Source: Nitrospira sp. (GTDB taxonomy: Bacteria; Nitrospirota; Thermodesulfovibrionia; UBA6902). Taken from it: 64,000 bases of DNA. The stretch spans positions 8,746 through 72,745 of the forward strand of contig JADHUV010000009.1 in the NCBI GenBank assembly GCA_016784355.1, given 5' to 3'. Positions 1 through 64,000 of this stretch are shown here, piece after piece. The translations under genes were made by a program, and so were the position numbers. Under the pieces are notes generated by a model. That model saw only the letters and a program-made list of their open reading frames with translations, was not told where the DNA came from and ran no database searches. The stretch's first letter is position 1. The number at the start of each line of letters is the position of its first letter.

Positions 1-2
1 TA

Positions 3-584
3 AAGCAGGAAGTAACAGTTGCACACTTGTGGCTTGAGGAAGCCCTGGTCGGTGATAATACCAAGGGGATTGATGCAGTTCTGAAACATGTGGAAACGGC
101 AGAGAGTAAGAATGAGTCCCTTCTAAGTGGTGAGAATGCAGGACTTATTGCGGCTGATGCAGCCCTCAGGGGTGAGTTGTTAAGGATTCGGGAAAGTCTG
201 AAGTCCTTTCACCTGATTGCAAATGACCGCCACATGCTGAGCGGGACAGCAGCGGCCGGATCGGTTCATGACCTCAATTATGATAATGTTTATGAGGGGT
301 TTATTCAGAATGTTCAGAATATTGAATTTCATCTTCAGCACAAGATCAATATATCTTACTCGGTCTTCGGACTAACGCAGTATCTCACGGCGTTTTTTCT
401 AATAATTTTTGCCGGGTCAGCCATGCTGGTAGCATTGCATTACAGGGGCGGCCGGGATCATGCAATGTCAGATCTCAAAGGTGTTTTAATTAAGGATCAT
501 AGCCATGCAGATGGTAGCCCTGATCTTGAAACACCTGTAGACCGTGCCTCAGGTGCTGATGTATCAGGAGTGTCACAGGGCTGA
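3..584 (+). CDS. 3' part of a hypothetical protein with a C-terminal transmembrane segment; the frame is open to the window edge
   Basis: The frame stays open from nt 3 upstream of the listed TTG at 27. One hydrophobic helix (LTAFFLIIFAGSAMLVAL). No motif recognised. Confidence 0.35.
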   Translation, partial: KQEVTVAHLWLEEALVGDNTKGIDAVLKHVETAESKNESLLSGENAGLIAADAALRGELLRIRESLKSFHLIANDRHMLSGTAAAGSVHDLNYDNVYEGFIQNVQNIEFHLQHKINISYSVFGLTQYLTAFFLIIFAGSAMLVALHYRGGRDHAMSDLKGVLIKDHSHADGSPDLETPVDRASGADVSGVSQG

Positions 585-652
585 ATTTAATCATCAATCT
601 GATTTTTCTGTTTAGTATACGCTGATATCCTGTTGAGCTTGCTGCTCAAGAG

Positions 653-1399
653 ATGGTATTGTGTATGCACGATATGAAAGAGCGGATTGATCTTGGCAAA
701 TTTACTGAGGATGGGCTTGAGCGGATGTTGAGTTCTGTATCTCTTGTCGAGGATTCCGGTGCCAGAATTGATTGTATTTCTGCTGTTTTTTCCGGCATTT
801 CTTATAATGAATCCACTCTTGCCGGTAGTGCTGACACCCCTGAGATCTTTGTGGTAAATCTTGCTGCTCTTGATTGCTTCACTTTCATTGATTATGTGGA
901 GGCGATGAGAAAATCGGGGGACTTCAGTGAGTTTAAGGAAAGTCTGCTGACGGTGCGCTACAGAGCAGGTGAAATTTCATATCAAAACAGGAAACATTTC
1001 TTTACAGACTGGATAAATTATAATTCTGCTTCAGTAGTAGATTGTACGGAATTGCTCGGGCAGGGCAGGGCGGTCTGTGCAGAAAAAATATTGAATAATA
1101 AAGATGACGGATCGTTGTATTTACAGGGCGTCCCATGTGTTCAGCGGGACGTTGTTTATATTCCATCAAAGGATATAGATAAGACAGTATTGCAGTCCCT
1201 TAGGACAGGAGATTATATAGGGGTTTATTCTGAGCTTCCGGGGCTGGATGTCTCGCATGTCGGGATATTTATAAAGAATGGTGAAGCATCTTATCTGCGC
1301 CATGCATCGCGTAGACAAGGGAAAGTTATAGATGAGGATTTTATGAGCTACATAAAGAACACGCCGGGTATTGTTGTATTGAGGCCCGAGGGTGAGTAA
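653..1399 (+). CDS. DUF1460/AmiA-like NlpC/P60-fold amidase (candidate anhydro-muropeptide amidase)
   Basis: Cys/His pattern of the NlpC/P60 type (AALDCFTFIDYVEA ... DVSHVGIFIK ... LRHAS). The stop overlaps the ampG start, implying translational coupling. Confidence 0.55.
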   Translation: MVLCMHDMKERIDLGKFTEDGLERMLSSVSLVEDSGARIDCISAVFSGISYNESTLAGSADTPEIFVVNLAALDCFTFIDYVEAMRKSGDFSEFKESLLTVRYRAGEISYQNRKHFFTDWINYNSASVVDCTELLGQGRAVCAEKILNNKDDGSLYLQGVPCVQRDVVYIPSKDIDKTVLQSLRTGDYIGVYSELPGLDVSHVGIFIKNGEASYLRHASRRQGKVIDEDFMSYIKNTPGIVVLRPEGE

Positions 1400-2621
1400 T
1401 AAACTTATACAGGTTTTTTTCAGCCGCAGGATGACGGTTGCTTTTGTTATGGGGTTTGCCTCTGGACTTCCGCTGCTGCTTACGATAACCGTGCTGCAGG
1501 CATGGATGCGGGAGGAGGGCGTGGATCTGGGTGTGATCGGGCTTTTTGCGCTAGTCGGTCTTCCTTATACAGTGAAGTTTCTCTGGGCACCATTTCTGGA
1601 CAGATTTACGATCTCTGTCCTTGGGCGTAGAAGAGGTTGGCTCATGCTCTTTCAGCTCCTGCTGGCTCTTGCAATAGCGGGACTGGGCTTTACTGATCCG
1701 GGACAGAGTCCTATGCTTGTGGCATTTGCAGCATTTCTGGTTACTTTTTTCAGTGCATCTCAGGATATCGTGGTTGATGCTTACCGGCGGGAAGATCTGG
1801 CAGATGAGGAGCTTGGCTTAGGTTCGTCACTCTATGTAAATGGATACAGGGTTGGTATGCTCCTTGCCTCAGGCGGGGGGCTTATCATGGCGGATTTTAT
1901 TTCCTTCTCACAGGTTTACCTTATCATGGCCCTGTGTATGATCCCGGGCATTGTCACAACATATCTGACACCCGAACCGGAGGCAGTTCCCGGAACTCCG
2001 CAGAGCATGAAAGAGGCGGTTATTAATCCGCTTGTAGAGTATTTCAGCCGGAGCGGTGCATTATGGATGCTTGCTTTCATCCTTTTTTATAAGATTGGGG
2101 ATACCATGGCAAGTGCCATGACAACGCCGTTTTACCTTGATATAGGGTTTACCAAGACAGAGATCGGAACCGTGGTAAAGCTTTTTGGCTTCTGGGCAAC
2201 GATTGCAGGCGGACTTGCCGGAGGTATGATTATGCTGAGGCTGGGGATAAATCGTTCTTTATGGATTTTCGGTGTCCTGCAGGCTATTTCTACGGCAGGT
2301 TTTGCGGTGCTTGCTTCTGCAGGAGCACATATCTCTTTGCTTGCTGCAGTTATTGCGTTTGAAAACCTTACGGGCGGCATGGGAACTGCCGCTTATGTTG
2401 CATTTATGGCAAGCATAACAAATAAGAAATTTACGGCTACGCAGTATGCACTGTTGAGCAGTCTTATGGGTGTTCCGAGGGTTTTCGCTGCCGCGCCGAC
2501 GGGTTTTTTTGTCAAAGAACTCGGGTGGTTCAGTTTTTTCATTGCCTGCACCCTGATAGCTATTCCCGGAATGCTCCTGCTTTTTAAATTCGCGCCGTGG
2601 AATGGGAAGAAGGCCCGTTAG
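1392..2621 (+). CDS. ampG: AmpG-family MFS muropeptide permease
   Basis: Multi-TM MFS protein with the AmpG-typical N-terminal block GLPYTVKFLWAPFLDR. Neighbours are nagZ-like and amidase-like genes. Confidence 0.8.
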   Translation: MSNKLIQVFFSRRMTVAFVMGFASGLPLLLTITVLQAWMREEGVDLGVIGLFALVGLPYTVKFLWAPFLDRFTISVLGRRRGWLMLFQLLLALAIAGLGFTDPGQSPMLVAFAAFLVTFFSASQDIVVDAYRREDLADEELGLGSSLYVNGYRVGMLLASGGGLIMADFISFSQVYLIMALCMIPGIVTTYLTPEPEAVPGTPQSMKEAVINPLVEYFSRSGALWMLAFILFYKIGDTMASAMTTPFYLDIGFTKTEIGTVVKLFGFWATIAGGLAGGMIMLRLGINRSLWIFGVLQAISTAGFAVLASAGAHISLLAAVIAFENLTGGMGTAAYVAFMASITNKKFTATQYALLSSLMGVPRVFAAAPTGFFVKELGWFSFFIACTLIAIPGMLLLFKFAPWNGKKAR

Positions 2622-2636
2622 GCAGGAGAATGGCCG

Positions 2637-4121
2637 TTACAGGGATATGGGCATATTCCCTTTAAAAGAGATTTCTCCCATAAGGCAGCGCATTGCCGCC
2701 TGCTGGGCCTGCAGCGAAGAATCATAAGCCGCAATCAAGGTATCTGCCTCCATGAAATGTCTCAGTACATAAGGACTTCCAAATGATATGACAATTGATC
2801 TGCGGAAGGAACTCAATGCCAGCTTTATCATATCTGTATTCAGTGAACTGATCCCCGAGCTTCCGTGCCAGGCGGCAATATTTGTAAATATCCCTACAAG
2901 CAGGATTCCGTCGTGATCAATATTTGATGTCTCATCGGTGAACTTAAGAGGGCATCCAAAGAGCTCTTTAAGCGTTGATATGTCAGGGGAGGTGTCATCT
3001 CCGCAGACCATAAGGCTGATTTTATGAGTATCTTTAAGCGGGACGATATCTTTTGAATTATGTATTAGTGTTATTGAGCGCTCATACAGCTCTGTGAATA
3101 TTGCTTTTGCATCAGTTTCTAAGCGGAAAGCTGTCTGGTCAAGAGGTGTTTTTTTGACATACTCATTGATTCTTGCAGCAGCCTTATCGATTTTTGATTC
3201 GGTCAGTGCGCCGCTTGCGACATCGGCTGCGAGTTCTGAGGCGGCGGTGTCAGCATCATCCGGATGTAATATTATGTCGGCCCCGGCATTAATGCACCCC
3301 GTGGCGGCAGATCCGTATTCCCTGAGGGCATGCATATTAAGGGCGTCTGTCAGGATAAGGCCCGGAAAACCGAGTTCCTCTTTAAGAAGTCCCGTTACTA
3401 TTCGCTTTGAGAGGGAGGCAGGCAGGTGGTCAATAGCGGGAATGCTCAGGTGTCCGAGCATAATGCTGCTTATGCCTGCCTGAATCGCGGCCGCAAATGG
3501 GACGAGATCCTGTGCCCTCAGGTCATTTAATGATTTTGATATCAGCGGCAAATCTATGTGTGAGTCTGTGTCTGTATCTCCGTGGCCGGGAAAGTGTTTT
3601 GCACAACTGATGAGTCCGGCACCTTCAATGGCGCTTATATAAATTTTGCCGAGACCTGCCACGGTTGCAGGGTTATCAGAAAATGCCCGTGTGCAAATAA
3701 TAGGGTTGTCAGGGTTGCTATTGATATCAAGTACAGGGATAAGAGGCATGTTTATGCCTGCCTGTGCTGCTTCCTGGGCAACCATAGTAATTGCCTTTTC
3801 CAGTTGTCTTATTTCAGAGATATTATTTAGATCTGTGGCGGCTGCGACGGCCATTTGTGTGGGGAAATGCAGGGCGCCTTCTAAGTGCTGTCCGACCCCA
3901 CGCTCTATGTCGCATGCAATGACAAGGCGTTCCTTTGCCAGGGTCTGAAGTTCCGCAATGCAGGCTGTAACTTCATCCTTTGTGCCGCCGAAGATGATAA
4001 ACCCGCCGATACCTTTTTCTACGAGCAGGGCAAGGCTCTCACGGTATTTGAGTTTCCCGAGTTCATAGCCATTAAGTCTGCTTATGATAAGGCGGTAATA
4101 TTTTTTATCTGCAGGGGGCAT
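2637..4121 (-). CDS. nagZ: Glycoside hydrolase family 3 beta-N-acetylhexosaminidase (NagZ-like, with an extra C-terminal domain)
   Basis: GH3 signature KHFPGHGDTDTDSH and the LILTDALNM block. At 494 aa it is longer than a minimal NagZ. Confidence 0.75.
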   Translation of the reverse strand: MPPADKKYYRLIISRLNGYELGKLKYRESLALLVEKGIGGFIIFGGTKDEVTACIAELQTLAKERLVIACDIERGVGQHLEGALHFPTQMAVAAATDLNNISEIRQLEKAITMVAQEAAQAGINMPLIPVLDINSNPDNPIICTRAFSDNPATVAGLGKIYISAIEGAGLISCAKHFPGHGDTDTDSHIDLPLISKSLNDLRAQDLVPFAAAIQAGISSIMLGHLSIPAIDHLPASLSKRIVTGLLKEELGFPGLILTDALNMHALREYGSAATGCINAGADIILHPDDADTAASELAADVASGALTESKIDKAAARINEYVKKTPLDQTAFRLETDAKAIFTELYERSITLIHNSKDIVPLKDTHKISLMVCGDDTSPDISTLKELFGCPLKFTDETSNIDHDGILLVGIFTNIAAWHGSSGISSLNTDMIKLALSSFRRSIVISFGSPYVLRHFMEADTLIAAYDSSLQAQQAAMRCLMGEISFKGNMPISL

Positions 4122-4150
4122 CTGACATTATACACAACAGGGAAGGAGGC

Positions 4151-5686
4151 TTACAGTTCCGTACTGTTGAGTTTGTATTTTCTTATTTTATAGCCTATCT
4201 GTCGAGGGGTAATACCCAGAAGTCTCGCGGCTTTGGATTGGTTCCATCCGGTTTTTTCAAGGGACTCCAGTATATTGGCTTTTTCGATTTCTTCAACATT
4301 GGCGCTGAGTGAGCCTGAATCGACCAGTATTTGCGAGGGCTTAAGGCTCAGGGAAACCGGAAGTTCCGATGGGGTGATTTTGTCCACGCCAGTCATTATG
4401 ACAAGTCTTTCTATTGTATTTTCAAGTTCTCTGACATTGCCGGGCCAATTATAACTGAGTAGTACTTGAAGAGCATATTTATCCAGGGAAACCATCCTGT
4501 TATTTTCTTTATTGAATTTATCCAGAAAGAATTCAATAAGTACGGGGATATCTTCACCCCTTTCCCGTAAGGGCGGCAGGAATATGGGTATTACGTTTAG
4601 CCTGTAATATAAATCTTCCCTGAATTTCCCCCGTGCTGCCAGATCCTCCAGGTTCCTGCTGGTTGCTGTAATGATTCGCACATCAACCTTTATGGTGTTT
4701 TCGCTGCCTACCCGCTCGAACTCTTTTTCCTGTAGTACGCGCAGTATCTTAGGCTGCAGTGATACAGGCAGGTCGCCTATCTCATCCAGGAAAATGGTTC
4801 CCGCCTCAGCAAGTTCAAACTTGCCTTTTCTTGAGGCTATGGCACCCGTGAATGCCCCTTTTTCATGTCCGAAGAGTTCTGACTCCAGGAGGCCTTCTGG
4901 GATCGAGGCACAATTAAACTTAATAAATGCTCCTTTGCTGCGGGGGCTCATATAGTGTATGCCTTTGGCGATAAGTTCTTTGCCCGTTCCGCTTTCTCCC
5001 CGGAGCAGTACGGTTGCCTTTGACGGCGCGACCCGGTGCACAGCCTCATATACGCCCTGTATTTTGTCTGACATACCGATCATGTTTTCTATGCGGTATT
5101 TACCCTGTAGCTCTCTTTTCAGGTCTTCTTTTTCATGCTCGATTTCTTCATAACTTTCCCATAGTTTGATAAATTGTGCTATAAGTGAAGCCACGATTGT
5201 CAGGACCCGGAGATCATCATCGACATTACCCAGTTTTTCTGAGTATATTCTATCAACGCTCAGAACCCCGAGGACCTCCTCTTTGAGCATTAAAGGTATG
5301 CAAAGGAAAGAGACCCCTGCCTTTGCCGGTCGAGCCCCTGTTTTATTCAGGAAAAGCGGTTCATTGTCAATATTTTGTATGACCATAGGTCTTTTCTTTT
5401 CAAGTACACGTCCAACAATGCCTTCGCCAATCCTGTATTTACCTTTCTCTATGTTCTTTTTTGTCAGGCCGTGAGCAGCTACAATGCGCAGTTCCCCCGA
5501 AAGAGGATCGAGAAGAAACACGCACCCTCTCTGCATTTCAAGAAGCGTTCCAAGGGTGGACATCACAGACTGCAGGTTTTTCTCCAGAGCGAATGAAGTC
5601 GTCAGTACACGGCTTACCTCTAAAATTGCGGTAAGTTCCCTGTTTTTTTGTACGATCAGGTTGGTTTCTTGTTTGATGACTGACAT
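4151..5686 (-). CDS. Sigma-54-dependent transcriptional activator with an N-terminal GAF domain and a C-terminal Fis-type HTH
   Basis: Walker A GESGTGKE, the sigma-54 contact loop ESELFGHEKGAFTGA, an arginine-finger region, and the C-terminal HTH AARLLGITPRQIGYKIRKY. The N-terminal ~170 aa are GAF-like. Confidence 0.9.
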   Translation of the reverse strand: MSVIKQETNLIVQKNRELTAILEVSRVLTTSFALEKNLQSVMSTLGTLLEMQRGCVFLLDPLSGELRIVAAHGLTKKNIEKGKYRIGEGIVGRVLEKKRPMVIQNIDNEPLFLNKTGARPAKAGVSFLCIPLMLKEEVLGVLSVDRIYSEKLGNVDDDLRVLTIVASLIAQFIKLWESYEEIEHEKEDLKRELQGKYRIENMIGMSDKIQGVYEAVHRVAPSKATVLLRGESGTGKELIAKGIHYMSPRSKGAFIKFNCASIPEGLLESELFGHEKGAFTGAIASRKGKFELAEAGTIFLDEIGDLPVSLQPKILRVLQEKEFERVGSENTIKVDVRIITATSRNLEDLAARGKFREDLYYRLNVIPIFLPPLRERGEDIPVLIEFFLDKFNKENNRMVSLDKYALQVLLSYNWPGNVRELENTIERLVIMTGVDKITPSELPVSLSLKPSQILVDSGSLSANVEEIEKANILESLEKTGWNQSKAARLLGITPRQIGYKIRKYKLNSTEL

Positions 5687-6052
5687 AGTAGTATGATGAT
5701 GAGATGGTAATTTTTTATAGTGATTATGGTATTATACACAAGTGTCCCCGAGTATTTCTTATTCAGGTGTGTATGCGATAATTGATATTTCAGTCACCTC
5801 TATCCCTTTTGTCCATGATCGCATCTTTTATCAACGCAGTTTCCTGCAATTAAAGTTGTCAGGGAATGTGCCGTATATATAGCATAGAAATGAAGCTTTA
5901 GTTAGAAGTATTCGGTTGGGGGGCCTTATCCCTTTTATTTTAGTATAAATTTTTTATATAATAAGGATTACTTGTTTTAAATTTCGAGAATCAGTATATA
6001 TCTGATTGTTAAATATATAAAAGAACGAAAAATAATTTCGATAGAGGTATAG

Positions 6053-8443
6053 ATGGCAAAAGGCTGTTGTGATACAGGAAGAGATGAAAGAATAAAGCAG
6101 TATAGCTACAGTGAGTGGGAGATCGATGATCCCAATGTCAGGAAGTTCAGTCCTGAAGATATTCTTTTTACTCCTGAACATATTGTCAAACGCAAAAAGG
6201 GCGTGTCACTTCTGATTGATCCGAAGTCGCCTAACTGGATAAGTATGAACCAGACAGGTGCTGAAATTATCAAGCTGTGTGATGGTAAACATACTATTTC
6301 TGAGATTCAGGATGCGATATGCAAGAAATACGCTGTCAGCAATAAAAAGCAGGTAAAGGAAGAGGTCTCTCAGTTTCTCAGTGCTGCCGGACTGCTTGAA
6401 TTTGTCTCAGATATAAAATTTGAAAGACCGGCATACCCCGGCAGAAGCAAGGTAATAGCTCCCAAAAAACTCGATGAGCTGTGGATGTACTACACCATGG
6501 CATGTAACCTCAAGTGTAAGCACTGTCTGGTGGATGCGGGCAAGGTTTTGCGCAAAGAGCTTAGCACCGAGGAGTTTATGAAGGTGGTGGACGAAGGGGT
6601 CAAGCTTGGAGTTAAGAGGTTTTATATAACCGGCGGTGAGCCCTTTATAAAAGAAGGGATCTTTGATCTTATTAAATACATCACAAAAACAAAGAAGCGG
6701 GAGCTTATAGTTCTTACCAATGCGACCCTCTTTGATGATGACAAGATAGCTAAGCTGGCAAAGCTTGCCGGCCCGAGACTTCTACTTCAGGTGAGTCTCG
6801 ATGGGCACACTGCGGCCATGCATGACGAACTTCGCGGCAAGGGAAGTTTTGATAAGGCAGTAGACGGGATTAAAAAGCTGATCAGTATTGGCATAACACC
6901 GATTATCTCTACGGCGATCAGCAAGCTGAATGAAAAGGACATTTCAAAGACTTCCAAGTATCTCTCAGGGCTTGGCATTCAGGAGCACAATGTGCTTTGG
7001 ATGCATACGAAGGGTCGAGGTGCAAGTAATATAAGTGATCTTTATATACCCTCTGATGATGTTGCAAAGGCAATGAAAAGAATCAAGAGTGCTTATAAAG
7101 AGCAGGAGATGATCCTGGATAATGTAGAGTCGCTGAAAGTCAGGGTCAGGACTAAAAGAGGCAGAAAGAATGACCTCTGCAATAACTGTTATGAAAAGGT
7201 ATGCGTTAATTCCGACGGGAATGTATATCCCTGTGCATCTCTGAACGGAGATAAGGCGTTTAATGCCGGCTCAGTCAGGAAGAAATCCCTTGAGGACATA
7301 TGGCTTAATTCAAAGGTCATGGATACGGGCCGTAAACTCAGCGTACAGGATAAGGAGGAATGCAGTAAGTGCTACCTTGAATATTTCTGCGGCGGAGGAT
7401 GTACAGCTCATAGTTACTATGCAAGTGAAGTGGATACGGGCAAGGGTTCTATAACTGCGGTTGACCCTTACTGCTCAACCTATAAATCACTTTTTGATGA
7501 CATTATATGGGAGCTCGCTTCTGAAGGTGTCAGGACGTCTAATGATAAGACGGGATATACTGTTCCCCTTGTATATAATGCGATGGATACAAAGCTTCCC
7601 GGACATTTTGGCAAGGGTCTTAAGAAGATTGATAAAAACTTTGATGTCGGCTGTTATCACTGCTCATGTGTTTTATCTGTTGATGTTGAGGGCGATGATG
7701 AGATCTGTAAGCCCGAGATTAAAGGGAATGTTACAAAGACAGTGAAAAAGAAATTTTCAGATGCTGCTTATAACCCTGTTGCGGATTACTATTGTCCTAC
7801 CGGTTATGATCCTAAAGATCTTGCTCATATACCTAAAGAGGTAATGGATGTATCTTACGGCTGCGGAAATCCTGCTGCCCTTGCGGATATAGGCGAGGCA
7901 GAGACCATTGTCGACCTTGGTGCGGGTGGTGGCATTGACTGCTTTATAGCTGCAAAAAAACTTGGACCAAAAGGCAAGGTCATTGGTATAGATCTGACTG
8001 AGGAAATGGTTGTTCAGGCTAGTAAGAGCGCTAAGAAGGTTGCAAAGGTTCTGGGCTATGATGTAGTGGAGTTCAGAGCCGGAAACATAATGGAGCTGCC
8101 GGTTGAGGATAACTCTGTTGATTTAGTTATATCGAACTGCGTTATAAATCTCACGGAAGACAAGTGGCAGGCACTGAGAGAGATATATCGTATTCTTAAA
8201 CCAGGCGGCAGGTTCTATATTTCTGATATAGTTTCGGATAAGCCGGTTCCTGGATACCTGAAGCGTGATAAAGAACTCTGGAATGCATGTCTTTCAGGGG
8301 CACTTACAGATAAGAATTTCAAGGCAACGGCAGATGATGCCGGCTTTAGCAAGGTAACACTGACAAACGGGTATCTTTATAAAAAGGTTGAATTTATCAA
8401 TTTTTACTCGGTAACATTAAAAGGTATCAAACCTAAAAAGTAA
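6053..8443 (+). CDS. Tri-domain fusion: PqqD/RRE-like domain, radical SAM with a SPASM auxiliary-cluster domain, and a C-terminal ArsM/AS3MT-type SAM methyltransferase
   Basis: PqqD-like segment ISMNQTGAEIIKLCDGKHTISEIQDAICKKY. rSAM CxxxCxxC in CNLKCKHC, plus GGEPF. SPASM Cys block CSKCYLEYFCGGGCTAHSY. Methyltransferase motif I VDLGAGGGID, with YGCGNP, SNCVINL and LWNACLSGAL. SD AGAGG upstream of the ATG. Confidence 0.85.
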   Translation: MAKGCCDTGRDERIKQYSYSEWEIDDPNVRKFSPEDILFTPEHIVKRKKGVSLLIDPKSPNWISMNQTGAEIIKLCDGKHTISEIQDAICKKYAVSNKKQVKEEVSQFLSAAGLLEFVSDIKFERPAYPGRSKVIAPKKLDELWMYYTMACNLKCKHCLVDAGKVLRKELSTEEFMKVVDEGVKLGVKRFYITGGEPFIKEGIFDLIKYITKTKKRELIVLTNATLFDDDKIAKLAKLAGPRLLLQVSLDGHTAAMHDELRGKGSFDKAVDGIKKLISIGITPIISTAISKLNEKDISKTSKYLSGLGIQEHNVLWMHTKGRGASNISDLYIPSDDVAKAMKRIKSAYKEQEMILDNVESLKVRVRTKRGRKNDLCNNCYEKVCVNSDGNVYPCASLNGDKAFNAGSVRKKSLEDIWLNSKVMDTGRKLSVQDKEECSKCYLEYFCGGGCTAHSYYASEVDTGKGSITAVDPYCSTYKSLFDDIIWELASEGVRTSNDKTGYTVPLVYNAMDTKLPGHFGKGLKKIDKNFDVGCYHCSCVLSVDVEGDDEICKPEIKGNVTKTVKKKFSDAAYNPVADYYCPTGYDPKDLAHIPKEVMDVSYGCGNPAALADIGEAETIVDLGAGGGIDCFIAAKKLGPKGKVIGIDLTEEMVVQASKSAKKVAKVLGYDVVEFRAGNIMELPVEDNSVDLVISNCVINLTEDKWQALREIYRILKPGGRFYISDIVSDKPVPGYLKRDKELWNACLSGALTDKNFKATADDAGFSKVTLTNGYLYKKVEFINFYSVTLKGIKPKK

Positions 8444-8507
8444 GTTGCGGATATAAGTCCTGAGGGTAATCCCAGGGCAATGGTTCGCAAGAAAAGAGGT
8501 CGGATTT

Positions 8508-9992
8508 ATGAAAGTTACATTAGTCAATGCGCAGGTACTGGATGGCAACAATGTTGTTCCGCCATTGGGGCTTCTGTATGTGGCCGGCTCGCTGGAAGCT
8601 GCCGGACATGAGGTACAGATCTTTGATGCGGATCCCGAACACGAAACAACCATGCTTCAGCAGATCAAGGACTTTAATCCGGGACTGATAGGCATAAGCT
8701 TTCTGACGGTAGCATATGAACGTGCGGAGGGTCTTTGTAAGGCTCTGAAAAAAGTTCTTCCGGATGTAATGTATTGCGCAGGAGGCGTGCATGCCACGGT
8801 CAAGCCTGAAGAAACATTGAAGGCGTTTGACCTTGATTTGATAATTATGGGTGAAGGCGAGCACACCATGGTAGATTTATGTAACAGGCTCTCAAAGAAT
8901 GAGAGTATTGAGGATGCCCCTGGATTGCTTTATCAAAAAGACGGCGCGATTGTCAGGACTGAACCAAGAGAGCTTATTCAGGATCTTGACTCCATACCAT
9001 TTCCTGCCAGACACCTTATTGATATGACCCCGTATCTGAAGCCCCCGGGAATTATCAGGGGTTATGCTGATAAGAATCAGACAACAATAGTGACCAGTCG
9101 AGGCTGTCCTTTTAAGTGTATTTATTGCGGAAGTCATAATATATTCGGCAGAAAGACCAGGCGGCGCTCATATCAGAACGTTGTTGATGAGATTGAACAT
9201 CTTGCTAAAAATTTCGGTATCAGAGGTATATATTATTGTGATGACACCTTTACCCTTAGTTCCAGGTGGGTTAAGGAATACTGTAATGAATTGAAGAAGA
9301 GAAAACTTGATATTAAGTGGGGCTGTCAGTCGAGGGTTGATCAGACAGACAGGGCACTTATGATAGAGATGAAGTCCTCAGGTCTCGTGCAGCTTGATTT
9401 CGGTGTTGAGAGTGGTTCTGAAAAGATACTTAAGGTACTTGGTAAGGGCGGAGCAGGTGACAGGACATCCCAGATCAAGGAATCCTTCAAGCTTTGCAAG
9501 GAACTTGATATTAGGACTCTTGCTACGTTTATCATTGGTAATCCGACAGAGACAAAGGAGGATATCGATGAGAGCTTTGCGGTAGCAAAAGAAATACAGG
9601 CGGATTATACCGCATTTTATTTCCTGACTCCTTATCCGGGTACGGACATTTATGATCAGGCTATTGCAAATGGATGGCTTGATCCGAACCTGCCTTTCTC
9701 TGAGATATGGGCACACAGGCAGCCGGAACTGCCTCTGATGGCTATTACATTTAGTCAGGAAGATTTAAGGGATATCAGACGTAATCTGCAGAATCATTTC
9801 TTCAGAAAAAATTATCTCGTAAGATCAGGGAATATTAGTTTTTATTCCATCCTGTCTACGATATTTTTCAGGAATCCGGGAATATTCCTGACGGCCTTTG
9901 GGAAATTTCTCCGGACCCGTAGGATGGATTACATAGTTGAGACTTTGAATGCTGAGTACTGGAGAATTAAAAAGTATGAGGGTGCAGGTTAA
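8508..9992 (+). CDS. B12-binding-domain radical SAM protein (class B rSAM)
   Basis: N-terminal Rossmann-like B12-binding region (PPLGLLYVAGSLEAAGHEV). rSAM cluster motif SRGCPFKCIYCGS. Lies 64 nt downstream of the fusion gene on the same strand. Confidence 0.85.
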   Translation: MKVTLVNAQVLDGNNVVPPLGLLYVAGSLEAAGHEVQIFDADPEHETTMLQQIKDFNPGLIGISFLTVAYERAEGLCKALKKVLPDVMYCAGGVHATVKPEETLKAFDLDLIIMGEGEHTMVDLCNRLSKNESIEDAPGLLYQKDGAIVRTEPRELIQDLDSIPFPARHLIDMTPYLKPPGIIRGYADKNQTTIVTSRGCPFKCIYCGSHNIFGRKTRRRSYQNVVDEIEHLAKNFGIRGIYYCDDTFTLSSRWVKEYCNELKKRKLDIKWGCQSRVDQTDRALMIEMKSSGLVQLDFGVESGSEKILKVLGKGGAGDRTSQIKESFKLCKELDIRTLATFIIGNPTETKEDIDESFAVAKEIQADYTAFYFLTPYPGTDIYDQAIANGWLDPNLPFSEIWAHRQPELPLMAITFSQEDLRDIRRNLQNHFFRKNYLVRSGNISFYSILSTIFFRNPGIFLTAFGKFLRTRRMDYIVETLNAEYWRIKKYEGAG

Positions 9993-10015
9993 GGCCTGAG
10001 CTTAAACAGATAGAA

Positions 10016-10048
10016 GCCGGGGTGTGTTTTTACCGCCCCGGTTTTTTT
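10016..10048 (+). terminator. Rho-independent terminator closing the two-gene rSAM operon
   Basis: Stem CCGGGG / CCCCGG (10017-22 / 10036-41) followed by T7 (10042-48). Confidence 0.65.
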
Positions 10049-10069
10049 ATCAGCTCAGTCGGTGATCTT

Positions 10070-11449
10070 TTATCGATGGGGCGGGTTTTTTTCGTTCAGA
10101 GCTCCCGCCAATGAATGCGCAAACTCTGAAAGACTTTCATCCCGTGCGCCGAAAATAACATAGGTGTCATGTAGTGCGGCCATATGCAGAATTTCATTTC
10201 TATTTGCAAGGTCAACTGTCTTATTATTTACCCTAATTCCTTCCGCCAGACTCCGGCTTGATATCTCTTTGCTGACAGTTCCCCCAGCGTAATATATCGG
10301 CAGCAGTATGAGCCTGTCGGATATCCTGAGATTAGTAGAAAAAGTTTTTATATACTCATCCTTCATCATCTTCGTAGGTGCATAACCATGGGGCTGGAAT
10401 ATATAGCATATATTGTCCCTGATAGCCGAAGCAGCGCGCATCATGGCCTCTATCTTGTGAGGGTTATGCGCATAATCATCAATGACAAGATGAACTCCGT
10501 CATTTAAGTGGATATCAAAGCGTCTCTCTATCCCCAGAAACTCAGGCAGCACATCGGCTATATCGGCGGCGGGGATTCCGATTTCACTCAGAAGGGCAAT
10601 GCATGACAGTGCGTTATATACATTATATTTTCCCGGGATGGAAAGTGAAAAAGTAGTCTTGTTAATGTTGAACTCAGAGCCAAATGCCATAAAATGAATA
10701 TTCTCTGCTCTGTAGTCAGAGGGCGCTTCGATGGAAAATCCTACAGCATCACTTCTTCGGATTCTGTCCAGGTATACATCATCATAATTGAGCAGGATTT
10801 TTCCCGTGGTATTGTCCATCAGGGTCTGAAACATAGAAGATGTGTGATTAATGGAATGGTGATCGAGGTCCAGATTTAGAATGATTGTATGCTCAGGCTT
10901 GTAATGTATAATACTCCCATCAGATTCGCAGGCCTCGATGACCAGTGTCTCTGAAACTCCGGAAAGTGAGTTGCCTGCACATGAGGGAGATCGGAATTGA
11001 CTTACCCTTCCGCCACCGAGGAAATTAGGAGACAGTCCCAGTCTTTCCATTAAAAAAGCCAGCATGCCTGATACAGTAGATTTACCGCTGGTTCCGGCCA
11101 CTGCAACAGTCCTGAAGGATCGGGTGATATCCGCCAGTAATTCCGGGCGCGTCATAAGGGGTATCCCTATTAATTTTGCCTTGAGTATCTCGGGGTGGTC
11201 AGCCTCGATAGCAGTACTAAACACTGCAAGATCAAGTGACTCATTAATTCCACTGCCGTCTTGTGGAAAGAGTGAAATGCCTTGAGAGGGGAAGAAAGAT
11301 TTCAGGGGGTGCTCGCCGTTATCAAAGGCCCTGTCCGAGCCGGTAATAATATGGCCCTTTTTTGCCATAAATCCGGCCAGTGCGGAGACGCCGCTGCCTC
11401 CTATGCCGGAAAAGAATATTCTGGAGTTCTTCTTAATCATATGAAGCAT
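10070..11449 (-). CDS. Mur ligase family protein (MurC/Mpl-type)
   Basis: N-terminal Rossmann motif FSGIGGSGVSALAGFMAKKGHIITGSD, ATP-binding loop AVAGTSGKST, and a C-terminal Mur ligase domain. It stands alone rather than in a dcw cluster. Confidence 0.7.
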   Translation of the reverse strand: MLHMIKKNSRIFFSGIGGSGVSALAGFMAKKGHIITGSDRAFDNGEHPLKSFFPSQGISLFPQDGSGINESLDLAVFSTAIEADHPEILKAKLIGIPLMTRPELLADITRSFRTVAVAGTSGKSTVSGMLAFLMERLGLSPNFLGGGRVSQFRSPSCAGNSLSGVSETLVIEACESDGSIIHYKPEHTIILNLDLDHHSINHTSSMFQTLMDNTTGKILLNYDDVYLDRIRRSDAVGFSIEAPSDYRAENIHFMAFGSEFNINKTTFSLSIPGKYNVYNALSCIALLSEIGIPAADIADVLPEFLGIERRFDIHLNDGVHLVIDDYAHNPHKIEAMMRAASAIRDNICYIFQPHGYAPTKMMKDEYIKTFSTNLRISDRLILLPIYYAGGTVSKEISSRSLAEGIRVNNKTVDLANRNEILHMAALHDTYVIFGARDESLSEFAHSLAGALNEKNPPHR

Positions 11450-11668
11450 CTATTGTAACGCAATTTACTTATGAATACTCTGACATCTTGTGTATGATGA
11501 ACATCATATATACTTGTAGCTATATTTTTATAAAGTTAAGTCACAACATATGATAGTTCGTTCATAAAGAACGCAATGTTCTGGCAAATCGTGCATTCTT
11601 ATAAGTCTATATATAAGTGCAGGCAGAATATATTTTAATTCGGGAAGATCTACCACTGGAGATTCAAT

Positions 11669-12217
11669 ATGAATGAAGCAGATAATTTTTTTTCAAAGAT
11701 GCGAGGAGGAGCCAAGAGTCCTCCTGTAGTCAGTCTTTCAGAGATATTCCTGTCGTGGGTAGGGGCATTTGCGGGGATATCAGCGGTGGCCTTCATGAAT
11801 TATAATGTGTTTAATGAGTCTGACTTTGTAATGATAATCGGCTCATTCGGTGCGTCTGCCGTCTTGATATATGGAGCGATCAAGAGCCCTCTGGCACAGC
11901 CGAGAAATCTGATCGGTGGACATGTGATATCAGCATTGATTGGAGTAGCCTCTTATCAGATGCTGGGTAGTACTATGTGGCTTGCCTCCGCTGTCGCAGT
12001 GGCTACCTCCATAGCGGTGATGCATGCGACAAAAACCCTTCATCCTCCCGGAGGGGCAACGGCATTAATAGCCGTTATAGGAAGTGAAAAAATACATGCC
12101 CTGGGATATATGTATGCCCTTGTGCCGGTTGGGGCAGGCGCGATTATAATGCTTTTGGTAGCGCTCATAGTTAACAATTGTGCTAAATCCAGGAAGTACC
12201 CTGAGTTCTGGCTGTAA
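11669..12217 (+). CDS. HPP-family integral membrane protein
   Basis: Eponymous motif TLHPPGGATALIAV, with 4-5 TM helices. Confidence 0.8.
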   Translation: MNEADNFFSKMRGGAKSPPVVSLSEIFLSWVGAFAGISAVAFMNYNVFNESDFVMIIGSFGASAVLIYGAIKSPLAQPRNLIGGHVISALIGVASYQMLGSTMWLASAVAVATSIAVMHATKTLHPPGGATALIAVIGSEKIHALGYMYALVPVGAGAIIMLLVALIVNNCAKSRKYPEFWL

Positions 12218-12261
12218 ATACGGCGTCACATTATTATCGATTTATAAATATTAATTGTAAT

Positions 12262-12738
12262 CTATGAAACAGTTATTTTAACGGGTTCACTGATCCAGGT
12301 CCCGTGCAGATTACAGTCTTCTATTGCTTCTATAGTTGCTGATTTCTCAAGTTTTATTTTGAAGGTTGCTGAGGATGCTGTAGTTCCGCCCGCCTTGTAT
12401 TCAGTTCGCGCAATCTCGACTCCGTCTGAAAGCAGCAGTATCATTGTGATCCAATGCTTTGACGTAGTCGGATGCTCGCTCATAAAGCCTACATTAACCG
12501 TCACCTCAAACCATTCTTCTGCCTTGATGGATAATGGACTTTTGATACCCGGGACATGCTTTTTTTCCATGCCGCTGGGGTTGCCATGATTAGTCAGGCT
12601 TTTATAACTTTCTCTGTATGCTCCTGATGGTACTCCGCTGAAAACTGCCTCTGCCTTGTTAGCCGTCAGCAACGCTGCGGTGGTTGCGATCCCCTTTAAA
12701 AAAGTTCTTCGTTCCATTTGTTCTCCTTTTAATAACAT
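12262..12738 (-). CDS. Tat-exported superoxide-reductase-like protein (desulfoferrodoxin centre II fold)
   Basis: Twin-arginine signal MERRTFLKGIATTAALL. All SOR iron-ligand blocks are present: EKKHVPGI, EHPTTSKHWITMI, CNLHGTW. The true start may be the internal Met (MERR...). Confidence 0.7.
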   Translation of the reverse strand: MLLKGEQMERRTFLKGIATTAALLTANKAEAVFSGVPSGAYRESYKSLTNHGNPSGMEKKHVPGIKSPLSIKAEEWFEVTVNVGFMSEHPTTSKHWITMILLLSDGVEIARTEYKAGGTTASSATFKIKLEKSATIEAIEDCNLHGTWISEPVKITVS

Positions 12739-13012
12739 TATCTCAGTTATAAGTATGTGCCCTATTTCTTTATATGATTTTATACGTTATGAATTTAAAT
12801 CCTATGATTTAAATCATGAATTCTCAGATATTATTCCTCGCCACTGTGACAAATTAATGACGGTACTATGATAAGCGGCTTGATTAGCTATAGGGTTTGC
12901 ATGAAGAGGATCTGTATTTCAGTCCCGTTTTTGGAAGTGAAAATTACAGTTTAGCAGCGGGTTGGCCGAAAAGATAATTGAATGCAAGGAAACAATGTGC
13001 TTATATGCCTGA

Positions 13013-13030
13013 TGGGCATGTAAGTTGCAT
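13013..13030 (+). promoter_or_regulatory. Candidate sigma-54 (-24/-12) promoter
   Basis: TGGGCAT-GTAAG-TTGCAT. GG at 13015-16 and GC at 13027-28 give exact GG-N10-GC spacing with flanking GGCA and TTGCA. It lies ~85 nt upstream of the ATG at 13112. Confidence 0.5.
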
Positions 13031-13111
13031 GTACATAAATTGGAAGGTGAACTTAACTCAGGGAGGTAGTAATAGTGCTAATGGACGTTTTTTAAAAGGA
13101 AGGAGGTTGAC

Positions 13112-13450
13112 ATGGTAGATATTAATAACAAGCTGGAATTATGCAGTATTTGCCGGGATGAGTACACATCAATTAATAGCGAGGCTGCACCTGGAGTGAT
13201 ACTCCATGTATGTCAGAAATGCCTCGACCTTGCCAGGGACAATTTTATATGGATCTGCCTCGGATGCGGGCAGGTACACTTTAGATCGAAAAAACAGGTT
13301 ATTGCTGCAACAACAGATTTTGAGCTGAAGCGGGCTTATATGCTTTGCGAAGACCAGACCGTTATACAGGGCATTGATATTTGCATCAGTTGTGATCCTG
13401 AAGGAATTATGGAGTATGTAGAGTCCAATAGATCTGCAGTTGAGTGTTAA
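13112..13450 (+). CDS. Small cysteine-rich protein with four CxxC pairs (double zinc-ribbon-like), function unknown
   Basis: Strong SD AGGAGG 7 nt before the ATG. CxxC pairs CSIC, CQKC, CLGC, CISC. Hairpins follow downstream. Confidence 0.6.
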   Translation: MVDINNKLELCSICRDEYTSINSEAAPGVILHVCQKCLDLARDNFIWICLGCGQVHFRSKKQVIAATTDFELKRAYMLCEDQTVIQGIDICISCDPEGIMEYVESNRSAVEC

Positions 13451-13504
13451 AGGTGTATGACCTGGATTATCATTGATGATTCAGGTCATATGTTTGTAAG
13501 TGTG

Positions 13505-13540
13505 AGAAAAAACAGCCGCTTGTTATAGCGGTTGTTTTTG
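13505..13540. terminator. Bidirectional hairpin terminator between convergent genes
   Basis: AACAGCCGCT-tgttat-AGCGGTTGTT, flanked by an A-run upstream and a T-run downstream. Confidence 0.55.
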
Positions 13541-13566
13541 TATGCAGTGGATTTGCCCGATTAGAA

Positions 13567-15975
13567 TTAATTTTCTGCGGCAAGTTGTGCATTAATTTTT
13601 CGTAGTAGTTGTTTGGGTCCATCAGCTTCAGGGGCCAATGTAATAAGTTTTTCGGCATATGGTCTGGCAGGCAGCCACTTTTTCTCCTGCATATAAAAAA
13701 TTACCACAGCCTGGACAATGCCTGGATCGGTGGTATCAGTCTTATGAGCCAAAAGCATTTCTGAAAGTGCTTCGGTATTTCTGCCTGTATGTCGTAGTGC
13801 CAAAGCATAATTATACCGGATACGGGCGCGATCAGGTTGTAATTCAGTGGCCCGTTTCAGAGATGCTACTGCCTCAGACAGGCGTTTTGTCTCCGAATAT
13901 AATAGGCCGAGAGAGTAGTGGGCCTCCCCGTTGTCAGGCTCAAACTCAAGGATTGCCCCGTAGGTATGCTCAGCATCCTTAGAGCGGTCCTCTGAATTGT
14001 AGAGATTAGCAAGATTGAAATAAGCAGGCGTATAGTCATTGGCAAGTCTGATCGCGGTTTTATATGAAACTTCCGCACTTTCAAGCTGTCCGAGGTTTTC
14101 ATGCAGTATTCCGAGATTGAGGTGTGCTTCCGGGCGGTCTGCTATGGTCTCCTGTGATTCAATATATTGATCAAGGGCAATTTTAAAAGTGGAAAACACA
14201 CTTTCACTGAAAAACTCACGGGGTATCTCTGTAAGGGCACGGGCTACTTCGGTTCTTACCGCTCTTATTTCATCTTTAAGCAGGGGCACGAGCAGGGAGT
14301 ATTTTTTCTCAAGCCCCTCAGGATCCGCGTCTTTAGGTATAAGGATGGATAAACCTTTTACCGCCTCATAGCGCACCAGAGGATCCTCGGCATTAAGCGA
14401 AAGGGCGGTTATATCAATGGAGGCCTTGCCTCGGAAGCGTGAAAGTATATTCAGTGCAGTAGCCCTGATAATAGCCGGTCTGTTATCGTCTGTAATAATT
14501 TTAAATAAATCTGCCCTGACCCCGGGGTTTCCTTTTTGAGCAGCTGCAAATGTCTCTGTCACGTTGTCTTCCGAACGGGATTTTGCATAAGGATACCATA
14601 CATTCATCTGCGTAGCAGCCCATTGCGCAGTTTTATCTTTATGACATCTGTTGCAGGGGTTCGGAATATCCAGTTTGAGTGTGAGATCAGGTCGCGGGAT
14701 CTGAAACTTATGATCACGTCTCGGATCAACGATCATGTATGTAGTCTCCGGCATATGGCACTCAACACACTGTGCGCCTTTAGATCCCTCCTTGTGGAAA
14801 TGATGCATGGGTGAATCATAGTCCAGTTGCTGTACGCCTGTAATCTCTCTTTCGGGTGATGAAGCATGGCATTCTATGCAAAGGTCATTGCCTGGACTCT
14901 TCAGATCTGCGCTATGAGGGTCATGACAGTCCGTACATCTCACGCCCTTCTGATATTTTTTGGACTGGAGAAATGAACCATATACGTAGACCTCATCCCG
15001 TATTTGTCCATCTGGATAATAAAAAGGCTCAGTCAGAACCTGCGGCACATAATGGTCCATAAAGGGTTTGCTGAAAGTATATTCCTCCTGCAGGCCATTA
15101 CGCAGTGAATGGCATCGGGCACAGCCCTCTATTTGAACTCGGGAGGAAATGGCTGACAGGTTAATCGTAAGGCCGGTTTGATTATACGAGTGTTTAGTAT
15201 TCCTGTCAGCAGAACCTGCCCATTCTATATGGTTTGAACCCGGGCCGTGGCAGGCCTGGCAGCCGACATCTATGTCTGACCATGTTGTGCTGAAGGTGTC
15301 GCCTAGAAGATCGTAATTTTTTCGAATATTTGTTGAATGGCATTCAGCACACATATAGTTCCAGTTGAAAAAACGTTTTGTCCAGTGAAATGAATGAGCA
15401 GATGTTATTTTTTCATCAGGATGCAGATGGATCCACTTCTGACCGCCCATATTCCCGGGATGATTATTCCAGGCGATATCCAGTATTTGCATTCGTCCGT
15501 CCGGGAACTTGATCATGTACTGCTGAAGGGGTTCTACGCCGAATACATAACTGATCTCGTAATCGTGCAGCTTGCCGTCAGGTCCATCTGTTCTGGCAAA
15601 GAATTTTTTGTTTTTTTTATAGAATTTTGAGGTTATTCCCTGATGTGTAAATACGGAATCGTTGAAATCTCCCTTTACGGTGTCCTTGTATGCGATGTCC
15701 ATGGCAAGGTCATGATGCGAATTTCTCCATTTTCTGAATTGAGCAGCATGGCACCTGGAGCAAACCCTGTCACGGACATAGCCGGCTTTGGCTGTAAAGG
15801 TTGCCTGGGATGTCTGTTTTTGTAGCTGTTCAGTCTGTGCTGGTTTATCAATGTCAGGGCTGCAGCCTTGCAGGGATGCACCCATTATAAGTATGGTAAT
15901 TAAGAAATAGGATATAAAGTGATTTGACAGTTTGTTCGCCATGGCTTTACATTTTAGCACATTTAAAGAATGCAA
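13567..15975 (-). CDS. Octahaem c-type cytochrome fused to C-terminal HEAT-like and TPR repeats (probable lipoprotein)
   Basis: Eight CxxCH motifs (CSRCH, CAECH, CQACH, CARCH, CTDCH, CIECH, CVECH, CNRCH). Signal peptide with LQGC. The C-terminal ~300 aa are TPR-like repeats. Confidence 0.85.
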   Translation of the reverse strand: MHSLNVLKCKAMANKLSNHFISYFLITILIMGASLQGCSPDIDKPAQTEQLQKQTSQATFTAKAGYVRDRVCSRCHAAQFRKWRNSHHDLAMDIAYKDTVKGDFNDSVFTHQGITSKFYKKNKKFFARTDGPDGKLHDYEISYVFGVEPLQQYMIKFPDGRMQILDIAWNNHPGNMGGQKWIHLHPDEKITSAHSFHWTKRFFNWNYMCAECHSTNIRKNYDLLGDTFSTTWSDIDVGCQACHGPGSNHIEWAGSADRNTKHSYNQTGLTINLSAISSRVQIEGCARCHSLRNGLQEEYTFSKPFMDHYVPQVLTEPFYYPDGQIRDEVYVYGSFLQSKKYQKGVRCTDCHDPHSADLKSPGNDLCIECHASSPEREITGVQQLDYDSPMHHFHKEGSKGAQCVECHMPETTYMIVDPRRDHKFQIPRPDLTLKLDIPNPCNRCHKDKTAQWAATQMNVWYPYAKSRSEDNVTETFAAAQKGNPGVRADLFKIITDDNRPAIIRATALNILSRFRGKASIDITALSLNAEDPLVRYEAVKGLSILIPKDADPEGLEKKYSLLVPLLKDEIRAVRTEVARALTEIPREFFSESVFSTFKIALDQYIESQETIADRPEAHLNLGILHENLGQLESAEVSYKTAIRLANDYTPAYFNLANLYNSEDRSKDAEHTYGAILEFEPDNGEAHYSLGLLYSETKRLSEAVASLKRATELQPDRARIRYNYALALRHTGRNTEALSEMLLAHKTDTTDPGIVQAVVIFYMQEKKWLPARPYAEKLITLAPEADGPKQLLRKINAQLAAEN

Positions 15976-16002
15976 TTGGATTTATATCAGGGTTATGCGG
16001 CA

Positions 16003-16033
16003 TAAAAAAGCACCTGCATTATAAGCAGGTGCT
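16003..16033 (-). terminator. Rho-independent terminator after apt
   Basis: GCACCTGC-attataa-GCAGGTGC, followed on the minus strand by T6. Confidence 0.6.
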
Positions 16034-16106
16034 TTCATTATTACTAAATTACTAAATTTTCTATTGAGAACAGCTGGCTGCGCTGTATACTTCTACAAAG
16101 GTTAGA

Positions 16107-16640
16107 TCAATCTCCCTCAAATTCGGTAAGGCAGTAGATTTTGTAACCTTTTTCTTTTAACTTTGCCGCTCCGCCAACATCAGGGAGGTCTACAATAAAA
16201 GCCATTTCAGCAACTATCCCGCCAAGTTTCTCTACGAGAGCAGCCGCAGCAATTGCTGTTCCGCCTGTTGCAAGCAGATCATCTACGAGCAGGACTCTTG
16301 TGCCCTTTTCGAAGGCATCGATATGGATTTCCATTTTGTCCGTTCCGTATTCAAGCTGATATTCTTCAGTGATTACTTCTCCGGGGAGTTTTCCTGGTTT
16401 TCTGATAGGAACAAAGCCCTTGCCGAGTGTATAGGAGAGAGCACCTCCAATAATAAAACCACGGGCCTCAATGCCGATTACGATATCAAAATCAACTTCT
16501 TCAGTGATGTATCTCTGTGTGAAATTGTCTATCACAAGCCTGAAGCCGACCGGGTCCTTAATAAGTGTTGTGATGTCTCTGAACATAATCCCCTTTTTGG
16601 GGTGGTCAGGTATAGTTCTGATTTTTGATTTTATTGGCAT
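16107..16640 (-). CDS. apt: Adenine phosphoribosyltransferase
   Basis: PRPP-binding motif VLLVDDLLATGGT. Length and overall pattern are typical of Apt. Confidence 0.9.
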   Translation of the reverse strand: MPIKSKIRTIPDHPKKGIMFRDITTLIKDPVGFRLVIDNFTQRYITEEVDFDIVIGIEARGFIIGGALSYTLGKGFVPIRKPGKLPGEVITEEYQLEYGTDKMEIHIDAFEKGTRVLLVDDLLATGGTAIAAAALVEKLGGIVAEMAFIVDLPDVGGAAKLKEKGYKIYCLTEFEGD

Positions 16641-16661
16641 AATAATCTCCTTAATATTGTT

Positions 16662-17426
16662 TTAGCTTGCGCAGATATCTTCATATTCCCGAATCTTCGG
16701 GATTACCTTTAGAAACAGATTTATGACATTACCGGAATTTTTACTCATGGTTGCCTTGATCATTTCCCAGGTTACCGGCTCTTCTTCCTCGTGCCAGCAG
16801 TCATAATCAGTGGACATGGCGATAGCAGCATAGTGAATCTTCTTTTCTCTTGCAAGTGGTGCCTCGGGAACCGAGCTCATGTTTATAATATCCGCATTCC
16901 AGCTTCTGAACATATGGCTTTCGGCCTTGGTAGAAAATCTTGGCCCCTCAATAGTTATAACCGTTTTATCACTGTGATATGTAAGACCCATTTCCCCGGC
17001 GGTCTCAGCCAGAAGGTTCAGGAGGTTCGGACAGAAGGGGTCAGCCATGGATGTATGTACCACCACATCTTCATTGAAAAAAGTCGTTTCTCTTTTTCTG
17101 GTATGGTCTATAAACTGGCTTGGAAATACAAGGTGTCCGGGAGCGATCTCCTGACGTAATGATCCCACTGCGGTGGCGGCAAGTATGTGGGTGCAGCCTT
17201 GTTCCTTTAGCGCCCATATATTGGCCCTGAAATTTACCTTTGATGGATAGATGGAATGGTCTTTGCCGTGTCTTGCGATAATGATGACTTCAGTGCCCTG
17301 TATCGAACCGCAGGTCAGCTCTGAAGAAGGAGCACCGTAAGGTGTTTCCATTGTAATTTCTTTGGCGTCTTTTAGGATGTCCGGGTTATCAAGCCCTGAT
17401 CCGCCGATAATTCCAATCTTGATCAT
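16662..17426 (-). CDS. mtnP: S-methyl-5'-thioadenosine phosphorylase
   Basis: N-terminus IGIIGGSGL, the HGKDH block and the PNP/MTAP fold pattern. Lies directly upstream of apt. Confidence 0.85.
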   Translation of the reverse strand: MIKIGIIGGSGLDNPDILKDAKEITMETPYGAPSSELTCGSIQGTEVIIIARHGKDHSIYPSKVNFRANIWALKEQGCTHILAATAVGSLRQEIAPGHLVFPSQFIDHTRKRETTFFNEDVVVHTSMADPFCPNLLNLLAETAGEMGLTYHSDKTVITIEGPRFSTKAESHMFRSWNADIINMSSVPEAPLAREKKIHYAAIAMSTDYDCWHEEEEPVTWEMIKATMSKNSGNVINLFLKVIPKIREYEDICAS

Positions 17427-17563
17427 AATAACTCCTTATCATGGGGATGTAATTTACAGAAAAAAGATGAACAGTTTTATCAGTGATATATATTTTAGTT
17501 AATTGAGCGCCTAAAAATCAAAGGAGTTTCTTCGGTCCCTGCGTTTGTCGGAAGGGCAGTATG

Positions 17564-18337
17564 CTATATCCGCTTGATCTCATGTGCCATGACCCATGCG
17601 AGCTTATTATCATCCCTTTTGATCTTAAACCAGTCTTTCTTTTCAGATATGATCCTGACTTTCATTCCCCTATATAGGGTGTAATGGGATGTAGCGCTTT
17701 TAAATGGCTCGAATCTCGCCTCAGCGATCTCTGTGATAACCACCGCCTCGCTGTTGAGCAGATTAATACGGTTCGTTATAGCATATAGCAGGGGCAGAAT
17801 AAGTATAAATACAAGAAAAATGAGAAATAGTGAGCGCTTCCTGAAGGCAAATATATACATACGTGCCAGAAATGCAGCAGCGGCCGCAAGCAGCAGAAAA
17901 GAGACTGATAGCGTTAGTTCGTTCAGGGAGAGAAAGCTGAAGAGGTTGAGGAAATGTCTGGACAGGGGGACCTTGTGCTCAGAGATATCAAACGTCAGAC
18001 CGCTTTTTGCATAGTTATAGTTTGAGTTAAGGTCGCTGTCTCTGGGCATAAGTCGTAATGCCCTTTCATAATACAATATGGCCATGCCCGGCTCGTTTAT
18101 TTTAAAATAGCTGTTGCCCATGTTGTAATAGATATTACCGCTCTCGTGGCCGGTCTGTTCCAAAGAGTCATACGCTTTTATAGCCTCAGTATAATTACCT
18201 TCTTCATAATGTGTGTTTCCCTTGTAAAAGAGGTAAGCGGGGTCGCTGCCGGCTTCTTGACAATTGCCGGTATCATATATGAAAACGGACATCATTATGA
18301 AAAAAAGCAGGATGTATTTATCAATATGTTTAAACAT
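17564..18337 (-). CDS. BatE-like protein (TPR repeats, TM segments, C-terminal SH3-like domain)
   Basis: TPR motifs (YYNMGNSYFK.., AILYYERAL) and a C-terminal SH3b-like block KDWFKIKRDDNKLAWV. It is the last gene of the Bat-type operon. Confidence 0.6.
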   Translation of the reverse strand: MFKHIDKYILLFFIMMSVFIYDTGNCQEAGSDPAYLFYKGNTHYEEGNYTEAIKAYDSLEQTGHESGNIYYNMGNSYFKINEPGMAILYYERALRLMPRDSDLNSNYNYAKSGLTFDISEHKVPLSRHFLNLFSFLSLNELTLSVSFLLLAAAAAFLARMYIFAFRKRSLFLIFLVFILILPLLYAITNRINLLNSEAVVITEIAEARFEPFKSATSHYTLYRGMKVRIISEKKDWFKIKRDDNKLAWVMAHEIKRI

Positions 18338-20136
18338 TATTTCAGCCTTTCCAATCTCTCAATCACTTTTTTTAACTCTGTCAGGGACTTTCTCATTGTC
18401 TCCCCTGTTATGGTCGCAGAAGCGTATCTGGCCAAATCACATTGATCCAGTATTGCCTGCAGTTTCTGCATGGTTTCAGTATCAACATCTCTGCCTTGCA
18501 GGATTACTGGTGCTGACTCTGCAGTGATGCCAGCAGATACTATATTAAAACGGTCGCTGATATAGTCCTTTATTATGCTGAAAACAGAGTCATGAAATTC
18601 CGCCGTCATGTTTTTATCAATGAATTTGGCAGCCTCCTTTATGCTAGCCGCAGCCTGATCCGGTGCCTTGAGTCTCCGGGCATATCCGGTGTTATTTTTG
18701 AGGCGCTCAATCTTTTTCCGGTAGAAATAAAATGCGGCCAGGGCGATTAAGGCAGTCAGGTGAATACCGAGATATAGAGGGCTGTTATAAAGGTATTGTC
18801 CGGTTTTCCTTATATCTCCCGGTGACTCCTTGATATAGATAATATCGCGACCGATAGAGTCTTCTGCTGTGCGCTGTACAGTATCCTTCTGGGAATCTAC
18901 TATAACAGCCCTCTTACTGCCCACGGTTTTCGCAACATTTACAGAGAAAGGGCCTCTGACGATTGTCTCGTATTGTGAAGATGCAGGGTTGAAAAAGCTG
19001 AACCTGGCCTCAGGCAGGGCGGTAACTTCATGCGACAGCGGTATAAAAATCTGTTCAAATATTTTCGTGTTTCCGTCCTGCGTGACCTGTGGATCGTAGA
19101 CTTTTATATTGTCCGGTATTTTAATCAGGGGTGAAGTTACGGAAGTAGAATTACCGTTTCCGCTTATGCTGATTTTCATAGTAATCGGATCTCCTGTATT
19201 GACCGAGGCAGGGGAGATGCCTGCCTCCATGCTGAACCTGCCTACTGCGCCGTCGAATCCCTCGGGTCGGTCCTTTTCAGGGAGAGGCAGGACAGATATA
19301 GAGATCCTTTCCGTTGTCAGTTCAATCGGTTCTGCTTCTGACCGCCCGAAAAGATCATTCATGGGATCATTGCCGAAAAAATCATCCAGAGGTGAGCGTC
19401 CGCGCCCCTGGCGTTTTACTATTATACTTGCGCCAAGAACAGCCGGGCCAAGATCAAGAGTGCCTGTCTTGGTAGCATAAAACGTAGTATTGAACTCAAC
19501 TACATCATAGATAACCCCATTTTTTCTCTCCTGGTACTGCCTGGGCTTTCCGAGCTCTTCTACTGAAAAGCCTTCGTATTTAAGCTCCGGATATCTTATA
19601 TTGCGTACACTCAGACCATTTACATAAAGTTTTATTTTCAGGGGGATTTCTTCGTTAATGTAGAGCTCTGTCTTTTCCGGTTCCATAACAAGAAAGATGC
19701 GGTCCTGTGCCGCCTGGTTAGTGCTGCCGCTGCCAGGTGCTGCCAAGCTGGAGACCTCTACTTTCAGGGCATTTGAGGTAAAGGTATCGTTATTGTGTTT
19801 AAAGGAGAAGGGCCCTATAGCAAAGATACCTGTTTTCAGTGCCACTAGCCTGTACATATAGGTTATTGAGGATGTCATTTTACCGTTTACTATTGACATC
19901 TCAGTTGAGGGACCGAGGTATCGGGAGCTAAAACCCTCTATGTCCGGAAGCTCTATCACCGGGACATCGCGAATCTTGTCAAATTTAAAATTGAGCTGTA
20001 TTGCATCTCCCGTCTGAATTATATTTCTGTTTGCGCTTATCTGAAATGCCACATCCTCAGAAAAGGCTGTTGCAGATATCAAAAATATATATAGAAAGAT
20101 AAATATCGTTTTTTTATATTCAGCTATTAATTTCAT
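18337..20136 (-). CDS. BatD-like oxygen-tolerance protein
   Basis: Signal peptide, a large beta-rich ectodomain and a single TM helix near residue 460. Its position between the BatC-like and BatE-like genes fits. Confidence 0.6.
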   Translation of the reverse strand: MKLIAEYKKTIFIFLYIFLISATAFSEDVAFQISANRNIIQTGDAIQLNFKFDKIRDVPVIELPDIEGFSSRYLGPSTEMSIVNGKMTSSITYMYRLVALKTGIFAIGPFSFKHNNDTFTSNALKVEVSSLAAPGSGSTNQAAQDRIFLVMEPEKTELYINEEIPLKIKLYVNGLSVRNIRYPELKYEGFSVEELGKPRQYQERKNGVIYDVVEFNTTFYATKTGTLDLGPAVLGASIIVKRQGRGRSPLDDFFGNDPMNDLFGRSEAEPIELTTERISISVLPLPEKDRPEGFDGAVGRFSMEAGISPASVNTGDPITMKISISGNGNSTSVTSPLIKIPDNIKVYDPQVTQDGNTKIFEQIFIPLSHEVTALPEARFSFFNPASSQYETIVRGPFSVNVAKTVGSKRAVIVDSQKDTVQRTAEDSIGRDIIYIKESPGDIRKTGQYLYNSPLYLGIHLTALIALAAFYFYRKKIERLKNNTGYARRLKAPDQAAASIKEAAKFIDKNMTAEFHDSVFSIIKDYISDRFNIVSAGITAESAPVILQGRDVDTETMQKLQAILDQCDLARYASATITGETMRKSLTELKKVIERLERLK

Positions 20137-20171
20137 CTTACGCCCTGATTCATTTTGAGATAGTCACTGTC

Positions 20172-21014
20172 TTACCAGTCCTTTGCAACTTCCGGATAAA
20201 TTGCAGAGGTATTTTTTTCCAGGTTTCTATCCTCTTCTTTGCCAAACGCTTCAAGCAGTGCCTTGGCCTCATCCGGAGTCATTTGGTCAATTTCTTCTGC
20301 CTGCTCCCCGCTGCCCGTATCTTCTTTCCCGGCCTCATCTCTCTTGGCTGATTTATCATCGGCCTTTTCCTGCTGCTGAGAATCTTCGGAAGGATCCTTC
20401 TTCTCCTCCTCCCCGTTATCCCTTTGTTTTTCCTGATCGGCAGATTCCTGTTGTTCTTTTTCCTGATCTTTCTTGTCGGAATCTTTCTGCTCGTCATCTT
20501 GTGGCGGTTGGCTTTTCAGCTTTTCCATGAGCAGTTTCAACTCCTGCTCTACCAGCTCATAATTATACATGGCATCGGTGTTTTTCTGGTTAAGTTCGAT
20601 AGAGCGTTTGTAATAATCCAGTGCCTCGCCGTAAAATTCAAGAGCGGCCTTTGGGTCGCTTTCGGCAAGGCTGCTTCCGAGATTATATTTTGCATTGGCT
20701 ATGTTGTACGAGGCTTGCTCCTCAACGGATATGTTTTCTGTATTCAGGGCAAGGGTAAAGGCCTCGATGGATTCTTTTAGCTGACCTTTTCTATACAGGG
20801 CTGTCCCAAGGTTGAAATTTATGATCTCCGGGTCAGATTCTTTTATTCGGGCAGACTCGTACATGCTTATGGCTTGATCATAGTTTTCATTCTTGTAATA
20901 ATCATTGCCTCTTTTTACATCACTTGCGGCAGAGGCCGCGAGGCAGTTAGCAGGCGCAAAGGCTGCCAGTATAATGAAAAGCAGTGCGAATATTAAATTA
21001 AAGATCATGATCAT
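20172..21014 (-). CDS. BatC-like TPR protein with an acidic low-complexity C-terminus
   Basis: Signal/TM segment, TPR repeats and a long D/E/K/Q-rich tail. Confidence 0.6.
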   Translation of the reverse strand: MIMIFNLIFALLFIILAAFAPANCLAASAASDVKRGNDYYKNENYDQAISMYESARIKESDPEIINFNLGTALYRKGQLKESIEAFTLALNTENISVEEQASYNIANAKYNLGSSLAESDPKAALEFYGEALDYYKRSIELNQKNTDAMYNYELVEQELKLLMEKLKSQPPQDDEQKDSDKKDQEKEQQESADQEKQRDNGEEEKKDPSEDSQQQEKADDKSAKRDEAGKEDTGSGEQAEEIDQMTPDEAKALLEAFGKEEDRNLEKNTSAIYPEVAKDW

Positions 21015-21021
21015 TTTTCAT

Positions 21022-22047
21022 TTAAAAGTTTAGCCTGTGCTGCTGATCTGCAGGCCCCCTCTCGCTTATAAACAATTCCAGGCATAGCAGTATTAAGGCA
21101 AAAATAAGCAGGATCTGGAAGCGGTCCTCATATTGTTTGGCCATTTTATTTTCAATATCTCTCTTTTCTATCTTAGAGAGTTTTTCATCATATAGAAGCT
21201 CCAGTCCGAATTCTGTTGAGGTGGCCCGGATATAACTGCCCCCGGTCTTCAGCGCGATGCTTTTAAGCGTAGCCTCATCAAGACGGGTTTTTACTACATT
21301 TCCGCTGCGGTCTTTAAGGAATGTCTGTTGCCCCTGACTGTTAATGATAGGGATAAGTTCTCCGTCTGCAGAGCCTATGCCTATCGTATATATCTTTAAG
21401 CCATCTGCACCGGCCTTCTCAGCCATCTCGATCGGCTTGCCCCCATGGTCTTCCCCGTCCGTTATAATGATAAGGATTTTATTTTCCTTGATGCCGCCTT
21501 CGTAACTTTTCATCGCTGTCTCTATAGCACTTGTTATAGAAGTACCTCCTTTTGGGATGGTTCCGATATTCAGGTCGTCCAATGACAACATGAACCCATT
21601 GTAGTCTGCGGTAAGAGGCGCCTGCAGAAAGGAACTTCCGGCAAAGGCAATCAGGCCTATTCGGTCGCCTCTGAGTCGTTTTATGAAATCTTTAACGGCA
21701 AGTTTTGAGCGCTCCATCCTGCTGGGCTTTACATCTGTTGCCAGCATGCTTTTTGAGGTATCAATGGCTATTATTATATCGAGACCGCTTCTTTTGACCT
21801 CACGCCACTGAAAGCCCCACTGCGGACGGGCAAGGGCTATTATCATAATCACAATGGCGCACACCGTAAGTGATATTTTTATTGCCTGTCTCCGCTCGCT
21901 TAATGATATGATGAGATGCCGCAGCAGTGAGCTTTCAGCAAATCTCTGAAGATCTGCGGCTCTTTTTCTACGGGCCCAGAATAAAAAAGCCAGCAGTGCT
22001 GCAATGCCCCATATGAAATGCATGGAATCAGGGCTGGCGAATTTCAT
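21022..22047 (-). CDS. VWA-domain protein (BatB-like)
   Basis: N-terminal TM helices and the MIDAS motif IIAIDTSKSM. Confidence 0.8.
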   Translation of the reverse strand: MKFASPDSMHFIWGIAALLAFLFWARRKRAADLQRFAESSLLRHLIISLSERRQAIKISLTVCAIVIMIIALARPQWGFQWREVKRSGLDIIIAIDTSKSMLATDVKPSRMERSKLAVKDFIKRLRGDRIGLIAFAGSSFLQAPLTADYNGFMLSLDDLNIGTIPKGGTSITSAIETAMKSYEGGIKENKILIIITDGEDHGGKPIEMAEKAGADGLKIYTIGIGSADGELIPIINSQGQQTFLKDRSGNVVKTRLDEATLKSIALKTGGSYIRATSTEFGLELLYDEKLSKIEKRDIENKMAKQYEDRFQILLIFALILLCLELFISERGPADQQHRLNF

Positions 22048-22075
22048 CGTTGGTCTCCCGGGCAGGTAGTGTGCA

Positions 22076-23071
22076 TTATGGCAATCTCCGTAACACAGTA
22101 TTTTTTAATATCATTTCCGCAATGAGCAGCAGTATTCCGGGAATAAGGAACAAGTGAAATATTTCACCGTAAACAGCATAGCCCTCTTCCTCGATATCTG
22201 TTTTTTCCATTTCATCTATCTCTTTGTATATCTCTCTCAGGGAATCTGTATCTGTCGCGCGAAAGTATCGGCCATTGGTCTTGTCGGCCACCTGCATGAG
22301 GATTTCTTCATCTACATCGATCCTCACATTTTTGTATATTGTCCTGCCGAAGGCACTCTTTACGGGGTAGGGTGCAAGGCCTCTGGTTCCGGCTCCTATA
22401 GTATAGACCTTTATGTTTAATGCATTGGCAGCCCCTGCCGCTGTGAGAGGTGAGATCCTGCCGGAATTATTTCTGCCGTCTGTCAACAGGATAACAACTT
22501 TGCTTTTTGCGGTGGAATCTTTGAGCCGGTTCAGGGCCGAACTCAGGCCGGAACCTATGGCGGTACCATCCTCAATCATCCCGGTTTCTATACGCTGCAG
22601 GTTTTGTATGAGCCAACTGTAATCAAGTGTCAGCGGAGCGACAGTATATGCCCTGGATGCAAATGCAACTATGCCTATGCGGTCACTGTAGCGATTGCCA
22701 ATGAATTCCTTTACCACTTCTTTTACAGCGCTCAGCCGGTTGGTCCGTCTGCCCTCAAGCTTGAAGTCTTCGGCCAGCATGCTTGTAGAGGTATCTATGG
22801 CCAGCACTATATCAATACCCTCAGCCTCTATCTTGGCATCCTCCAGCATTTCCTGCGGGCGGGCAAGAGCGATAACTATCAGCAGCAGGGCAAGTATACG
22901 TACGACTATAAGGCTTTTAGCCGTTCTGGTTCTCAGGGTTTGTCCCAGACCTTTAAACATCTTCCCGGAGGGAAAGAGAAGCGCCGGGTGATTTGTCTTT
23001 GTCCTGCTGTATATGCTCAGCGCAAGTACGACAGGTAGAAATAGCAGAAGCCAGGGATCATTGAAATGCAT
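22076..23071 (-). CDS. VWA-domain protein (BatA-like)
   Basis: N-terminal TM helices, MIDAS motif VLAIDTSTSM and a C-terminal TM helix. Confidence 0.8.
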   Translation of the reverse strand: MHFNDPWLLLFLPVVLALSIYSRTKTNHPALLFPSGKMFKGLGQTLRTRTAKSLIVVRILALLLIVIALARPQEMLEDAKIEAEGIDIVLAIDTSTSMLAEDFKLEGRRTNRLSAVKEVVKEFIGNRYSDRIGIVAFASRAYTVAPLTLDYSWLIQNLQRIETGMIEDGTAIGSGLSSALNRLKDSTAKSKVVILLTDGRNNSGRISPLTAAGAANALNIKVYTIGAGTRGLAPYPVKSAFGRTIYKNVRIDVDEEILMQVADKTNGRYFRATDTDSLREIYKEIDEMEKTDIEEEGYAVYGEIFHLFLIPGILLLIAEMILKNTVLRRLP

Positions 23072-23880
23072 CAGTCCTCACCCCTGCCTTTTGCACCCGT
23101 CTCCACAACGAGATGTTCAGCCGAGTCATAACTGCTGCGAATCTCGTCTTCCCCGGGCTGATGTTTAGCAAACTTAACCATATCGCATTGAACAAGAAAC
23201 TCACTCAGCAGTCCCTTATGTGCAGGCTTAAGCTGGTGGGCATTTTTCAGGTGAACAAGAAACTCTTCAGTCGTCATTTCAGGGGCCTTGAAATAAAAAC
23301 GATCCTCCAGGTAGTGCCTGACTATATCTGAAAGCTCGACATAAAACTCCTGCACCCTGCCGCTAGTGATATAGTCTTTTTCCATTAAAACTTTTAAGGA
23401 TTCCAGAGCTGTTTCATGCGGGGGAGGCGGTACGATTATCGGCTCTCCTGCATATTTTTTCTTTCTCAGCATGAAATAAATGATCAGGGCAATGATAAGT
23501 GCTGCAATAGCAAGGATAATATAAATATAACTGAGATCCCGTAAGGAAAGAGGCGGTTTGATATCTTTCAGCAGGGGTGTACCCTCAGTTGCCTGTAGCA
23601 GGCTGGTAACTGTTATATCGATATCAGGCAGGGTAGTTTTCTGCCATGTCTCGCTGTCTTTTTTGCGGAACCTGACGGTATGGCCTTTTAAGGTGTATGC
23701 GGCCGGCTTGAAAGTGCTCATCATATACCAGGCACGATGGGTCTTGGTGAACAGACCGTTGACCGAACTGCCGGATTTATTTATCTCAAGTCCTGCATCC
23801 TGATCTTCAGGCTCCTGAAATCTGATCTCATAACTTCTCGGGGCCGTGACCTCTATTGTATAAGTGATGAGCTCGCCCAC
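23071..23880 (-). CDS. Membrane protein of the Bat/MoxR operon (BatD-N-like ectodomain plus one TM helix); the true N-terminus is probably further upstream
   Basis: Central TM helix IYIILAIAALIIALIIYFML. The same frame is open for 44 more codons upstream, and these encode a signal-peptide-like stretch (see findings). Confidence 0.5.
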   Translation of the reverse strand: MGELITYTIEVTAPRSYEIRFQEPEDQDAGLEINKSGSSVNGLFTKTHRAWYMMSTFKPAAYTLKGHTVRFRKKDSETWQKTTLPDIDITVTSLLQATEGTPLLKDIKPPLSLRDLSYIYIILAIAALIIALIIYFMLRKKKYAGEPIIVPPPPHETALESLKVLMEKDYITSGRVQEFYVELSDIVRHYLEDRFYFKAPEMTTEEFLVHLKNAHQLKPAHKGLLSEFLVQCDMVKFAKHQPGEDEIRSSYDSAEHLVVETGAKGRGED

Positions 23881-23995
23881 ATTGGCGGAGTGTTTATCGA
23901 CGGTTGCTGTTATCGCAGGTACGGCAGGCTCTTCGGCGTAGAGGTTACCGATAAAAATAAGGAGCAGACAGAGTATCAGGGGCGCAGTTTTTATC

Positions 23996-24871
23996 TCACA
24001 CCCGCCTTTCCCTCATTCTGAAAAAAGAGTAGAGGGCACGTGTGTAGGGTTCATCCGTTTTCACAGCAATATGGTCTACATTGACTGAACGGAAGAGCGC
24101 CTGTCGCTCCTGAACCATCCTGGCCGCATTTGCCTCAAACCGGGTTCTGACGGCCTTATTTGAAGTATCGACAAGAAATCGTTTTCCTGATTCGGCATCT
24201 TCAAGCTCGGTTAAGCCCATATTCGGCAGGCTCAATTCCCTTGGATCGGTCACCGAAACAGCTATAAGGTCATGTCGTTTATTGGCGATTGAGAGGGCTT
24301 TTTTAATATCCTCGGTATAAAAGTCAGAGATTATAAAACATATGGATTTTCTGCTGGTAGTACGATTGAGATACTCCAGTGCCCCGGCTATGTCAGTGCC
24401 GGTACCTGTCGGCCTGAAATACAGCGCTTCCCTGATAATTCTTAATACATGACGCAGTCCTTTTTTTGGAGGAATAAATTGCTCTATGCGGTCTGTAAAG
24501 GATATCAGTCCTACCCTGTCGTTGTTTTTTATAGCGGACATGGCAAGAACTGAGCAGAGTTCTGCCGCCAGTCGGTTTTTCAGTCTATTTACGGTTCCGA
24601 ATGCTGACGATGCTGAGATATCAAGCAGGAGCATTATGGTCAGTTCCCTTTCCTCCATAAACTTTTTGATAAAGGGGTGACCGGTTCTAGCTGTTACGTT
24701 CCAGTCAATAGAGCGAATATCATCGCCGGGCTGGTATTCTCTGACCTCTTCAAACTCCATTCCATGTCCTTTAAACACGCTATGGTAATGGCCGGCAAAG
24801 ACATCTGTGGCCATACGGGAGGTAGTGATCTGAATCCGTCTTATGTTCTTCAGAATTTCTTTGGGTATCAT
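23996..24871 (-). CDS. DUF58-family protein (MoxR-associated, VWA-like)
   Basis: Conserved block EFEEVREYQPGDDIRSIDWNVTAR. It sits directly downstream of the MoxR ATPase gene. Confidence 0.8.
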   Translation of the reverse strand: MIPKEILKNIRRIQITTSRMATDVFAGHYHSVFKGHGMEFEEVREYQPGDDIRSIDWNVTARTGHPFIKKFMEERELTIMLLLDISASSAFGTVNRLKNRLAAELCSVLAMSAIKNNDRVGLISFTDRIEQFIPPKKGLRHVLRIIREALYFRPTGTGTDIAGALEYLNRTTSRKSICFIISDFYTEDIKKALSIANKRHDLIAVSVTDPRELSLPNMGLTELEDAESGKRFLVDTSNKAVRTRFEANAARMVQERQALFRSVNVDHIAVKTDEPYTRALYSFFRMRERRV

Positions 24872-24902
24872 ATTATATAGCGGAACCTGTCATAACAATG
24901 AA

Positions 24903-25898
24903 CTATGGAACTTCCACTTCATCAAAAATCTTTTTAATTATGTCATCAGAGGTTTTCTCTTCAGCCTCGGCCTCATAGCTGATAATTACCCTGTGCCGCA
25001 GGACATCGGGACCGATTGTTTTTATGTCCTGAGGTGTTACATAGCCGCGTCCCTGAATAAAGGCATAGGCCTTGGCCGCGAGGTTCAGGTTAATGGTTGC
25101 CCTTGTTGAGGCACCGTAGGATATGAGGCCTGCAAGATCCTTGAGGTTATATTTAAGGGGATCTCTTGTTGCAAAGACTATATCTAGGATGTACTTCTCA
25201 ATTTTTTCATCCATATATATCTCATTTACTACCTGTCTTGCCCTTTTTATATCATCTGGAGAAATGACCGGCAGGACCTCATTGGTTTTGTCTGTAAAGG
25301 CCATGCGCTTCATGATCTCATGCTCCTCCTCCATGGTCGGATAGGTGACGTTCAGTTTAAGCATGAAACGGTCAACCTGTGCCTCTGGAAGCGGATAGGT
25401 TCCTTCCTGTTCTATGGGATTCTGGGTCGCCAGAACTAAAAAGGGATCATCAAGCGGAAAGGTGTTTTCCCCAATGGTGACCTGGCGCTCCTGCATGGCC
25501 TCAAGCAGTGCGCTCTGAACCTTTGCGGGTGCTCGGTTAATCTCATCTGCAAGTATGATATTGGCAAAGATAGGCCCCTTTTTAGTGGTAAATGTACCGT
25601 CCTTGGGGTTGTATATGAGTGTACCGAGCAGATCAGCCGGAAGCAGATCAGGGGTGAACTGAAGCCTCTGAAAACTGGTATTTAAAGCCCCGGCCAGGGT
25701 TTTTACTGAGAGGGTCTTGGCCAGACCAGGCACTCCTTCTATCAGGACATGGCCGTTTGCCAGTACTGCGACCAGGAGTCTTTCTATAAGATACTTCTGT
25801 CCTACTATTACTTTTTCCATCTCTGAGACAAGTGCATGTACAAAGGAACTCTCCTGACGCACCTTCTCGTTTATTGCAAGTATTCCGGCATCAGCCAT
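24903..25898 (-). CDS. MoxR-family AAA+ ATPase
   Basis: Walker A LIEGVPGLAKT, Walker B ILADEINRA and the LATQNPIEQEGTYPLPEAQVDRF block. Confidence 0.9.
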   Translation of the reverse strand: MADAGILAINEKVRQESSFVHALVSEMEKVIVGQKYLIERLLVAVLANGHVLIEGVPGLAKTLSVKTLAGALNTSFQRLQFTPDLLPADLLGTLIYNPKDGTFTTKKGPIFANIILADEINRAPAKVQSALLEAMQERQVTIGENTFPLDDPFLVLATQNPIEQEGTYPLPEAQVDRFMLKLNVTYPTMEEEHEIMKRMAFTDKTNEVLPVISPDDIKRARQVVNEIYMDEKIEKYILDIVFATRDPLKYNLKDLAGLISYGASTRATINLNLAAKAYAFIQGRGYVTPQDIKTIGPDVLRHRVIISYEAEAEEKTSDDIIKKIFDEVEVP

Positions 25899-26078
25899 AT
25901 ACTGTTACCTCCTTGAAAATAATTATATATTGAGTACCTGCAGCAGTATTTAGCCGTCAGTGACATTATTTTAGTTCATTTTAAAAAAAGACGTATCAAA
26001 TTTCAAGAGAGGACTGTTTGACATAGGTCTGGCCATATTTTAAACTTCATAATAATTTCTGAGGATTATCTATACTTT

Positions 26079-26792
26079 ATGAATAAGTCTGTCAAAGACC
26101 CTGAAAAAATACAGTCCATGTTTTCTACTATTGCCGGACGTTATGACCTTCTGAACCGTGTGTTGAGTCTCGGGATAGACAGGTACTGGAGAAAGCTTGC
26201 AGTCAGGCAGTTAAAGGGAGGCCCGGATGCGCATTTTCTTGATGTTGCAACAGGCACGTGTGATGTTACTTTGGAGATTATTAAGCAGTGTCCGCCAGGG
26301 GTAAAGGTGACGGGCGTGGATTTCAGTGAGGGCATGCTCGAGTTTGGACGGGAAAAAATCATCAATGCAGGTCTGCAGGAGAGAGTAAATATACGTTTTG
26401 CTGATGTGACGGAGTTACCGTTTGAGGACGGCAGTTTCGACAGCTGTATTATTGCCTTTGGCATAAGAAACGTCCAGGATTATAAAAAGGGGATATCAGA
26501 GATGGCAAGGGTGGTTAAAAAGGGCGGTAAGGTCGTGATATTAGAATTTACGACTGCTCAAAACAAATTTTTAAAGATGCCGTATGAATTTTATATAAGA
26601 AGGGTTCTGCCGTTTATCGGCGAGTTGATATCTGGTAAAAAAGGTGCTTATAAATATCTGCCTGCATCAATGCTTGAGTTTCCGCCACCGGAAGAATTGA
26701 AGATGGCCATGGAAGAGACAGGCCTGAAAGATGTTGTTTTCAATAAACTGACATTCGGTATTACGGCTGTACATGTGGGCACGGTAGTATGA
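26079..26792 (+). CDS. ubiE: Demethylmenaquinone/ubiquinone C-methyltransferase
   Basis: Start of the UbiE family signature (FSTIAGRYDLLNRVLSLGIDRYWR) and the SAM motif LDVATGTCD. Confidence 0.85.
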   Translation: MNKSVKDPEKIQSMFSTIAGRYDLLNRVLSLGIDRYWRKLAVRQLKGGPDAHFLDVATGTCDVTLEIIKQCPPGVKVTGVDFSEGMLEFGREKIINAGLQERVNIRFADVTELPFEDGSFDSCIIAFGIRNVQDYKKGISEMARVVKKGGKVVILEFTTAQNKFLKMPYEFYIRRVLPFIGELISGKKGAYKYLPASMLEFPPPEELKMAMEETGLKDVVFNKLTFGITAVHVGTVV

Positions 26793-27439
26793 CCGATACT
26801 CTGGCAGTTTTGACAAAAGGTCTCGAAGAGCTTGGTATAAAGTGCAGTGAAGATCGTTTGCCTATGTTTGATACCTATCTTCTACAATTAAAAAAATGGA
26901 ACAAGACATATAACCTGACCTCTCTTAATAGAGATGCGGACATTGTTATTAAACACTTTCTGGATTCACTGCTGTACTTAAAGGTAATTCCGGCCGGTGC
27001 CTTAGTCATAGCAGATCTTGGAAGCGGCGCCGGATTTCCCGGTATTCCCTTGAAGATCGCCAGGCCCGAACTTGATATCACCCTGATAGAGCCGACAGGT
27101 AAGAAAGCAATTTTTCTGAGGCATGTTGTCCGGGAGCTGGGGCTGGAGGGTATTCAGGTGTGTCAGGAGAGAGTGGAAAATCTTGGAAGTGTTCATTTAA
27201 ATCACTATGACATTATGGTGACTCGTGCTACCTTCGGCCTTAAGGAGTATCTGGAGCGTGCATCTATATATATAAAGCCGGGGGGATTTCTTGTGGTAAG
27301 TAAGGGACCGGCGGTCGAGCAGGAGATAGAGGACTCGGGCGTTCAGGAGATGATAATGGAAATCCTGCCGGTTAATCTGCCGGTGACAGGGGATCATCGA
27401 AGGCTTATCAGCCTTTCCTGTGCTAAAATATCTTCATGA
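26789..27439 (+). CDS. rsmG: 16S rRNA (guanine527-N7)-methyltransferase RsmG
   Basis: KWNKTYNLTSL, IKHFLDSL and DLGSGAGFPGIPLKI blocks. Start and stop codons overlap with both neighbours (ATGA junctions). Confidence 0.8.
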   Translation: MTDTLAVLTKGLEELGIKCSEDRLPMFDTYLLQLKKWNKTYNLTSLNRDADIVIKHFLDSLLYLKVIPAGALVIADLGSGAGFPGIPLKIARPELDITLIEPTGKKAIFLRHVVRELGLEGIQVCQERVENLGSVHLNHYDIMVTRATFGLKEYLERASIYIKPGGFLVVSKGPAVEQEIEDSGVQEMIMEILPVNLPVTGDHRRLISLSCAKISS

Positions 27440-28041
27440 AATCTTATGTAGTTGCCCTCTCAGGTGCGAGCGGAGCTGTACTGGGAGTACGGCTTGTAAG
27501 GGAGCTTCTGGCCTCTGGATGCAAGGTATATATCTGTCTTTCCAGGCAGGCCTTTTTTATTCTAAATACCGAGGCTGGAATTGATTGGGCCGGTTCTTCA
27601 ACTGCTGAGAGCGAAGAGAAAATAAGGGCGCATTTTGGTTCGGATAATATCTATTATTTCAGTGACACTGATCTGGCAGCTCCTTTTTCAAGCGGGTCCT
27701 TTATTACAGGCGGGATGTTCGTAGTTCCATGTTCAATGAAGACCCTTTCCGGAATTGCTCATGGTTACGCCAGTAACTTAATTGAAAGGGCGGCGGATGT
27801 GACTATTAAGGAGGGACGCAAACTCATCATTGCCCCTCGTGAGATGCCGTTTAGTGCCATACATCTGGAAAATATGCTTAAGCTTGCTCGGATTGGAGTC
27901 ACTGTTGCCCCGCCTGTTCCGGCCTTTTATCAGGGTCCTGAGCATATTGAAGACATCATTAGTTTTATAGTGGGAAAGCTGCTTGACAGTGCAGGAGTAA
28001 AAAATAATTTGTTTAAGCGCTGGAATCAGGAAAAGCGTTGA
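27436..28041 (+). CDS. ubiX: Flavin prenyltransferase UbiX
   Basis: N-terminal SGASGAVLGVRL, PCSMKTLSGIAHG and the RERKLIL-type block (KEGRKLIIAPREMP). Confidence 0.85.
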   Translation: MKSYVVALSGASGAVLGVRLVRELLASGCKVYICLSRQAFFILNTEAGIDWAGSSTAESEEKIRAHFGSDNIYYFSDTDLAAPFSSGSFITGGMFVVPCSMKTLSGIAHGYASNLIERAADVTIKEGRKLIIAPREMPFSAIHLENMLKLARIGVTVAPPVPAFYQGPEHIEDIISFIVGKLLDSAGVKNNLFKRWNQEKR

Positions 28042-29107
28042 TGGTGCTGCCAGGTCCGTCCTGGTGTGAGTCATAAATCTCCCTGAACGTCTCTGAAAGT
28101 TCCGTAAATGCTGAAAGTATATCCGGATCAAAGTGTTTCGGCATTGTTCTGCCGTCACCCTCAATCAGGATTTTACAAACGTCTTCATGGGTTATTGCTG
28201 ATTTGTACGGTCTCATGCATCTCAGTGCATCATATTGATCGCATATAATAACAATTCTTCCTTCCAGCGGGATATCACTGCCTTTAAGTCCATTAGGGTA
28301 TCCGCTACCGTCCCACCTTTCGTGATGCTGCAGCGCTATGGTGGATGCCATTTGAAGGATAGGGTGAGGCGAGTCGGCCAGGATCTTGTGGCCTATGGTT
28401 GTATGAGATTTCATTATATCAAACTCTTCTCTGGTAAAGGTCCCGGGCTTTAAGAGTATATTGTCCGGTATTCCTATCTTTCCTATATCGTGCAGGGTGC
28501 TTGCATAGGTAATGGCATCAATGAAATCAACGTTTTTATTCAGGTACTCGGATATCTTGTTTGCATAGAGCCCAATTCTGGATATGTGGGAGCCCGTCTC
28601 AACGTCTCTGAACTCTGCTACCGAGGTCAGTCTTCTTATTACTTCTCTGCTGAGATTGAAGATTTCTCTTGTCTGTTTTCTGACGGTCTCTTCAAGGCGC
28701 TGTTTATAGTCCTGCTCTACCTGCAGGAGTTCGCAGTATCTGCGGGCCTTTTCCACGGTGTCTATCAGATATTCAGGATTGTAGGGCTTTGTGATAAAAT
28801 CAAACGCCCCCTTTTTGATAGCTGCGATTGCCACATCAAGTTCGGCATATCCGGTCATGAGTATAATCGGCATTGCCGGTAAAATGGCATGAACCTTTTC
28901 AAGCAGTTGAATGCCGGACATCCCCGGCATCTTTATATCAGTAAGAATAAGCCTGGTATCAAGAGTGAGAGCCTTTTCCACCGCATCCGGCCCGTTGTTG
29001 CAGGGAATTACATTATAACCGTACTCTCTTAGCAGTGCCGCCGCCGTCTCCAGTACATAGGGGTCATCATCTACGACTATGATAGTGCCTTCAATCTGAA
29101 CGGTCAT
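28013..29107 (-). CDS. Response regulator with an HD-GYP phosphodiesterase output domain
   Basis: REC domain (IVVDDDP ... LTDIKMPGMSG ... KP). HD-GYP motifs HDIGK and HHERWDGSGYP. The 3' end overlaps the convergent ubiX by 29 nt. Confidence 0.85.
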   Translation of the reverse strand: MTVQIEGTIIVVDDDPYVLETAAALLREYGYNVIPCNNGPDAVEKALTLDTRLILTDIKMPGMSGIQLLEKVHAILPAMPIILMTGYAELDVAIAAIKKGAFDFITKPYNPEYLIDTVEKARRYCELLQVEQDYKQRLEETVRKQTREIFNLSREVIRRLTSVAEFRDVETGSHISRIGLYANKISEYLNKNVDFIDAITYASTLHDIGKIGIPDNILLKPGTFTREEFDIMKSHTTIGHKILADSPHPILQMASTIALQHHERWDGSGYPNGLKGSDIPLEGRIVIICDQYDALRCMRPYKSAITHEDVCKILIEGDGRTMPKHFDPDILSAFTELSETFREIYDSHQDGPGSTINAFPDSSA

Positions 29108-32100
29108 TTAACTGAGCACCTCTCTGATTTTGCGAACGAGCGTATATGGAGAAACCGGTTTAGATATGAAATTATGATCGTCTTCAAGAATGCCTTTTGC
29201 ATGTATCATGGCCTCTGTATAGCCGCTTGTAAATATGGCCTTAATAGCCGGTGAGTGTTTTTTAATTTCATCATAGGCATCTTTACCGCTTTTCTTGGGC
29301 ATGACAACATCGAGCAGCAATAGATTTATAATATCGCTGTGTTCTTTGAACTTGTCAATGGCATCCTGCCCGTTAACCGCTTCAATGACGGTAAACCCGA
29401 ACTCTTGCAGTATTGCTTTTTGGGCAACTCTGACATTTTTATCATCTTCCGCCAGCAGTATTGTCTCGCTGCCCTGCAGGTTGTTCATTGAAGAGAGTTC
29501 TGTAGCAATCTCAGACTTTTCCTGCATAAGAGGGATATATATTGTAAATAATGCCCCTTTTCCAGGCGAACTGTTTACATCAATATAGCCTTTATGCTGT
29601 TTAATTATACCATAAGACATTGCCAGTCCCAAACCGGTCCCTGTTCCTGAGGGTTTGGTTGTGAAAAAGGGTTCAAAGATCTTCGAGATATTTTCTTTTT
29701 TAATTCCTTTGCCTGTATCTTTGATTGTTATAAGTGCATATTCTCCTGATTTGCATACTGTGTCTGAATGTTCATAGGTTGCCTCGATTTTGTGTCGTTT
29801 TGTTTCGAGAGTTATGGTTCCGCCTTCCGGCATTGCATCTCTGGAATTGGAGGCCATATTGATAAGGATCTGTTCTATCTGTCCGCTGTCACCGAGCACC
29901 GTAAGGGGTAACATGGATATATTCGTAATGATATCGATGTCTTCCCCTATGAGTCTGGGCAGCAGTTTTGCTGTCCTGCTGAGCAACTCATTTAGATCAA
30001 GAGGCTTAAGGGAAAGTGTTTGATCTCTGCTGAAGATAAGAAGTCCCTGGGTCAGTGAAGCACCACGCTCTGTCATTGCCAGAATCTGATTAACATGGTA
30101 TAGCAATGGATCGTCCTGGTTAAGCTTCATGCGGATAAGGTTGCCATATCCTATTATAGCGGTCAGCAGGTTATTGAAATCGTGGGCGATGCCCCCTGCA
30201 AGTTGTCCGACTGCTTCCATCTTTTGAATGTGACGAAGCTGGTCCTCAAGCTTTTTATGCTCGGATATGTCCTCTATCAGGGCAAAGCTGTATTTAAGTT
30301 TATTTGCCGCATTGCGGACGGCCGTGACAGAAAGTTTTGCCCATAGAATGCTACCGTCTTTTCTTATATAACGTTTTTCCAGCTTATAGCTATCCTGTTT
30401 TCCATCAAGCATATCTTTTAATGCAACAATATTTTCATCTCTGTCTTCGGGGTGTGTTATGGCGGCGAAATTTGTCTGCAGCTCTCCCTCGTCATAACCC
30501 AGCATATTATGTAAAGCCGGATTTAATTCGATCAGGGTGCCATCCGGACTTGTTGTACACATACCTACAGGCGAGGACCTGAAAATAGTACTGAACCTTT
30601 CTTCTGCTGCCTGTGCCAGTTCACGGTCGCTGATATCGCTTACGATGCACATAATCACATGGCGCTGGTTAATTTCCATTATGCGCATATTGATTTCTAC
30701 GGGAAATACAGCCCCTGTCTTTCTTCTTTGGTGCAGGCCAATAATTGGTGTATCGCGATTTTTCTTCAGAGATTCCCTGAGTAATACGGAGAGCTGTTCT
30801 GAATCACTTAAAGGATGAAGTTGCATGAAAGGCATGCCCTTAAGCTCATCCTCGGAATAAGTGCTCATCTTAGAGGCCTTGCGGTTGCAGTCTATAATGA
30901 TCATTGTATTATCGTCTAACAGGTATACGGCATCATTTGATTCTTCAAATAATAGGCGGTATTTATTTTCTGACTCTTCCAGGAGTTTAATAGTCTGAAG
31001 CCTGTCTATCTCTGACTCGGCACGGTGTGAGAGCAGCTTGAAAAGAGATCTCGCCATCTGTTCATCTTTCATCGGCTTATCATCCATGACGGCAAGGATG
31101 CCTGTAATCTGACCGGAATTATTATATAGTCGGGTTCCTATGTAACTTTCTACCTCCATGTCAAAAAGGAGATAGTCTCCTGGAAATAACTGCTGCACAT
31201 TCTCAGGAAAAAAACAAAGAGACTCTTTCAATACCTTTTCGCAGGGGGTGTCTGCGAGCTTGTACTCAAAATTATCAATTATGCTGCCGCGCGCATATAC
31301 CGCGATAGTGCGTACTGTATCCGGTCTCTCGGGAACTATATTGCCAATGAGGGCATAGCGGGTATCCAGAGTTTCAGCTATAAATGTTGTCATGGAGTGG
31401 AAAAGCTGCTCACCTGTTTTTGTTGATATATGTTCCGCGACATGCCGCAATATGTCTTCGGCCTTTTTCCGTTCGGTGATATCTCTGATAATGCCCAGTA
31501 AATATTTTTTGCGGTTCAGTTCAATAAGTGAGTTGTGTATATCCGCATAAAAGATGCTGCCGTCTTTTCTTTTAAACGGAATATCCCGGGCCGCGAAGAT
31601 TTCATTTCTGGCCTGCTTCTCAAATTGCTCCAGTACAAACGGCAAGTCATCAGCCGGGTGAATATCATGTATTTTCAGGTTCAGGAGTTCATGCATACTG
31701 TAACCAAGCATATGAAGCATTTCTGTGTTGCAGGTATGGAATTTTTTCGTATTTATGTCGACAGCCAGTATCCCGTCCATTGCATTGTCAAAGATGGCCC
31801 TGAACTTGCCTTCTGAGTCGCGAAGTTCCATCTCTGATGCCTTCTGCCGGGATGTATCTTCTATAGTGCCTACATGAGTTCTGCTGCCAGGTGTCTCCCC
31901 CTGGAGTGTAATTGCACGTGCATGAATCCATTTGATCTCTCCCCCAGGGGTAACCACCCTTCCTGTATGGGAAAACTCTTCTTTGCTACTCAGGTATGCA
32001 CTCCATGCAGCCAGAGCATGCGGCCGGTCATTGGGATGGAAGGAATTGCACCAGCCGTTTTGGGTAATCTCCTGGAGGCTGAGTCCCGATATTTTCTGCC

Positions 32101-33076
32101 ACAGCCTGTTGGCATATATAGTATTGCCGTCCTGGTCTGCCAGGAATATTCCAATGGGCGCAGCCTCACTCAGCATCCTGAATTGTGCTTCACTTTTAAT
32201 CAGCTGCTGCTCTATCTGCTGGCGCTCAGTAATATCTCTGATAATGCCGATATTGCCGATCGCATTACCTTGTTCATTTAAGAGTTTCAGTGCATACATC
32301 TCACCGATAAAAATTTCCGAGTTTTTGCGTCTTAGCCTGACCTCTATGATCTCGCCCTTATGGTTTTCGTTTATATCAAAAACGGTATCGCCAGCACTGG
32401 CATAACTGTGGTCATCGGCATAAATTATTCTGGCGCTTTTCCCTAAAATATCATTTGCAGAATATCCGAAAACGTCAAGAAGTGCTGGTTCATTTACATT
32501 CACAATTATCCTGTCTTTGTCAGAAACTATTATTACGTCCCTGAAACTCCTGAACAAATTTTCGCCTAACTGCTCGCTTGCTGAAAGACTATTGTGTAGT
32601 GTCTTGTCCGTCTTATCAGGTGCAGCGGCATGAAGTGCCGGATCTTTTTCATTGGATTGTTCAGGTGGAGTTACCGCTTCAGGGCTATGTGGTGAGGTAA
32701 GGGTTGTATCATGCTCTGCCATTACTTCATCTAAAAGGGTCAGCAGTTGGTCCTCTGAGACCGGTTTAATTATAAAACGGGAAGCACCGAGAGAAAGTGC
32801 GAGAAGTTCATTTTTTGAATCTGTATAGGCAGCTGTATAAAAAATAAATGGAATGCCCCGGAGCTGTGTGTTAGACTTGAATTTCTGACAGAGCCTGAAA
32901 CCGTCAAGCTCCGGCAAAAGAATATCCGATATAATCATGTCAGGTTGTGATGCCTTGGCAGACTTAAAAGCCTCATCTCCGCTGGAGGTTTCGGTTACCT
33001 GATGGCCGCCTTTTTTTAGTCTGGCCTTTAGTTTTGATCTGGAGGTTGTGTTTGCATCTGATATTAATATGTGCAC
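29108..33076 (-). CDS. Hybrid sensor histidine kinase: N-terminal REC, multiple PAS domains, a GAF-like region, HisKA/HATPase and a C-terminal REC
   Basis: H-box GGIAHDFNNLLTAI. N/G boxes (NSRDAM, DTGKGI, GTGLGL). PAS-type repeats throughout. REC domains at both termini. The stop abuts the ATG of the HD-GYP regulator (TAAATG). Confidence 0.85.
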   Translation of the reverse strand: MHILISDANTTSRSKLKARLKKGGHQVTETSSGDEAFKSAKASQPDMIISDILLPELDGFRLCQKFKSNTQLRGIPFIFYTAAYTDSKNELLALSLGASRFIIKPVSEDQLLTLLDEVMAEHDTTLTSPHSPEAVTPPEQSNEKDPALHAAAPDKTDKTLHNSLSASEQLGENLFRSFRDVIIVSDKDRIIVNVNEPALLDVFGYSANDILGKSARIIYADDHSYASAGDTVFDINENHKGEIIEVRLRRKNSEIFIGEMYALKLLNEQGNAIGNIGIIRDITERQQIEQQLIKSEAQFRMLSEAAPIGIFLADQDGNTIYANRLWQKISGLSLQEITQNGWCNSFHPNDRPHALAAWSAYLSSKEEFSHTGRVVTPGGEIKWIHARAITLQGETPGSRTHVGTIEDTSRQKASEMELRDSEGKFRAIFDNAMDGILAVDINTKKFHTCNTEMLHMLGYSMHELLNLKIHDIHPADDLPFVLEQFEKQARNEIFAARDIPFKRKDGSIFYADIHNSLIELNRKKYLLGIIRDITERKKAEDILRHVAEHISTKTGEQLFHSMTTFIAETLDTRYALIGNIVPERPDTVRTIAVYARGSIIDNFEYKLADTPCEKVLKESLCFFPENVQQLFPGDYLLFDMEVESYIGTRLYNNSGQITGILAVMDDKPMKDEQMARSLFKLLSHRAESEIDRLQTIKLLEESENKYRLLFEESNDAVYLLDDNTMIIIDCNRKASKMSTYSEDELKGMPFMQLHPLSDSEQLSVLLRESLKKNRDTPIIGLHQRRKTGAVFPVEINMRIMEINQRHVIMCIVSDISDRELAQAAEERFSTIFRSSPVGMCTTSPDGTLIELNPALHNMLGYDEGELQTNFAAITHPEDRDENIVALKDMLDGKQDSYKLEKRYIRKDGSILWAKLSVTAVRNAANKLKYSFALIEDISEHKKLEDQLRHIQKMEAVGQLAGGIAHDFNNLLTAIIGYGNLIRMKLNQDDPLLYHVNQILAMTERGASLTQGLLIFSRDQTLSLKPLDLNELLSRTAKLLPRLIGEDIDIITNISMLPLTVLGDSGQIEQILINMASNSRDAMPEGGTITLETKRHKIEATYEHSDTVCKSGEYALITIKDTGKGIKKENISKIFEPFFTTKPSGTGTGLGLAMSYGIIKQHKGYIDVNSSPGKGALFTIYIPLMQEKSEIATELSSMNNLQGSETILLAEDDKNVRVAQKAILQEFGFTVIEAVNGQDAIDKFKEHSDIINLLLLDVVMPKKSGKDAYDEIKKHSPAIKAIFTSGYTEAMIHAKGILEDDHNFISKPVSPYTLVRKIREVLS

Positions 33077-33136
33077 GTTTTTAAATATCCTTTATCGACC
33101 CCTGTTAACACAAATAAGGCAAAAGTCTGTTGAATA

Positions 33137-35548
33137 TCAGCTTTGTTCATGCATTACCATTTTTATCATTTCCAGCAGGGCACTGGGTGATACCGGTTTT
33201 GAGAGAAAGTGCAGTCCGTTGTCTAGCAGCTCTTTTTTCTTAATATTATCTGCTGTATAGCCGCTTGTGAAGATAATTTTTATATGAGGATCCAAGGTCT
33301 TGATTTCTTCATATGCCTCTTTGCCATTTTTAACCGGCATTATTACATCAAATAAAAGAAGCGTTATATTGTCCCTGTTAATCATGAATTTAGCGATAGC
33401 ATCCTGTCCATCTGCTGCCTCGATAACAGTGTAGCCGTACTCTTCCAGGATGAACTTTAAGGCCTCTCTAACTTCATCTTCATCCTCAGCAAGAAGTATT
33501 GTGCCGGTACCGTTGGGCGGGTCAGGCAATGTCTTTGTTTGTTCAATATGCTTAGGTTGTTTTGCTGCCGGGATCAGTATCCTGAAGGTAGTGCCGCCTT
33601 TAGGCTCGCTGTATACATTTATATAGCCCTTATGCTGTTTCATTATCCCGTATGCCATGGAAAGGCCGAGCCCTGTGCCCTGACCGACATCTTTTGTGGT
33701 AAAAAAAGGCTCAAATATTTTTTCTTTTGTGTCGGTGGTCATGCCGGAGCCTGTATCACTGACGGATATAAGGGCGTATTTTCCTTCCCTGCCGTATCCG
33801 TGAGTCTGTTTAAACATACTGTCAATAGTAAAGAGGGAGATTCCAATGGTAAAAGTTCCCCCGTCAGGCATGGCATCACGGGCATTGGAAGCAAGGTTGA
33901 TAAGTATATGCTCGATTTGACTGATATCAGCCATTACATAGAGTTCGTCTTCAGGGATCTGGATTTTCATCTCAATGTTTTCACCGAGCATTCTTTTTAG
34001 CAGTTTCTCCACTCCTGCCAGCAAAAGGCTGAGCGAGACAGGCTGTATATTCATGACCTGTTTTCTGCTGAATGCAAGAAGACTCTTTGTCAGTAATGCC
34101 CCGCGATCTGAAATTGTCAGTATCTGATTAATGTAGTGCATCATATTATCATTTTCTGGAAGTTTCATTCGCAGCAGGCTGCCGTAGCTTATAACAGCGG
34201 TCAGCAGGTTGTTGAAATCGTGGGCGATACCCCCTGCAAGCTGGCCGACCGCCTCAAGCTTTTGAGAGTGTTGAAGCTGCGTTTCCAGCTTATTCTGTAT
34301 TGTAATATCCTTTATATTGATCAAAGCTACTGCCTGCTGATCTATTTCTATCGTAACATAGCTAATATCTGCCTGGAATACAGTGCCGTCGTGTCTTATA
34401 ACAGAAATGTCATGAATTATTACGGGACTGCTATTGTCGCTTGCTGCACGCTCAGCTTCTATAAACTTAAGGTCCTCTGGTGTATGAATATCACTAAGCA
34501 TCAGTGATGTAAGTTCTTCCGTACTGTAGCCAAGCATCTCAGTAAGAGTACGGTTACCGGTTATGGTCTTATTTATCTCAGGATTGATCAGCAGTATTCC
34601 GTCTGCTGCATTATCAAAGATTGCCCGGAATCTGGCCTCTGACTCTTTTAAATCTCTGTTTGCCTTTTTGTACTGGGTCGTGTCATGTCCGATAGCTATG
34701 GTGCCTATTATCCTGGAGTTATTGTCGGTCATGGGACTGATATTCCATATAATGTGCCGTGGCTCTTCCGAGGGGGTGAAGACCGGGCATTCAAAGTCCT
34801 TAACTTCCGCCCCGGATATAGCTTCATCGACCTTAGCTGTAAATGCCTTTGAGTATTCGCCTTTAAGGCATAAATTGAAAAAATTCTTTCCGAGGACATC
34901 TTCTTTTTTTCTGCCGAATATTTTTTCCGCCTCTTGATTGAACTCGGTAATCGTCTGGTCCGTTGATATGCAGACTATGGAGCAGGCAGCATGCTCAACC
35001 AGGAGCCGGAAGCGTGCTTCGCTGGCCTGCAGTTCGCTTTCTTTTTGCTTCAGGGCGCGGTGCTCTTTCTCAAGCTCTTTCAGCTTTTTATCAAGTTTGT
35101 TTGAGAGGCGATTATCGTACATTTCCATCAATACGGGTGTTGGGTTACTTGGATGTTCCGGGACCTTCAGCGAATTGTTTTTAAACGTTAGAATAATCTC
35201 ATTTATTATCTTGAGAAACTGGTCATTTTCAAGCGGCTTGATTAAAAATTTTGATGCCCCGAGTGAAAGTGCAAGCTGCTCGTCTTTAGGATCAGTATAG
35301 GTGGCTGTATAGAAGACGAAGGGCACTTTGCTGAGAGTGCTGTCCTGCTTGGCCATGCGGCAAAATGTGAAGCCGTCCATTTCAGGCATGAGTATGTCTG
35401 ATATAATCATTTCCGGAAGGAACTCTCTCGCTATCTTCAGGGCTTCTGCACCATTTGCTGCACCCCTGACTTCATAGCCGGCAGATTCCAGATTTTTTTT
35501 TAGTATAATCCTGGAGTCTTCAGTGTCTTCCGCGATAAGAATTCTCAT
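33137..35548 (-). CDS. Hybrid sensor histidine kinase: N-terminal REC, a coiled coil, two PAS domains, HisKA/HATPase and a C-terminal REC (paralogue of the downstream kinase)
   Basis: Same H-box GGIAHDFNNLLTAV, N/G boxes and REC domains at both ends. The N-terminal REC shares the unusual block FYTA.YTD...E.LALSLGAS.F.IKP with the neighbouring kinase. Confidence 0.85.
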   Translation of the reverse strand: MRILIAEDTEDSRIILKKNLESAGYEVRGAANGAEALKIAREFLPEMIISDILMPEMDGFTFCRMAKQDSTLSKVPFVFYTATYTDPKDEQLALSLGASKFLIKPLENDQFLKIINEIILTFKNNSLKVPEHPSNPTPVLMEMYDNRLSNKLDKKLKELEKEHRALKQKESELQASEARFRLLVEHAACSIVCISTDQTITEFNQEAEKIFGRKKEDVLGKNFFNLCLKGEYSKAFTAKVDEAISGAEVKDFECPVFTPSEEPRHIIWNISPMTDNNSRIIGTIAIGHDTTQYKKANRDLKESEARFRAIFDNAADGILLINPEINKTITGNRTLTEMLGYSTEELTSLMLSDIHTPEDLKFIEAERAASDNSSPVIIHDISVIRHDGTVFQADISYVTIEIDQQAVALINIKDITIQNKLETQLQHSQKLEAVGQLAGGIAHDFNNLLTAVISYGSLLRMKLPENDNMMHYINQILTISDRGALLTKSLLAFSRKQVMNIQPVSLSLLLAGVEKLLKRMLGENIEMKIQIPEDELYVMADISQIEHILINLASNARDAMPDGGTFTIGISLFTIDSMFKQTHGYGREGKYALISVSDTGSGMTTDTKEKIFEPFFTTKDVGQGTGLGLSMAYGIMKQHKGYINVYSEPKGGTTFRILIPAAKQPKHIEQTKTLPDPPNGTGTILLAEDEDEVREALKFILEEYGYTVIEAADGQDAIAKFMINRDNITLLLFDVIMPVKNGKEAYEEIKTLDPHIKIIFTSGYTADNIKKKELLDNGLHFLSKPVSPSALLEMIKMVMHEQS

Positions 35549-36050
35549 TGATACAGATCCCTTTACCCTTTTGATTGGATATATAAGGCGTCGATTAAAT
35601 AAATGGGTTTAATAAAGCCGCTACATTCTATGACCGGAAGATTTTTTCAAATCTAACGGTATCCTGTTTTTGCCCATTATAAACGTTGTGTTGTTCCCGG
35701 TCCCTTTGCGTCTAACAACATTGCCTTATATAATATTGGTTCAGATATATATATCATATGTAAAATCATAGCAGAAAATTTCGAGAATTCATATGGCTAT
35801 TGAAACTATTTATATATAACAGAGGCTTCGCCTGACATGCCTGTAATTTTAATGTTTCCTTTTATAATCTGATACTAAGGGGTTTGCATTAAACAGTGGA
35901 TATCTGAAGTAGAGTTGAATATATCGATCTAATATGGTTAAATACTCAACCTGAGAGCCGGTTCTATATTTACAGAGTATGGCGGCTTATACCAATAGAA
36001 GAATACAGATGCAAAAATTAATATCGTGATTACTGAAAGGAAATTTAACT

Positions 36051-37127
36051 ATGTATAACGTAACTCTAATACCCGGTGACGGCACCGGACCAGAAATTTG
36101 TGAGGCTGTAGTAAGGGTGCTTGAGGCAACGGGTGTTTCATTTAGCTGGGATGTCCAGAATGCCGGCGAGGAAGTTTACCATAATGAAGGCAATCCGCTG
36201 CCGGCCAGAGTGCTTGATTCAATAAGAAAAAACAAGATTGCGATCAAGGGTCCGATTACTACACCAGTCGGTACAGGGTTCAGGAGCGTAAATGTAGCCC
36301 TCAGGCAGGAACTGGATCTGTATAGCTGTGTGAGGCCATGCAAGACTTATGAAGGGGTCAGGACAAGGTTTGATCATATTGATCTTGTTATATTCCGGGA
36401 AAATACGGAAGACCTGTATGCAGGTATAGAGTACGAAAAGGGCTCCGAGGGAGTTGCTGCTATGATTGATTTAGTAAAAAAACATTCCGGAAGGGATATT
36501 CGTCCTGATTCCGGCATAAGCATCAAGCCCATATCTGTTTTCGGGACTGAACGCATTGTCAGAGCGGCCTTTGAGTATGCAAGGCAGAACAACCGCAAGA
36601 AAGTCACATCGGTTCATAAGGCTAATATTATGAAGTACTCTGACGGACTGTTTCTTGAGGTCTCAAGAAATGTTGCAAAGGACTACCCTGATATTGAGTT
36701 TGATGATAAGATTATTGATAATATGTGCATGCAGCTTGTTCAAAAGCCAGAGCTTTATGATGTATTGGTACTTCCTAATCTATATGGTGATATCGTATCT
36801 GATCTGGCGGCCGGCCTGGTTGGCGGGCTTGGAATGGCACCTGGTGCCAATATTGGGAAAGACTGTGCTGTATTTGAGGCAACCCATGGAAGTGCGCCTA
36901 AGTATAAAGGGCTGAATAAGGTAAATCCCCTTGCCGTACTCCTGAGCGGAGAGATGATGCTCCGTCATCTGGGGGAGATCGAGTCAGCCGACAGGCTTGA
37001 TAAGGCAATTGCAGATGTCATAAGAGAAGGGAAGGATGTCACCTATGACATGAAGCCTTCCCCTGATGACCCGGGCGCAGTGACAACTTCGGGTATGGCA
37101 GATGCGATAATTGCAAAAATGAAATAA
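36051..37127 (+). CDS. Isocitrate/isopropylmalate dehydrogenase family enzyme (probably NAD-dependent isocitrate dehydrogenase)
   Basis: N-terminus [11 protein letters not shown], the [10 protein letters not shown] block and [19 protein letters not shown]. Confidence 0.75.
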
Positions 37128-37130
37128 TAC

Positions 37131-38393
37131 ATGGATCCCGACTCGTTAAGTTTTATAGTCATAATAATTTGTATTGTTTTTATAGCACTTCTTTCTAGTT
37201 CTGAAGTTGCGTTTATATCCATTAATCGGATAAGGCTCAGGCATCTTGTAGAAACAGGGGATAAAAATGCCGAAATTGCCCAGAAAATCAGGGATGAGCA
37301 TGACCGCCTTTTCAGCGCTGTAATTCTTTCCGGGAATCTGTTTACTGTACTTGCAACCTCTATAGGCACCGCACTTGCGATCAGGCAGCTTGGTCCGGAT
37401 ATCGGTATTATTGTAGCTACGGTTGTGATGACAGTGCTTACGGTAATCTTCGGTGAACTTGCCCCTAAGACCTTTGCTGTAACTCATGCAGAAAGCATTT
37501 CTTTGAAATTTGCCAAACCCATACTCTTTTATATCAAGCTGATCTCTCCTTTGGTTTTTATTTTTAATAAAACTTCTAATGGCATTATCAGAATTATCGG
37601 GGGCGAGGTTAAGCCTACTCCTCAGATGCTCACAGAAGAGGAGATGAAGTCCATGATAAATTTGTGCGGAGAAGAGGGTACACTTGAGAAAGAAGAGACC
37701 GCGATGCTGCACAATGTTTTTGCGTTTGGAGATAAAAAAGTCACAGAGGCAATGGTCCCGAGGACGGAGATTACAGCTATATCAGAAGATGCCGAGGTCA
37801 GCGAGGTTCTTTATCTTGTAAGTGAGCAAGGTTATTCACGCTACCCTGTAATAAAAGAAACCATGGATAATATAATAGGCCTTGTGTATGTCAAGGATAT
37901 TGTGCGCAAAATGGCAGTGGAAAATGTCCCCTCAGATACCAGGATTAAAAAATTTATACGTGATGCATATTATATACCTGAGAGTAAGATGGTTACAGCT
38001 TTGCTTGATGATATGCAGAAGGACAAGTTTCAGATAGCAATAGTTGTTGATGAGCATGGTGGTACGGCCGGACTGATTACCCTGGAGGATATAATGGAAG
38101 AGATAGTCGGGAGTCTGCAGGATGAATTTGAGGCTCTGGAGGCTGAAAAAGAAGTTGAGATCGTTGATGAAAGAACATTTGTTGTTTCGGGTAATACCGG
38201 GATTGATGAGATTAATGAGTTGATCGGAATTGAGCTGGATGATGAAGAATTCCATACGATTGGCGGCGTATTATTTGGGCTGTTCGGGCATCTTCCGAAG
38301 GTTGGAGAACAACTGCGTTATCACGGTTTAAGGTTTTTAATCCTGGAGATGGACAGCAAAAAGATTGAAAAAATCAAAATAACCAAGCTTTAG
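37131..38393 (+). CDS. CNNM/DUF21-CBS-CorC_HlyC family membrane protein (hemolysin-family/Mg-Co efflux-like)
   Basis: N-terminal 4-TM DUF21 region, a CBS pair and the C-terminal CorC/HlyC block (HTIGGVLFGLFGHLPKVGE). Confidence 0.85.
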   Translation: MDPDSLSFIVIIICIVFIALLSSSEVAFISINRIRLRHLVETGDKNAEIAQKIRDEHDRLFSAVILSGNLFTVLATSIGTALAIRQLGPDIGIIVATVVMTVLTVIFGELAPKTFAVTHAESISLKFAKPILFYIKLISPLVFIFNKTSNGIIRIIGGEVKPTPQMLTEEEMKSMINLCGEEGTLEKEETAMLHNVFAFGDKKVTEAMVPRTEITAISEDAEVSEVLYLVSEQGYSRYPVIKETMDNIIGLVYVKDIVRKMAVENVPSDTRIKKFIRDAYYIPESKMVTALLDDMQKDKFQIAIVVDEHGGTAGLITLEDIMEEIVGSLQDEFEALEAEKEVEIVDERTFVVSGNTGIDEINELIGIELDDEEFHTIGGVLFGLFGHLPKVGEQLRYHGLRFLILEMDSKKIEKIKITKL

Positions 38394-38440
38394 CTTCCGG
38401 TTTAATTATGACTGTATGTCTCTATATAGTTACTGCAATA

Positions 38441-39166
38441 CTATTTAATTCGATCTACCCATAACGCAGTTGCGCCTGAAATCGCTGCCGGCATTGCTAT
38501 GAAGTTGATAACTGGTATAATCGCCAGAATTGTCACGGCAGCACCAAATCCCATAACCAGACTTTTTCGCGATCGCAGTTGATTCCTGCCCTCGGAAAAG
38601 TATATCCGGTTGTTCTCCATGGGATATGAGGTGAACTCAAGCGCAAGCATCCAGGATGTAAATAGAAACCACACAGCAGGAAAGAAAAGGCTCGCAAACG
38701 GCAGGAGCAGAAGTAAGAGTACTGCCAGGCTGCGTAATACAAAGTATCCCAGCTTCTTTGACTCATTGATAATGGAAGGGATAATGGTGCTTAAAAAACC
38801 GATATTATCTGAATCCGAGTGAGTCCTGCCTTCAAGTATAGCCTCTGTTTTTTCTGCCAGGAGACTGTTAAATGGTGAGGCAATAAGATTGGCGAGCAGC
38901 AGAAATGTGAAAAATATCACGACCATTATCAGTGTATAGAATAGGATCCATAGAAAAATTGCAGTGATGTCTGTCCACCAGCTGTTTTGAGGCAGGAGCC
39001 AGTTTAGAAAAACCTCATACTGGATATAACCTGTATAGATTGCAGCGGTGAAGAGTATGGCATTGATAATAAGCGGTATGTAAACATAGGGTCGCAGTTC
39101 GGGTCTTGAAATAAGTTTAATTCCCTTTAATCCATAGCGAAACCCTGCAAAAAAATCAGTTAACAT
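38441..39166 (-). CDS. EI24/CysZ-like integral membrane protein
   Basis: About 240 aa with a 4-TM topology and overall resemblance to CysZ/EI24 proteins. No diagnostic motif verified. Confidence 0.45.
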   Translation of the reverse strand: MLTDFFAGFRYGLKGIKLISRPELRPYVYIPLIINAILFTAAIYTGYIQYEVFLNWLLPQNSWWTDITAIFLWILFYTLIMVVIFFTFLLLANLIASPFNSLLAEKTEAILEGRTHSDSDNIGFLSTIIPSIINESKKLGYFVLRSLAVLLLLLLPFASLFFPAVWFLFTSWMLALEFTSYPMENNRIYFSEGRNQLRSRKSLVMGFGAAVTILAIIPVINFIAMPAAISGATALWVDRIK

Positions 39167-39182
39167 GAGAGGCGAAGGCTGT

Positions 39183-39506
39183 TTATTGGAAGTGTCCCAG
39201 GCATTTCATATAAGACTCAGGCGGGTTGATTATCGAGAGTCCCACACTTGTAGTAAAGCCGTGCGGAGGTGTTACATAGGACCACTTGATTTTGCATTCA
39301 AGAAGTTGTGTTTCTCCGGAAGGAAGAACAAATTTAAGGCTGGCCTGTGTGTCACTGGAAAAAGTAATAGGTTTTTTTGCCGGGGCAGTGATGAGGTATA
39401 TTCCCTCGTCAGAAAGATTTTCAATCGAGCTTGCAAAGCTTTCCTCTCCTACCTTCAGTCTGGCATCGAGGTTAACTATTTTTCTTTTGGCTTTTCTGGT
39501 GTCCAT
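39183..39506 (-). CDS. PilZ-domain protein (c-di-GMP receptor type)
   Basis: RxxxR (RKAKR) and N-x-S-x-x-G (NLSDEG) motifs at the canonical spacing. Confidence 0.7.
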   Translation of the reverse strand: MDTRKAKRKIVNLDARLKVGEESFASSIENLSDEGIYLITAPAKKPITFSSDTQASLKFVLPSGETQLLECKIKWSYVTPPHGFTTSVGLSIINPPESYMKCLGHFQ

Positions 39507-39564
39507 TTTTATATTCTAACATATTATTTTTACTATGAAGCAAGGGTGGGAAGGAATAGGGGGG

Positions 39565-40449
39565 TTAGGGGTTAGGGAAGTATTTTTTGCAGTTTTGTAA
39601 TTCCTGGTGCAGGGTTCCCTGGAGAAAACCTTCGGTGATGGCTTTTGTACTGTTTAAAGAGACATCGGCGGCCCGGGGGGCGGGGGTGTTTATATCTCTT
39701 TGGAGGCACTTGTGAATTTGGACCTCCGGCATATGGAAGATATCCTTTATGAGTAAGCCGAAGTCGTATCTTGAGATTCTCTCAGCGCCTCCGAGATGAA
39801 ATATGCCTCCATTAAATTCGAGAGCCAGCAAGAGTCCATCGGCCGCCCTGTTAACGCATAGCGGGGTTCGAAACTCATCTGTAAATATTTTCAGGACTTT
39901 GCCCTGCCTCATTGCATTAACCATAGATAAAAGTGCTGAAGATCCATGGGGCGAGGGAGGGCCGAACATTAGCGGCATTCTGCAGACCACGGACTTTGGA
40001 TATGCTCTGAGTACTTCCTGTTCCGCCCTGACTTTCTGTTCTCCATACACGCTAAGCGGATCTGTGGGGGCATCTTCAGAATATGGCGCACTGCGGCCAT
40101 TAAATACCAGATCGGTAGATGTGAAAATATAGGGAATATCTTTTTCGCAGCATAGTTTTGCAAGCATAACCGGTACTGAAGCATTGATCTCTGCGGTCTC
40201 GTGTACATACTGCTGGCAGTAATCAGGGTTAGTGGCAGCAGCGGTGTGAATAACAGCATCCGGGCGGATAGTGTGGAATAAAGAGTTAAGTTCACGGTAG
40301 TTGCACAGGTTTATATTGGAGATATGTGCTCCGGGAATATCTATGTCATTGGAACCTGCAAGGCCGAATACATCCCATTTGTCAATGGCAGACCGGATTG
40401 TGTGCCATCCCAGAAATCCGCTGGCACCTGTGATAAGGAGCTTTTTCAT
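39565..40449 (-). CDS. NAD(P)-dependent sugar-nucleotide epimerase/reductase (RfbD/extended SDR-like)
   Basis: N-terminal TGASGFLGWH Rossmann motif and the YGEQK catalytic Y-x3-K. Confidence 0.7.
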   Translation of the reverse strand: MKKLLITGASGFLGWHTIRSAIDKWDVFGLAGSNDIDIPGAHISNINLCNYRELNSLFHTIRPDAVIHTAAATNPDYCQQYVHETAEINASVPVMLAKLCCEKDIPYIFTSTDLVFNGRSAPYSEDAPTDPLSVYGEQKVRAEQEVLRAYPKSVVCRMPLMFGPPSPHGSSALLSMVNAMRQGKVLKIFTDEFRTPLCVNRAADGLLLALEFNGGIFHLGGAERISRYDFGLLIKDIFHMPEVQIHKCLQRDINTPAPRAADVSLNSTKAITEGFLQGTLHQELQNCKKYFPNP

Positions 40450-40465
40450 AAGAGTGATTTATTGA

Positions 40466-40879
40466 TCATAGTTTGTTCAGGGTGAAATAGCCGAGAAACA
40501 ACTGTCTCTTGCCAAGCTGGTAATAAAATCTGCCTATATATGACCTGCCTGAATGCAGGCATCTCAGGTAGTCCCGGATTCCCCGGAGGGGAGGGAAATT
40601 TTTCTTGATCCCATAATTTATCACTACTGCATCACAGAAATCCAGATCTCTGCAACTTCCTTTTGAAATGACAAAGTGCCCCCATGTAAGACCGAAAATT
40701 TTATTATAACCAAAGGCACTGCTGCCGTTTTGCGAAAATACTTTAATGTGAGAGAGAAATCTGTAACCCGGGATCAGCAGGATGTCCACAAGGTATCGTC
40801 CTGAAAGTTCGTTGATATCTACGGGCGCAGCATCGATAAACTTTGCTCGCAAAGCGGGATAATTACTGGACCTAAACAT
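40466..40879 (-). CDS. Hypothetical protein
   Basis: ORF on the same strand, 16 nt upstream of the SDR gene. No motif recognised. Confidence 0.35.
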   Translation of the reverse strand: MFRSSNYPALRAKFIDAAPVDINELSGRYLVDILLIPGYRFLSHIKVFSQNGSSAFGYNKIFGLTWGHFVISKGSCRDLDFCDAVVINYGIKKNFPPLRGIRDYLRCLHSGRSYIGRFYYQLGKRQLFLGYFTLNKL

Positions 40880-40898
40880 GGTCTCTATTATATAGAGC

Positions 40899-41636
40899 GT
40901 GATGGAAAATGGTACAATACTGTCCGGGTTGATGAGTCATGCCCAATCGTTTAAATTTCTTAATGGAGAGTGTCTTGAAATGTTAAGTCAGATCCCGATG
41001 GATAAAATTGAATACGTACTTTTGGACATGGACGGCACCCTGCTGGATCTATATTTTGATGATTATTTCTGGGGTCATCTGGTGCCGGAAAAATATGCGG
41101 AAAAACATGAGATAACATTTGGTGCTGCAAAGGAATATCTTTACAGTACATATAAGTCTCATGAAAAAACCCTGAACTGGTGTGATATTGATTTCTGGTC
41201 ACGGGAGCTTAAACTGGATATCCCGGCCTTGAAAGAGCAGATAAGGCATTTAATAGAGGTGCATCCGAATGTAATAGATTTTCTTAAACTTATGCGCAAG
41301 AGAAAGAAGAAAATCTATATACTGACGAATGCACATTATAAGACAGTAAAAATAAAGTTTAGAAAGACGCAAATAGGGGAGTACTTTGATGAAGTGCTTT
41401 GCTCTTTTAATGTAGGTCACCCCAAGGAAGACCTGCAGTTTTGGGAAAAGGCACAGAAAAAGCTAGGGTTTGGCAAGGCAAATTCGGTCTTTATAGATGA
41501 TACTGAGGACGTGCTGAAGACCGCCAGAGAGTATGGTATGAAATATCTTTTATTTAAGTCCCGGGCCAGTTCAAAACTCAAGCCCAAGGAGACGACAGAG
41601 TTTTTGACAATCAATAATTTCAGCGAACTTATGTAG
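40899..41636 (+). CDS. HAD-superfamily hydrolase (nucleotidase-like)
   Basis: HAD motif I LLDMDGTLLD, motif II LTNA and motif IV FIDDTEDV. Confidence 0.7.
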   Translation: MMENGTILSGLMSHAQSFKFLNGECLEMLSQIPMDKIEYVLLDMDGTLLDLYFDDYFWGHLVPEKYAEKHEITFGAAKEYLYSTYKSHEKTLNWCDIDFWSRELKLDIPALKEQIRHLIEVHPNVIDFLKLMRKRKKKIYILTNAHYKTVKIKFRKTQIGEYFDEVLCSFNVGHPKEDLQFWEKAQKKLGFGKANSVFIDDTEDVLKTAREYGMKYLLFKSRASSKLKPKETTEFLTINNFSELM

Positions 41637-41668
41637 TCTTTAAGTTGCCGCTCAGGCATACTGGCTTT

Positions 41669-41696
41669 AAAACCCGGCTTTTACGGCCGGGTTTTT
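41669..41696. terminator. Bidirectional hairpin terminator
   Basis: AACCCGGC-ttttacg-GCCGGGTT with an A-run before and T5 after. Lies between convergent genes. Confidence 0.55.
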
Positions 41697-41722
41697 GCCT
41701 TATTAATTATATAGTGGGGGCG

Positions 41723-42006
41723 TTAAACTTTTTTCATGAGGAGAAAGGTTGCACCTTCTTCTGTCTTTATCGCCTTAAATACTTCACAGGACATACATGA
41801 TGCCTGCTTCATAGCAAAATCGCCCTGGACCTTGCCTCCACAGAATGTGCCTGCAACTGCCCAGCATATTCTGCCGCCGTTTTTGCCGCTGTTTGCACCA
41901 TTGCACGAGGTGTCTGTTGCCGCAGGGCACACCCCTAACTCCGCTGTTTTTTACCGCCGGCTTCTCGCCCGCAATCCTTTGATTCCCAACAATTTTTTTT
42001 TGCCAT
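41723..42006 (-). pseudogene. Two-CW-type cysteine-rich small protein gene interrupted by a 1-nt frame shift at an A6 run
   Basis: The N-terminal frame reads MAKKNCWESKDCGREAGGKK then stops (TAG at 41935-37). The C-terminal frame reads TAELGVCPAATDTSCNGANSGKNGGRICWAVAGTFCGGKVQG...; the ORF track lists its 69-aa part, which starts at the GTG at 41932. SD GGAGGG at 42013-18. One extra A in the run at 41947-52 would fuse both halves. Confidence 0.6.
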
Positions 42007-42027
42007 TTCCATCCCTCCAATTTAATT

Positions 42028-42044
42028 TATATATATATATATAT
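42028..42044. repeat. (TA)8 dinucleotide microsatellite just upstream of the two-CW gene
   Basis: TATATATATATATATAT read directly, 22-38 nt upstream of the ATG at 42006. Confidence 0.9.
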
Positions 42045-42131
42045 CGGCAAAAAAATGAGAAACATTAGGCCGTTGAGTAGAAAGATTAAAATAAGATTAA
42101 AGACGTTGTGAAAAAAGGGGGGGCATAAGAA

Positions 42132-42170
42132 ATAACAGCAGGGCAATCGATATAGAAGCCCTGCTGTTAT
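42132..42170 (-). terminator. Long hairpin immediately downstream of rho (possible terminator)
   Basis: 13-bp stem ATAACAGCAGGGC / GCCCTGCTGTTAT. On the minus strand it is followed by a C7T6 tract rather than an immediate U-run. Confidence 0.4.
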
Positions 42171-42181
42171 ATTTAAATAGG

Positions 42182-43462
42182 CTATTTATTCATTCGGTCA
42201 AGAAATTCCTTGTTGTTTTTTGTTCCAGTGATCTTGTCCAGAAGGAATTCCATGCTCTCGATTGTGCTGAGTGAGTGCAGGACCTTTCTGAGTATCCACA
42301 TTCTCTGAAGCATCTTCTTCTCTACAAGCAGCTCTTCTTTACGTGTGCCTGAGGAATTGATATTTATAGTCGGGAAGATGCGCTTGTCAACGAGTTTTCT
42401 ATCGAGGTGCAGTTCCATGTTTCCGGTTCCCTTGAACTCTTCAAATATGACATCGTCCATACGGCTGCCTGTATCAACAAGGGCTGTGGCCATGATAGTA
42501 AGACTGCCGCCTTCCTCGATATTACGGGCAGTTCCAAAGAATCTTTTTGGTTTCTGAAGTGCATTTGAGTCCAGTCCGCCTGAAAGTACTTTACCACTTG
42601 CGGGAATTACAGCATTGTAGGCCCTGGCAAGTCTAGTGATTGAGTCCAGCAAAATTATAACATTCTTACCAGTCTCAACCAGACGTTTTGAACGCTCTAC
42701 AACCATTTCCGCAACCTGCAGATGTCTCTGAGGCGGTTCATCAAAGGTAGAGCTTATTATCTCTGCATTTACCTGTCTGCTCCAGTCAGTTACCTCTTCC
42801 GGTCTCTCATCAATCAGAAGAATTATCAGGTGCGCATCCGGGTGGTTTGTTGTTATTGCTTTTGCGATTGACTGCAGCAGCATGGTTTTACCGGTTCTTG
42901 GTGCCGCAACGATCATCCCACGCTGGCCCATACCGATCGGACTTACAAGTCCCATGATCCTTGTGCAGTACTCATCCTTGTCATATTCAAGGTCTATGGG
43001 TTCTGTAGGATAGTATGGAGTAAGGTTGTCAAATAGTGGTCTCTCAATGCTCTCGTCCGGCGGTTCATGATTGACTGCCTCAACTTTTAGAAGGGCGAAG
43101 TATCTTTCACTTTCCTTAGGAGGTCTGATCTGGCCTGTTACAAGGTCTCCGGTGCGAAGTGTAAACCGTCTTATTTGAGAGGGAGAGACATATATATCAT
43201 CCGGCCCCGGCAGATAACTGTAATCAGGTGAACGGAGAAATCCAAAGCCGTCCGGCAGGATTTCTAACACGCCTTCCCCGAAAATAAGCCCCGTCTTTTC
43301 TGTCTGCGCCTGTAAAATAGCAAACATCAGTTCCTGTTTTCGCAGGCCTCGGGCACCCTCTACGTTGAGTTCCTTGGCCAGTTTGGCCAACTCATCCGGA
43401 GTTTTATCTTTAAGTTCCGAAATGTTCATACCATCTCCTTGCTTCTTACGTTTGTTCACCAT
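42182..43462 (-). CDS. rho: Transcription termination factor Rho
   Basis: RNA-binding N-terminal domain (GFGFLR), Walker [18 protein letters not shown] and the C-terminal [18 protein letters not shown] block. The likely true start is the internal MNISELK. Confidence 0.95.
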
Positions 43463-43898
43463 GGAATTGTACCGTCCTATTTAGCGGGAATAAATAATTT
43501 TTGAAATATGTTGTGGAGGTTTTAACCTTTCATTGCAATAAAGATTGCAGGAAAAGCAGAGTAGTTAATTACGAATACTATATCAGATCTAAGATTTTTG
43601 TCAATACCTCCGTATGGCTACAGTATTAAGTATCTTTCTGTTATTAAGAAAGATACATTGCTACTGCAAGTAAGGCAAATATCCCCTCGGTGAATAGTTG
43701 CTTTAATAGTCTGTGAAAAAGTGGTTCTGCTTCCGGGGACTTTCAGTTGTATTTCTTTTTCGTATTCTCATCCGTATGTATTAGCAGGCGGACTTTACTT
43801 TCAATGTTATTATTTTATTTCAGTCAGCCTCGCTTGTCAAGGGGGTAAGCTGCTGAACATGATTGATTTTTTAAGGACACTTTGTAACAATATACAGC

Positions 43899-44255
43899 AT
43901 GTCCAATCAGTCTGCAAGTGAGTATATAATGGTATTTATAACCGCGCCTAATGAGGGTGAGGCCGAGAAAATCTCATATGCCCTGCTTGAGGCAGGTCTT
44001 GCCGCATGTGTAAATATCGTCCGGAATATACGTTCAATATATCGGTGGCAGGGCAAGATTGAAGATGAGACTGAGATTCTTATGATCGCCAAGACTCAGA
44101 AATGCAGGTTTGGGGAGTTAGAGGAAATGGTGCGTCAGCTTCATAGTTATGAAGTTTCGGAAATTATTGCGGTCTCGATCGCGGAGGGTTCAGCGCCCTA
44201 TCTTCAGTGGATCAAGGAGCACACAAATTTAGACACCGGAGGTATGACACGATGA
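43899..44255 (+). CDS. cutA: Divalent-cation tolerance protein CutA
   Basis: LAACVNI ... S.YRWQGKIE.. E.. L..KT pattern, ~110 aa. Confidence 0.85.
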   Translation: MSNQSASEYIMVFITAPNEGEAEKISYALLEAGLAACVNIVRNIRSIYRWQGKIEDETEILMIAKTQKCRFGELEEMVRQLHSYEVSEIIAVSIAEGSAPYLQWIKEHTNLDTGGMTR

Positions 44256-44728
44256 GTGACAATGAATCAGAGGGCCTGGAGAAGGAACTGGACGGCTATA
44301 AAAAGAATATACTTGAGGTAAATAAGGGATGGCTTGAGTGGGAGAAGGACCTTATTTTTAATGTAAGGACTCAGATGGGTTATGAGATAGAATATGATGC
44401 CAAGATGCAGTGGGGATGTTCACCCACTGAAACCCTGCTGGCAAGTGTCGCCGGATGCATGGCTATAGATGTTTTTTATTTTCTTCAGAAGATGCGTGCA
44501 GAGATAACGGAGTTTAAGATAGATTACTCCGGTGTAAGGAAGGCCGATCCACCCCAGTATTACAAATCCATTGATCTGTTGATAAAAGTAAAGGGTGAGG
44601 GCCTTACCCCTAAAAAGCTTGACCGCGCCATAGCCCTGTCACATGATAAATACTGCTCTGTTTACAATGCACTGAGAAGTGATATTGACGTTAATGTCAG
44701 GTATGCCTTAAATGACGAAAATTCCTAG
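44252..44728 (+). CDS. OsmC/Ohr-family protein
   Basis: OsmC-like pattern (GCSPTETLLASVAGCMAIDV ... HDKYCSVYNAL). I prefer the ATG at 44252, which overlaps the cutA stop (ATGA), over the listed upstream GTG at 44207. Confidence 0.7.
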   Translation: MSDNESEGLEKELDGYKKNILEVNKGWLEWEKDLIFNVRTQMGYEIEYDAKMQWGCSPTETLLASVAGCMAIDVFYFLQKMRAEITEFKIDYSGVRKADPPQYYKSIDLLIKVKGEGLTPKKLDRAIALSHDKYCSVYNALRSDIDVNVRYALNDENS

Positions 44729-45075
44729 GGCGATATCAATTCGCTTTTCAGCCATGCTTTAAAGTCTTCTGTAAGGGTGTACATCCCTGAATTAGTCTCG
44801 GCTGACTGAGTATCGAGAACACCCTGGAAAAACTTTTCCGGGATGTCATAGATATAGCCTACTGTCTTGCAGATAATTGCTCTCAGCTGCATTATTACCA
44901 GCGCAGGCTTGTCATTTACATGGTCAACATACAACATATACCCGTAGGTGATATCTGCGGGATTGTCCTTGTCAACTGCACGAGGATCAATAAACATTGC
45001 AGGTGTAATATCCCACCGTATTTCATTGATTATATTGGGACTGTCTTTTAGTGTTTCAAATTTTATATTATCCAT
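44725..45075 (-). CDS. Hypothetical protein
   Basis: 116-aa ORF with no recognised motif, convergent with the OsmC-like gene. Confidence 0.35.
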   Translation of the reverse strand: MDNIKFETLKDSPNIINEIRWDITPAMFIDPRAVDKDNPADITYGYMLYVDHVNDKPALVIMQLRAIICKTVGYIYDIPEKFFQGVLDTQSAETNSGMYTLTEDFKAWLKSELISP

Positions 45076-45238
45076 GGGGTCTATTATATACTGTTTTTAT
45101 CATCTATGGATGATATCGGTGAAAAGCTGATATAATTCTTTGAATCGGCCCGCCTTTCTCCGGGAGTGGATGCTTCCCGCGCTGCAATAGAAAGCCGGTC
45201 TGCCTAATAATATCCTGATATAAAAAGGAGCTTTCATT

Positions 45239-45580
45239 ATGGACTGCCTGTTCTGCAAAATTGTCAGAGGGGACATCCCCGTAAAAAAGGTGTATGAAGA
45301 TGACAGGGTGCTTGCATTTGAGGATTTAAATCCGCAGGCCCCGGTGCATATTCTGGTAATACCCAAAAAGCATATCTCAACCTCGCTCGACGTAACTGCT
45401 CAGGATAATGAGACTATCGGGCTTATGCTGCAGGCGGCCAACCTGATTGCCAGAGAGAAAGGGGTTGCGGAAAAGGGGTTCAGGCTAGTCATAAACTGTA
45501 ACTCGGATGCCGGGCAGACGGTCTTTCACATTCACCTTCATATGCTTGCTGGTCGTAAGATGCAGTGGCCGCCGGGCTAG
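45239..45580 (+). CDS. HIT-family (HinT-like) nucleotide hydrolase
   Basis: Histidine triad HIHLHML, and N-terminal CLFCKI. Confidence 0.9.
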   Translation: MDCLFCKIVRGDIPVKKVYEDDRVLAFEDLNPQAPVHILVIPKKHISTSLDVTAQDNETIGLMLQAANLIAREKGVAEKGFRLVINCNSDAGQTVFHIHLHMLAGRKMQWPPG

Positions 45581-45616
45581 TAACTAGTCCATATGCTGAA
45601 TTAACAGGAGCTTTAT

Positions 45617-46300
45617 GTGTCCGAAAAAAAAGATTATCGCGGGATACTGCTCAGGATGTTTGAGGCCGCTGAAAGGAAATTTGGTCAGCTGAACTGGTGG
45701 CCTGGAGATACCCCTCTTGAGATATCAGTGGGTGCGATTCTGACCCAGAACACAAACTGGGGTAATGTAGAAAAGGCCATAGCGGCATTGAAAAAAGCAG
45801 GGGTCATGAATGCGGCGGCCCTGCACGGGATGCCTGTGGAGAGACTTGCGGTTTTGATTCGCCCTGCAGGTTATTACAATATTAAGGCAGCACGTCTGAA
45901 AAATTTCCTTAAGTTTCTGCATGACAATTATGGCGGACAGCTTGAAAATATGAGAGAAAATAATCTACCTGTACTGCGCAGAGAACTGCTTAGTGTTAAT
46001 GGAATAGGCCCTGAGACAGCTGATTCCATACTCCTTTATGCGCTTGAGAAACCGGTTTTTGTCATAGATGCCTATACCATGAGGATCTTAAAGAGGCACG
46101 GCCTGACATCTGAGGCTGGATCTTATCATGGACTACAGTCACTGTTTTATAACTGCCTAGAGCCGGATGTGAAGATTTTTAATCAGTTTCATGCCTTTTT
46201 CGTGATGCTCGGCAAGGAATATTGCCGCCCTAAGCCTCAGTGCGAAGGCTGCCCTCTAGTGGATTTGTCCGGTGCTCCGGCTCAGCCGGGCCGGGCATAG
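45617..46300 (+). CDS. Endonuclease III-related HhH-GPD superfamily protein
   Basis: HhH motif region LLSVNGIGPETADSILLYAL and the catalytic-Asp context VIDAYT. The C-terminal Cys cluster CRPKPQCEGC has only three Cys visible. Confidence 0.7.
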   Translation: MSEKKDYRGILLRMFEAAERKFGQLNWWPGDTPLEISVGAILTQNTNWGNVEKAIAALKKAGVMNAAALHGMPVERLAVLIRPAGYYNIKAARLKNFLKFLHDNYGGQLENMRENNLPVLRRELLSVNGIGPETADSILLYALEKPVFVIDAYTMRILKRHGLTSEAGSYHGLQSLFYNCLEPDVKIFNQFHAFFVMLGKEYCRPKPQCEGCPLVDLSGAPAQPGRA

Positions 46301-46306
46301 TTTTCC

Positions 46307-49012
46307 ATGGGAAAGACTCGCCTTTACATATCACCCCCCGGGACCTCACAAAAAGCCAGTAATATATTTAAGGAGTTACTTTCGCGGATTAGCGGAAATG
46401 ATTTTTCACGTGTACTTTATCTGGTGCCTGATATGCACGTGATGTCTGATGTGAAAGACCAGTTTCTGGAGTTTATGAAAGATGCCGGCAGAGGAGATGC
46501 ATATATACCTTTTAAGTTAATCACGCCCGGCCGTCTCGCACTTGAACTGCATGATGATTATGCTTCTTCAAAGAGGGTTATCTCAGATGAGATAAGGACA
46601 CTGATGCTCAGTGAGTATCTAGGGGATACCGGCATGGGTTACGCCCGGATACTGTCCGGGCTGCTTAGAAAAATCCGGTATTATGCAGCAGATGATCTGC
46701 TGGTAGTTCGGGATAAAATTGCAGAACTGATTATCGAGGATATGGCCCGTGAGAGAGCAATCGGCGCGATTGATCTGCTTTTGCGATATACGGAACAGCT
46801 TAGGGTTATGGGACTGATGGATACGGAAGATGTATTGCTAGAAAGCATTAGTCTTATTTCCGGGCATCTGGCACCTGAGATACTTATCATTGGCGGTTTT
46901 TATGATCCTGCCCCTCTGGAAATGAGGCTTATCAGCGCCTTGATAGCCAGGGCAGGCGCGGCGCTGATCATGTCTGAAGAAGGAACCGGTATTGAATATC
47001 ATGTGCGTGAGTCCTTCAATGCGGATATCAGAAGGCTTGAGTCTGCGCAACGTGGTGCCAGTCCGTATTTTTATACATTTCCTTCCAGGGAGGAGGAAGT
47101 TGAGGGTATTGCCAGAGAGGTAAAGAGTCTTATTCTGCAGGGTGCTTTACCATGGAAGATAACTGTCTGCTTTCCAGTATCGCCTGCCTACACCTCGATG
47201 GTGCGAAGGGTGTTTGCGCGCTATAAACTACCTTGCAGCACAGGGGAGATGAATGCCGCTTCTGCCGGCATAATAGCCGCTTTAAAGGATCTGATAATCT
47301 GTGTGGAAGAGGATTACCCGAGAACCGCATTTTTGTCTTTATTGATTGCTCCGTGTTTCAATGCGATCTCTGCTGAAGTTAAGGACCATGCACTTAATTT
47401 TGCGTACAGGGCGGGTATTGTCAAGGGCCGGAAAGGCTGGCTTTCTGCACGGGAAATCATAATAAATACGGGAGCCGGGGAAGACCTCCGGGAACTGGAG
47501 ATCCTGGATGCCTTTCAGAGGGAAACAGGGCTGTTGATAAAGATGATTGACGGGCTTAAGGCCACAAGAGATCTGAATTCTTTTATTGCTGCATTTGAGG
47601 AAACCCTTGGCCGCCTGGGTTTTTTCACCTGTCTGCGTGATATGGAAAGTGAAAAGCAGGGTGAGGGACTGACACAGGCTCTCGCACTAAAGCTGCTGGA
47701 GCTTCGCTCTATGGCGCATTATTATAATAATGATTTGCGCCGTTCTCAGACACCATGGTTTTACCTTAAAAACCTTCTCTCAGGCATTACGATAAACAGT
47801 GATTCCAGAGACGGGGTAAGGGTGCTGCCCTTTGAAGCCGCCGCCGGAATAGAGACAGATACCCTGTTTTTAGGCGGGCTGGTTGAAGGGGATCTGCCGT
47901 GCAGCCCTGAGATGGATCCGGTACTGCCGGAGTGGGTCAAGAAGAAGCTTGGACTGCCTAATGTAGATTTTTATATGGATCGGCAGAGGGCTTATTTTAA
48001 GCGACTCTTAAACCTTCCGGCAAGAGAGCCGTACCTGTCTTGTCCGGCTGCTGAGGGTGAGAAGGTGTTTTTGCCGTCACCATATCTTGACTGGGAGCAG
48101 GTCCGTCCGGCCCCGGAACTTGATATTTATACAGAGGAAGATGTTCTTGTCAGCATAGGCGCCTCTAAAAAAATGTCTGCGCCTCTTCAGGAGATGGGTA
48201 ATGACGGGGTATCAGATATTAAAACACAGGAGCTGCTTACGCAAAGAATAAAAGGTATGGCGCGCGGGAGCCTTCGTGTTACGGATCTGGATTTTTACAG
48301 GAAATGTCCTCAGCGTTTTTATATTGAAAAAGTTTTAGGGCTTGAAGTTGAGCTCCCGCCGAAATTTGAGGTTGAGGCTAGATTGTGGGGCAGTCTGGCT
48401 CACACTGTCATGGAAAATACTTTTGCAAAGGGCGATGTAAAGATGAGTGCCCTTGAGGCCGGACTGAGCGCTGGCCTTGATAAAGCACTGCTGCGTTTTC
48501 CTCTCGGACACTTTTGGGAGCTCGTTGCCAGGGCCGTCTTCAGTAAGCTGGCACCTCTTATCATAGAGCGTGAGGCTGCCCTGAGGGAGGAAGGTTACAG
48601 TCCCTGTGCCGTGGAGCAGAAGGTGAAAACCGGTTTAAGTGAGATGCAGATTATCGGCAAGGTAGACCGTGCTGACCGTCTCGGGCAGGATGGCCGTAAA
48701 ATTGTTGAACTGATTGATTACAAGACCGGGGCTGTAGATCGGGACAGTCTTCAGATCCCCCTTTATATTCATATGTGGAAAGAGCAGTTCGGGGAAGAAG
48801 TCAGCAGGGCGGGATATTATTCTTTAAAGGACGGTTCAGTTCAGTGGTATCCGAAAAAGGGCTCTATGGATGAATACGTTCAGGCGGCAATGCAAAAAGT
48901 GGACAAAGTTATTAGCGACATATTAAATGGCTATTTTCCTTCCGTGCCTGCCGGACCCGGGGAATGCAAATTTTGCTGTAATGCTTCGATTTGCAGGGTT
49001 GGGGCTGAATAA
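46307..49012 (+). CDS. AddB-like helicase-nuclease subunit (degenerate ATPase, C-terminal PD-(D/E)XK nuclease with an Fe-S Cys set)
   Basis: No intact Walker A (PPGTSQKAS). Nuclease block GKVDRADRL ... ELIDYKTG. The 1+3 cysteine pattern (FYRKCPQRF ... CKFCCNASIC) is typical of AddB. Confidence 0.7.
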   Translation: MGKTRLYISPPGTSQKASNIFKELLSRISGNDFSRVLYLVPDMHVMSDVKDQFLEFMKDAGRGDAYIPFKLITPGRLALELHDDYASSKRVISDEIRTLMLSEYLGDTGMGYARILSGLLRKIRYYAADDLLVVRDKIAELIIEDMARERAIGAIDLLLRYTEQLRVMGLMDTEDVLLESISLISGHLAPEILIIGGFYDPAPLEMRLISALIARAGAALIMSEEGTGIEYHVRESFNADIRRLESAQRGASPYFYTFPSREEEVEGIAREVKSLILQGALPWKITVCFPVSPAYTSMVRRVFARYKLPCSTGEMNAASAGIIAALKDLIICVEEDYPRTAFLSLLIAPCFNAISAEVKDHALNFAYRAGIVKGRKGWLSAREIIINTGAGEDLRELEILDAFQRETGLLIKMIDGLKATRDLNSFIAAFEETLGRLGFFTCLRDMESEKQGEGLTQALALKLLELRSMAHYYNNDLRRSQTPWFYLKNLLSGITINSDSRDGVRVLPFEAAAGIETDTLFLGGLVEGDLPCSPEMDPVLPEWVKKKLGLPNVDFYMDRQRAYFKRLLNLPAREPYLSCPAAEGEKVFLPSPYLDWEQVRPAPELDIYTEEDVLVSIGASKKMSAPLQEMGNDGVSDIKTQELLTQRIKGMARGSLRVTDLDFYRKCPQRFYIEKVLGLEVELPPKFEVEARLWGSLAHTVMENTFAKGDVKMSALEAGLSAGLDKALLRFPLGHFWELVARAVFSKLAPLIIEREAALREEGYSPCAVEQKVKTGLSEMQIIGKVDRADRLGQDGRKIVELIDYKTGAVDRDSLQIPLYIHMWKEQFGEEVSRAGYYSLKDGSVQWYPKKGSMDEYVQAAMQKVDKVISDILNGYFPSVPAGPGECKFCCNASICRVGAE

Positions 49013-49014
49013 TT

Positions 49015-52000
49015 ATGAGTGATTATCTGGATACAGGCAAGAGCATAATGATTTCTGCGCCGGCCGGTTCAGGCAAGACCGAAAAGCTTGCGAGGCGTTA
49101 TATCTCATTGCTTGGCAGCGGGGTTCCGGTGGAGAGAATCCTGGCGGTCACTTTTACGGATAAGGCAGCGGCAGAGATGAAGCAGCGCATTCTAAGGATT
49201 CTCGGTCGTGAGGATAAGGTTTTGTTTGCCAGTCTCAGAGAAAGGCTGCCAATGATGCGGGTTTGTACTATTCACTCTTTCTGCGGTTCATTGCTAAGGC
49301 GTTTTGCCTTTGATGCCACTGTCGATCCAGGGTATACAGTAAGCGATGCTGTTGAAGCGGAAATGATCTGGGAGGGGGTGCTCTATGATGTCCTGATGCA
49401 GGCAGAGTCTGATCCGCAGCAGAAAGTATTCTTTCAGCATATTCTGAGCGAAAAGGGCTTCCGGGGTCTGCATTATTTCAGAGACACCATGAATGGCCTG
49501 TATGCTAGAATGCCGTTCTCTCTGGAAGCAGGGCTATGTGAGATATCCGATGAGATCTCTGAATCTGATATTGAGGAGTTACGGTTATGGGAGGGAGTAA
49601 GCAGTACGCTTGACTGGTATGAGGGCTATATAACCGGCGCCTCCCCCGGTCTTACATCGACAATGGAGGGCATGTTTCTGACATCTGTGAAAGAACCCCG
49701 AAAAAGGGCGGTAGCAGAATTAAAGCATGTACCTGATTACGGTGCCTGGGCGGAACTTATGCACAGGTTTTGGCGTGATGCGCAAACTAAGGTAAACCGT
49801 GTAAGGGCCGCAGAGATGCTGGATATTTTCCATAAGTGTCTCTCACGCTACACGGCATTTAAAAAGTCACGGAGTATCCTGGATTTCAGTGACCTGGAAT
49901 ATCTGGCCTGCCGGATGCTGATGGATAACCCGGAGTGGGCCAATATTCTCTATGCCTTTGATGAAAACACAGACCATCTTCTGGTAGATGAGTTTCAGGA
50001 TACGAACAGTTTCCAATGGGCCATTATAGACCGCCTTACCGAGGAGTGGAGGGCCGGGATGGGTTCTAAGCGGGAAGGGGGAATAAGGCCGACAGCTTTT
50101 TTTGTTGGAGATGTAAAGCAGTCAATATATTTCTTCCGTGGTGCCAATGTAGAGATATTTCACGGCGCCAGGGAGAAAATGGAAAAATGGCTCGCTGATG
50201 AATTTAACTACATTGAGGTAAAGGAAAATTACAGGAGCAGGCCGGCCATTATAGATTTTACGAACAGGGTTTTTTCCAGGATCATGAAGACCGGAGACAG
50301 CGGTGCCCCCTGGGAGTCCCGTTATACGGAGTTTGTGGCATGCAAGCCGGGTTCTGGTGAAGCCGGCAGTGTGGAAATTATTATTTTGCCTGAGGAGAAA
50401 ATTCCTGTTGCAGAGGCAAAAAAGAATGAGGGAGATTTAATCGCACGCCGCATAAAAGGATTGGCCGGTACTCACATGGTAGCGGACAGCGCTTCTGGCA
50501 GACAACGGCCCTGTACATATTCTGATATTGCAATATTGCTGAGTAAGAGGACTCATTTAAGTGGATATGAGCAGGCTCTGAGGAAACATAATATCCCTTT
50601 TGTAGCGGTCAAGGGAGTCGGGTTTTATCAGGAGTATGAGATAGGTCTGCTGAGGTCACTGATTTATTTTTTGACCAATCCCTCTGATGATTACAGCTTA
50701 TATGTACTATTGAAGGGGCCGTTTTTTGTGATGAGGGAGAAGACTGTTCTTGGTCTGGTAAATATTCAGGGTGGCTCTTTGTATGACAAGATATGCAGTG
50801 CGGATGGACTGGAGGCAGCCGGGATATTGCAAAAGTGGCGTGCCTGGCTGAAAACCAGATATCTCTCAGAGATTATCGGGACTGCAATGGTTGAGACAGG
50901 AGCCTGGCGTTATTTCCATACTCCTCAGCAGCGGGCTAATATAATAAAGTTCATAAGTATACTTGAGGGGCTTGAGTCAGATGGGAAGTCCATGATAATG
51001 ATCAGGGATTTTCTTGAAAAAACGGAAAGCAAAAATCAGGAGCCCAAGGCTAATGTGAGCGTCAGGGGAATGGAGGCTGTAAAGATAATGACCGTGCATG
51101 CCTCTAAAGGCCTTGAGTTTCCTATAGTTATATTGCCGGGACTGGAGGAGGCGTTTTCGGCCAGGGCGGGCGAGAGTCTTGTATTTGAGCGGGAAGGCAG
51201 CTTTTTCTATAAGTATGAATCGGAAGCCTCGCTGAGAAAACTGGATGAGGATTATATATTACAGGCCGCACGGGAGATGGAGGAGCAGAAGAGGCTGTTT
51301 TATGTCGCGGCAACAAGGGCGGAAGAGGCGCTGGTCCTGGTCGGACGGTGGACTGAAAGGGACAATAATTGCATGGCATATCTAAGAAAGGGGCTTGGCC
51401 TTCAGCTTAATGATGGCGGGGTTACAGTGTCTGATGACTTTGAGGGTCTATCGATATTGAGTGAAGAAGATGTGGCAATGCTGTATAGTCACAGCACTGT
51501 ATCCGGGGAATCTGCCCGGCCTGAAAAGACCATAGCCGTGCTTGCTTCTCCTGTATCAGTGCGCACACCCTGGGTCAGCGTGACGGCGGAACAGGAGATC
51601 ACGAATGCACTCGACAGCGATTCCGGAGGGCTTGGTGATCTTATACATCGATTACTGGAAAAGGTCTCCCTGGGCTTGCTTCAGGAAAAGGATATTTTGT
51701 CAGACGCTGGTATTATGCTGGAATTAACGGGTTATTTTTCTGAGCTGAAAGAAAAGAAACTGTGTATCATTTCTAATGAGATTAAGGTGATGAAGGCAAG
51801 CGGTGCGTGGGAAGAAATAGTAGTACCGCGTAAAGATTCTTTTGCTGAGCTTCCATTTGTTCTGCGCAGCGGAAGCGTAGTATACAGCGGCAGAATAGAC
51901 CGCGTGATACGCTCGGGAAGTACATACAATATTTATGATTATAAGACGTTTCCGGTGAACAAGGCAGATTTAAAAGAGGTAAGCAAGGCATATAGTGAAC

Positions 52001-52104
52001 AGCTTCGGATATACAGGATGGCGGTTGAGAGACTCTTCGGTGTGTCCGGGGTGAAAACCTTTTTGGTCTTTACCGGCAGCGGAGATGTACTGGAGGTGAA
52101 ATAG
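49015..52104 (+). CDS. AddA-like UvrD/Rep-family helicase with a C-terminal nuclease domain
   Basis: Walker A APAGSGKT, VDEFQDTN, the YRS motif, TVHASKGLEF, and the C-terminal GRIDRV ... IYDYKT nuclease motif. Confidence 0.8.
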   Translation: MSDYLDTGKSIMISAPAGSGKTEKLARRYISLLGSGVPVERILAVTFTDKAAAEMKQRILRILGREDKVLFASLRERLPMMRVCTIHSFCGSLLRRFAFDATVDPGYTVSDAVEAEMIWEGVLYDVLMQAESDPQQKVFFQHILSEKGFRGLHYFRDTMNGLYARMPFSLEAGLCEISDEISESDIEELRLWEGVSSTLDWYEGYITGASPGLTSTMEGMFLTSVKEPRKRAVAELKHVPDYGAWAELMHRFWRDAQTKVNRVRAAEMLDIFHKCLSRYTAFKKSRSILDFSDLEYLACRMLMDNPEWANILYAFDENTDHLLVDEFQDTNSFQWAIIDRLTEEWRAGMGSKREGGIRPTAFFVGDVKQSIYFFRGANVEIFHGAREKMEKWLADEFNYIEVKENYRSRPAIIDFTNRVFSRIMKTGDSGAPWESRYTEFVACKPGSGEAGSVEIIILPEEKIPVAEAKKNEGDLIARRIKGLAGTHMVADSASGRQRPCTYSDIAILLSKRTHLSGYEQALRKHNIPFVAVKGVGFYQEYEIGLLRSLIYFLTNPSDDYSLYVLLKGPFFVMREKTVLGLVNIQGGSLYDKICSADGLEAAGILQKWRAWLKTRYLSEIIGTAMVETGAWRYFHTPQQRANIIKFISILEGLESDGKSMIMIRDFLEKTESKNQEPKANVSVRGMEAVKIMTVHASKGLEFPIVILPGLEEAFSARAGESLVFEREGSFFYKYESEASLRKLDEDYILQAAREMEEQKRLFYVAATRAEEALVLVGRWTERDNNCMAYLRKGLGLQLNDGGVTVSDDFEGLSILSEEDVAMLYSHSTVSGESARPEKTIAVLASPVSVRTPWVSVTAEQEITNALDSDSGGLGDLIHRLLEKVSLGLLQEKDILSDAGIMLELTGYFSELKEKKLCIISNEIKVMKASGAWEEIVVPRKDSFAELPFVLRSGSVVYSGRIDRVIRSGSTYNIYDYKTFPVNKADLKEVSKAYSEQLRIYRMAVERLFGVSGVKTFLVFTGSGDVLEVK

Positions 52105-52865
52105 TGGGAAGACCGCTTGGGCAGCATTTTCTTTTTGATAAAAATATACTGAAAAAGATAATCAGGTATTCGGGAATAACAAAAAAAGATACGGTTGTTG
52201 AGATCGGGCCTGGACTCGGTCCGCTGACAGCCCTGCTTGCTGAAAGTGCGGGGAGGGTGGTGGCGCTGGAAAAGGACCGGAAGCTCATAGACCGGCTTTC
52301 TGAAAATCTTAAGGGGTATGACAATGTCGAGATCGTAAGCACGGATGCCCTGAAGTATCCATACGAAACACTTGGTGATAGTTTCAGGGTGGTTGCAAAT
52401 ATACCCTATTACATTACCACTCCGATAATCTTTAATCTGCTTGAATACCGGGCCTCGCTTAAAAGTATGACCCTGCTGATGCAGAAGGAGGTAGGGAGGC
52501 GAATTGTTGCAGTGCCGCCCGGCCGTGAGTACGGTGTACTCTCGATTTCTACGCAGCTATATACCCGTCCTGAGCTTAAGTTTACGGTCTCCAGGAAGGC
52601 CTTCTCTCCGCCGCCGGCAGTTGATTCTGCTGTTGTTCATTTCGATGTTTCGCCGGTGCCCTTGTATGATGTGGGGGATGCACAGTTGTTTCGCTCTATA
52701 GTGAAGGCCTGTTTTTCTCAGCGCAGAAAAACCATTCTCAATGGTCTGAAGGCCTTTGAGGGAATCAGGGAGGCACTGGATGCAGCTGGTATTGATCCTG
52801 TTGTCAGGCCGGAAACGCTCTCCATAGACAAGTTTGCAGATCTTGCCCGATGTCTGCGTAAGTAA
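52104..52865 (+). CDS. rsmA: 16S rRNA (adenine1518/1519-N6)-dimethyltransferase
   Basis: LGQHFL start, EIGPGLGPLT SAM motif and the NIPYYITTPI block. Its GTG start overlaps the AddA stop by 1 nt. Confidence 0.9.
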   Translation: MGRPLGQHFLFDKNILKKIIRYSGITKKDTVVEIGPGLGPLTALLAESAGRVVALEKDRKLIDRLSENLKGYDNVEIVSTDALKYPYETLGDSFRVVANIPYYITTPIIFNLLEYRASLKSMTLLMQKEVGRRIVAVPPGREYGVLSISTQLYTRPELKFTVSRKAFSPPPAVDSAVVHFDVSPVPLYDVGDAQLFRSIVKACFSQRRKTILNGLKAFEGIREALDAAGIDPVVRPETLSIDKFADLARCLRK

Positions 52866-53103
52866 ATTTTTTTTACAGCCTCTCGAGAACACTTTTTGTG
52901 TATAATTGTCATAGCAAATTCAATGCCTGATTACTGTAAATATGTTTTACAGTAGGCGTTTTATGTCCCTGTAACCTACGCTTTTATTGGTTTTGCGAGA
53001 TATATTTATGTGTAAATATCCTTTACAATCAAGCAGGAACCCCCTCTGTGTGCTGTTTTTGAAACTTTTTTAACACCCCCTAAAGTAAATTTCTTTTACA
53101 GCC
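52860..53103. promoter_or_regulatory. Array of four GTAAA-N5-TTTAC(A) inverted repeats spaced 73-76 bp apart, upstream of the S8 protease gene
   Basis: Copies are centred at 52869, 52943, 53019 and 53092. Copy 2 extends to TACTGTAAA-tatgt-TTTACAGTA. Copies 1 and 4 are 20/21 identical over AAGTAAATTT[T/C]TTTTACAGCC. Confidence 0.6.
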
Positions 53104-53177
53104 GAAGAAGAGTTACTAAGAGCCTGAAAGCCGGAAAGGCCTCAAGGCAAATGAGATGAAATTAGGGAGGTAGTCCT

Positions 53178-55367
53178 GTGTATAATCGAATGGTTCGTGT
53201 ACTTTCTTGTATGGCAGTTGTGCTGATACTGGCCGGTTATTTTTCATTCGCTTATGCAGAGTATGTGCCGGGTGAGGTTCTGGTTAAGTACAGGGACGGC
53301 AGCATGATATCTGAGAGTACGCTTTCCGAGGATGCCGGAATACAGCAGAAAAAGGATTTCCGTGCGATCCGGCTGCATCACATGGCGCTTCCGGAAAATA
53401 TGTCAGTGCAAGAGGCAATAGCAATTTATCAGCAGGATCCCAATGTTGAGTATGCAGAGCCCAATTATATTGTTGAAATAAATACTATTCCGGATGATAC
53501 TGATTTTACAGGTTTGTGGGGCATGCACAATGAAGGACAGACTGGGGGAGCAGTAGATGCGGATATTGATGCCCCTGAGGCCTGGGAACTTACTGTCGGA
53601 TCCGAAGATGTCATTGTGGCGGTAGTTGATACAGGGGTGGTTTATACACATCCGGACCTTAGTGCAAATATATGGACGAATTCCGGAGAAACCAGCTGCG
53701 TCGATGGTATTGACAATGATGGTAACGGCTATATTGATGATTGTAATGGCTGGGATTTTGTCGGCAGTGATAATGATCCTACAGACTATAATGGACATGG
53801 CACGCATGTAGCCGGAACTATTGCTGCGGTAGGAAATAATGCAGACGGCGTTAGCGGTGTGATGTGGAGAGCAAAGATTATGCCTCTTAGATTCCTGGGT
53901 GTAAATGGCACAGGCACTACCGCAGATGCTGTATCAGCGATACTTTATGCCTCTGCCAATGGCGCTCATGTTATAAACAATAGCTGGGGCGGCGGTGGAT
54001 ATAGTCAGGCATTGAAGGATGCTATAGATGCATCAGATACGGTGGTGGTATGCGCTGCCGGCAATAGTGGCAGTAATGTTGAGAGCACTCCATTTTATCC
54101 CGCCAGTTACACGAGTTCCAATATTATCTCTGTTGCCGCTACAGACCACAATGATCAATTGGCTGCTTTTTCCAATTATGGCATTACGTCCGTAGATATA
54201 GCCGCCCCCGGCGCTGGTATATACAGCACTGTACCGGTAATTGGCTATGGGGCACCGGTTACTGTTTACAGTCAACAGAGTTTTGAGGGTGCCTCCGGTG
54301 AACTTCCGCTGCTGGGCTGGAACCGGGGCGGAGCAAATTCCTCCTGGTCAGTTACGAGCGGTACCGGTACAGATGGAAGTAACAGCCTTGAGGACAGTCC
54401 CGGGGCTGACTATAGTAACAGCACTGGCTCCTGGGCAGGTTATATGACCCCGATAACCTCGGTGAAGGACAATATATACACTCTAACATTCAGCTGGAAG
54501 GGTGAGCTGGAAAATTATTTTGATTATCTGGATATTAACTATTCTCTGGACGGAAGCTCCTGGGACTGGGTTGATTACCGTACGGGCAGCACCAGTGGAG
54601 ATTTTGAGTCAGACTCCTCTGAGGATCTTACAAGCATTGCGGAGTCTTATGATGAATTTTATTTTGGCTTCGGTATTACTGCTGATAGCTCCGTAACCAG
54701 CGAGGGTGTGAGCATTGATGATATTGAATTAACTAGAACTCCTCTGCGGATTAGCAGTTACGGCTATTCAAGTTATAACGGGACATCCATGGCCGCTCCT
54801 CATGTGGCCGGGGTTGCAGGGCTTGTCAAGGCGCTGCATCCGGAATTTTCCAATCTGCAGATTCGGAGTGCGATAATAAACAGCGTAGATGTAAAAGCGG
54901 ATCTGGTGGGAAGTATCGCAACCGGAGGCAGACTGAATGCCTATGGGGCCCTTGTTGAAACGAATATCGATGTTATCAGTGATGGCAGCGGTGACAGTGA
55001 AACTGTTGTAGTGCCGGGAAGCAACTCAGGTATAGTTGAGGCAGCAGCCGGCGGTGGCGGCGGCGGTGGCGGCTGTTTTATCGCAACTGCGGCATACGGA
55101 AGTTTTATGCACCCGTATGTCAGGGATCTCAGAGAGTTCAGGGATGATTATTTATTGAGCAATTATCCGGGCAGGCTTTTTGTATATATGTATTACAAGT
55201 ACTCACCGCCTGTAGCGAATATTATAAAAGACAGCGAAGGCCTGCGGTTTGCATCAAGGATATTGCTGGCTCCAGTTGTTGCAGCAGTTACGATGCCTTA
55301 CCATGTACTGACATTAATGCTTGCAGGGGGTTTCATCTATATGCTCCGCCGCCGCAGAGTCCGGTAG
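53178..55367 (+). CDS. Secreted subtilisin-like (S8) serine protease with an inserted beta-rich module and a Gly8-CFIATAAYGS C-terminal anchor domain
   Basis: SD GGGAGG plus a GTG start. Signal peptide, then an I9-like propeptide. Catalytic D (VAVVDTGV), H (HGTHVAG) and S (GTSMAAPHVAG). An insert of ~190 aa lies before the Ser motif. The C-terminus is GGGGGGGGCFIATAAYGS ... hydrophobic helix ... RRRRVR. Confidence 0.9.
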   Translation: MYNRMVRVLSCMAVVLILAGYFSFAYAEYVPGEVLVKYRDGSMISESTLSEDAGIQQKKDFRAIRLHHMALPENMSVQEAIAIYQQDPNVEYAEPNYIVEINTIPDDTDFTGLWGMHNEGQTGGAVDADIDAPEAWELTVGSEDVIVAVVDTGVVYTHPDLSANIWTNSGETSCVDGIDNDGNGYIDDCNGWDFVGSDNDPTDYNGHGTHVAGTIAAVGNNADGVSGVMWRAKIMPLRFLGVNGTGTTADAVSAILYASANGAHVINNSWGGGGYSQALKDAIDASDTVVVCAAGNSGSNVESTPFYPASYTSSNIISVAATDHNDQLAAFSNYGITSVDIAAPGAGIYSTVPVIGYGAPVTVYSQQSFEGASGELPLLGWNRGGANSSWSVTSGTGTDGSNSLEDSPGADYSNSTGSWAGYMTPITSVKDNIYTLTFSWKGELENYFDYLDINYSLDGSSWDWVDYRTGSTSGDFESDSSEDLTSIAESYDEFYFGFGITADSSVTSEGVSIDDIELTRTPLRISSYGYSSYNGTSMAAPHVAGVAGLVKALHPEFSNLQIRSAIINSVDVKADLVGSIATGGRLNAYGALVETNIDVISDGSGDSETVVVPGSNSGIVEAAAGGGGGGGGCFIATAAYGSFMHPYVRDLREFRDDYLLSNYPGRLFVYMYYKYSPPVANIIKDSEGLRFASRILLAPVVAAVTMPYHVLTLMLAGGFIYMLRRRRVR

Positions 55368-55521
55368 GGCGTTACCTTTAATCACAGACATACTCACGTT
55401 TGAATTGGCATACACTTTTTGCGTATATTAGGTGCTGCAGAATGATACTGCATTCATTTAATTAGTCCTGAATTGCGGGTGGCCAACATTCAAATGCTAG
55501 CCATATTACTTTATTACTTTT

Positions 55522-57393
55522 ATGAACATAGATAAAAAATACGATATTCTTGTCATTGGTGCCGGACATGCCGGATGTGAAGCGGCCCTTGCCTCTGCAC
55601 GCATGGGACTGAAGACGGCTATTTTTACTATAAATGCTGATAATATCGGGCAGATGTCCTGCAACCCCGCGATTGGAGGTCTTGCCAAAAGTCATCTGGT
55701 CAAAGAGATAGATGCACTGGGCGGTGAGATGGCCAGGATCACTGATAAGGCCGGCATACAGTTTAAGGTATTAAACCGTAGCAAGGGCCCGGCGGTCTGG
55801 GCTACTCGCGTGCAGGCTGACAGGGCTCTTTACCGCAGGCATATGAAGGACTCGCTTGAGCAGCAGGAGAGGCTTGATATTGTTTCGGAGAGCGTGGAGG
55901 AGATCCTGGTTGCGGATGGTCTGATAACTGGTATCAAAAGTTCACTTTGTCAGTACAGTGCCGAAGCGGTGATTATTGCAACCGGTACATTTTTAAATGG
56001 ACTGATTCATATTGGAAGAAAGAGTAAGCCTGCTGGCAGGGCAGGTGAGCCGCCTTCGCTGAATCTCTCAAAAAGTCTTTCGGAAAAAGGTTTCCGCATC
56101 GGTCGATTAAAGACCGGAACTCCACCCAGGATAGCCAGAGATTCTATAGATTTTTCAGTGATGGAGGTGCAGGATGGTGAGGTTCCGCCTCCGCCAATGT
56201 CATTGTTTACGGATGAGATTGTAAACACCCAGCTTCCCTGCTATATGACTTTTACTAATGAGAATACGCACAGGATCATAAGGGATAATCTTGACTCCTC
56301 ACCATTATACAGCGGAGTTATTAAGGGTATAGGTCCCAGATACTGCCCGTCCATCGAGGACAAGATAGTGAAATTTTCCGATAAGTCCCGTCATCAGGTA
56401 TTTCTAGAGCCGGAGGGTATTGATAGTGATGAATACTACGTCAACGGCATATCCACAAGCATGCCTGAAGAGGTTCAGCTGCAGATGGTCAGGAGTATCA
56501 GCGGGCTTGAAAATGCAGTGATAAATAAACCCGGTTATGCGATTGAATATGATTTTGTCTATCCGACTCAGCTGCACCTGACGCTCGAGACAAAACTCGT
56601 TCAGGGGCTTTATCTGGCCGGGCAGATTAATGGGACCTCCGGATATGAAGAGGCCGCAGCTCAGGGCCTGCTTGCCGGTATAAATGCGGCGCTTAAGATT
56701 AAGAAAAAAGCCCCCTTTATCCTTGGCCGGGATGAGGCATATGCCGGAGTGCTTATAGATGATCTGGTTACAAAAGGGACGAGTGAGCCCTATCGTATGT
56801 TTACCTCCAGGGCAGAGTACAGGCTTCTGCTAAGGCAGGATAATGCAGATCTTCGTCTTCTGGAAAAAGGACACGGACTCGGTCTAATCAGCGATGAACA
56901 GTATGAGCAGTTTCTATCCAGAAAGGACGCAATATTCCGTGAGCTTTTGAGGATAAAAAAAGTTATGGTCAGGCCGGAGCAGATTAATCCTTTGCTTGAT
57001 GCCAGGGGCGGCTCTATTATTAGTGAGAGCGCTGCTTTTTATAAGCTGCTGAAGCGGCCTGAATTATCTTATGCAGACATCGCTTCTGTGGTGAACACGG
57101 AGGAATTGGCGCCCGAGGTGATTAATCAGGTAGAGATACAGGCGAAATACAGCGGTTATGTCAGAAAGCAGGCAGAGCAGGCGGAAAAGTTCAGAAAGGT
57201 GGAGGACAGGATTATTCCTGAGGAAATTAATTACTCAGAAGTAAGCGGATTGTCCAGAGAGATCCTCGAAAAACTTCTGGAGGTCAGGCCTCTTAATATA
57301 GGTCAGGCTGGCAGGATTCCTGGTGTGACACCTGCGGCCGTATCTGCATTGATGATAGCTGTCAGCAGGATGAGTCGAGAAGAAAAGAAGTAA
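55522..57393 (+). CDS. mnmG: tRNA uridine-5-carboxymethylaminomethyl modification enzyme MnmG (GidA)
   Basis: FAD motif [12 protein letters not shown], the NPAIGG block, [11 protein letters not shown], and [17 protein letters not shown]. Confidence 0.95.
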
Positions 57394-57410
57394 GCGCCAG
57401 ATTTGTTAAT

Positions 57411-57459
57411 AAAAAAAGCCGGCATTTTCTTGTTATTGGTCAAACAGAAAATGCCGGCT
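57411..57459 (-). terminator. Hairpin terminator for the tetrahaem cytochrome gene (it also lies downstream of mnmG)
   Basis: 13-bp stem AGCCGGCATTTTC / GAAAATGCCGGCT. A T7 run follows on the minus strand. Confidence 0.6.
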
Positions 57460-57468
57460 TCATATTAT

Positions 57469-58041
57469 TTAATGCTCGTGTTTAAGCGGGAAATGTTCAT
57501 GAACATTCTTTAGCCTTTCTTTGAAATCAAACTTGTACTTTGGATCAAGTTTTTCATTGAAAGGACTTTTGCCGCCGTGACATCGCAGGCAGATTGCTTC
57601 ACTTTCAGAAGGAATCTGCAGCCCTGCAGCCTTTACATCAGCCAGTTTATGCTTTTTGTCTTTCTTCATTATCTTGGAATAATCGCTGCCTGCACCATGA
57701 CATGATTCACACTGAACTCCCGCGAGTTTTGGAGTTGCCTCGATGCTGGTAAAGCCGGTGGCCTCGCCGTAGCCGGTTGTATGGCATTCAAGGCACTCAG
57801 GATCTGCGGTGTAATCCTTTGCAGGATCGAGCCCTGCCTTTGTCTTTTCCTCTGCTTTTATTCCGGGTTTCAGGTTTTCAAAGCTGTTAGCCATGGAAGT
57901 TTCATTCCATGACTTAAACTGCTTTATGTGACATGCCTTGCATTTTTTTGCTCCGATATAATCGGCATTAGCGTCTACGGCTGAAAAGTACAGCGATAAA
58001 ATGAATACGGATACTGCAATTGATAATAATTTTTTCACCAA
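57469..58041 (-). CDS. Periplasmic tetrahaem c-type cytochrome
   Basis: Signal peptide and four CxxCH motifs (CKACH, CLECH, CESCH, CLRCH). Confidence 0.8.
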   Translation of the reverse strand: MVKKLLSIAVSVFILSLYFSAVDANADYIGAKKCKACHIKQFKSWNETSMANSFENLKPGIKAEEKTKAGLDPAKDYTADPECLECHTTGYGEATGFTSIEATPKLAGVQCESCHGAGSDYSKIMKKDKKHKLADVKAAGLQIPSESEAICLRCHGGKSPFNEKLDPKYKFDFKERLKNVHEHFPLKHEH

Positions 58042-58129
58042 TTCACCTCTTTAAGATAGATTTTTTTCTTAATTTACAATAGCAATTAATTGTGAATTAT
58101 CTGTGAATAGCATATGGACAAGAAAAAAA

Positions 58130-58198
58130 TGGCGGCGGAGGCAGGATTCGAACCCACAGCCTTGCGGCCAATGGTGTTCAAGGCCCGGCACTTCCTCC
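58130..58198 (-). pseudogene. Decayed/truncated tRNA-Ser-like sequence (69 nt)
   Basis: The 3' portion ...GGCC-GCAA-GGCT GTGGGTTCGAATCCTGCCTCCGCCGCCA matches the variable arm, T-arm, acceptor 3' strand and CCA of the tRNA-Ser at 59736-59821. The D-arm and the 5' anticodon-stem strand are missing, and the acceptor pairs at only 5/7. Confidence 0.5.
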
Positions 58199-58279
58199 AT
58201 GATCACCTAACCCGCTGATTCCTTTATGTTTTAAAAATTTGGCTTTTCTCTTGCATCATCTGGTGTCGGCTTAAATTAG

Positions 58280-58301
58280 AAAAAAATGTCTGCAGACATT
58301 T
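58280..58301 (-). terminator. Rho-independent terminator after the channel gene
   Basis: Perfect 18-bp palindrome AAATGTCTGCAGACATTT, with a T-run following on the minus strand. Confidence 0.55.
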
Positions 58302-58418
58302 TATATGTTAAAAAGATGTGCTTTAGCCAATATATACAACGGCTATTATATTATCATGAAAGATGAAATATTTACAATCGATTGCGCCCTTCCCGCTGCC
58401 TGCTGCAGTGTACTGTCC

Positions 58419-59315
58419 TTAAGAGGGAGTGCGTAAATCTTTTATCTCGGCAGCGAACTCAGCATTGACCGCTGTCCCTGCGTCAACGGCCTCTTCGTGC
58501 CGGGCCGGCTTGATGTGTTCGCCCGGGCTGCCGCAGTAAATACAGCAATTATTCTCAAAAATTTTTTTCCTCAGTTCATCAGAAAAGCCGGACGCAAGGA
58601 CCCCGGCGGGCAGCGCAAACATCGCTATCCCGAGCATCGCTATAAATGCACCGACAATTTTTCCGGTAATGGTAATCGGATAGATATCGCCGTAGCCGAC
58701 AGTGGTCAGGGTGGCGACTCCCCACCACATTGCCGCCGGAATACTCGAAAAAGCCTCCGGCTGGGACTCGTGTTCAAGAAAGTAAATGAGGCTTGATGAG
58801 ATAATCAGAAGCATAAACAGGATAAAGGCGTTTACTGCCAGCCCCTCTTTTTTTGCTCTAAGTACATTGTTAAGCGTTTTAAAAGACTCAGAATAACGGC
58901 CGAGTTTAAACAGACGGAAAAGTCTGAACAGCCTTACAGCCCTGAGTATCCTTCCGTCAAGGTCCGCAAACAGCAGGAAGAAGGGAACTATAGCCAGCAG
59001 GTCTATTATGGCCATGGGTGTAACCATAAACCTCAGTCTTCCTATAACAGGCCTGCTGAACTTCTCGTGCACTGTGCAGGACCATACTCTCAGGATATAT
59101 TCTATGATGAAGACGGCTATGGATATAGTGTCAAGAATTATAAACAGGTGATAGTATTCAGCGTGAATGCTCTGAACCGTCTCGAGTATTACGCAGACGA
59201 CATTTATAGCGATAAGAGTGACGATGAATATGTCAAATATCCGGCTCGGAAAATCATTGTCCGAGGACTTATCCAGTATTTCGTTTACTCTCTTTTTGAT
59301 TTTGTTCTTATTCAT
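58419..59315 (-). CDS. Voltage-gated-type potassium channel (6-TM Kv-like)
   Basis: K+ selectivity filter TLTTVGYGD, and an S4-like arginine ladder RILRAVRLFRLFRLFKLGR. Confidence 0.85.
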   Translation of the reverse strand: MNKNKIKKRVNEILDKSSDNDFPSRIFDIFIVTLIAINVVCVILETVQSIHAEYYHLFIILDTISIAVFIIEYILRVWSCTVHEKFSRPVIGRLRFMVTPMAIIDLLAIVPFFLLFADLDGRILRAVRLFRLFRLFKLGRYSESFKTLNNVLRAKKEGLAVNAFILFMLLIISSSLIYFLEHESQPEAFSSIPAAMWWGVATLTTVGYGDIYPITITGKIVGAFIAMLGIAMFALPAGVLASGFSDELRKKIFENNCCIYCGSPGEHIKPARHEEAVDAGTAVNAEFAAEIKDLRTPS

Positions 59316-59453
59316 ATTTTCATATATACAGACACGGTCAATGGCCTGTATAAATATATCGAGTCAGTTTGCGATTAACTTTAATGCTCCCTGCGTTCAT
59401 CCCCATGCAAGATTGCTCAAATATCACTGGACTTCCCCCGCTTTTGTAGACAC

Positions 59454-59628
59454 TCACCCGGTTGCATTTTCAGCTAATTCGTAGTCCTGCGGGCTGATGT
59501 ACCCGAGATAGCTGTGACGCCTCTTTGAATTAAAGAACATTTCGATATAATCGAAGATGTCACTCTTTGCTTCATCACGGGTATCGTAGATCCTCCAGGC
59601 GGGATGATCTAATTTTGCATGATCTCAG
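59454..59628 (-). mobile_element. C-terminal remnant of an IS3-family transposase (OrfB)
   Basis: My own translation gives DHPAWRIYDTRDEAKSDIFDYIEMFFNSKRRHSYLGYISPQDYELAENATG*, which matches the conserved IS3/IS150 integrase C-terminus (..F.YIE.FYN..R.HS.LGY.SP..). There is no upstream catalytic region, and a stop codon lies directly 5' of the fragment. Confidence 0.65.
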
Positions 59629-59735
59629 GACATAAAGCCCGATCTGCCTTTGACCGCTGCACTATAGTTAATGAAGAAAATTTTAAGAATCCATCGGGAA
59701 AGGTTTTTAAGCGCCTTGAAGGCAGAAGAAAAAAA

Positions 59736-59821
59736 TGGCGGAGGAGGTAGGATTCGAACCCACGGATCTTTCGATCAACGGTTTTCAAGACCGCCGCCAT
59801 CGACCACTCGGCCACTCCTCC
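59736..59821 (-). tRNA. tRNA-Ser (anticodon UGA), CCA encoded
   Basis: GGAGGAG acceptor pairs with CTCCTCC. D-arm GCCGAGTGGTC.... Anticodon stem GCGGT/ACCGT with loop CTTGAAA. Long variable arm. T-arm GTGGG-TTCGAAT-CCTAC. 86 nt. Confidence 0.9.
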
Positions 59822-59872
59822 GTAATTTTTTCTTATTTTACAGTTACATGATAAAACTGTGTATCTATATAA

Positions 59873-61195
<1,323 letters not shown>

Positions 61196-61302
61196 TTAGA
61201 CATGTACTAAGGTAAGAGAAAATATTCTAAAAATCAATAGCGTGATAAAAAAAGCAGGCATTGCCTATGCATTTAGGTGTTTTTATAGTAATATGAATAA
61301 TT

Positions 61303-62148
61303 ATGACTCAAACCATTAAAAAACTATTTCAGGCAATTATCCTGCTGTTTCTTTTAATCCCTGCTGTGTCTAATGCCTTTACCGTAACTTACCAGCCAGC
61401 AGAGCCGAGGCAGGGGGATGTACTCTTTGTGAAAATTGTTACTGAAAATGCCGGTTCTGCCGAGGCTGAGTTTCAGGGTAAAAAATATAGTTTCGGAAGG
61501 GTTGATCAGAAGCACCTGATTGCGCTGCTGCCGATTGATATTTATACATCGGCCAAAGAATATGATCTTCAAGTGGTTCATAACGGGGCTAAGAGTGTTG
61601 TAAATATAAAGGTGCATGCCCGCGAGTTTGATACTATTGAACTGACCCTGCCTGAGGGCAAGGTTGATCTGAGCCCTGATAGTCATAAACGTGCAGCTAA
61701 GGAATCGGTGATGCTGAAGAAGGTATGGGAAAGCGAGTCTGAAAGGACCTGGAACACCAGGTTTGAAAGGCCGATTAATACTGAGATTTCCACGCATTTC
61801 GGTACAAAACGCATTATGAATAAAAAGAGAACCAGTGTTCACAGGGGTATGGATTTTCGCGGAAAAACGGGAACCCCTGTTCAGGCCATTAATAACGGGA
61901 CGGTTATTTTGACTGACGATCTTTTTTTCGGCGGCAATACAGTGGTACTAGATCATGGTATGGGACTGTACTCAGTTTATATGCATCTTTCCAAGTTTAC
62001 CGTAACCAGCGGGGATATCATTAATAAAGGTCAGGAAATCGGTCTTATCGGAAATTCCGGGCGGGCTACAGGGCCTCATCTGCATCTAAGCGTAAAGCTG
62101 CACGGCACCAGTGTTGATCCTCTGTCTCTTATTGATCTTGACCTCTAA
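61303..62148 (+). CDS. M23-family metallopeptidase
   Basis: Signal peptide, HRGMDF, and the GNSGRATGPHLHLSV motifs. Confidence 0.85.
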   Translation: MTQTIKKLFQAIILLFLLIPAVSNAFTVTYQPAEPRQGDVLFVKIVTENAGSAEAEFQGKKYSFGRVDQKHLIALLPIDIYTSAKEYDLQVVHNGAKSVVNIKVHAREFDTIELTLPEGKVDLSPDSHKRAAKESVMLKKVWESESERTWNTRFERPINTEISTHFGTKRIMNKKRTSVHRGMDFRGKTGTPVQAINNGTVILTDDLFFGGNTVVLDHGMGLYSVYMHLSKFTVTSGDIINKGQEIGLIGNSGRATGPHLHLSVKLHGTSVDPLSLIDLDL

Positions 62149-62196
62149 TTTTTTTCATATCCCCTGACGGATATCTTTTGGATAGTAAATGAAAAT

Positions 62197-63456
62197 ATGG
62201 ATTTATATTTAATAATTATTATTGCGGGCTATTGCCTTGTCTCAGGATTCGGATACTGGCTTGATTACCTGAATCTTGTTCACCTGGGTAAATTCGGGGC
62301 TGTTATCCCTGAAGAGTTCGAGGGGCATATTGATCAGGATCTGCTCGTAAAAACCAGTGCCTATAACATCGAAAACGCGCGGTTTGGTTTTGTATCATCC
62401 ATATTTAACAATGCAGCGGTGCTTACGTTTATGCTGGTGCTGCTCAATATATACAATAACTGGATCAAATCCTTAGACCTTTTCTTTATAGCATCGGGCA
62501 TAGTTTTTTTTCTGCTAATGACATATGCGGAAACTTTAATCTCAATGCCGTTTAGCCTGTATCACACGTTTAGAATAGAGAACCGGTATGGTTTTAATAC
62601 TATGACTTTCAGGCTCTGGATTATTGATGCCTTAAAATCATTGGCGGTTTCCACCATTCTTCTGGCACTTTTAGTATCTGCAGGTCTGTATATTATTCAG
62701 AAGAGTCCGGATCTTTGGTGGTTATGGCTTTGGAGCTTTTTTCTGTTTTTCAGCATCGTTATGATGTATGTAGCTCCATATGTTATTGAGCCTCTTTTTC
62801 ACAAGTTCAGCCCGATCGGCGATGAATCGCTTGAGTCTGATATCAGGGGGCTTATGGAGAAGGCAGGGATTAAGGTGAGTCGGGTGTTTAAGGTAGATGC
62901 CTCCCGCCGGACGCGACATACCAATGCTTATTTCACCGGTATTGGAAGGGTGAAGCGTATTGTTTTGTATGATACGCTGCTTGAGACTATGGACAGGGAG
63001 GAGATCCTGGCAGTTTTGGCCCATGAGGCAGGTCACTGGAAGAAGAAACATCTGCTGAAGCACCTTGTTACAAGTGAGGTGTTCGCACTGGTGATTTTGT
63101 ATATTGCCTGGCACGTGCTGAAGAATGATATGCTGTCCGGTATTTTTCATTTGACAAACGGGACCTTTTTTTCCGAGGCAGTGCTTCTGGGTTTTGTGGC
63201 CTCCATACTCGCCTTTCCTCTGGGGCCGGTATTTAATTATATTTCGAGGAGGCATGAAGAAGAGGCGGATAGATATTCGTATGAAATGACGGGCAGCGGT
63301 GAGGGGATGACAGGCGCATTGGTAAAGCTGTCTACGGATAATCTTTCAAATCTTCATCCTCATCCACTGTATGCGCTTTTCCACTATTCTCACCCTCCAG
63401 TTCTTCAGAGGATCAGAGCAATAAAGGGGTTTAGCCGGGCGGACTCTCCGGATTAA
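62197..63456 (+). CDS. M48-family (Ste24/HtpX-like) integral membrane zinc protease
   Basis: HExxH in LAHEAGHWKKKH, multiple TM helices and the C-terminal HPP..R motif. Confidence 0.85.
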   Translation: MDLYLIIIIAGYCLVSGFGYWLDYLNLVHLGKFGAVIPEEFEGHIDQDLLVKTSAYNIENARFGFVSSIFNNAAVLTFMLVLLNIYNNWIKSLDLFFIASGIVFFLLMTYAETLISMPFSLYHTFRIENRYGFNTMTFRLWIIDALKSLAVSTILLALLVSAGLYIIQKSPDLWWLWLWSFFLFFSIVMMYVAPYVIEPLFHKFSPIGDESLESDIRGLMEKAGIKVSRVFKVDASRRTRHTNAYFTGIGRVKRIVLYDTLLETMDREEILAVLAHEAGHWKKKHLLKHLVTSEVFALVILYIAWHVLKNDMLSGIFHLTNGTFFSEAVLLGFVASILAFPLGPVFNYISRRHEEEADRYSYEMTGSGEGMTGALVKLSTDNLSNLHPHPLYALFHYSHPPVLQRIRAIKGFSRADSPD

Positions 63457-63494
63457 GATTGTAATTAGAATATCGTTTTGTTATATTTCTGAAG

Positions 63495-64000
63495 ATGACG
63501 AACTGGATACTGCAATCAAATGTTCATACTTTTGATGGAAAAGTCCTGCTGACAGCGGGTACTGAACTGACAGATTCCGTGTTTCAGGAAGTTATCAGGT
63601 CCAATTCTGATGCTCCCTATAAAAGTTATAACCTGCTTCAGTATAGTGGGATAAAAAAAGATCTCCTGGAATATATGGCAACCCCCCCGTATGACCGGAT
63701 ATTTGATGTAGGGGATAAATATGCAGAATTTATACAGATCGTGGAAAGCATATCTTTGATAGAACCGGTCCTGCAGTCTCTGGATTTTTTGAAGGTCCAT
63801 GATCCGTATACTTACAGACATACACTTACGGTATTCGCCCTTTCCTCTCTTGCCGCTTTATACCTTATAGATGATTTTCATGAACGTGTAAGAGAGGCAT
63901 CGTCAAGTCCATCGCATGATATAGGAAAGATGTGTGTGTCACAAGTTATCTTACAGAAAAGCACACCTATGACAATGAAAGAAAGAGATATACTTGTTCA
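63495..64000 (+). CDS. HD/HD-GYP-domain protein, 5' part (runs off the window)
   Basis: My own translation from the ATG at 63495 is MTNWILQSNVHTFDGKVLLTAG ... VHDPYTYRHTLTVFAL ... SHDIGKMCV.... The frame is open to nt 64000, and it is absent from the ORF track because it has no stop. Confidence 0.6.
   Translation, partial: MTNWILQSNVHTFDGKVLLTAGTELTDSVFQEVIRSNSDAPYKSYNLLQYSGIKKDLLEYMATPPYDRIFDVGDKYAEFIQIVESISLIEPVLQSLDFLKVHDPYTYRHTLTVFALSSLAALYLIDDFHERVREASSSPSHDIGKMCVSQVILQKSTPMTMKERDILV

Follow-up and report, generated by a model that had tools for sequence, protein, structure and literature searches.

A conserved fusion of a radical-SAM/SPASM module with an ArsM-type methyltransferase in Thermodesulfovibrionia, and its possible role in organo-metalloid biosynthesis

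In two described systems an ArsM methyltransferase works alongside a radical-SAM enzyme. Arsenosugar biosynthesis relies on ArsS (TIGR04167), a radical-SAM enzyme with a Cys-rich C-terminal element, together with ArsM and with TIGR04282/TIGR04283 transferases associated with it, and arsinothricin biosynthesis relies on ArsL, which has a B12-binding-like fold, again together with ArsM. Two further groups share parts of their architecture with the locus described here: the RiPP maturases SkfB, AlbA, CteB, SuiB and StsB, which have an N-terminal PqqD/RRE domain, a CxxxCxxC core and a full SPASM domain with two auxiliary-cluster motifs, and the class B radical-SAM methyltransferases and their relatives (PhpK/Sden_1168, BchE and HpnJ), in which a B12-binding domain is combined with a radical-SAM domain. 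A PqqD/RRE domain is normally the sign of a peptide substrate. PhpK methylates the phosphorus of phosphinothricin, a reaction whose arsenic equivalent is the As-methylation in arsinothricin. In ArsL, a terminal Cys-rich tail of the radical-SAM enzyme, RCCLKC, binds As(III) (bioRxiv 10.1101/2024.02.01.577332).

The present locus lies in a 64-kb window, by which we mean the whole stretch of DNA analysed. A single ORF at 6053..8443 (+) encodes a 796-aa protein in which PqqD/RRE, radical-SAM, SPASM and ArsM-type modules are joined, an assignment made in a preliminary description of this DNA and borne out by Pfam profiles. After a gap of 64 nt it is followed by a gene for a 494-aa B12-binding radical-SAM protein (8508..9992, +), and the two-gene unit is closed by an intrinsic terminator at 10016..10048 (+), a hairpin of -24.3 kcal/mol (z = -5.5) with U7 directly after it, which also lies at the 3' end of a convergent ligase gene; the earlier calls of both the second gene and a clean terminator hold. 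A consensus scan places a candidate sigma-70-type promoter, TTGTCA-18-TAGCAT, at 5856..5885 (+), approximately 170 nt upstream of the fusion start codon, and TTGTGA-N18-TATAAT is conserved at a similar distance upstream in relatives.

The AlphaFold2 model of the fusion protein has a pLDDT of 87.6 and a pTM of 0.81, with low confidence (pLDDT 42-70) for an N-terminal tail, residues 1-36 (6053..6160, +), with the pattern MAKGCC...R..R..Y....W. The vicinal Cys pair C5/C6 in this tail is invariant in 115 of 115 homologues, and the tail is clade-specific, being missing in all relatives below 50% identity. The tail leads into a PqqD/RRE-like winged-helix domain (PF05402; residues ~37-118; 6161..6406, +), which the PqqD profile hits over residues 54-110 with 46 bits (cut-off 23.4; E 6.6e-12) and which is modelled as three strands and three helices. 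Foldseek matches it to the RRE-bearing maturases SkfB, SuiB and CteB, and its W62 is invariant even among distant relatives. In the radical-SAM core (6473..7042, +; PF04055 at residues 147-302, E 8.5e-24) the residues of C151-x3-C155-x2-C158 are invariant in 45 diverse sequences. The SPASM domain (7166..7486, +; PF13186 at residues 376-441, E 3e-9) has the full set of auxiliary-cluster Cys (C376, C379, C384, C394, C437, C440, C446, C450 and C474), all invariant in the close family, whereas many distant fusions have a degenerate set. In both sequence and fold, residues 40-480 are matched best by RRE-dependent radical-SAM/SPASM RiPP maturases, with scores far under the family cut-offs (StsB 164 against 625, AlbA 106 against 850). 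With its RRE and SPASM domains, the radical-SAM part belongs to the peptide-maturase lineage and is no homologue of ArsS, a family missing from the protein's 25 best NCBIfam matches.

The motif GCYHCSC had been read as a Cys-rich linker between the two halves of the protein. Stand-alone and reverse-order relatives, however, terminate right at this motif, so it is instead a conserved tail with which the radical-SAM/SPASM module ends, VGCYHCSCVL...CKPE (7640..7720, +), comprising C534, H536, C537, C539 and C552; among the 45 diverse sequences C539 is invariant and H536 is at least 90% conserved. This H-C-x-C tail, which the RiPP maturases do not share, and the MAKGCC tail at the N-terminus are candidates, by analogy, for counterparts of the As(III)-binding tail of ArsL.

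The C-terminal domain (7721..8440, +), recognised by PRK11873, by alignment to CmArsM and by Foldseek, is, as judged from its sequence, a complete ArsM-type class I SAM methyltransferase in which each of the four As(III)-binding positions is a Cys. The preliminary description had claimed that all of these Cys are represented; for C604, C696 and C746 this stands by HMMER alignment to the columns of CmArsM C72, C174 and C224, while C581 is assigned by spacing, as it lies outside the local alignment, 23 residues before C604, at the place expected for C44. Sequence and structure both put the domain closest to ArsM: the best PDB sequence matches are ArsM and AS3MT (5evj, 4fr0 and 8xt7; E 1e-33 to 1e-29), and the Foldseek superposition on ArsM 4fr0 spans 230 columns with an rmsd of 2.6 A and 35% identity. 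Pfam assigns residues 615-758 to Methyltransf_31 (E 2.7e-33). The best NCBIfam match, 'arsenite methyltransferase' (PRK11873), scores 240 bits, below its cut-off of 263, which counts against a metalloid substrate; among the ten stand-alone proteins most closely related to the domain, four exceed the ArsM cut-off. The domain differs from the ArsM of arsinothricin biosynthesis, whose model it matches with 202, far below the cut-off of 500.

The partner protein has an N-terminal B12-binding domain (PF02310, E 4.6e-26) and then a radical-SAM core (PF04055, E 2.2e-21) with C200-x3-C204-x2-C207. Unlike the class B enzymes and relatives whose layout it shares, it reaches no NCBIfam family cut-off, the best matches being BchE (204 against 481) and HpnJ (197 against 578), and it is also below the cut-offs of ApyD (161 bits) and TIGR03975 (94 bits). 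It matches ArsL weakly (74 bits, cut-off 450) and has no RCCLKC tail, and nothing points to 3-amino-3-carboxypropyl transfer. Even the nearest chains in the PDB are remote relatives (AprD4, 104 bits), and the partner has no informative close relative.

Upstream, a GAF/sigma-54 AAA+/HTH_8 activator (4151..5686, -; Pfam GAF, Sigma54_activat and HTH_8; 574 bits against the NifA model TIGR01817, cut-off 529) is divergent from the fusion gene across a 366-bp spacer of 31% G+C. It had been counted as part of the unit, which our comparison does not support: of the 46 loci that extend far enough upstream, only 16 have the activator as divergent neighbour, the spacer holds no -24/-12 motif, and relatives show no conserved one. 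We regard the activator as a facultative neighbour and doubt that it belongs to the unit. An inverted repeat noticed in the spacer, AATCAG-TATATAT-CTGATT (5989..6007), is present, but its significance falls away, with at least one 6-7-6 repeat in 66% of shuffled spacers (chance level) and no conservation in relatives.

At least 115 full-length fusion homologues (63-80% identity, 780-830 aa) occur in Thermodesulfovibrionia MAGs, and many source metagenomes come from groundwater or the subsurface. Because none of the 115 has a break between the domains, the fusion is genuine and not an assembly artefact. Of their 25 Cys columns, 22 are invariant, the others being C630 (99%), C534 (96%) and C90 (47%). 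The genes are chromosomal and vertically inherited with variable flanks, and the B12 partner, whose co-occurrence had been singled out for checking, adjoins the fusion gene in 49 of 55 loci (median gap 40 nt). Directly 3' of the B12 gene, four loci of the close family carry PhoU_div-PHO4. Neither NCBIfam nor Pfam has a specific family for the fusion, and full-text literature searches returned no description of it, in agreement with the initial impression of an undescribed architecture.

More distant relatives (28-47% identity) take four forms: same-order fusions, reverse-order fusions, with the radical-SAM module after ArsM (P0133, P0136 and P0138), fusions extended by DUF5714 or by a glycosyltransferase domain, and stand-alone forms, the nearest of which have no ArsM gene within 8 kb. 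Of 80 metagenome loci, 60 have an ArsM-type domain directly 3' of the module; TIGR04282 and/or TIGR04283 is present in 16 of the 80 and PHO4/PiT in 21, with PHO4 at most 1.5 kb downstream in 10 of the 30 loci with enough DNA. The module in such relatives sits between or beside the two transferases, the place expected of ArsS: one operon (L075) reads TIGR04283 - module - TIGR04282, both transferases exceeding their cut-offs, two others (L077 and L089) read module - TIGR04282 - GDPD, one (L010) has a TIGR04282+TIGR04283 fusion gene after a long fusion, and in P0139 the module is extended by a TIGR04283 domain. The 'arsenosugar biosynthesis' names of these two families are themselves context-based annotations. 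ArsR-type regulators recur directly upstream of relatives, and thioredoxin, disulfide reductases and DedA are other recurring neighbours. As DUF5714 forms are without the first ArsM cysteine and SPASM Cys are lost in many distant fusions, the chemistry may differ between sub-families.

We tentatively propose that the pair makes a small organo-metalloid molecule by an undescribed route, in which radical-SAM and ArsM chemistry are combined much as in ArsS/ArsM and ArsL/ArsM. The preliminary description had left this route and a RiPP route side by side; the former is favoured by the transferases, PiT, ArsR-type regulators, thioredoxin and disulfide reductases beside relatives, and by fusion of the module to ArsM-type domains in both orders. 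The two genes would form a self-contained, sigma-70-transcribed operon that converts a thiol-bound soft metalloid, most likely arsenite or methylarsenite, into a carbon-bonded, methylated small molecule. The Cys tails would capture As(III), much as the ArsL tail does, and the ArsM domain would methylate it by SN2 attack on SAM. The trivalent methyl-arsenical might then reach the active site of the radical-SAM domain, and the 5'-deoxyadenosyl radical formed there would bring about a C-As bond, either by direct adenosylation as in ArsS or by coupling to a co-substrate, and the cobalamin radical-SAM partner would add a further methyl group or rearrange the carbon skeleton at an unactivated centre. 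Two differences from ArsS/ArsM are the covalent fusion and, in the window's clade, the B12 partner, which would stand in place of the relatives' glycosyltransferases. What the RRE-like domain binds may be a carrier, or the tail of the protein itself, and not a leader peptide. Counting against a metalloid are the well-supported PqqD/RRE domain and the absence of TIGR04282/TIGR04283 transferases, PiT and any ars gene from the window and from most close-family loci (TIGR04282 occurs only in L004 and L055). So do the context-based names of the two transferase families, the missing ArsM gene near the closest stand-alone relatives, the Cys losses in DUF5714 forms and distant fusions, and the want of an informative close relative for the B12 partner.

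The PqqD/RRE domain and the resemblance of the N-terminal half to SkfB, SuiB, CteB, StsB and AlbA would also suit a RiPP or protein post-translational modification system with its substrate encoded elsewhere, the RRE binding the peptide or protein, the SPASM radical-SAM domain introducing a cross-link or epimerisation, and the methyltransferase and B12 enzyme then adding S-, N-, O- or C-methyl groups. B12 radical-SAM enzymes do include RiPP C-methyltransferases, such as the sub-cut-off matches ApyD and TIGR03975, and a housekeeping-protein target would fit the vertical, chromosomal distribution with variable flanks. We nevertheless consider it unlikely. The intergenic DNA of 52 loci holds no conserved small ORF, conserved short ORFs there all being shadows of coding genes, which agrees with the lack of a visible precursor peptide noted at the outset; no gene for a precursor peptide, protease or transporter accompanies the pair, and across loci none for a protease, an exporter or immunity recurs consistently beside it. 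A peptide methylase would have no reason to conserve four As(III)-ligand Cys, the context of relatives speaks of metalloids, redox and transport rather than peptides, and different phyla share the same RRE beta3 strand (PNW), which is not the case for RREs that track variable leaders.

A non-metalloid small-molecule pathway, leading for example to a cofactor, lipid head-group or phospho-sugar/compatible solute, seems similarly improbable. The ArsM-like domain would then be recruited as a general thiol or carbon methyltransferase, as its sub-cut-off score allows, with Cys serving redox or metal (Zn, Fe-S) roles. The partner is most like BchE, HpnJ and lipid B12-rSAM enzymes; the CofC-like and GpgS-like transferases, GDPD, GDE_C, MGH1-type glycosidases and phosphate-type transporters near relatives could equally serve phospho-glycoside metabolism, and a DPM1-like GT2 gene is directly upstream in one close sub-lineage. 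The strict conservation of the four ArsM Cys and the vicinal Cys tails argues otherwise, as do the affinity to ArsM and the ArsR-type and thiol-redox neighbours. Pure arsenic detoxification, in which the ArsM domain volatilises arsenic with no new C-As chemistry and the radical-SAM parts supply only reducing power or repair, is very improbable despite the ArsM-type domain and the many groundwater sources, since arsR, acr3, arsB and arsC are absent from the window and methylation does not require that two radical-SAM catalysts, their SAM-cleaving clusters intact, be strictly coupled to it.

The gene pair, tentatively read here as an organo-metalloid route, is a conserved feature of uncultured subsurface Nitrospirota.

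The ORF map reproduced the layout first noted, with a divergent GAF/sigma-54 activator gene at 4151-5686(-), the 796-aa fusion protein at 6053-8443(+) and a gene for a B12-binding radical-SAM protein at 8508-9992(+). The three-part reading of the fusion also stood, as Pfam profile searches placed PqqD (PF05402, residues 54-110, E 6.6e-12), Radical_SAM (PF04055, residues 147-302), SPASM (PF13186, residues 376-441) and a class I methyltransferase (residues 615-758), all above their gathering scores. The features of an RRE-dependent maturase (RRE, RiPP recognition element) are thus present, namely the PqqD/RRE domain, the CxxxCxxC motif and the SPASM cysteine set. An AlphaFold2 model of the fusion (pLDDT 87.6, pTM 0.81) gives the RRE a topology of three strands and three helices, and Foldseek matched the model both to SkfB, SuiB and CteB and to ArsM 4fr0 (230 columns at 35% identity, rmsd 2.6 A). 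In PDB sequence comparisons the N-terminal half matched SkfB and CteB, while the best matches of the C-terminal part, and its only strong ones, were the arsenite methyltransferases ArsM and AS3MT (E 1e-33 to 1e-29).

The top NCBIfam match of the fusion is PRK11873, "arsenite methyltransferase", with 240.4 bits against a cut-off of 263, so that the methyltransferase domain falls 23 bits short of the curated family; the match spans model positions 38-234 of 272, with the fusion junction replacing the N-terminal part of the model. Among the ten closest stand-alone relatives of this domain, four pass the PRK11873 cut-off and six score 209-242. The next matches of the fusion are ArsM variants and the peptide maturases StsB, WgkB, MftC and AlbA, all far below their cut-offs; the best radical-SAM models are StsB, NirJ2, WgkB, AhbD and MftC.

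The fusion is not an assembly artefact, nor the product of a frameshift between domains, as 115 full-length homologues from independent assemblies rule this out. A search of 5.8 billion proteins returned more than 120 clusters (counted at 90% identity) of about 800 aa that are 63-80% identical to the fusion over its full length, all from uncultured Nitrospirota/Thermodesulfovibrionia and carrying generic names only, and scanning a single genome for each GTDB species gave 56 loci with the fusion, all in MAGs. Nearly all cysteines are invariant in the 115 full-length members (C534 is conserved in 96% and C630 in 99%), and only C90 varies. The conserved set comprises C5 and C6 in an N-terminal MAKxCC tail, C76, the CxxxCxxC motif, nine SPASM cysteines, C534, C537, C539 and C552, and four ArsM positions. 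As for the latter, the preliminary description had all of the As(III)-binding cysteines represented, and they are: C604, C696 and C746 align on C72, C174 and C224 of the reference enzyme CmArsM in a HMMER alignment, while C581 is placed by position only, lying outside the local alignment, 23 residues before C604, in the segment expected for CmArsM C44. All four are invariant in the 115 homologues.

Cysteine-rich tails occur at the other end of the protein as well. Of the 115 close homologues, 47 (P0002-P0012 among them) have an extra C-terminal tail such as ...GCCACG or ...GCGCSCG; the fusion in the window ends in ...KPKK (8420-8443), without this tail. The extra tail resembles the CC tails found in many bacterial ArsM proteins.

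The B12 partner starts 64 nt after the fusion and has, as anticipated, both a B12-binding domain (PF02310, E 4.6e-26) and a Radical_SAM domain (PF04055, E 2.2e-21), and it reaches no cut-off for a functional cobalamin radical-SAM sub-family in NCBIfam. It lies downstream of the fusion in 49 of 55 loci at a median gap of 40 nt, with contig ends accounting for the remainder, and co-evolves with the fusion (60-80% identity, same lineages). A B12-binding radical-SAM gene near a 45%-identical fusion (locus L078) was considered as an orthologue of the partner and rejected, being only 27% identical. At 10016-10048 lies a strong terminator, a hairpin of -24.3 kcal/mol (z = -5.5) with U7 after it.

Two regulatory elements of the preliminary description did not survive. 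The inverted repeat at 5989-6007 exists, but an equivalent is found in 66% of shuffled spacers and it is not conserved, which speaks against an operator; and the GAF/sigma-54 activator is a divergent neighbour in only 16 of the 46 loci having enough upstream DNA, and its membership of the unit is doubtful. The spacer at 5687-6052 contains neither TGGCACG-N4-TTGCW at up to three mismatches nor GG-N10-GC (-24/-12), and no GG-N10-GC is conserved across 16 aligned related spacers. A sigma-70-like motif, TTGTGA-N18-TATAAT, is conserved in the relatives instead, with TTGTCA-18-TAGCAT at 5856-5885 as its candidate counterpart in the window, and sigma-54 control of the operon was rejected. The 5' region has no Rfam match to a riboswitch or other known RNA at E <= 1. 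The regulator itself passes the NifA model TIGR01817 (574.1 bits, cut-off 528.85) and no nif genes are among the annotated ORFs of the window; the equivalog model probably over-calls the GAF/sigma-54 activators of this phylum. Near the regulator, the best motif of sigma-54 type is GGGCATGTAAGTTGCA at 13014-13029(+), with two mismatches. It lies some 98 nt ahead of an ORF of 112 aa (13112-13450) that is present in five related loci and has no Pfam or NCBIfam match. This region could be the real target of the activator.

We clustered all ORFs of 55 close-family loci, and only the B12-binding radical-SAM gene is constant near the fusion, the other neighbours being variable and housekeeping. A block of M50 peptidase, DUF2062, ThiL and Lon plus nucleotidyltransferase genes is found in 13-20 loci, with no fixed side or orientation; we rejected it as a part of the system, judging these housekeeping genes to reflect lineage synteny. 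The absence of a precursor peptide was confirmed: neither the spacer nor the flanks contain a plausible small ORF, and when the ORFs of 12-90 aa from 52 loci, taken up to 1.5 kb from the pair, were clustered, none was conserved outside coding genes. A hidden precursor gene within this distance was rejected, as every conserved short ORF overlaps a real gene in another frame. The conserved neighbourhood of the close family likewise lacks a leader protease, an exporter or other RiPP accessory genes. In four close-family loci PhoU_div-PHO4 genes come immediately after the B12 gene. TIGR04282 is found in the close family only in loci L004 and L055 of one sub-lineage, 6.5 kb upstream (201.6 bits, cut-off 134), and in that sub-lineage a DPM1-like GT2 gene is directly upstream.

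In the window, the cassette is flanked on one side by genes for an AmiA-like amidase, an AmpG-like MFS transporter and a GH3 NagZ-like hydrolase (653-4121) and on the other by a MurC/Mpl-like ligase (10070-11449), and on the longer contig AnmK and a MurQ-like SIS protein are found further upstream (L006, 715-8069). The regulator and two-gene cassette look like an insertion into a peptidoglycan-recycling cluster. Outside these genes, the rest of the 64-kb window is housekeeping. An 802-aa protein with multihaem c-type cytochrome motifs and C-terminal TPR repeats (13567-15975(-)) adjoins a TAT-signal desulfoferrodoxin-like protein (12262-12738) and an HPP-family membrane protein (11669-12217). 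Three consecutive signalling genes (28013-35548(-)) encode one response regulator, which has an HD-type domain, and two hybrid kinases. One of the kinases is a histidine kinase of 1322 aa with several PAS domains and an N-terminal REC; the other has 803 aa. The sole Rfam match in the window is one tRNA gene (59739-59821(-), 57.6 bits), with the gene for seryl-tRNA synthetase (59873-61156) just upstream of it.

Exhaustive HMMER searches of 1.84 billion representatives, together with domain scans, place the fusion in a wider superfamily whose annotation goes no further than "methyltransferase domain-containing protein". Fusions in the same order, 33-45% identical, occur in Desulfobacterota, Elusimicrobiota and other phyla; others of about 1000-1080 aa add a C-terminal DUF5714, and one (P0139) a TIGR04283 domain. 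Three proteins (P0133, P0136 and P0138) have the reverse order, with the ArsM-like part first and radical SAM/SPASM second. Stand-alone radical-SAM/SPASM proteins end exactly at a [YF]-H-C-x-C motif, which identifies the sequence first read as a Cys-rich linker as the radical-SAM module's own C-terminal tail; in 45 diverse sequences C539 is invariant and the conservation of H536 is 90% or more. Both the N-terminal CC tail and the B12 partner are confined to the window's clade. Many distant fusions (P0124-P0173; L076, L010, L090-L161) lack the SPASM cysteines, with GGGDIEH in place of CGGGC, and the DUF5714-bearing forms lack the first ArsM cysteine, CCP being replaced by IVNP. It is therefore probable that the sub-families differ in function, and the distant ones may carry out chemistry differing from that of the window protein. 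The DUF5714 extension (P0146, residues 800-1072) resembles the "metal-binding double selenoprotein MbdU" model at 143-159 bits, below its cut-off.

A scan with a module-only alignment gave 80 metagenome loci, in which neighbouring features were located by tblastn. An ArsM-type domain directly follows the module in 60 of the 80, a PHO4/PiT-type transporter is present in 21 (within 1.5 kb downstream in 10 of the 30 loci having enough DNA), TIGR04282 and/or TIGR04283 in 16, and DUF5714 in six. The B12 gene is confined to the loci that are 59-75% identical, five of six, the sixth contig ending inside the ArsM-type domain. Thermoanaerobaculia are rich in the PiT-linked sub-family, with 787 proteins at E <= 1e-60. 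ORF clustering and Pfam revealed further recurrent neighbours near the module: DedA/VTT (11 loci), pyridine-nucleotide disulfide oxidoreductase (10), DUF547 (8), thioredoxin (6), DUF3179 (6) and, directly upstream, an ArsR-type HTH_5 regulator (4). At one locus, a ModA-like binding protein is encoded upstream, and the second gene downstream encodes an ArsP_1-family permease. The operon at L075 reads TIGR04283 (234.6 bits, cut-off 182), module, TIGR04282 (194.7, cut-off 134); the nearest stand-alone relatives, L077 and L089 (44-47% identity), have the module followed by TIGR04282 (201, cut-off 134) and a glycerophosphodiester phosphodiesterase; and at L010 a TIGR04282+TIGR04283 fusion gene follows a long fusion. 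The "arsenosugar" names of both TIGR families are context-derived annotations. Cys/Sec-rich redox or metal-binding proteins cluster with relatives (L075, P0146), among them a C_GCAxxG_C_C family protein directly upstream of the TIGR04283 gene (L075, 6764-7192).

To our knowledge, the radical-SAM routes known to give carbon-arsenic bonds number just two, that of ArsS to arsenosugars and that of ArsL to arsinothricin, and each of these enzymes works with a separate ArsM. The pair described here differs from both in its radical-SAM lineage (RRE plus SPASM), in the covalent fusion to the methyltransferase in the window protein, and in the B12 radical-SAM partner of the window's clade. Among the fusion's top 25 NCBIfam matches there is no ArsS (TIGR04167). 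The TIGR04282 and/or TIGR04283 partners of an ArsS-type system stand beside relatives (L075, L077, L089, L010) or are fused to one (P0139), whereas the 64-kb window has neither, nor any ars gene. The B12 partner reaches only 74 bits against the ArsL model (NF040542, cut-off 450). ArsL has a C-terminal RCCLKC tail that binds As(III) and is needed for C-As bond formation (bioRxiv 10.1101/2024.02.01.577332), whereas the B12 partner ends in ...RIKKYEGAG, and the Cys tails here, MAKGCC and HCSC, belong to the fusion. No NCBIfam or Pfam family covers the fusion or the stand-alone module, and full-text literature searches turned up nothing on the fusion, DUF5714 or arsenosugar glycosyltransferases, in keeping with the initial judgement that this architecture is undescribed.

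That the module is fused to ArsM-type domains in both orders strongly indicates a shared pathway for the two catalysts. It is possible that this pathway is a RiPP or protein-modification route with a remotely encoded substrate; the RRE domain, well supported but unexplained by metalloid chemistry, favours such a role, although the cysteines, tails and neighbours fit peptide maturation less well. Handling of a soft metalloid oxyanion would fit several features better: the As(III)-ligand cysteines are retained, vicinal-Cys and His/Cys tails are present, and the neighbours point to uptake of oxyanions, redox chemistry of thiols and sensing of the ArsR type, with "arsenosugar" transferases in addition. 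A non-metalloid small-molecule pathway is also possible: the window's clade is mostly without TIGR04282/TIGR04283 genes and without PiT, which weighs against a metalloid substrate, as does the methyltransferase score below the curated ArsM cut-off, in opposition to the same cysteines, tails and neighbours.

Given these metalloid features and the precedent of the ArsL tail, we propose an ArsS/ArsL-like logic. From the architecture, conservation and context observed for the pair, we infer that the Cys tails would capture As(III), the ArsM domain would methylate it by SN2, the SPASM enzyme would form a C-As bond by radical chemistry, and the cobalamin enzyme would add a further methylation or rearrangement. 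In a more far-reaching form of this idea, a peptide-maturase-type RRE and SPASM enzyme would have been adapted to build a carbon-metalloid bond on a substrate tethered through thiols, and because the RRE is retained, the metalloid chemistry might take place on a peptide or protein carrier. That the pair constitutes a new organo-metalloid natural-product route (organo-arsenical or other), possibly on a peptide carrier, in anaerobic subsurface bacteria is a suggestion we make tentatively, and we think it somewhat unlikely.

If true, an RRE/SPASM enzyme fused to ArsM, with its cobalamin radical-SAM partner, would be a third route to C-As bonds and would show a RiPP-type recognition domain at work outside peptide maturation. 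Known biological arsenic chemistry would become broader, perhaps together with that of antimony, selenium or tellurium. The gene would also serve as a marker for organo-arsenical production in anoxic soils and groundwater, settings in which the speciation of arsenic has a bearing on toxicity. The superfamily is large, and its wider membership in Thermoanaerobaculia, Elusimicrobiota and Desulfobacterota would then represent a second, ArsS-independent route to arsenosugar-like compounds.

Follow-up and report, generated by a model that had tools for sequence, protein, structure and literature searches.

A one-base frameshift shared by six assemblies and a probable recent pseudogene in the two-CW domain family of a Nitrospirota bacterium

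The locus and its reading frames

The stretch of DNA analysed here (64 kb, hereafter the window) carries a small Cys-rich gene that is divided between two reading frames and lies between rho (42182-43462, minus strand) and a convergent HAD hydrolase gene, which ends at 41636 (Table 1). The first part, ORF-a, starts with the ATG at 42006-42004 on the minus strand, and its frame 0 reads MAKKNCWESKDCGREAGGKKQRS before it is ended by the TAG at 41937-41935. The -1 frame contains a TAA at 41953-41951, is then open from 41950 to the TAA at 41725-41723, and reads KTAELGVCPAAT...LLMKKV; the stretch from 41950 to this stop, which constitutes ORF-b, runs through KTAELGVCPAATDTSCNGANSGKNGGRICWAVAGTFCGGKVQGDFAMKQASCMSCEVFKAIKTEEGATFLLMKKV. 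A subset of ORF-b that begins with a GTG encodes 69 aa (41723-41932). An initial annotation of this DNA had described a gene split in two frames, a switch point confined to 41938-41950, and A6, A9, (TA)8 and A6G7 tracts in and around the gene. The split is present as described, the switch window is bounded by the stop codons of both frames, and all of the tracts occur at the positions originally given.

Table 1. Features of the two-CW locus, in coordinates of the window.
Feature	Position	Strand	Method or remark
ORF-a: ATG, 23 codons and TAG; first CW motif, C6 and C12	41935..42006	-	open reading frame
ORF-b: -1 frame, 75 sense codons and TAA; second CW motif, five invariant Cys	41723..41950	-	
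Shine-Dalgarno sequence GGAGGG, 6 nt upstream of ATG	42013..42018	-	
In-frame A9 run, codons 2-5 (A-K-K-N)	41993..42001	-	
A6 run (GGT AAA AAA CAG), one base short compared with all homologues	41947..41952	-	
Second A6 run, directly upstream of the stop	41729..41734	-	
Sigma-28 (FliA)-type -35-like element TAATGTTT (consensus TAAAGTTT), 2 mismatches	42060..42067	-	motif scan
Sigma-28-type -10-like element GCCGATAT (consensus GCCGATAA), separated by 11 nt from the -35-like element	42041..42048	-	motif scan
(TA)8 microsatellite, lying between -10-like element and Shine-Dalgarno sequence	42028..42043	.	length varies, with 8, 9, 10 or at least 13 units
C7T6 tract, reading A6G7 on the plus strand, between rho terminator and promoter	42111..42123	-	
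rho terminator hairpin, 13-bp perfect stem; upstream cassette boundary	42132..42170	-	inverted repeat search
Terminator hairpin with a perfect stem of 10 bp and a T-run on each strand	41669..41695	.	inverted repeat search

A second ATG at 42012 abuts the Shine-Dalgarno sequence, and its use is unlikely. The rho terminator hairpin directly follows the rho stop at 42182, and because the hairpin on the other side of the gene has T-runs on both strands, it is apparently shared by the two-CW cassette and the convergent HAD hydrolase gene. Runs of six are commonplace in the window, which has a G+C content of 44.8% and contains 38 A6 and 53 T6 runs. Apart from the A9 run, the window has only one other 9-mer run, and the (TA)8 tract is its longest dinucleotide repeat. 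No direct repeats were found flanking the cassette, around which only a weak inverted pair (22 nt, 73%) was detected, and tblastn revealed no paralogue of the two-CW gene within the 64 kb.

Identity of the fused product and its homologues

As the initial annotation had predicted, one extra A at 41947-41952 restores a single ORF, in which the two frames are joined into a 94-aa protein. According to the NCBIfam profile NF045718.1, 'two-CW domain', which describes a Cys-rich domain of approximately 80 aa and has a curated cut-off of 35 bits, this fused protein is a family member with a score of 101.3 bits over profile positions 1-79 of 80, and the family name given in the initial annotation was correct. 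ORF-a alone receives 22.6 bits (profile positions 1-18), which is under the cut-off, and the 69-aa GTG-started form of ORF-b receives 68.5 bits (profile positions 24-79), which is above it. Pfam gave no match for the fused protein or for either fragment, and no paper was found in the literature under the name 'two-CW domain'. The reconstituted protein contains the two C-W motifs (C6-W7 and C48-W49) and the eight Cys that had been counted previously, and seven of these Cys occupy positions that are invariant among 111 sequences of the family (C6, C12, C27, C48, C56, C71 and C74). Moreover, the fused protein aligns to its homologues without a gap over the junction (GGxKTxELGVCPAA), where the peptide of the fused reading is K/TAELGVCPAATDTSCNGANSGK, preceded by ...EAGGKK. 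An AlphaFold2 model of the fused protein, based on 111 sequences, is of low confidence (mean pLDDT 62.5, pTM 0.53), and its quality is insufficient for comparisons of folds. Members of the family are expected to be encoded by one uninterrupted ORF; in the window and in five other assemblies the ORF is interrupted by the one-base deficit, and the locus is a disrupted member.

A search of approximately 5.8 billion protein clusters yielded 932 homologues. The best matches, mainly from MAGs of Nitrospirota/Thermodesulfovibrionia, share 70-82% identity with the fused query over 96-99% of its length and are mostly 101-103 aa long; among the best 120 of the 932, lengths are mostly 91-126 aa. The initial annotation had allowed for the fused protein having no homologues, or for the homologues being two separate small ORFs. 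Many homologues exist when the fused protein is aligned to the databases, and they are single ORFs.

For comparisons at the DNA level, the homologous genes consisted of 84 two-CW genes in the 80 best loci from species-representative genomes. All of them read through in one frame at the codons equivalent to the shift site (shift in 0 of 84), where the homologues typically have GTA AAG ACA or GAA AAA ACA; an in-frame A6 is present at the equivalent spot in three of the 84 genes. In one homologue (L071), a TAA lies in frame at another place in the gene. In a DNA alignment with the closest homologues (L004, L009 and L094), the window shows a single-column gap, GGCGGTA-AAAAACAGCGG compared with GGTGGTGTAAAGACAGGAG.

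Promoter and TA tract

The sequence TAATGTTT-N11-GCCGATAT at 42067-42041 agrees at 14 of 16 positions with TAAAGTTT-N11-GCCGATAA, the sigma-28 consensus, of which the GCCGATAA -10 element was drawn from the literature (PMC12784957). No other match with three or fewer mismatches occurs in the window; however, this single match is not significant alone, because 0.57 matches are expected by chance. The family provides further evidence. A strict form of the motif, TAAAG-N13-16-CCGATA, occurs no more than 200 nt upstream of 22 of the 84 two-CW genes, with only three further matches elsewhere in 1.12 Mb of locus sequence, both strands included. A relaxed sigma-28-like motif is found upstream of 41 of 85 two-CW genes, and approximately nine paralogues carry a sigma-54-like GGCAT-N5-TTGCA in place of the sigma-28 type. 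In addition, the homologues carry GGAGG at the equivalent Shine-Dalgarno position. We read these elements as a predicted sigma-28-like promoter of the two-CW cassette. Inspection of the ORF list revealed no recognisable flagellar genes in the window.

The last bases of the -10-like element are the first TA units, and the tract runs from there toward the Shine-Dalgarno sequence. Because the tract lies downstream of the -10, a change in its length would alter the leader and not the -35/-10 spacing, if the sigma-28 reading is right. In our reading, the tract is probably a hypermutable microsatellite grown from GATATATAA, a sequence seen after the -10 in the homologue L040. Dinucleotide tracts upstream of the gene are not characteristic of the family; they occur in 4 of the 84 genes with only 4-5 units. 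Consensus scans for sigma-70 promoters and terminators returned nothing, whether the region carried (TA)8 or (TA)10. A reading of the TA tract as a sigma-70 spacer (TTGCCG...TATAAA) was dropped once the family-wide sigma-28 motif emerged.

The frameshift in six assemblies

The Rho protein of the window was found, exactly identical, on nine contigs. The two-CW locus itself is represented in six assemblies: the window, with 8 TA units; L001 (ENA ERZ24794648, 76 kb, 55x), L002 (Logan ERR13319469) and L003 (ENA ERZ24794656), with 10 units each; L084 (GenBank metagenome JACKQG01), which has 9 units and was found by a DNA pattern permitting 5-9 bases at the run; and L099 (Logan ERR13319652), in which the contig ends inside the tract after at least 13 units. 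The run lengths were compared over these assemblies. The A6 at the shift site and the A9 in codons 2-5 are constant in all six, and the C7T6 tract has an equal length in all five that cover 42111-42123; only (TA)n varies. Over 7281 aligned nt, the sole difference between the window and L001 is a 4-nt TA indel. The six assemblies represent very closely related populations with 100% identical flanks, and they are to be counted as independent sequencing and assembly events, not as evolutionary samples. Because their TA alleles differ (four alleles in six assemblies), they are separate sequence determinations and not copies of one another. Moreover, the contig names, which include SPAdes-style NODE contigs, Logan contigs and a GenBank metagenome record, suggest that the sequences come from more than one assembler.

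Miscalled homopolymers are a frequent artefact, and the initial annotation had listed a homopolymer sequencing error among its explanations. According to this explanation, the true genome would have A7 and an intact 94-aa gene, and it is consistent with the fact that one base restores the ORF of a gene that otherwise looks perfect. However, all six assemblies have A6, despite their four TA alleles, the use of more than one assembler and a coverage of 55x in one contig. Furthermore, long ORFs account for 92% of the window, and of its 48 A/T runs of at least 7, 34 are in frame inside ORFs of at least 150 aa, with A7, A8 and T9 among these in-frame runs. A recurrent error at one A6 run without errors at many longer runs is unlikely. 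We therefore disfavour a systematic sequencing or assembly error, which we regard as very improbable; the frameshift is real and is in the DNA itself in all six assemblies. Because an assembly shows the majority allele only, a minority A7 sub-population could be present. No gene has been called at the two-CW position in the other assemblies, and no record lists the 69-aa ORF among called genes.

Synteny and the question of phase variation

A rho or HAD hydrolase gene adjoins a two-CW gene at none of the 80 reference-genome loci. When synteny was anchored on Rho homologues instead, the four closest loci were L087, L088, L089 and L085. In L087 and L088, whose Rho and HAD proteins are 90% and 79% identical, respectively, to those of the window, the order of a 116-aa gene, cutA, rho and HAD is kept, and between the convergent rho and HAD genes there are only 35 nt, taken up by a hairpin, and no two-CW gene. 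In L089 (JACRQA01) and L085, other genes follow rho. No two-CW remnant was detected by tblastn in any of the four. The outcome of the conservation test at the rho locus is thus that the gene is absent, not that the shift is conserved. Because the rho loci of the relatives have no two-CW gene, the cassette of approximately 520 nt, from the promoter-like motif to the hairpin at 41669-41695, is lineage-specific. The relatives have several two-CW paralogues (at least three in JACRQA01, JACQXG01 and CBFDEG01, and at least four in PIVU01); therefore, it is plausible that one extra copy can be lost without a fitness cost.

Slipped-strand phase variation was another explanation of the initial annotation. 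The window may be viewed as a contingency (phase-variable) locus in which slippage between A6 and A7, together with (TA)n, would switch or tune expression, with the sampled populations all being OFF. Several observations agree with this view: the (TA)n tract is hypervariable among otherwise identical sequences, the gene has three A runs (A9, A6 and A6) and needs one added A for an open frame, and the ORF and its signals are undecayed. However, neither the A6 nor the more slippage-prone A9 varies in length in the six assemblies, and the protein search found no ON allele. Among the 5.8 billion clusters, the search returned no protein that exceeds 82% identity to the fused reading, and only OFF alleles were found; therefore, an intact A7 allele has not been assembled anywhere indexed. 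The run of six A is also short for a homopolymer switch, given that known homopolymer switches mostly use 8 or more units. Moreover, the rarity and shortness of upstream dinucleotide tracts in the family and the position of the TA tract downstream of the -10 of a sigma-28-like promoter, if this is what it is, argue against a switch. Phase variation at the A6 run is thus unsupported by any length variation or intact allele, hypervariability being a property of the upstream (TA)n, and we consider a contingency locus unlikely. A more elaborate proposal combines two tiers of slippage control, in which (TA)n, placed in the initially transcribed part of a sigma-28-type promoter, would tune output and slippage on the A6 run, at the level of DNA, RNA or the ribosome, would gate a Cys-rich two-CW sensor of the motility regulon. 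This proposal seems to us quite unlikely; if it were true, it would describe a stochastic switch in a free-living Nitrospirota bacterium, of a kind known mainly from host-adapted pathogens.

State of decay and signals for recoding

We defined 58 conserved columns at a threshold of at least 90% among 110 homologues. The fused reading matches 55 of these (94.8%), compared with a family mean of 97.0% and a minimum of 83.9%, and 42 of the 44 conserved columns downstream of the shift are intact. The fused reading departs from the conserved residues at Q66M and V69A and in lacking the Tyr of the GQxY tail at the C-terminus. The gene ends with LLMKKV and a stop at the A6 run at 41729-41734, which is 8-9 codons short of the homologues of 102-103 aa; a few natural family members are equally short. 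A second frameshift at this C-terminal A6 was considered as the cause of the lost GQxY and rejected, for the alternative frames, KKFNAPTI and KKSLTPPLYN, each followed by a stop, are unlike the tail. The Shine-Dalgarno sequence and the start codon are intact, as are the promoter-like motif and the terminator. Because the ORF and its expression signals are undecayed, either the lesion arose recently or the gene remains in use to some degree.

The initial annotation had also suggested -1 frameshifting on U-AAA-AAA-C. In this reading, a useful full-length protein would be made by -1 slippage of tRNA-Lys on that sequence or from transcripts with a polymerase-added A, and the indel would be 'saved'; 'Savior' indel correction is a recognised category in the account of PMC5009743. 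Slippage anywhere in 41938-41950 would give the exact consensus sequence, the A-site tRNA-Lys, as read from the sequence, re-pairs perfectly in the -1 frame, and the ORF after the shift is undecayed. However, the zero frame is GGU AAA AAA CAG, and the heptamer U-AAA-AAA is not of the canonical X-XXY-YYZ form because the P-site tRNA would re-pair on UAA. There is also no sign of the stimulatory structure that a programmed site would have 5-9 nt downstream: the 101 nt from the run fold with -28.6 kcal/mol and are no stabler than shuffles (mean -30.2 kcal/mol, z = +0.50). A search against Rfam found nothing over threshold and returned sub-threshold noise on the terminator hairpins only. Selective pressure against transcriptional slippage can be seen at approximately nine A/T in a large fraction of the genomes of bacteria (PMC1088944), and compared with this threshold the run of six A is short. 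Slippage at the A9 run could not restore the frame, since the TAA at 41953-41951 closes the -1 frame before the A6 is reached. Finally, the shift occurs in none of the 84 homologous genes, and the relatives have no orthologue at this locus. Programmed recoding is thus unsupported, and we judge it improbable; low-level unprogrammed slippage on the A6 run would yield the exact consensus protein in trace amounts at most.

The two parts of the gene could also be translated separately. Re-initiation at the GTG at 41932 after the TAG would produce the 23-aa peptide and a 69-aa fragment beginning (M)CPAATDTSCNGANSGK, acting jointly or separately. The GTG lies 2 nt past the stop, with a GGAG at 41942-41939, 6 nt upstream of it, and the 69-aa ORF exceeds the family cut-off on its own. 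However, the fragment is without the first CW motif and two of the invariant Cys, and none of the 84 homologous genes is organised in this manner. Moreover, GGAG and GTG are expected by descent because they belong to the codons of the conserved E-L-G-V. A functional split gene is, in our opinion, highly improbable.

Discussion

Of the four explanations offered in the initial annotation, a recent pseudogene fits best. We consider it probable that the deletion of one base is genuine and fixed in the population, and that it recently inactivated an extra paralogue, specific to this lineage, of the multi-copy two-CW family. In this reading, the cassette is complete, with a sigma-28-like promoter, a Shine-Dalgarno sequence, an ORF and a terminator for a small stand-alone two-CW domain protein, and it is an extra copy in a Nitrospirota (Thermodesulfovibrionia-like) bacterium, flanked by the convergent genes for Rho and the HAD hydrolase. 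Its frame is broken by the loss of one base at codons 19-21. Replication slippage from A7 to A6 is the most economical path, although an identical sequence would result if a base other than A had been lost, for instance from ATA AAA ACA. With normal decoding, a 23-residue peptide would be produced and the two-CW domain would not be made. The (TA)n tract after the -10-like element would be an ordinary hypermutable microsatellite drifting in length. We infer the loss of function, its recency and the slippage mechanism, and two observations may be held against a pseudogene. The near-zero decay after the shift and the intact signals would also be expected of a gene that is still used. In addition, the shift lies exactly on the A run of lysine codons, where slippage would give the family-consensus GGKKTAELG.

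The frameshift itself is an ordinary event, and the family context is more useful. Neighbours were counted within 2.5 kb of two-CW genes, with a Pfam scan of one representative protein each. REC-GerE response regulators were found at 38 loci, CheW at 19, FlgE and FlgD at 16 each, and FliK at 15; methyl-accepting chemotaxis-like proteins, which were judged from their sequence only, were found at 6. Stand-alone two-CW genes are multi-copy in Thermodesulfovibrionia. In Desulfobacterota, the two-CW domain forms the N-terminus of cNMP-binding Ser/Thr kinases, of PP2C phosphatases and of a DUF4118-Usp membrane protein. Taken together, the sigma-28-type promoters, the flagellar and chemotaxis neighbours and the kinase and phosphatase fusions suggest that the two-CW domain is a Cys-rich sensing module, perhaps for metal or redox, that is tied to motility and chemotaxis signalling. 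These comparative data constitute a first functional lead for the domain. In annotations, the appropriate label for the locus is that of a two-CW domain pseudogene with a frameshift, and not that of two hypothetical ORFs or an assembly error. The TA tract also offers a clean example of a microsatellite that varies among otherwise identical environmental genomes.

Comparison with known systems

Similar to the other members of NF045718, the copy in the window matches the whole profile, with both CW motifs and the seven invariant Cys, and it shares with many stand-alone members the same kind of sigma-28-like promoter and Shine-Dalgarno sequence. However, its ORF is interrupted and ends 8-9 residues early without the GQxY tail. 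Moreover, it lies between rho and a HAD hydrolase gene rather than in the flagellar, chemotaxis and response-regulator neighbourhoods in which the family members occur.

Contingency loci are known with (TA)n in the hifA/hifB promoter of Haemophilus influenzae and with poly-A or poly-G tracts in genes of Neisseria and Campylobacter. The window resembles them in having a promoter-region (TA)n that varies among otherwise identical genomes and homopolymers inside the ORF. However, its intragenic runs are constant, its alleles are OFF only, and its A6 is shorter than the typical tracts. In loci of the hifA/hifB type, the TA repeat is situated between -35 and -10, whereas the TA tract of the window would follow the -10-like element, if the sigma-28 reading is right.

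Programmed -1 frameshifting, as in dnaX and on the A-AAA-AAG of the IS3 family, likewise proceeds in the -1 direction on a lysine AAA run, and here too it would give a consensus product. The window differs in its non-canonical heptamer, in having no stimulatory structure and in a shift that is shared by no homologue. Among the transcriptional slippage sites described in PMC1088944 and PMC5009743, Thermus dnaX has 9 A and Shigella mxiE has 9 T, in comparison with the six A of the window.

The locus corresponds to ordinary slippage pseudogenes in its one-base change at an A run, which is population-fixed, affects one member of a multi-copy family and is accompanied by no compensating signals. 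It differs from them in having no further lesions and intact expression signals. Because of this preservation, the deletion may be very recent, or some residual use of the gene is possible.

The two-CW gene and the rho-HAD interval

In the closest syntenic relative (L087 and L088, found through Rho), one 35-nt hairpin is common to the convergent rho and HAD hydrolase genes (positions 2452-2487 in L087 and 2407-2442 in L088), whereas the two genes are separated in the window by 545 nt that contain two separate hairpins with the two-CW cassette between them. This difference argues that the cassette was either inserted into the window lineage or retained by that lineage only.

The start of the two-CW gene is enclosed by a 10-nt perfect inverted repeat, the arms of which flank the TA tract, the Shine-Dalgarno sequence and the start codon. 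In a transcript reading through from rho, the arms could pair and thereby mask the Shine-Dalgarno sequence; the repeat may instead be fortuitous, with a T7 run that happens to complement the A9 run of codons 2-5. In addition, the contig from the same strain in Logan accession ERR13319652 (L099) stops within the TA tract, at least 13 TA units in (its last 30 nt, approximately window 42028-42053). The TA tract of this contig is a fourth allele, longer than the others, and the contig end may reflect either heterogeneity of TA length inside the sample or a tract exceeding the assembler's k-mer.

Elsewhere in the window, two opposite-strand ORFs overlap, and the 136-aa ORF is probably spurious because it is the 107-aa ORF that other assemblies call. 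Furthermore, the three large ORFs appear to form a putative multi-component phosphorelay cluster.

Positions of features in the window
Feature	Positions	Strand	Remarks
Three large ORFs in a row (803, 1322, 364 aa)	28013-35548	-	Starts resemble response-regulator receiver domains
136-aa ORF	39165-39575	+	Overlaps 107-aa minus-strand ORF
107-aa ORF	39183-39506	-	Called in other assemblies; weak PilZ match
rho-HAD interval	41636-42182
Inverted repeat arms	42046-42055 / 41995-42004	-	TTTTTTTGCC / GGCAAAAAAA
Sigma-28/FliA-type promoter motif	42041-42067

The two-CW family in reference genomes

In Desulfobacterota and relatives (L059, L065, L068, L074, L076 and L079), larger proteins carry the two-CW domain at their N-terminus, namely cNMP-binding Ser/Thr protein kinases (~540 aa), PP2C phosphatases (~330 aa) and one DUF4118-Usp membrane protein. 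The kinase gene lies next to the phosphatase gene in L068 and L079. The homologue in L071 carries an in-frame TAA within the conserved CGRE motif (R*SGG, about 4001-4040), and it may be another disrupted member of the family or else an assembly error in that MAG.

For every two-CW gene in the 80 reference-genome loci (L004-L083), the motif scan covered 200 nt of upstream sequence. The sigma-28/FliA-type motif TAAAG-N13-16-CCGATA precedes 22 of the 84 genes, and only three matches lie outside these upstream regions in 1.12 Mb of locus sequence; under a relaxed pattern, the motif is found upstream of 41/85 genes. In L006, L008, L010, L022, L031, L032, L038 and L067, it is replaced by a sigma-54-like GGCA(T/C)-N5-TTGCA at about -40 to -51 relative to the start codon, so that the two-CW paralogues of one genome apparently depend on different sigma factors.

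The two-CW genes of these loci have recurrent neighbours at distances of up to 2.5 kb: REC-GerE response regulators (38 loci), CheW (19), FlgE and FlgD (16 each) and FliK (15), one representative of each group having been checked against Pfam; MCP-like proteins, a group assigned from sequence only, occur at six loci. Judged by promoter motifs and gene neighbours, the uncharacterised two-CW family appears to belong to a regulon of late flagellar or chemotaxis genes.

Follow-up and report, generated by a model that had tools for sequence, protein, structure and literature searches.

Why does the gap between a 16S rRNA methylation gene and a secreted protease gene carry the same perfect palindrome four times? 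We examined this question in a 64-kb stretch of bacterial chromosome, which we refer to as the window. Homologues of the protease place the organism in the Nitrospirota (Thermodesulfovibrionia-like MAGs), and to our knowledge, transcription control is almost unexplored in Thermodesulfovibrionia and related Nitrospirota. The gene upstream of the gap is rsmA/ksgA (52104 to 52865, plus strand), which encodes the 16S rRNA dimethyladenosine transferase. The gene downstream (53178 to 55367, plus strand) encodes a secreted S8 subtilase of 729 amino acids with a fervidolysin-type N-terminal prodomain. A ribosome-binding site, GGGAGG (53165 to 53170, plus strand), lies 7 nt before its GTG start codon at 53178. 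The intergenic region, 52866 to 53177, is 312 bp long.

Searching the whole 64 kb for GTAAANNNNNTTTAC returned four matches in total, at 52862-52876, 52936-52950, 53012-53026, and 53085-53099, and every copy of this GTAAA-N5-TTTAC palindrome falls between rsmA and the S8 protease gene. These matches are the cores of copy 1 (AAGTAAATTTTTTTTACAGCC, 52860-52880), copy 2 (TACTGTAAATATGTTTTACAGTA, 52932-52954), copy 3 (TGTAAATATCCTTTACA, 53011-53027), and copy 4 (AAGTAAATTTCTTTTACAGCC, 53083-53103), none of which is assigned a strand. All four sites have the geometry G-N13-C with an N5 centre, forming 5/6-N5-5/6 dyads of 15 to 17 bp. The arms of copy 2 extend to 9-5-9, the longest palindrome among the four, and GTAAATnTnnTTTACA is common to every copy. 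The site centres differ (TTTTT, TATGT, TATCC, and TTTCT), as do the flanks and the 53 to 59 bp of DNA between sites. The dyad arms are invariant across the four copies, an argument that is partly circular, since the copies were found by their arms. A first-pass annotation of this DNA had described four evenly spaced copies, and both its coordinates and its spacings were reproduced, with starts 74, 76, and 73 bp apart. We likewise recovered the 20/21 identity that it gave for copies 1 and 4 (52860-52880 versus 53083-53103), the unrelated DNA between copies, the overlap of copy 1 with the rsmA stop codon (52863-52865, inside the copy), and the position of copy 4, whose centre is 86 bp upstream of the protease GTG at 53178.

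The cluster of four exact copies within 240 bp is far beyond chance and statistically robust. Whole-window shuffles gave an expectation of 0.04 GTAAA-N5-TTTAC sites per window, and no shuffle contained four. We also shuffled the local 328 bp (37% GC) 20,000 times with dinucleotides preserved, and an identical 5-N5-5 palindrome of any sequence reached four copies in a single trial. Both values agree with the earlier judgment that a chance origin was very unlikely. Allowing one mismatch across the 64 kb added only two matches, at 31498 and 50218, both in coding DNA and at chance level. Scored with a position weight matrix derived from them, the four sites reached 17 to 19 bits, with the next best sequence in the window at 13. 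No further site above 13 bits was found in about 74 kb of the genome, made up of the 64-kb window and about 9.5 kb adjoining it. The annotation had suggested searching the genome to define a regulon and had held that a motif at background frequency in intergenic DNA would speak against its proposal. Within these 74 kb the motif is absent elsewhere, so no regulon is visible.

Several kinds of repeat could be set aside on these data. Tandem Repeats Finder reported nothing for the array region, and there was no periodic similarity at 74 to 76 bp outside the cores, where weak signals occurred only at offsets 97 and 150. Together, these two results rule out a tandem repeat or a degenerate duplication. 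They also bear out the earlier description of the locus as an array of palindromic sites and not a tandem repeat, and a protein-binding array still appears to be the best reading. A REP/MITE-type dispersed repeat does not fit, with no other copy within about 74 kb of genome. For a CRISPR array, the conserved unit is too short and too variable (15 to 17 nt at 76 to 94% identity versus near-identical repeats of at least 23 nt), and there are no cas domains in the window. We also considered short peptide repeats, as one register reads (S/C)K(F/Y)xLQ, but successive sites, spaced 74/76/73, are out of frame with one another and separated by stop codons.

Known binding boxes were compared with the sites by geometry. 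The E. coli-type LexA site is CTGT-N8-ACAG (20 bp), and CRP/FNR sites are 5-N6-5 dyads of 16 bp. A likeness of the copy 2 core to LexA/CRP-type palindromes had been noted previously, along with a difference in spacing, and this likeness fails on geometry for both families: the sites are 15 to 17 bp with an N5 centre, CTGT-N11-ACAG is found only in copy 2, and the 17-bp length of the sites differs from the 16 bp of CRP/FNR.

Flanking copy 4 are a -35-like element, CCTAAAG (53079-53085, plus strand), and a -10-like element, GCCGAAGA (53101-53108, plus strand), which appear in orthologous leaders as cTAAAG and (G/A)CCGAAA(T/A/G), respectively. TAAAG-N15-GCCGAAGA at 53081-53108 is the sole such match in the 64 kb, where 0.5 are expected, so that the single match is by itself at chance level. 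Across orthologues, cTAAAG-N14/15-(G/A)CCGAAA(T/A/G) was present in 11 of 18 upstream regions, representing about 8 independent lineages, against a chance expectation of 0.12 regions. The shared element lies 36 to 100 nt before the start codon in the orthologues, and its spacer sequence varies. Boxes that are conserved around variable spacers across orthologues are the signature of a promoter. The form common to the orthologues, cTAAAG-N15-GCCGAAAt, fits the sigma-28 (FliA) consensus, whose -10 is GCCGATAA. The -10 in the window, GCCGAAGA, is more degenerate than that of the relatives. In the sigma-28 promoter of Pseudomonas aeruginosa fliC, a -35 of TCTAAAG and a -10 of GCCGATAA are 14 bp apart (PMC12784957), and neither the sequence nor the length of the sigma-28 spacer is conserved (PMC12784957). 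Judged by consensus match and conservation, the element at 53081-53108 is likely a sigma-28/FliA-type promoter, with transcription predicted to start near 53115-53117.

Other promoter classes were considered and rejected. Beside the copies, the sigma-70 scanner gave only TTGAAA-16-TAAAGT, which uses the conserved TAAAG as its -10 and for which the relatives have no conserved -35. A sigma-54 promoter with enhancer sites was also rejected, as no -24/-12 element faces the protease and the one 8/11 match, on the minus strand at 52928-52913, is at chance frequency. As for motility genes, there are no flagellar genes in the 64-kb window, and a CheR/CheB fusion is encoded just outside it.

The 15-bp core of copy 4 lies wholly within the promoter spacer, overlapping only the last G of the -35, and the spacer has the same length in the window as in the relatives. 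This placement of the sites relative to the conserved promoter-like element is observed directly. With a start near 53115-53117, the centres of copies 1 to 4 would fall at about -247, -173, -97, and -24. Copies 1 to 3 would then all be upstream of the likely start, so that most of the 312-bp gap is probably upstream promoter DNA and not transcribed leader. The gap had been called a 312-bp leader. Its length was correct, whereas the term describes it poorly if most of it precedes the start of transcription and copy 4 sits in the promoter spacer.

The sites had also been placed on the same face of the DNA. Spacings of 74, 76, and 73 bp correspond to 7.0 to 7.2 turns at 10.5 bp per turn, but to 6.6 to 6.9 turns at about 11 bp per turn, the value measured for loops in vivo (PMC3001091). 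Helical phasing of the sites is thus approximate, being exact only under the assumed 10.5 bp per turn. Loops between operators spaced 59.5 to 92.5 bp apart are functional in vivo (PMC3001091), and the 73 to 76 bp found here falls within the range in which repression loops work.

Taken together, our preferred reading, in which we place about as much belief as doubt, is that the four palindromes form an operator array for one dimeric DNA-binding protein, with the proximal site occluding the promoter and the others cooperating or looping. A protein bound to copy 4, between the TAAAG -35 and the GCCGAAGA -10, would exclude sigma-28 RNA polymerase; copy 4 overlaps the inferred core promoter, as the proximal operator of a looping array does. 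Cooperative contacts, small loops, or wrapping that involve the upstream sites (about -97, -173, and -247) would increase occupancy locally. An extracellular protease otherwise tied to the motility regulon would thereby be repressed tightly and in a switch-like manner. We infer protein binding, repression, and cooperation of the sites, as well as the sigma-28 identity of the promoter.

The surrounding genes offer no partner for the array. Pfam scans of 45 window ORFs and an inspection of small ORFs in the gaps found no DNA-binding gene adjoining it, and no obvious candidate regulator gene was found elsewhere in the window. The single HTH_8 protein found in the window is a GAF/sigma-54-activator/HTH_8 protein encoded at 4151-5686. 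The protease gene is followed by mnmG, and upstream of rsmA are an AddAB-like helicase-nuclease pair and an HhH-GPD glycosylase. The remaining window is ordinary chromosome, including a BatA-D/MoxR aerotolerance cluster, multihaem cytochromes, PAS histidine kinases, Rho, and SerRS.

We compared the locus with those of related proteases, the nearest nonidentical homologue being about 65% identical. The comparison set comprised 165 loci with protease relatives, from genome and metagenome scans, and 7 loci obtained by exact-protein look-up. The palindrome was absent upstream of the protease in all of the relatives' loci examined (165 plus 7). Many relatives keep the order rsmA then protease, and in relatives the distance from the rsmA stop to the promoter-like element ranges from overlap to about 115 bp. 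Their spacer is only near-palindromic (GTAAAcacatcTTTcTAC in L083-L085). Because no relative's locus has the palindrome, the array and the extra DNA that holds it are lineage-specific. By this comparison, the perfect dyad and the three upstream copies are an innovation of the present lineage, and the array is without comparative evidence of selection. Conservation upstream of orthologous proteases had been set as a condition for the original proposal; that expectation failed in every locus examined, although function in the present species is not thereby disproved. The same sequence is present in several ENA assemblies (ERZ24794654 among them) and in NCBI GCA_014382155.1, which also contains an adjoining contig of this genome. 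In a second sample one base of the leader differs (53133 G>A), which is outside all sites and is uninformative.

An array found in one lineage could have arisen without a function. The ancestral promoter segment AAGTAAATTTnTTTTACAGCC may have been copied when the interval from rsmA to the promoter grew by about 224 bp through insertion or expansion, leaving the palindromes as a neutral by-product of the rearrangement. Deleting 52860-53083 leaves an 88-bp gap in which rsmA runs straight into the promoter, as in L002, L094, and L083-L085, and copies 1 and 4 bracket the extra DNA as 20/21 identical direct repeats. In relatives the left arm, together with part of the right one, already exists (GTAAAcacatcTTTcTAC), all four copies share the nonsymmetric bases GTAAATnT, which suggests common descent, and the array is conserved in no relative. 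However, such a history leaves copies 2 and 3 unexplained, with their perfect arms, unrelated surroundings, and same spacing, and no known mechanism duplicates only 15 to 21 bp to places about 74 bp apart. In addition, all 40 arm positions are intact although the flanks have completely diverged, and neither another copy nor mobile-element similarity was found in the window, the adjoining sequence, the fetched loci, or phage records. We therefore regard a neutral origin as rather unlikely. The sites could instead bind an upstream activator that stimulates the promoter, for example, an HTH_8 protein of the Fis/NtrC type or a MerR-like protein that binds the spacer. NtrC and Fis sites have the same 6-N5-6, G-N13-C geometry, three of the sites lie at typical upstream-activator distances, and the HTH_8 protein at 4151-5686 would be of the right type. 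We give this proposal little credence, as the protease is faced by no sigma-54 -24/-12 element, a site centred near -24 in the spacer is in a repressor position for most families, and the spacer is as long as in the relatives, without the overlong spacer of MerR-type promoters. Finally, the palindromes may act as RNA hairpins, either bound by proteins or serving as processing sites, in transcripts that read through from rsmA or that have a long leader. Stems of 5 to 9 bp with a 5-nt loop can form at each site, and transcription of such a leader could in principle begin from a perfect TATAAT at 52901-52906. Nevertheless, the A-U-rich stems are weak, the fold has a z score of -1.5 (8 of 100 shuffles fold as well), the TATAAT has no -35 at a usable distance, and the conserved promoter-like element is downstream of copies 1 to 3. 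Scans against Rfam found no match at the array at gathering or permissive thresholds apart from one subthreshold ATPC in the permissive scan, which removes a tRNA or Rfam RNA element as a candidate; the only Rfam/tRNA match was a tRNA at 59739. We consider the RNA reading very improbable.

The remaining alternative comes from the motif itself. We scanned viral contigs for two GTAAA-N5-TTTAC sites 45 to 70 nt apart and obtained at least 120 loci with GC contents from 26 to 62%. Among the viral matches listed, 108 of the at least 120 have 3 to 6 clustered copies, mostly 20 to 45 bp apart, and each phage array has its own conserved centre. With control palindromes, three or more copies were present in 16/109 and 34/62 loci. 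The array is within an ORF in 91 of the at least 120 viral loci listed. Ten of these array ORFs were sampled: seven matched PHROG replication-initiation families (most of them O-like), one matched a primase-helicase, and two had no match. Pfam HTH_36 was present in 8 of the 10, with Phage_rep_O also in one of the 8. One large group among the matches is annotated as replication protein O of Acinetobacter baumannii prophages, and a few AT-rich phages have intergenic TGTAAA-N5-TTTACA sites at intervals of 70 to 72 bp, next to an A/T-rich stretch and a primase-helicase gene. GTAAA-N5-TTTAC is therefore a common iteron of winged-helix phage initiators, and these are one class of protein that can recognize the motif, as a lead and not as proof. 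The four sites could thus be iterons of a phage- or plasmid-style initiator (O-like, winged-helix HTH_36), either as the relic of a mobile origin or as chromosomal sites bound by such a protein encoded elsewhere in the genome. The motif and arm spacing of phage O-like iterons (HTH_36/Phage_rep_O) are exactly the same as here, and our copy number of four is within their 3 to 6. However, in phages the array is found within the initiator gene or next to it, whereas the present array is on a chromosomal promoter between rsmA and an S8 protease gene, in a gene order conserved in relatives, with no initiator, helicase, or other mobile-element gene near it. The spacing also departs from the mostly 20 to 45 bp of phages (73 to 76 bp here), and the centres differ where those of phages are repeated. 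Control palindromes form phage arrays too, which makes the shared motif weak evidence. Without replication genes nearby, and with differing centres and conserved chromosomal gene order, the phage motif link does not make the array an origin, and we think it quite unlikely that these sites are iterons.

Two related candidates were rejected outright. By blast, the array DNA was similar to no phage record and to none of the fetched loci, which speaks against phage-derived or mobile-element DNA and against iterons alike. Cumulative GC skew climbs through the array with no turning point there, which rules out a chromosomal replication origin and is also contrary to what iterons of an origin would suggest. 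A combination of the phage link with our operator reading can be imagined, in which a domesticated relative of an O-type winged-helix initiator wraps or loops the motility-linked protease promoter, the four-site array having grown from a sigma-28 spacer in a single species. We mention it as a long shot. If such a protein bound as a stack or oligomer, the spacing of about 74 bp would amount to roughly one DNA gyre per site.

Returning to the operator array as our preferred reading, its consequences would reach beyond this locus. A conserved sigma-28-type promoter before a secreted subtilase would tie proteolysis to motility, as for epr in Bacillus. The array would provide a clean set of four operators usable as bait for the regulator, and with its sites evenly set about 7 turns apart, it would lend itself to tests of cooperative looping or wrapping at a promoter not of the sigma-70 type. 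A neutral relic would be of local interest only. Two by-products accompany the analysis, namely, the putative conserved sigma-28-type promoter of the protease clade and the motif link to phage O-type iterons.

We would class the locus as a new and as yet uncharacterised multi-operator promoter region, and besides the phage iterons discussed above, three known systems bear comparison with it. In the TyrR box, TGTAAA-N6-TTTACA, an invariant G lies 14 bp from an invariant C (PMC4374768), and its half-sites, TGTAAA and TTTACA, are identical to those in copies 2 and 3. TyrR promoters also carry several boxes, bound cooperatively, with one overlapping the core promoter for repression (PMC4374768). 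Nonetheless, the four sites are not TyrR boxes, because all of them are G-N13-C where TyrR needs G-N14-C. TyrR is, moreover, a gammaproteobacterial protein whose boxes either adjoin or are separated by about 50 bp, as opposed to 74 bp here.

Multi-operator, loop-forming repression is known at lac O1/O2/O3, gal OE/OI, and deo, in which a promoter-proximal palindromic operator is likewise accompanied by auxiliary copies tens of base pairs away. The present array differs from these in having four sites at near-equal spacings of about 74 bp, all upstream of the promoter or in its spacer. Whereas lac, gal, and deo have sigma-70 promoters, the promoter here would be of the sigma-28 type and its operators are putative. 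With regard to the gene controlled, the nearest counterpart is the S8 protease Epr of Bacillus subtilis, which belongs to the SigD regulon, is also controlled by SinR, ScoC, and DegU, and degrades secreted FlgM (PMC8767453). Both are extracellular S8 subtilases, and in our reading, a flagellar sigma factor and a repressor would control the Nitrospirota enzyme as well. The two belong to different phyla and have unrelated operator sequences, and sigma-28 is assigned here by consensus match and conservation. With Epr under SigD and several repressors, there is thus a precedent for a sigma-28-driven, secreted S8 protease.

Upstream of the S8 protease orthologues, we identified a bipartite element, cTAAAG-N14/15-GCCGAAAt, that is kept across several Nitrospirota lineages. 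It lies upstream of the protease gene both in the window (53079-53108) and in loci of protease relatives (L001, L002, L004, L083-L085, L094, L166, L167, and L169). The element fits the sigma-28/FliA consensus, and this fit suggests that the protease is a member of the motility regulon. In two of these relatives, L001 (about 5884-5919) and L166 (about 1439-1474), just 8 nt separate the end of the -10-like GCCGAAAT from the protease ATG, and we saw no ribosome-binding site. The protease mRNA may be leaderless in both. In a third, L083, rsmA is called as two ORFs of 88 and 176 amino acids (3161-3932); the split stems from a frameshift or else from an error in the assembly.

Comparing the window with a second sample of the same leader (L082), we found all four palindromes unchanged. 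The sole leader difference was a G to A change at 53133, within the inferred protease 5' UTR. The 10-mer TGTGTATAAT is present in two copies. The copy at 52897-52906, between palindrome copies 1 and 2, contains a perfect TATAAT with no usable -35 upstream of it, while the copy at 53177-53186 covers the protease GTG start codon. On the minus strand, AGGCATTGAATTTGCT (52913-52928) resembles a sigma-54 -24/-12 element (GG-N10-GC, 8/11) oriented toward the 3' end of rsmA. This likeness is probably due to chance, since equally good matches occur about once per kb.

Other gene clusters were noted in and beyond the window. The segment 6053-9992 encodes a fusion between a radical-SAM/SPASM protein, which bears a PqqD-like domain at its N terminus, and a SAM methyltransferase; a B12-binding radical-SAM protein comes next. 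The two look like a peptide-modification (RiPP-type) pair, and a GAF/sigma-54 activator gene (4151-5686) is divergent from them. The minus strand at 17564-25898 carries a complete BatA-BatD/MoxR/DUF58/VWA aerotolerance-type operon. Directly downstream of the window, past position 64000, the adjoining sequence of the same genome (L461, 7312-13803) encodes a GAF hybrid histidine kinase, a CheR-CheB fusion, and a response-regulator kinase; this is chemotaxis-like signaling and not proof of flagella.

In AT-rich phages, an origin-like intergenic region adjoins the primase-helicase gene (L235, 10572-10823; L232, 11390-11605; L249, 11620-11827; L273, 502-743). These regions have TGTAAA(C/G) half-sites with 11-bp phasing in both orientations around palindromes spaced 70-72 and 122-133 bp apart, as well as a long A/T stretch. 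Among the matches listed in viral contigs (L170-L289), GTAAA-N5-TTTAC arrays of 3-6 iterons lie within O-like (HTH_36) replication initiator genes of phages, e.g., L174 (1025-1105), L194 (8663-8764), and L171 (3021-3119). The carriers among these matches range from 26 to 62% GC and include Acinetobacter baumannii prophages, and each phage array has its own, constant version of the iteron center sequence.

Follow-up and report, generated by a model that had tools for sequence, protein, structure and literature searches.

A subtilase gene of Nitrospira sp. encoding a nested MAM-like domain and a C-terminal CFI-box

Gene organization and overall architecture

The locus at positions 53178 to 55367 raises the question of what kind of enzyme is encoded by a subtilase gene in which a long segment separates the two parts of the catalytic domain, and in which the protein ends in a glycine run followed by a CFIATAAYGS box. 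We examined this in the window, i.e., the whole 64-kb stretch of contig JADHUV010000009.1 that was analyzed. Judged from its sequence, the product is a secreted protease of the subtilisin type whose catalytic domain is interrupted by a MAM-like domain and whose C terminus carries a predicted membrane anchor. The gene (53178..55367, on the forward strand, as are all protein features given below) encodes a pre-pro-subtilase of 729 aa plus a stop codon with a nested MAM-like domain and a CFI-box-CTERM domain. It begins with a GTG start codon, and GGGAGG is located 6 nt 5' of the start. Neither the insert nor the C-terminal domain is a chance feature, since each is conserved across hundreds of proteins. 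The subtilase is one member of a large uncharacterized family, and it represents a new combination of parts that were already known.

The N terminus (aa 1 to 27; 53178..53258) has a basic n-region, a hydrophobic core, and an AxA site, from which we infer a Sec-type signal peptide with a cleavage site after aa 27, between FSFAYA and EY; residues 2 to 20 of this region form a helix in the AlphaFold2 (AF2) model. It is followed by an N-terminal propeptide of the fervidolysin type (I9-like) and a disordered junction (aa 28 to 105; 53259..53492). The Pfam model Fervidolysin_NPro-like (PF22148) matches aa 27 to 96 with an E value of 1e-15, and the pLDDT of the junction at residues 104 to 113 is below 50 in the full-length model. 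The overall pLDDT of that model is 85.9; the insert is modeled as β structure (>90), the linker as disordered, and the tail as helical (76 to 92).

Upstream of the gene, we found four palindromic boxes with the sequence GTAAA-N5-TTTAC, spaced 73 to 76 nt (52861..53100). These four are the only exact matches in the 64-kb window, in which 0.04 would be expected, and they are probably binding sites of a regulator of the protease gene. The motif was not found in related loci.

Two other readings of the gene were considered and rejected. The intact frame and the invariant catalytic residues speak against a pseudogene or an inactive homologue, and for a role in anti-phage defense, PADLOC gave a generic subtilase match only.

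Catalytic domain and acidic loop

The S8 catalytic domain consists of a first part at aa 106 to 354 (53493..54239), which aligns to residues 5 to 260 of deseasin MCP-01 (E value of 2e-77), and a second part at aa 529 to 595 (54762..54962), which aligns to residues 262 to 328. The Pfam model Peptidase_S8 (PF00082) scores 201 bits, far above its gathering cutoff of 21.8, and its match is split into two stretches by the insert. The catalytic Asp, His, and Ser occur in this order in DTG, HGTH, and GTSMAAPH motifs, i.e., D151 (53628-53630), H207 (53796-53798), and S537 (54786-54788), and the oxyanion Asn is present as N296 (54063-54065). All four residues are invariant among 67 homologues, which bears out the intact catalytic blocks described in the initial annotation.

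Besides, an acidic loop, C174-VDGIDNDGNGYIDD-C189 (53697..53744), is flanked by Cys residues at both ends and resembles a calcium site. Residues D179, N183, D187, and D188 are invariant, and the loop gave weak, sub-threshold matches to NF033662 and PF11617. The acidic DGIDNDGNGYIDD loop is found near-verbatim in deseasin MCP-01 and hence is not peculiar to the window subtilase.

A MAM-like domain nested in the catalytic domain

Alignment to deseasin MCP-01 (PDB 3vv3) delimits the insertion to 174 aa (aa 355 to 528; 54240..54761), which take the place of one hairpin residue and are borne on a two-stranded β ribbon extending the hairpin ahead of the catalytic Ser. The distance from APG (343) to GTS (535) is 193 aa, close to the 190 aa or so estimated previously. 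When modeled alone, the insert gave an all-β structure with a pLDDT of 89, for which the best Foldseek matches were the human meprin alpha and beta chains, both of which contain MAM domains. Its structural relatives comprise MAM domains, carbohydrate-binding modules, and the gingipain adhesin domain, and the predicted fold is a jelly-roll β-sandwich like that of solved MAM domains.

The insert alone did not match any Pfam family, including PF20773 and PF00629, even at an E value of 10. As this direct search gave nothing, the domain was placed through structure and intermediate sequences only. The insert profile matched the PF20773-positive domain of locus L021 by hhalign (97.4% probability; E value of 1e-11), and the two were also matched by BLASTP (E value of 3e-8). 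Furthermore, four multicopy matches of the profile (P0241, P0258, P0287, and P0292) themselves match PF20773 with E values of 1e-22 to 1e-46. Together, alignment, AF2 modeling, Foldseek, and hhalign point to a nested InhA-like MAM jelly-roll domain, in line with the initial guess of a MAM/jelly-roll-like module.

The domain occurs in 1923 representative clusters, either nested in subtilases or as tandem PF20773- or PF00629-positive repeats; in the latter form, 2 to 10 copies are found in large surface-type proteins, some with dockerin, FN3, or T9SS signals. Nitrospirota and lineages with a T9SS commonly have the nested architecture, and the position and length of the insert (ca. 190 aa from APG to GTS) were invariant in all those sequences, 105 of the 120 listed, in which both motifs were locatable. 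The initial annotation would have given up the insert as a special feature if it were common in a well-described subtilase subfamily; it is indeed constant in a subfamily of large size, for which, however, no description exists. A literature search for MAM or jelly-roll insertions in subtilases retrieved nothing relevant, and none of the solved subtilases among the top 50 structural matches has the MAM-like insert.

C-terminal linker, CFI-box, and predicted anchor

The catalytic domain is followed by a disordered linker rich in Ser, Gly, and Asp (aa 596 to 632; 54963..55073), with a pLDDT below 50 at residues 600 to 631. The linker ends in a run of eight glycines encoded by GGC and GGT codons at 55050-55073, exactly as initially annotated, and a poly-Gly run precedes the Cys in nearly all members of the family. 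The next 69 residues (aa 633 to 701; 55074..55280) match NF041770 (CFI_box_CTERM) over the whole model (positions 1 to 69 of 69) with 92.6 bits against a cutoff of 40 and an E value of 9e-27. The name "CFI-box" given in the initial annotation was thus correct, and the idea that the C terminus might be unique to this protein is contradicted both by this match and by the occurrence of the domain in at least 559 loci. Pfam gave no match to the C terminus even at an E value of 10, the CFI-box profile gave chance-level matches only against PDB sequences, and a literature search found no paper on "CFI-box" or "CFIATAAYG."

The CFIATAAYGS box corresponds to aa 633 to 642 and lies 97 aa from the C-terminal end. 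As in other members, it is followed by a hydrophobic helix and a basic cluster. The invariant positions of the domain are C633-FIATA, G641, V648, L651, F654-R655, G665, Y672, S676-P677, A680, and P699, and in an alignment of 30 domains, G632 and C633 do not vary. AF2 predicts helices, including amphipathic ones, at residues 635 to 640, 646 to 659, 663 to 684, and 687 to 705, and the tail is modeled as helices 687 to 705 and 707 to 728. According to hydropathy, aa 695 to 723 (55260..55346) form a predicted transmembrane (TM) stretch with a central Pro-Tyr and a Kyte-Doolittle 19-residue maximum of 1.83. The protein terminates in a basic tail, RRRRVR (aa 724 to 729; 55347..55364), predicted to be cytoplasmic, and a basic cluster is kept at this position throughout the family. 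The hydropathy and the basic tail are consistent with an N-out, C-in anchor.

Distribution and cargo of the CFI-box

The CFI-box was confirmed in at least 559 loci of species-representative genomes from many phyla, where it is attached to cargo proteins falling into about 25 clusters. The cargo includes subtilases, MXAN_6640-family metalloproteases, M23 and trypsin-like proteins, and a GDSL lipase, as well as BNR, FG-GAP, DUF11, and YD-repeat proteins. Carriers include cultured strains of Geomonas, Citrifermentans, and Pelotalea, and also Vermiphilus, Omnitrophota, and Aenigmarchaeota, lineages that usually have small genomes. One carrier protein from a cultured strain is WP_026843246.1 of Citrifermentans bremense. 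Within the subtilase family, the CFI-box alternates with the T9SS C-terminal domain, a short poly-Gly-Cys-TM-basic signal, and dockerin-like ends. In six within-genome pairs, CFI domains were more alike than they were across genomes, between which the median identity was 60%. One such pair reached 97% identity on cargo that seems to differ; with six pairs in all, recent duplication may explain the likeness within genomes.

Search for a processing enzyme

No sortase, exosortase, rhomboid, or CPBP protein was detected in the window by Pfam searches of 40 open reading frames (ORFs) and an NCBIfam search of one more, and a phmmer search of the six-frame ORFs of the 64-kb window yielded no exosortase homologue. 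Among the ORFs covered, the window looks as it was initially described, devoid of sortase-, exosortase-, or archaeosortase-like genes, and the accompanying statement that the processing enzyme is unknown agrees with the lack of any paper found on the CFI-box. We extended the search to the surroundings of 80 CFI-box loci (ca. 1.2 Mb), where neither strict nor relaxed clustering revealed a recurring sorting-enzyme candidate. The neighbors reflected lineage synteny only, plus generic regulators, GT2, and ABC proteins; examples of such synteny are a 172-aa secreted protein beside MXAN_6640-type cargo, MlaE, and MFS. CPBP was absent from the 25 most frequent of 66 families of membrane-protein neighbors at these 80 loci.

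In locus L024, an exosortase gene lies 48 nt from the CFI-box gene. Being the sole case among all loci and the window, it is a lead and not evidence.

A Ste24-like M48 protease is encoded in the window at 62197-63456, and it was considered as a processor since "CFIA" resembles a CaaX box. It was rejected because the CFIA motif sits 97 aa from the C terminus and on the extracytoplasmic side, and because M48 proteases are unlinked to CFI-box genes elsewhere.

Proposed mode of action and alternative explanations

We consider it probable that the gene product is an exported, membrane-tethered protease of the subtilisin family built from a propeptide, the S8 domain, a nested InhA-like MAM domain, a linker, the CFI-box, a helix, and an Arg cluster. 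The N-terminal signal peptide would send the precursor through Sec, and the C-terminal helix would act as a stop-transfer anchor, so that the Arg tail stays in the cytoplasm while the enzyme comes to lie outside the cytoplasmic membrane. Autocatalysis would cut off the propeptide, as in other subtilases, and the poly-Gly hinge could lend the enzyme reach. Judged from the insertion point and the textbook structure of subtilisin, the MAM module, with its β ribbon as a stalk, may be located next to the primed side of the active-site cleft. MAM domains and jelly rolls of the carbohydrate-binding type are binding modules in meprins, InhA, and glycoside hydrolases, and the nested copy may be a built-in substrate- or surface-binding module. 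Alternatively, it might be mainly a regulatory lid or a stabilizer of the catalytic domain, given that it is inserted right beside the strand bearing the catalytic Ser and that its position and length are so constant; there are other subtilases whose stability or maturation can depend on an insert. We regard this as unlikely, because the tandem copies of the same domain in large surface-type proteins follow the usual pattern of binding modules, and because the structural relatives named above argue for binding as well.

As for the CFI-box, we lean somewhat toward a role beyond that of a passive anchor. It could be a sorting tag that is read by a shared factor encoded away from the client genes, with the invariant Cys as the place of modification or cleavage and with the membrane-anchored form as an intermediate en route to the cell surface. 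A related reading, which we hold to be possible rather than probable, is a cleavable signal of the MYXO-CTERM type, in which the Cys would be lipidated and an intramembrane protease (CPBP/Rce1-like or other) would remove the distal helices, so that the lipid-anchored protease reaches the outer membrane surface. In its favor, a Gly stands before the invariant Cys, which recalls the GC motif of MYXO-CTERM (PMC11980579), the tail contains a TM helix and an Arg cluster, and the CFI-box changes places with different sorting signals behind one catalytic module. In addition, NCBI has named one cargo family after the Myxococcus locus MXAN_6640, and housekeeping sorting enzymes are typically encoded away from their clients (Haft preprint). 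The failure to find CPBP among the scanned ORFs of the window or in the 25 most frequent of 66 neighbor families at the 80 loci speaks against such a signal. Besides, the myxosortase papers do not mention the CFI-box, and 55 to 60 conserved residues separate the Cys from the TM helix, whereas in known Cys signals, which are tripartite, the motif adjoins the helix.

Since this spacer fits tripartite signals poorly, the CFI-box may instead be a permanent anchor or oligomerization module, a reading to which we give serious weight while stopping short of calling it probable. The helical module would then lie at the outer face of the cytoplasmic membrane, either on it or embedded in it, with the poly-Gly run as a tether. 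The protease would stay in the periplasm without any processing, and folding, membrane interaction, or oligomerization would account for the Cys and the remaining invariant residues. This would suit a long domain predicted as a folded helical bundle (pLDDT of 76 to 92) with amphipathic helices, unlike short sorting signals, and also the lack of a partner enzyme in the window and at the 80 loci and the presence of the domain in Vermiphilus, Omnitrophota, and Aenigmarchaeota. However, the near-absolute invariance of G-CFIATAAYG over phyla and cargo is more than anchoring requires, a true export signal (the T9SS C-terminal domain) occupies the same position in related subtilases, and the cargo includes YD-repeat, DUF11, BNR, and FG-GAP proteins, which in diderms are usually located at the surface or outside the cell. 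The missing partner would also be accounted for if the domain processed itself by an N-to-S acyl shift at Gly632-Cys633, the thioester moving the protease to a lipid or cell wall nucleophile and freeing the helical module. Such a shift takes place at the Gly-Cys-Phe site of Hedgehog and at intein junctions, and the CFI-box likewise has a Gly-Cys-Phe junction, a flexible poly-Gly lead-in, and invariant Thr, Ser, Tyr, Arg, and Asp residues nearby. Self-processing nevertheless appears highly improbable to us, because the domain is predicted to be helical over about 70 aa ahead of the TM helix and not to adopt a Hint fold, an invariant His is absent, and no solved structure is related to it in sequence.

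Returning to the sorting tag, we put forward, with more doubt than confidence, that CFI-box-CTERM marks a sorting or anchoring route distinct from those of sortase, exosortase/archaeosortase, rhombosortase, and myxosortase. Its signal would be a juxtamembrane module, folded and helical, whose invariant Gly-Cys junction is handled either by an enzyme family as yet unrecognized or by self-processing, and the route would serve dozens of exoprotease and adhesin-like clients in many bacterial phyla and possibly some archaea, with the window subtilase as a typical client.

Implications

The nested MAM domain represents a second route, besides the PA domain, to a binding module within a subtilase catalytic domain, and it could alter the substrate range of environmentally abundant proteases. 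Despite their common occurrence, we found no solved structure of nested-MAM subtilases and no paper describing them. The CFI-box is likewise widespread, and no published biology was found for it. Leads to its machinery are that it replaces T9SS and other signals on one enzyme, that it appears homogenized within genomes, and that it has no conserved neighbor. Because the domain is present in cultured strains of Geomonas, Citrifermentans, and Pelotalea, experiments on it are possible.

Comparison with known systems

Among solved structures, the closest catalytic domain is that of deseasin MCP-01, a collagenolytic S8 protease from Pseudoalteromonas sp. SM9913 (E value of 1e-88; Foldseek TM score of 0.89 on the target). 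The D-H-S order is the same and the acidic loop nearly so, whereas deseasin has a single residue where the window subtilase has its 174-aa MAM domain and is without a CFI-box; its C-terminal part is a PKD domain. The design principle of a domain spliced in between the His and the Ser is shared with the PA-domain subtilases, although the fold is PA in those and a MAM jelly roll here. PA domains are nested in the C5a peptidase ScpA, in plant SBT3 and cucumisin, and in lactocepin, and these and pyrolysin-type inserts lie between the His and the Ser, beside the cleft. The PA family was absent from the Pfam matches of the window subtilase at E values of up to 1. With respect to the MAM domains of InhA-like proteins (PF20773), meprin, receptor tyrosine phosphatase, and neuropilin, and to reelin subrepeat B, the window copy is divergent, and it is nested inside an enzyme domain instead of lying next to one.

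At its C terminus, the protein is a full member of NF041770, scoring more than twice the curated cutoff, and we found no difference from the family. The CFI-box and the tripartite Cys signals of the MYXO-CTERM type are both C-terminal on Sec-exported proteins, with an invariant Cys beside a Gly, a single TM helix, and an end rich in Arg, and in each genome both are attached to many surface or hydrolytic proteins that are unrelated to one another. The invariant Cys in a short motif is thus common to both, as is the Arg cluster. The tripartite signals, however, are short, with the motif directly before the TM helix, whereas in the CFI-box a conserved helical module of 55 to 60 aa intervenes, and about 60 residues lie between C633 and the start of the hydrophobic stretch at residue 695. 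Finally, two related subtilases, P0249 and P0284, agree with the window subtilase in their propeptide, S8 domain, and nested MAM domain but end in a T9SS C-terminal domain, which indicates that the anchor alone changes on the same catalytic module. The T9SS C-terminal domain (Por_Secre_tail) is an export signal that is cleaved by PorU; it is a β-sandwich, whereas the CFI-box is predicted to be helical and membrane spanning.

Results

The open reading frame at 53178-55367 (+) was borne out exactly as described in the initial annotation. It starts with GTG, six bases downstream of a GGGAGG ribosome-binding site, and an identical protein is encoded on several metagenome contigs, the longest of 76.5 kb; close homologues come mainly from metagenome-assembled Nitrospirota and Thermodesulfovibrionia. 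The N terminus reads as a Sec signal peptide with a predicted cleavage site between AYA and E, and Pfam assigned residues 27 to 96 to a fervidolysin-type propeptide and a Peptidase_S8 domain to two separate stretches. The catalytic triad (Asp-151, His-207, and Ser-537), already recognized as intact, and the oxyanion residue Asn-296 were all present, with no variation across 67 aligned homologues. The protein is an intact deseasin-type S8 protease; among solved structures, that of collagenolytic deseasin MCP-01 is the closest (3vv3; E 1e-88). In the alignment of the two, the acidic loop DGIDNDGNGYIDD, pointed out earlier as resembling a Ca-binding loop, has a near-verbatim counterpart in deseasin MCP-01 and is therefore no peculiarity of this protein.

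Residues 106 to 354 aligned with residues 5 to 260 of the 3vv3 chain, and residues 529 to 595 with residues 262 to 328; therefore, residues 355 to 528 (174 aa) stand in for one deseasin residue at the hairpin tip ahead of the GTSMAAPH serine motif. No Pfam family matched this insert, even at an E value of 10. In the full-length AlphaFold2 model it is all-beta with pLDDT above 90 (89.4 when modelled alone), and two long strands (348-357 and 510-533) form a ribbon joining it to the catalytic core. Foldseek against the PDB ranked the MAM domain-containing human meprin alpha and beta chains first (E 1e-5, TM 0.62), followed by carbohydrate-binding jelly rolls. A CFI-box protein of L021, one of the loci retrieved for the C-terminal domain of this protease, has a domain matching Pfam PF20773 (InhA-like MAM; E 1e-11), to which the insert was related both by profile comparison (97.4% probability, E 1e-11) and by BLASTP (29% identity, E 3e-8). 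The suggestion of a MAM- or jelly-roll-like module was thus right, as the modelled fold, the Foldseek matches, the PF20773 link through L021, and the relatives found by profile search concur: the insert is a nested InhA-like MAM domain.

When 1.84 billion representative proteins were searched with the profile, 1923 clusters had the insert-type domain, in two contexts: either one copy is nested near residues 380 to 560 in subtilases of 600 to 1100 aa, or 2 to 10 copies stand in tandem in proteins that reach 3700 aa. Pfam scans of four tandem-copy proteins gave Reelin_subrepeat-B as well as PF20773 (E 1e-22 to 1e-46), and in one case MAM too. The best 120 full-length matches comprised the window protein and 119 homologues with roughly 50 to 65% identity; in the 105 with identifiable APG and GTS motifs, the two lay 188 to 212 aa apart, with one outlier of 71. 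No domain of this type was nested in the solved subtilases among the best 50 structural matches, and we found no description of such a domain within subtilases in the literature. Given the constant spacing and the lack of a solved or published example, the insert is a constant feature of a large, apparently undescribed subfamily. Hence, of the objection that it might be common in a well-described subfamily, the first half holds but the second apparently does not.

After the catalytic domain, a Ser/Gly/Asp linker, disordered in the AlphaFold2 model (pLDDT below 50 at 600-631), ends in the expected eight-glycine run (nt 55050-55073). The following region matched NCBIfam NF041770 across all 69 model positions (92.6 bits; cutoff, 40), and the name of this model, "CFI-box-CTERM domain-containing protein," confirms the term "CFI-box" that the initial annotation had used. 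Invariant in 30 aligned CFI-box domains were Gly-632, Cys-633, Phe-634, Ile-635, Ala-636, Thr-637, and Ala-638, as well as Gly-641, Val-648, Leu-651, Phe-654, Arg-655, Gly-665, Tyr-672, Ser-676, Pro-677, Ala-680, and Pro-699. AlphaFold2 predicts four to five helices here (635-640, 646-659, 663-684, 687-705, and 707-728; pLDDT 76 to 92), and hydropathy indicates a single membrane-spanning stretch at 695-723 (maximum, 1.83) followed by RRRRVR, which fits a predicted topology in which the enzyme faces outward and the basic tail is cytoplasmic. With its membrane helix and basic tail, this C terminus is a bona fide CFI-box-CTERM. The domain profile had no sequence relative among solved structures.

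Four GTAAA-N5-TTTAC palindromes, 73 to 76 nt apart, lie at 52861-53100, within the 312 nt that separate rsmA from the protease gene. They are the only exact matches in the 64-kb window, against 0.04 expected, and none occurred upstream of homologues at other loci; the array looks like a set of putative regulator binding sites. Elsewhere in the window, a 796-aa fusion of PqqD, radical SAM/SPASM, and a class I methyltransferase (6053-8443) is followed by a B12-binding radical SAM protein (8508-9992), and the two could be a peptide-maturation (RiPP-type) pair. A BatA-BatD/VWA/TPR/DUF58 gene cluster at 17564-24871 (-) is unrelated to the protease finding.

Scanning one genome per species for GGGCFIATA gave at least 599 stretches, at least 559 of which were confirmed as CFI-box loci by tblastn. 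The taxa include Nitrospirota, Desulfobulbia, Syntrophales, Gammaproteobacteria, Persephonella, WOR-3, Ratteibacteria, Vermiphilus, and Geobacterales, the last including the cultured Citrifermentans bremense, Pelotalea chapellei, and Geomonas species; a protein search added Omnitrophota and one Aenigmarchaeota record. The cargo of 80 retrieved loci fell into about 25 clusters, among them subtilases, a trypsin-like protease, an M23 + FN3 + MAM + PD40 protein, a GDSL lipase, YD-repeat, BNR/sortilin, FG-GAP/ASPIC, and DUF11 proteins, and an HExxH family of roughly 620 aa that NCBI lists as "MXAN_6640 family putative metalloprotease." This last cluster spans 23 loci (L026, L058, L063, L071, L077, L080, and 17 more, at about 8450-10330), and its protein bears the CFI-box-CTERM in all six cultured Geobacterales strains looked up. 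A conserved 172-aa secreted protein without a Pfam match precedes the MXAN_6640-type gene in 19 loci.

In agreement with the initial annotation, neither 40 window ORFs scanned with Pfam nor one further ORF scanned with NCBIfam contained a sortase, exosortase, rhomboid, or CPBP protein, and the protease gene has housekeeping neighbors (AddAB-like nuclease/helicase, RsmA, MnmG, c554-type cytochrome, and SerRS). A Ste24-like M48 metalloprotease with a five-helix CAAX-protease N-terminal domain (62197-63456) was weighed as a candidate for processing the CFI-box and then dropped. When all ORFs of the 80 loci were clustered, no family recurred across cargo types; what recurred was lineage synteny and generic regulators. 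Among 68 multi-pass membrane proteins of these loci, Pfam recognized MlaE, MFS, and carotenoid-synthase-like proteins and a single exosortase (PF09721, E 2e-44), which is encoded at 4634-5566 of L024, 48 nt from the CFI-box gene (2763-4586); phmmer detected no other exosortase in the 80 loci or the window. In L024 (1257-5566; Deltaproteobacteria MAG, JAUSLB010000098.1), the CFI-box gene lies between this exosortase gene and that of a multi-pass protein, which looks like a putative PrsK-type sensor kinase, and a glycosyltransferase-like ORF adjoins.

Discussion

The window protein is a new combination of known parts with more than a hundred close homologues, and it is notable because its nested-domain architecture is seemingly undescribed and we found no published work on the CFI-box. 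In subtilisin, the return strand of this hairpin borders the S1' and S2' subsites; by analogy, the MAM module, carried at the hairpin tip, should stand next to the cleft on its primed side. The structural relatives of the domain, and its tandem repetition in large proteins of which some have dockerin, FN3, or T9SS signals, make a binding role more likely than a solely regulatory function. The protease precursor would be exported, its propeptide would be removed autocatalytically, and the enzyme would be tethered at the outer face of the cytoplasmic membrane, where the MAM module may bind substrate.

What else ends these subtilases bears on the choice between a permanent anchor and a processed sorting tag as the role of the CFI-box. 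Most family members carry the CFI-box, and others end in a T9SS Por_Secre_tail, dockerin-like repeats, a short GGGGG-CSITAG-TM-KRRKK signal, or a truncated "GGGG-CFI..." tail without a helix; recognized sorting signals show the same "choice of anchor" pattern. The CSITAG-type end, with poly-Gly, a TM helix, and KRRKK, was seen in the paralogues P0195 to P0197, P0200, P0201, P0204, P0209, P0215, P0217, and P0232, and looks like a putative classic tripartite Cys-containing sorting signal; P0197, the one member scanned, matched no NCBIfam sorting-signal model at an E value of 0.001 or below. Six relatives (P0198, P0206, P0211, P0261, P0266, and P0279) end 10 to 20 residues past "GGGG-CFI..." without a transmembrane helix, e.g., GGGGGGCFIDLLVQK, and these ends may reflect decay of the CFI-box, truncation at contig ends, or a separate kind of short tail.

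CFI domains were more alike within a genome than between genomes: identities within genomes ran from 0.59 to 0.97, with four of six pairs above the 95th percentile of between-genome pairs (median, 0.60). A shared reader or gene conversion may lie behind this. The extreme case is L046 (8615-13095; Bacterium BMS3Bbin05), in which adjacent genes of 559 and 926 aa have CFI-box domains with 97% identity. Only the longer gene has the subtilase serine motif, so that the cargo apparently differs; such identity suggests gene conversion or a recent cassette transfer of the anchor. On account of the motif invariance, the interchangeability with true export signals, and the within-genome homogenization, we lean slightly toward a processed sorting tag rather than a permanent anchor.

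The Haft preprint searched makes no mention of the CFI-box. The nearest analogue of the CFI-box is the group of Cys-lipidation/myxosortase signals, for which the published model holds that the Cys is lipidated and the protein then cut by a CPBP-type myxosortase encoded away from its clients. Those signals are short and tripartite, whereas in the CFI-box the Cys and the membrane helix are kept apart by a conserved module, predicted to be helical, of about 60 aa.
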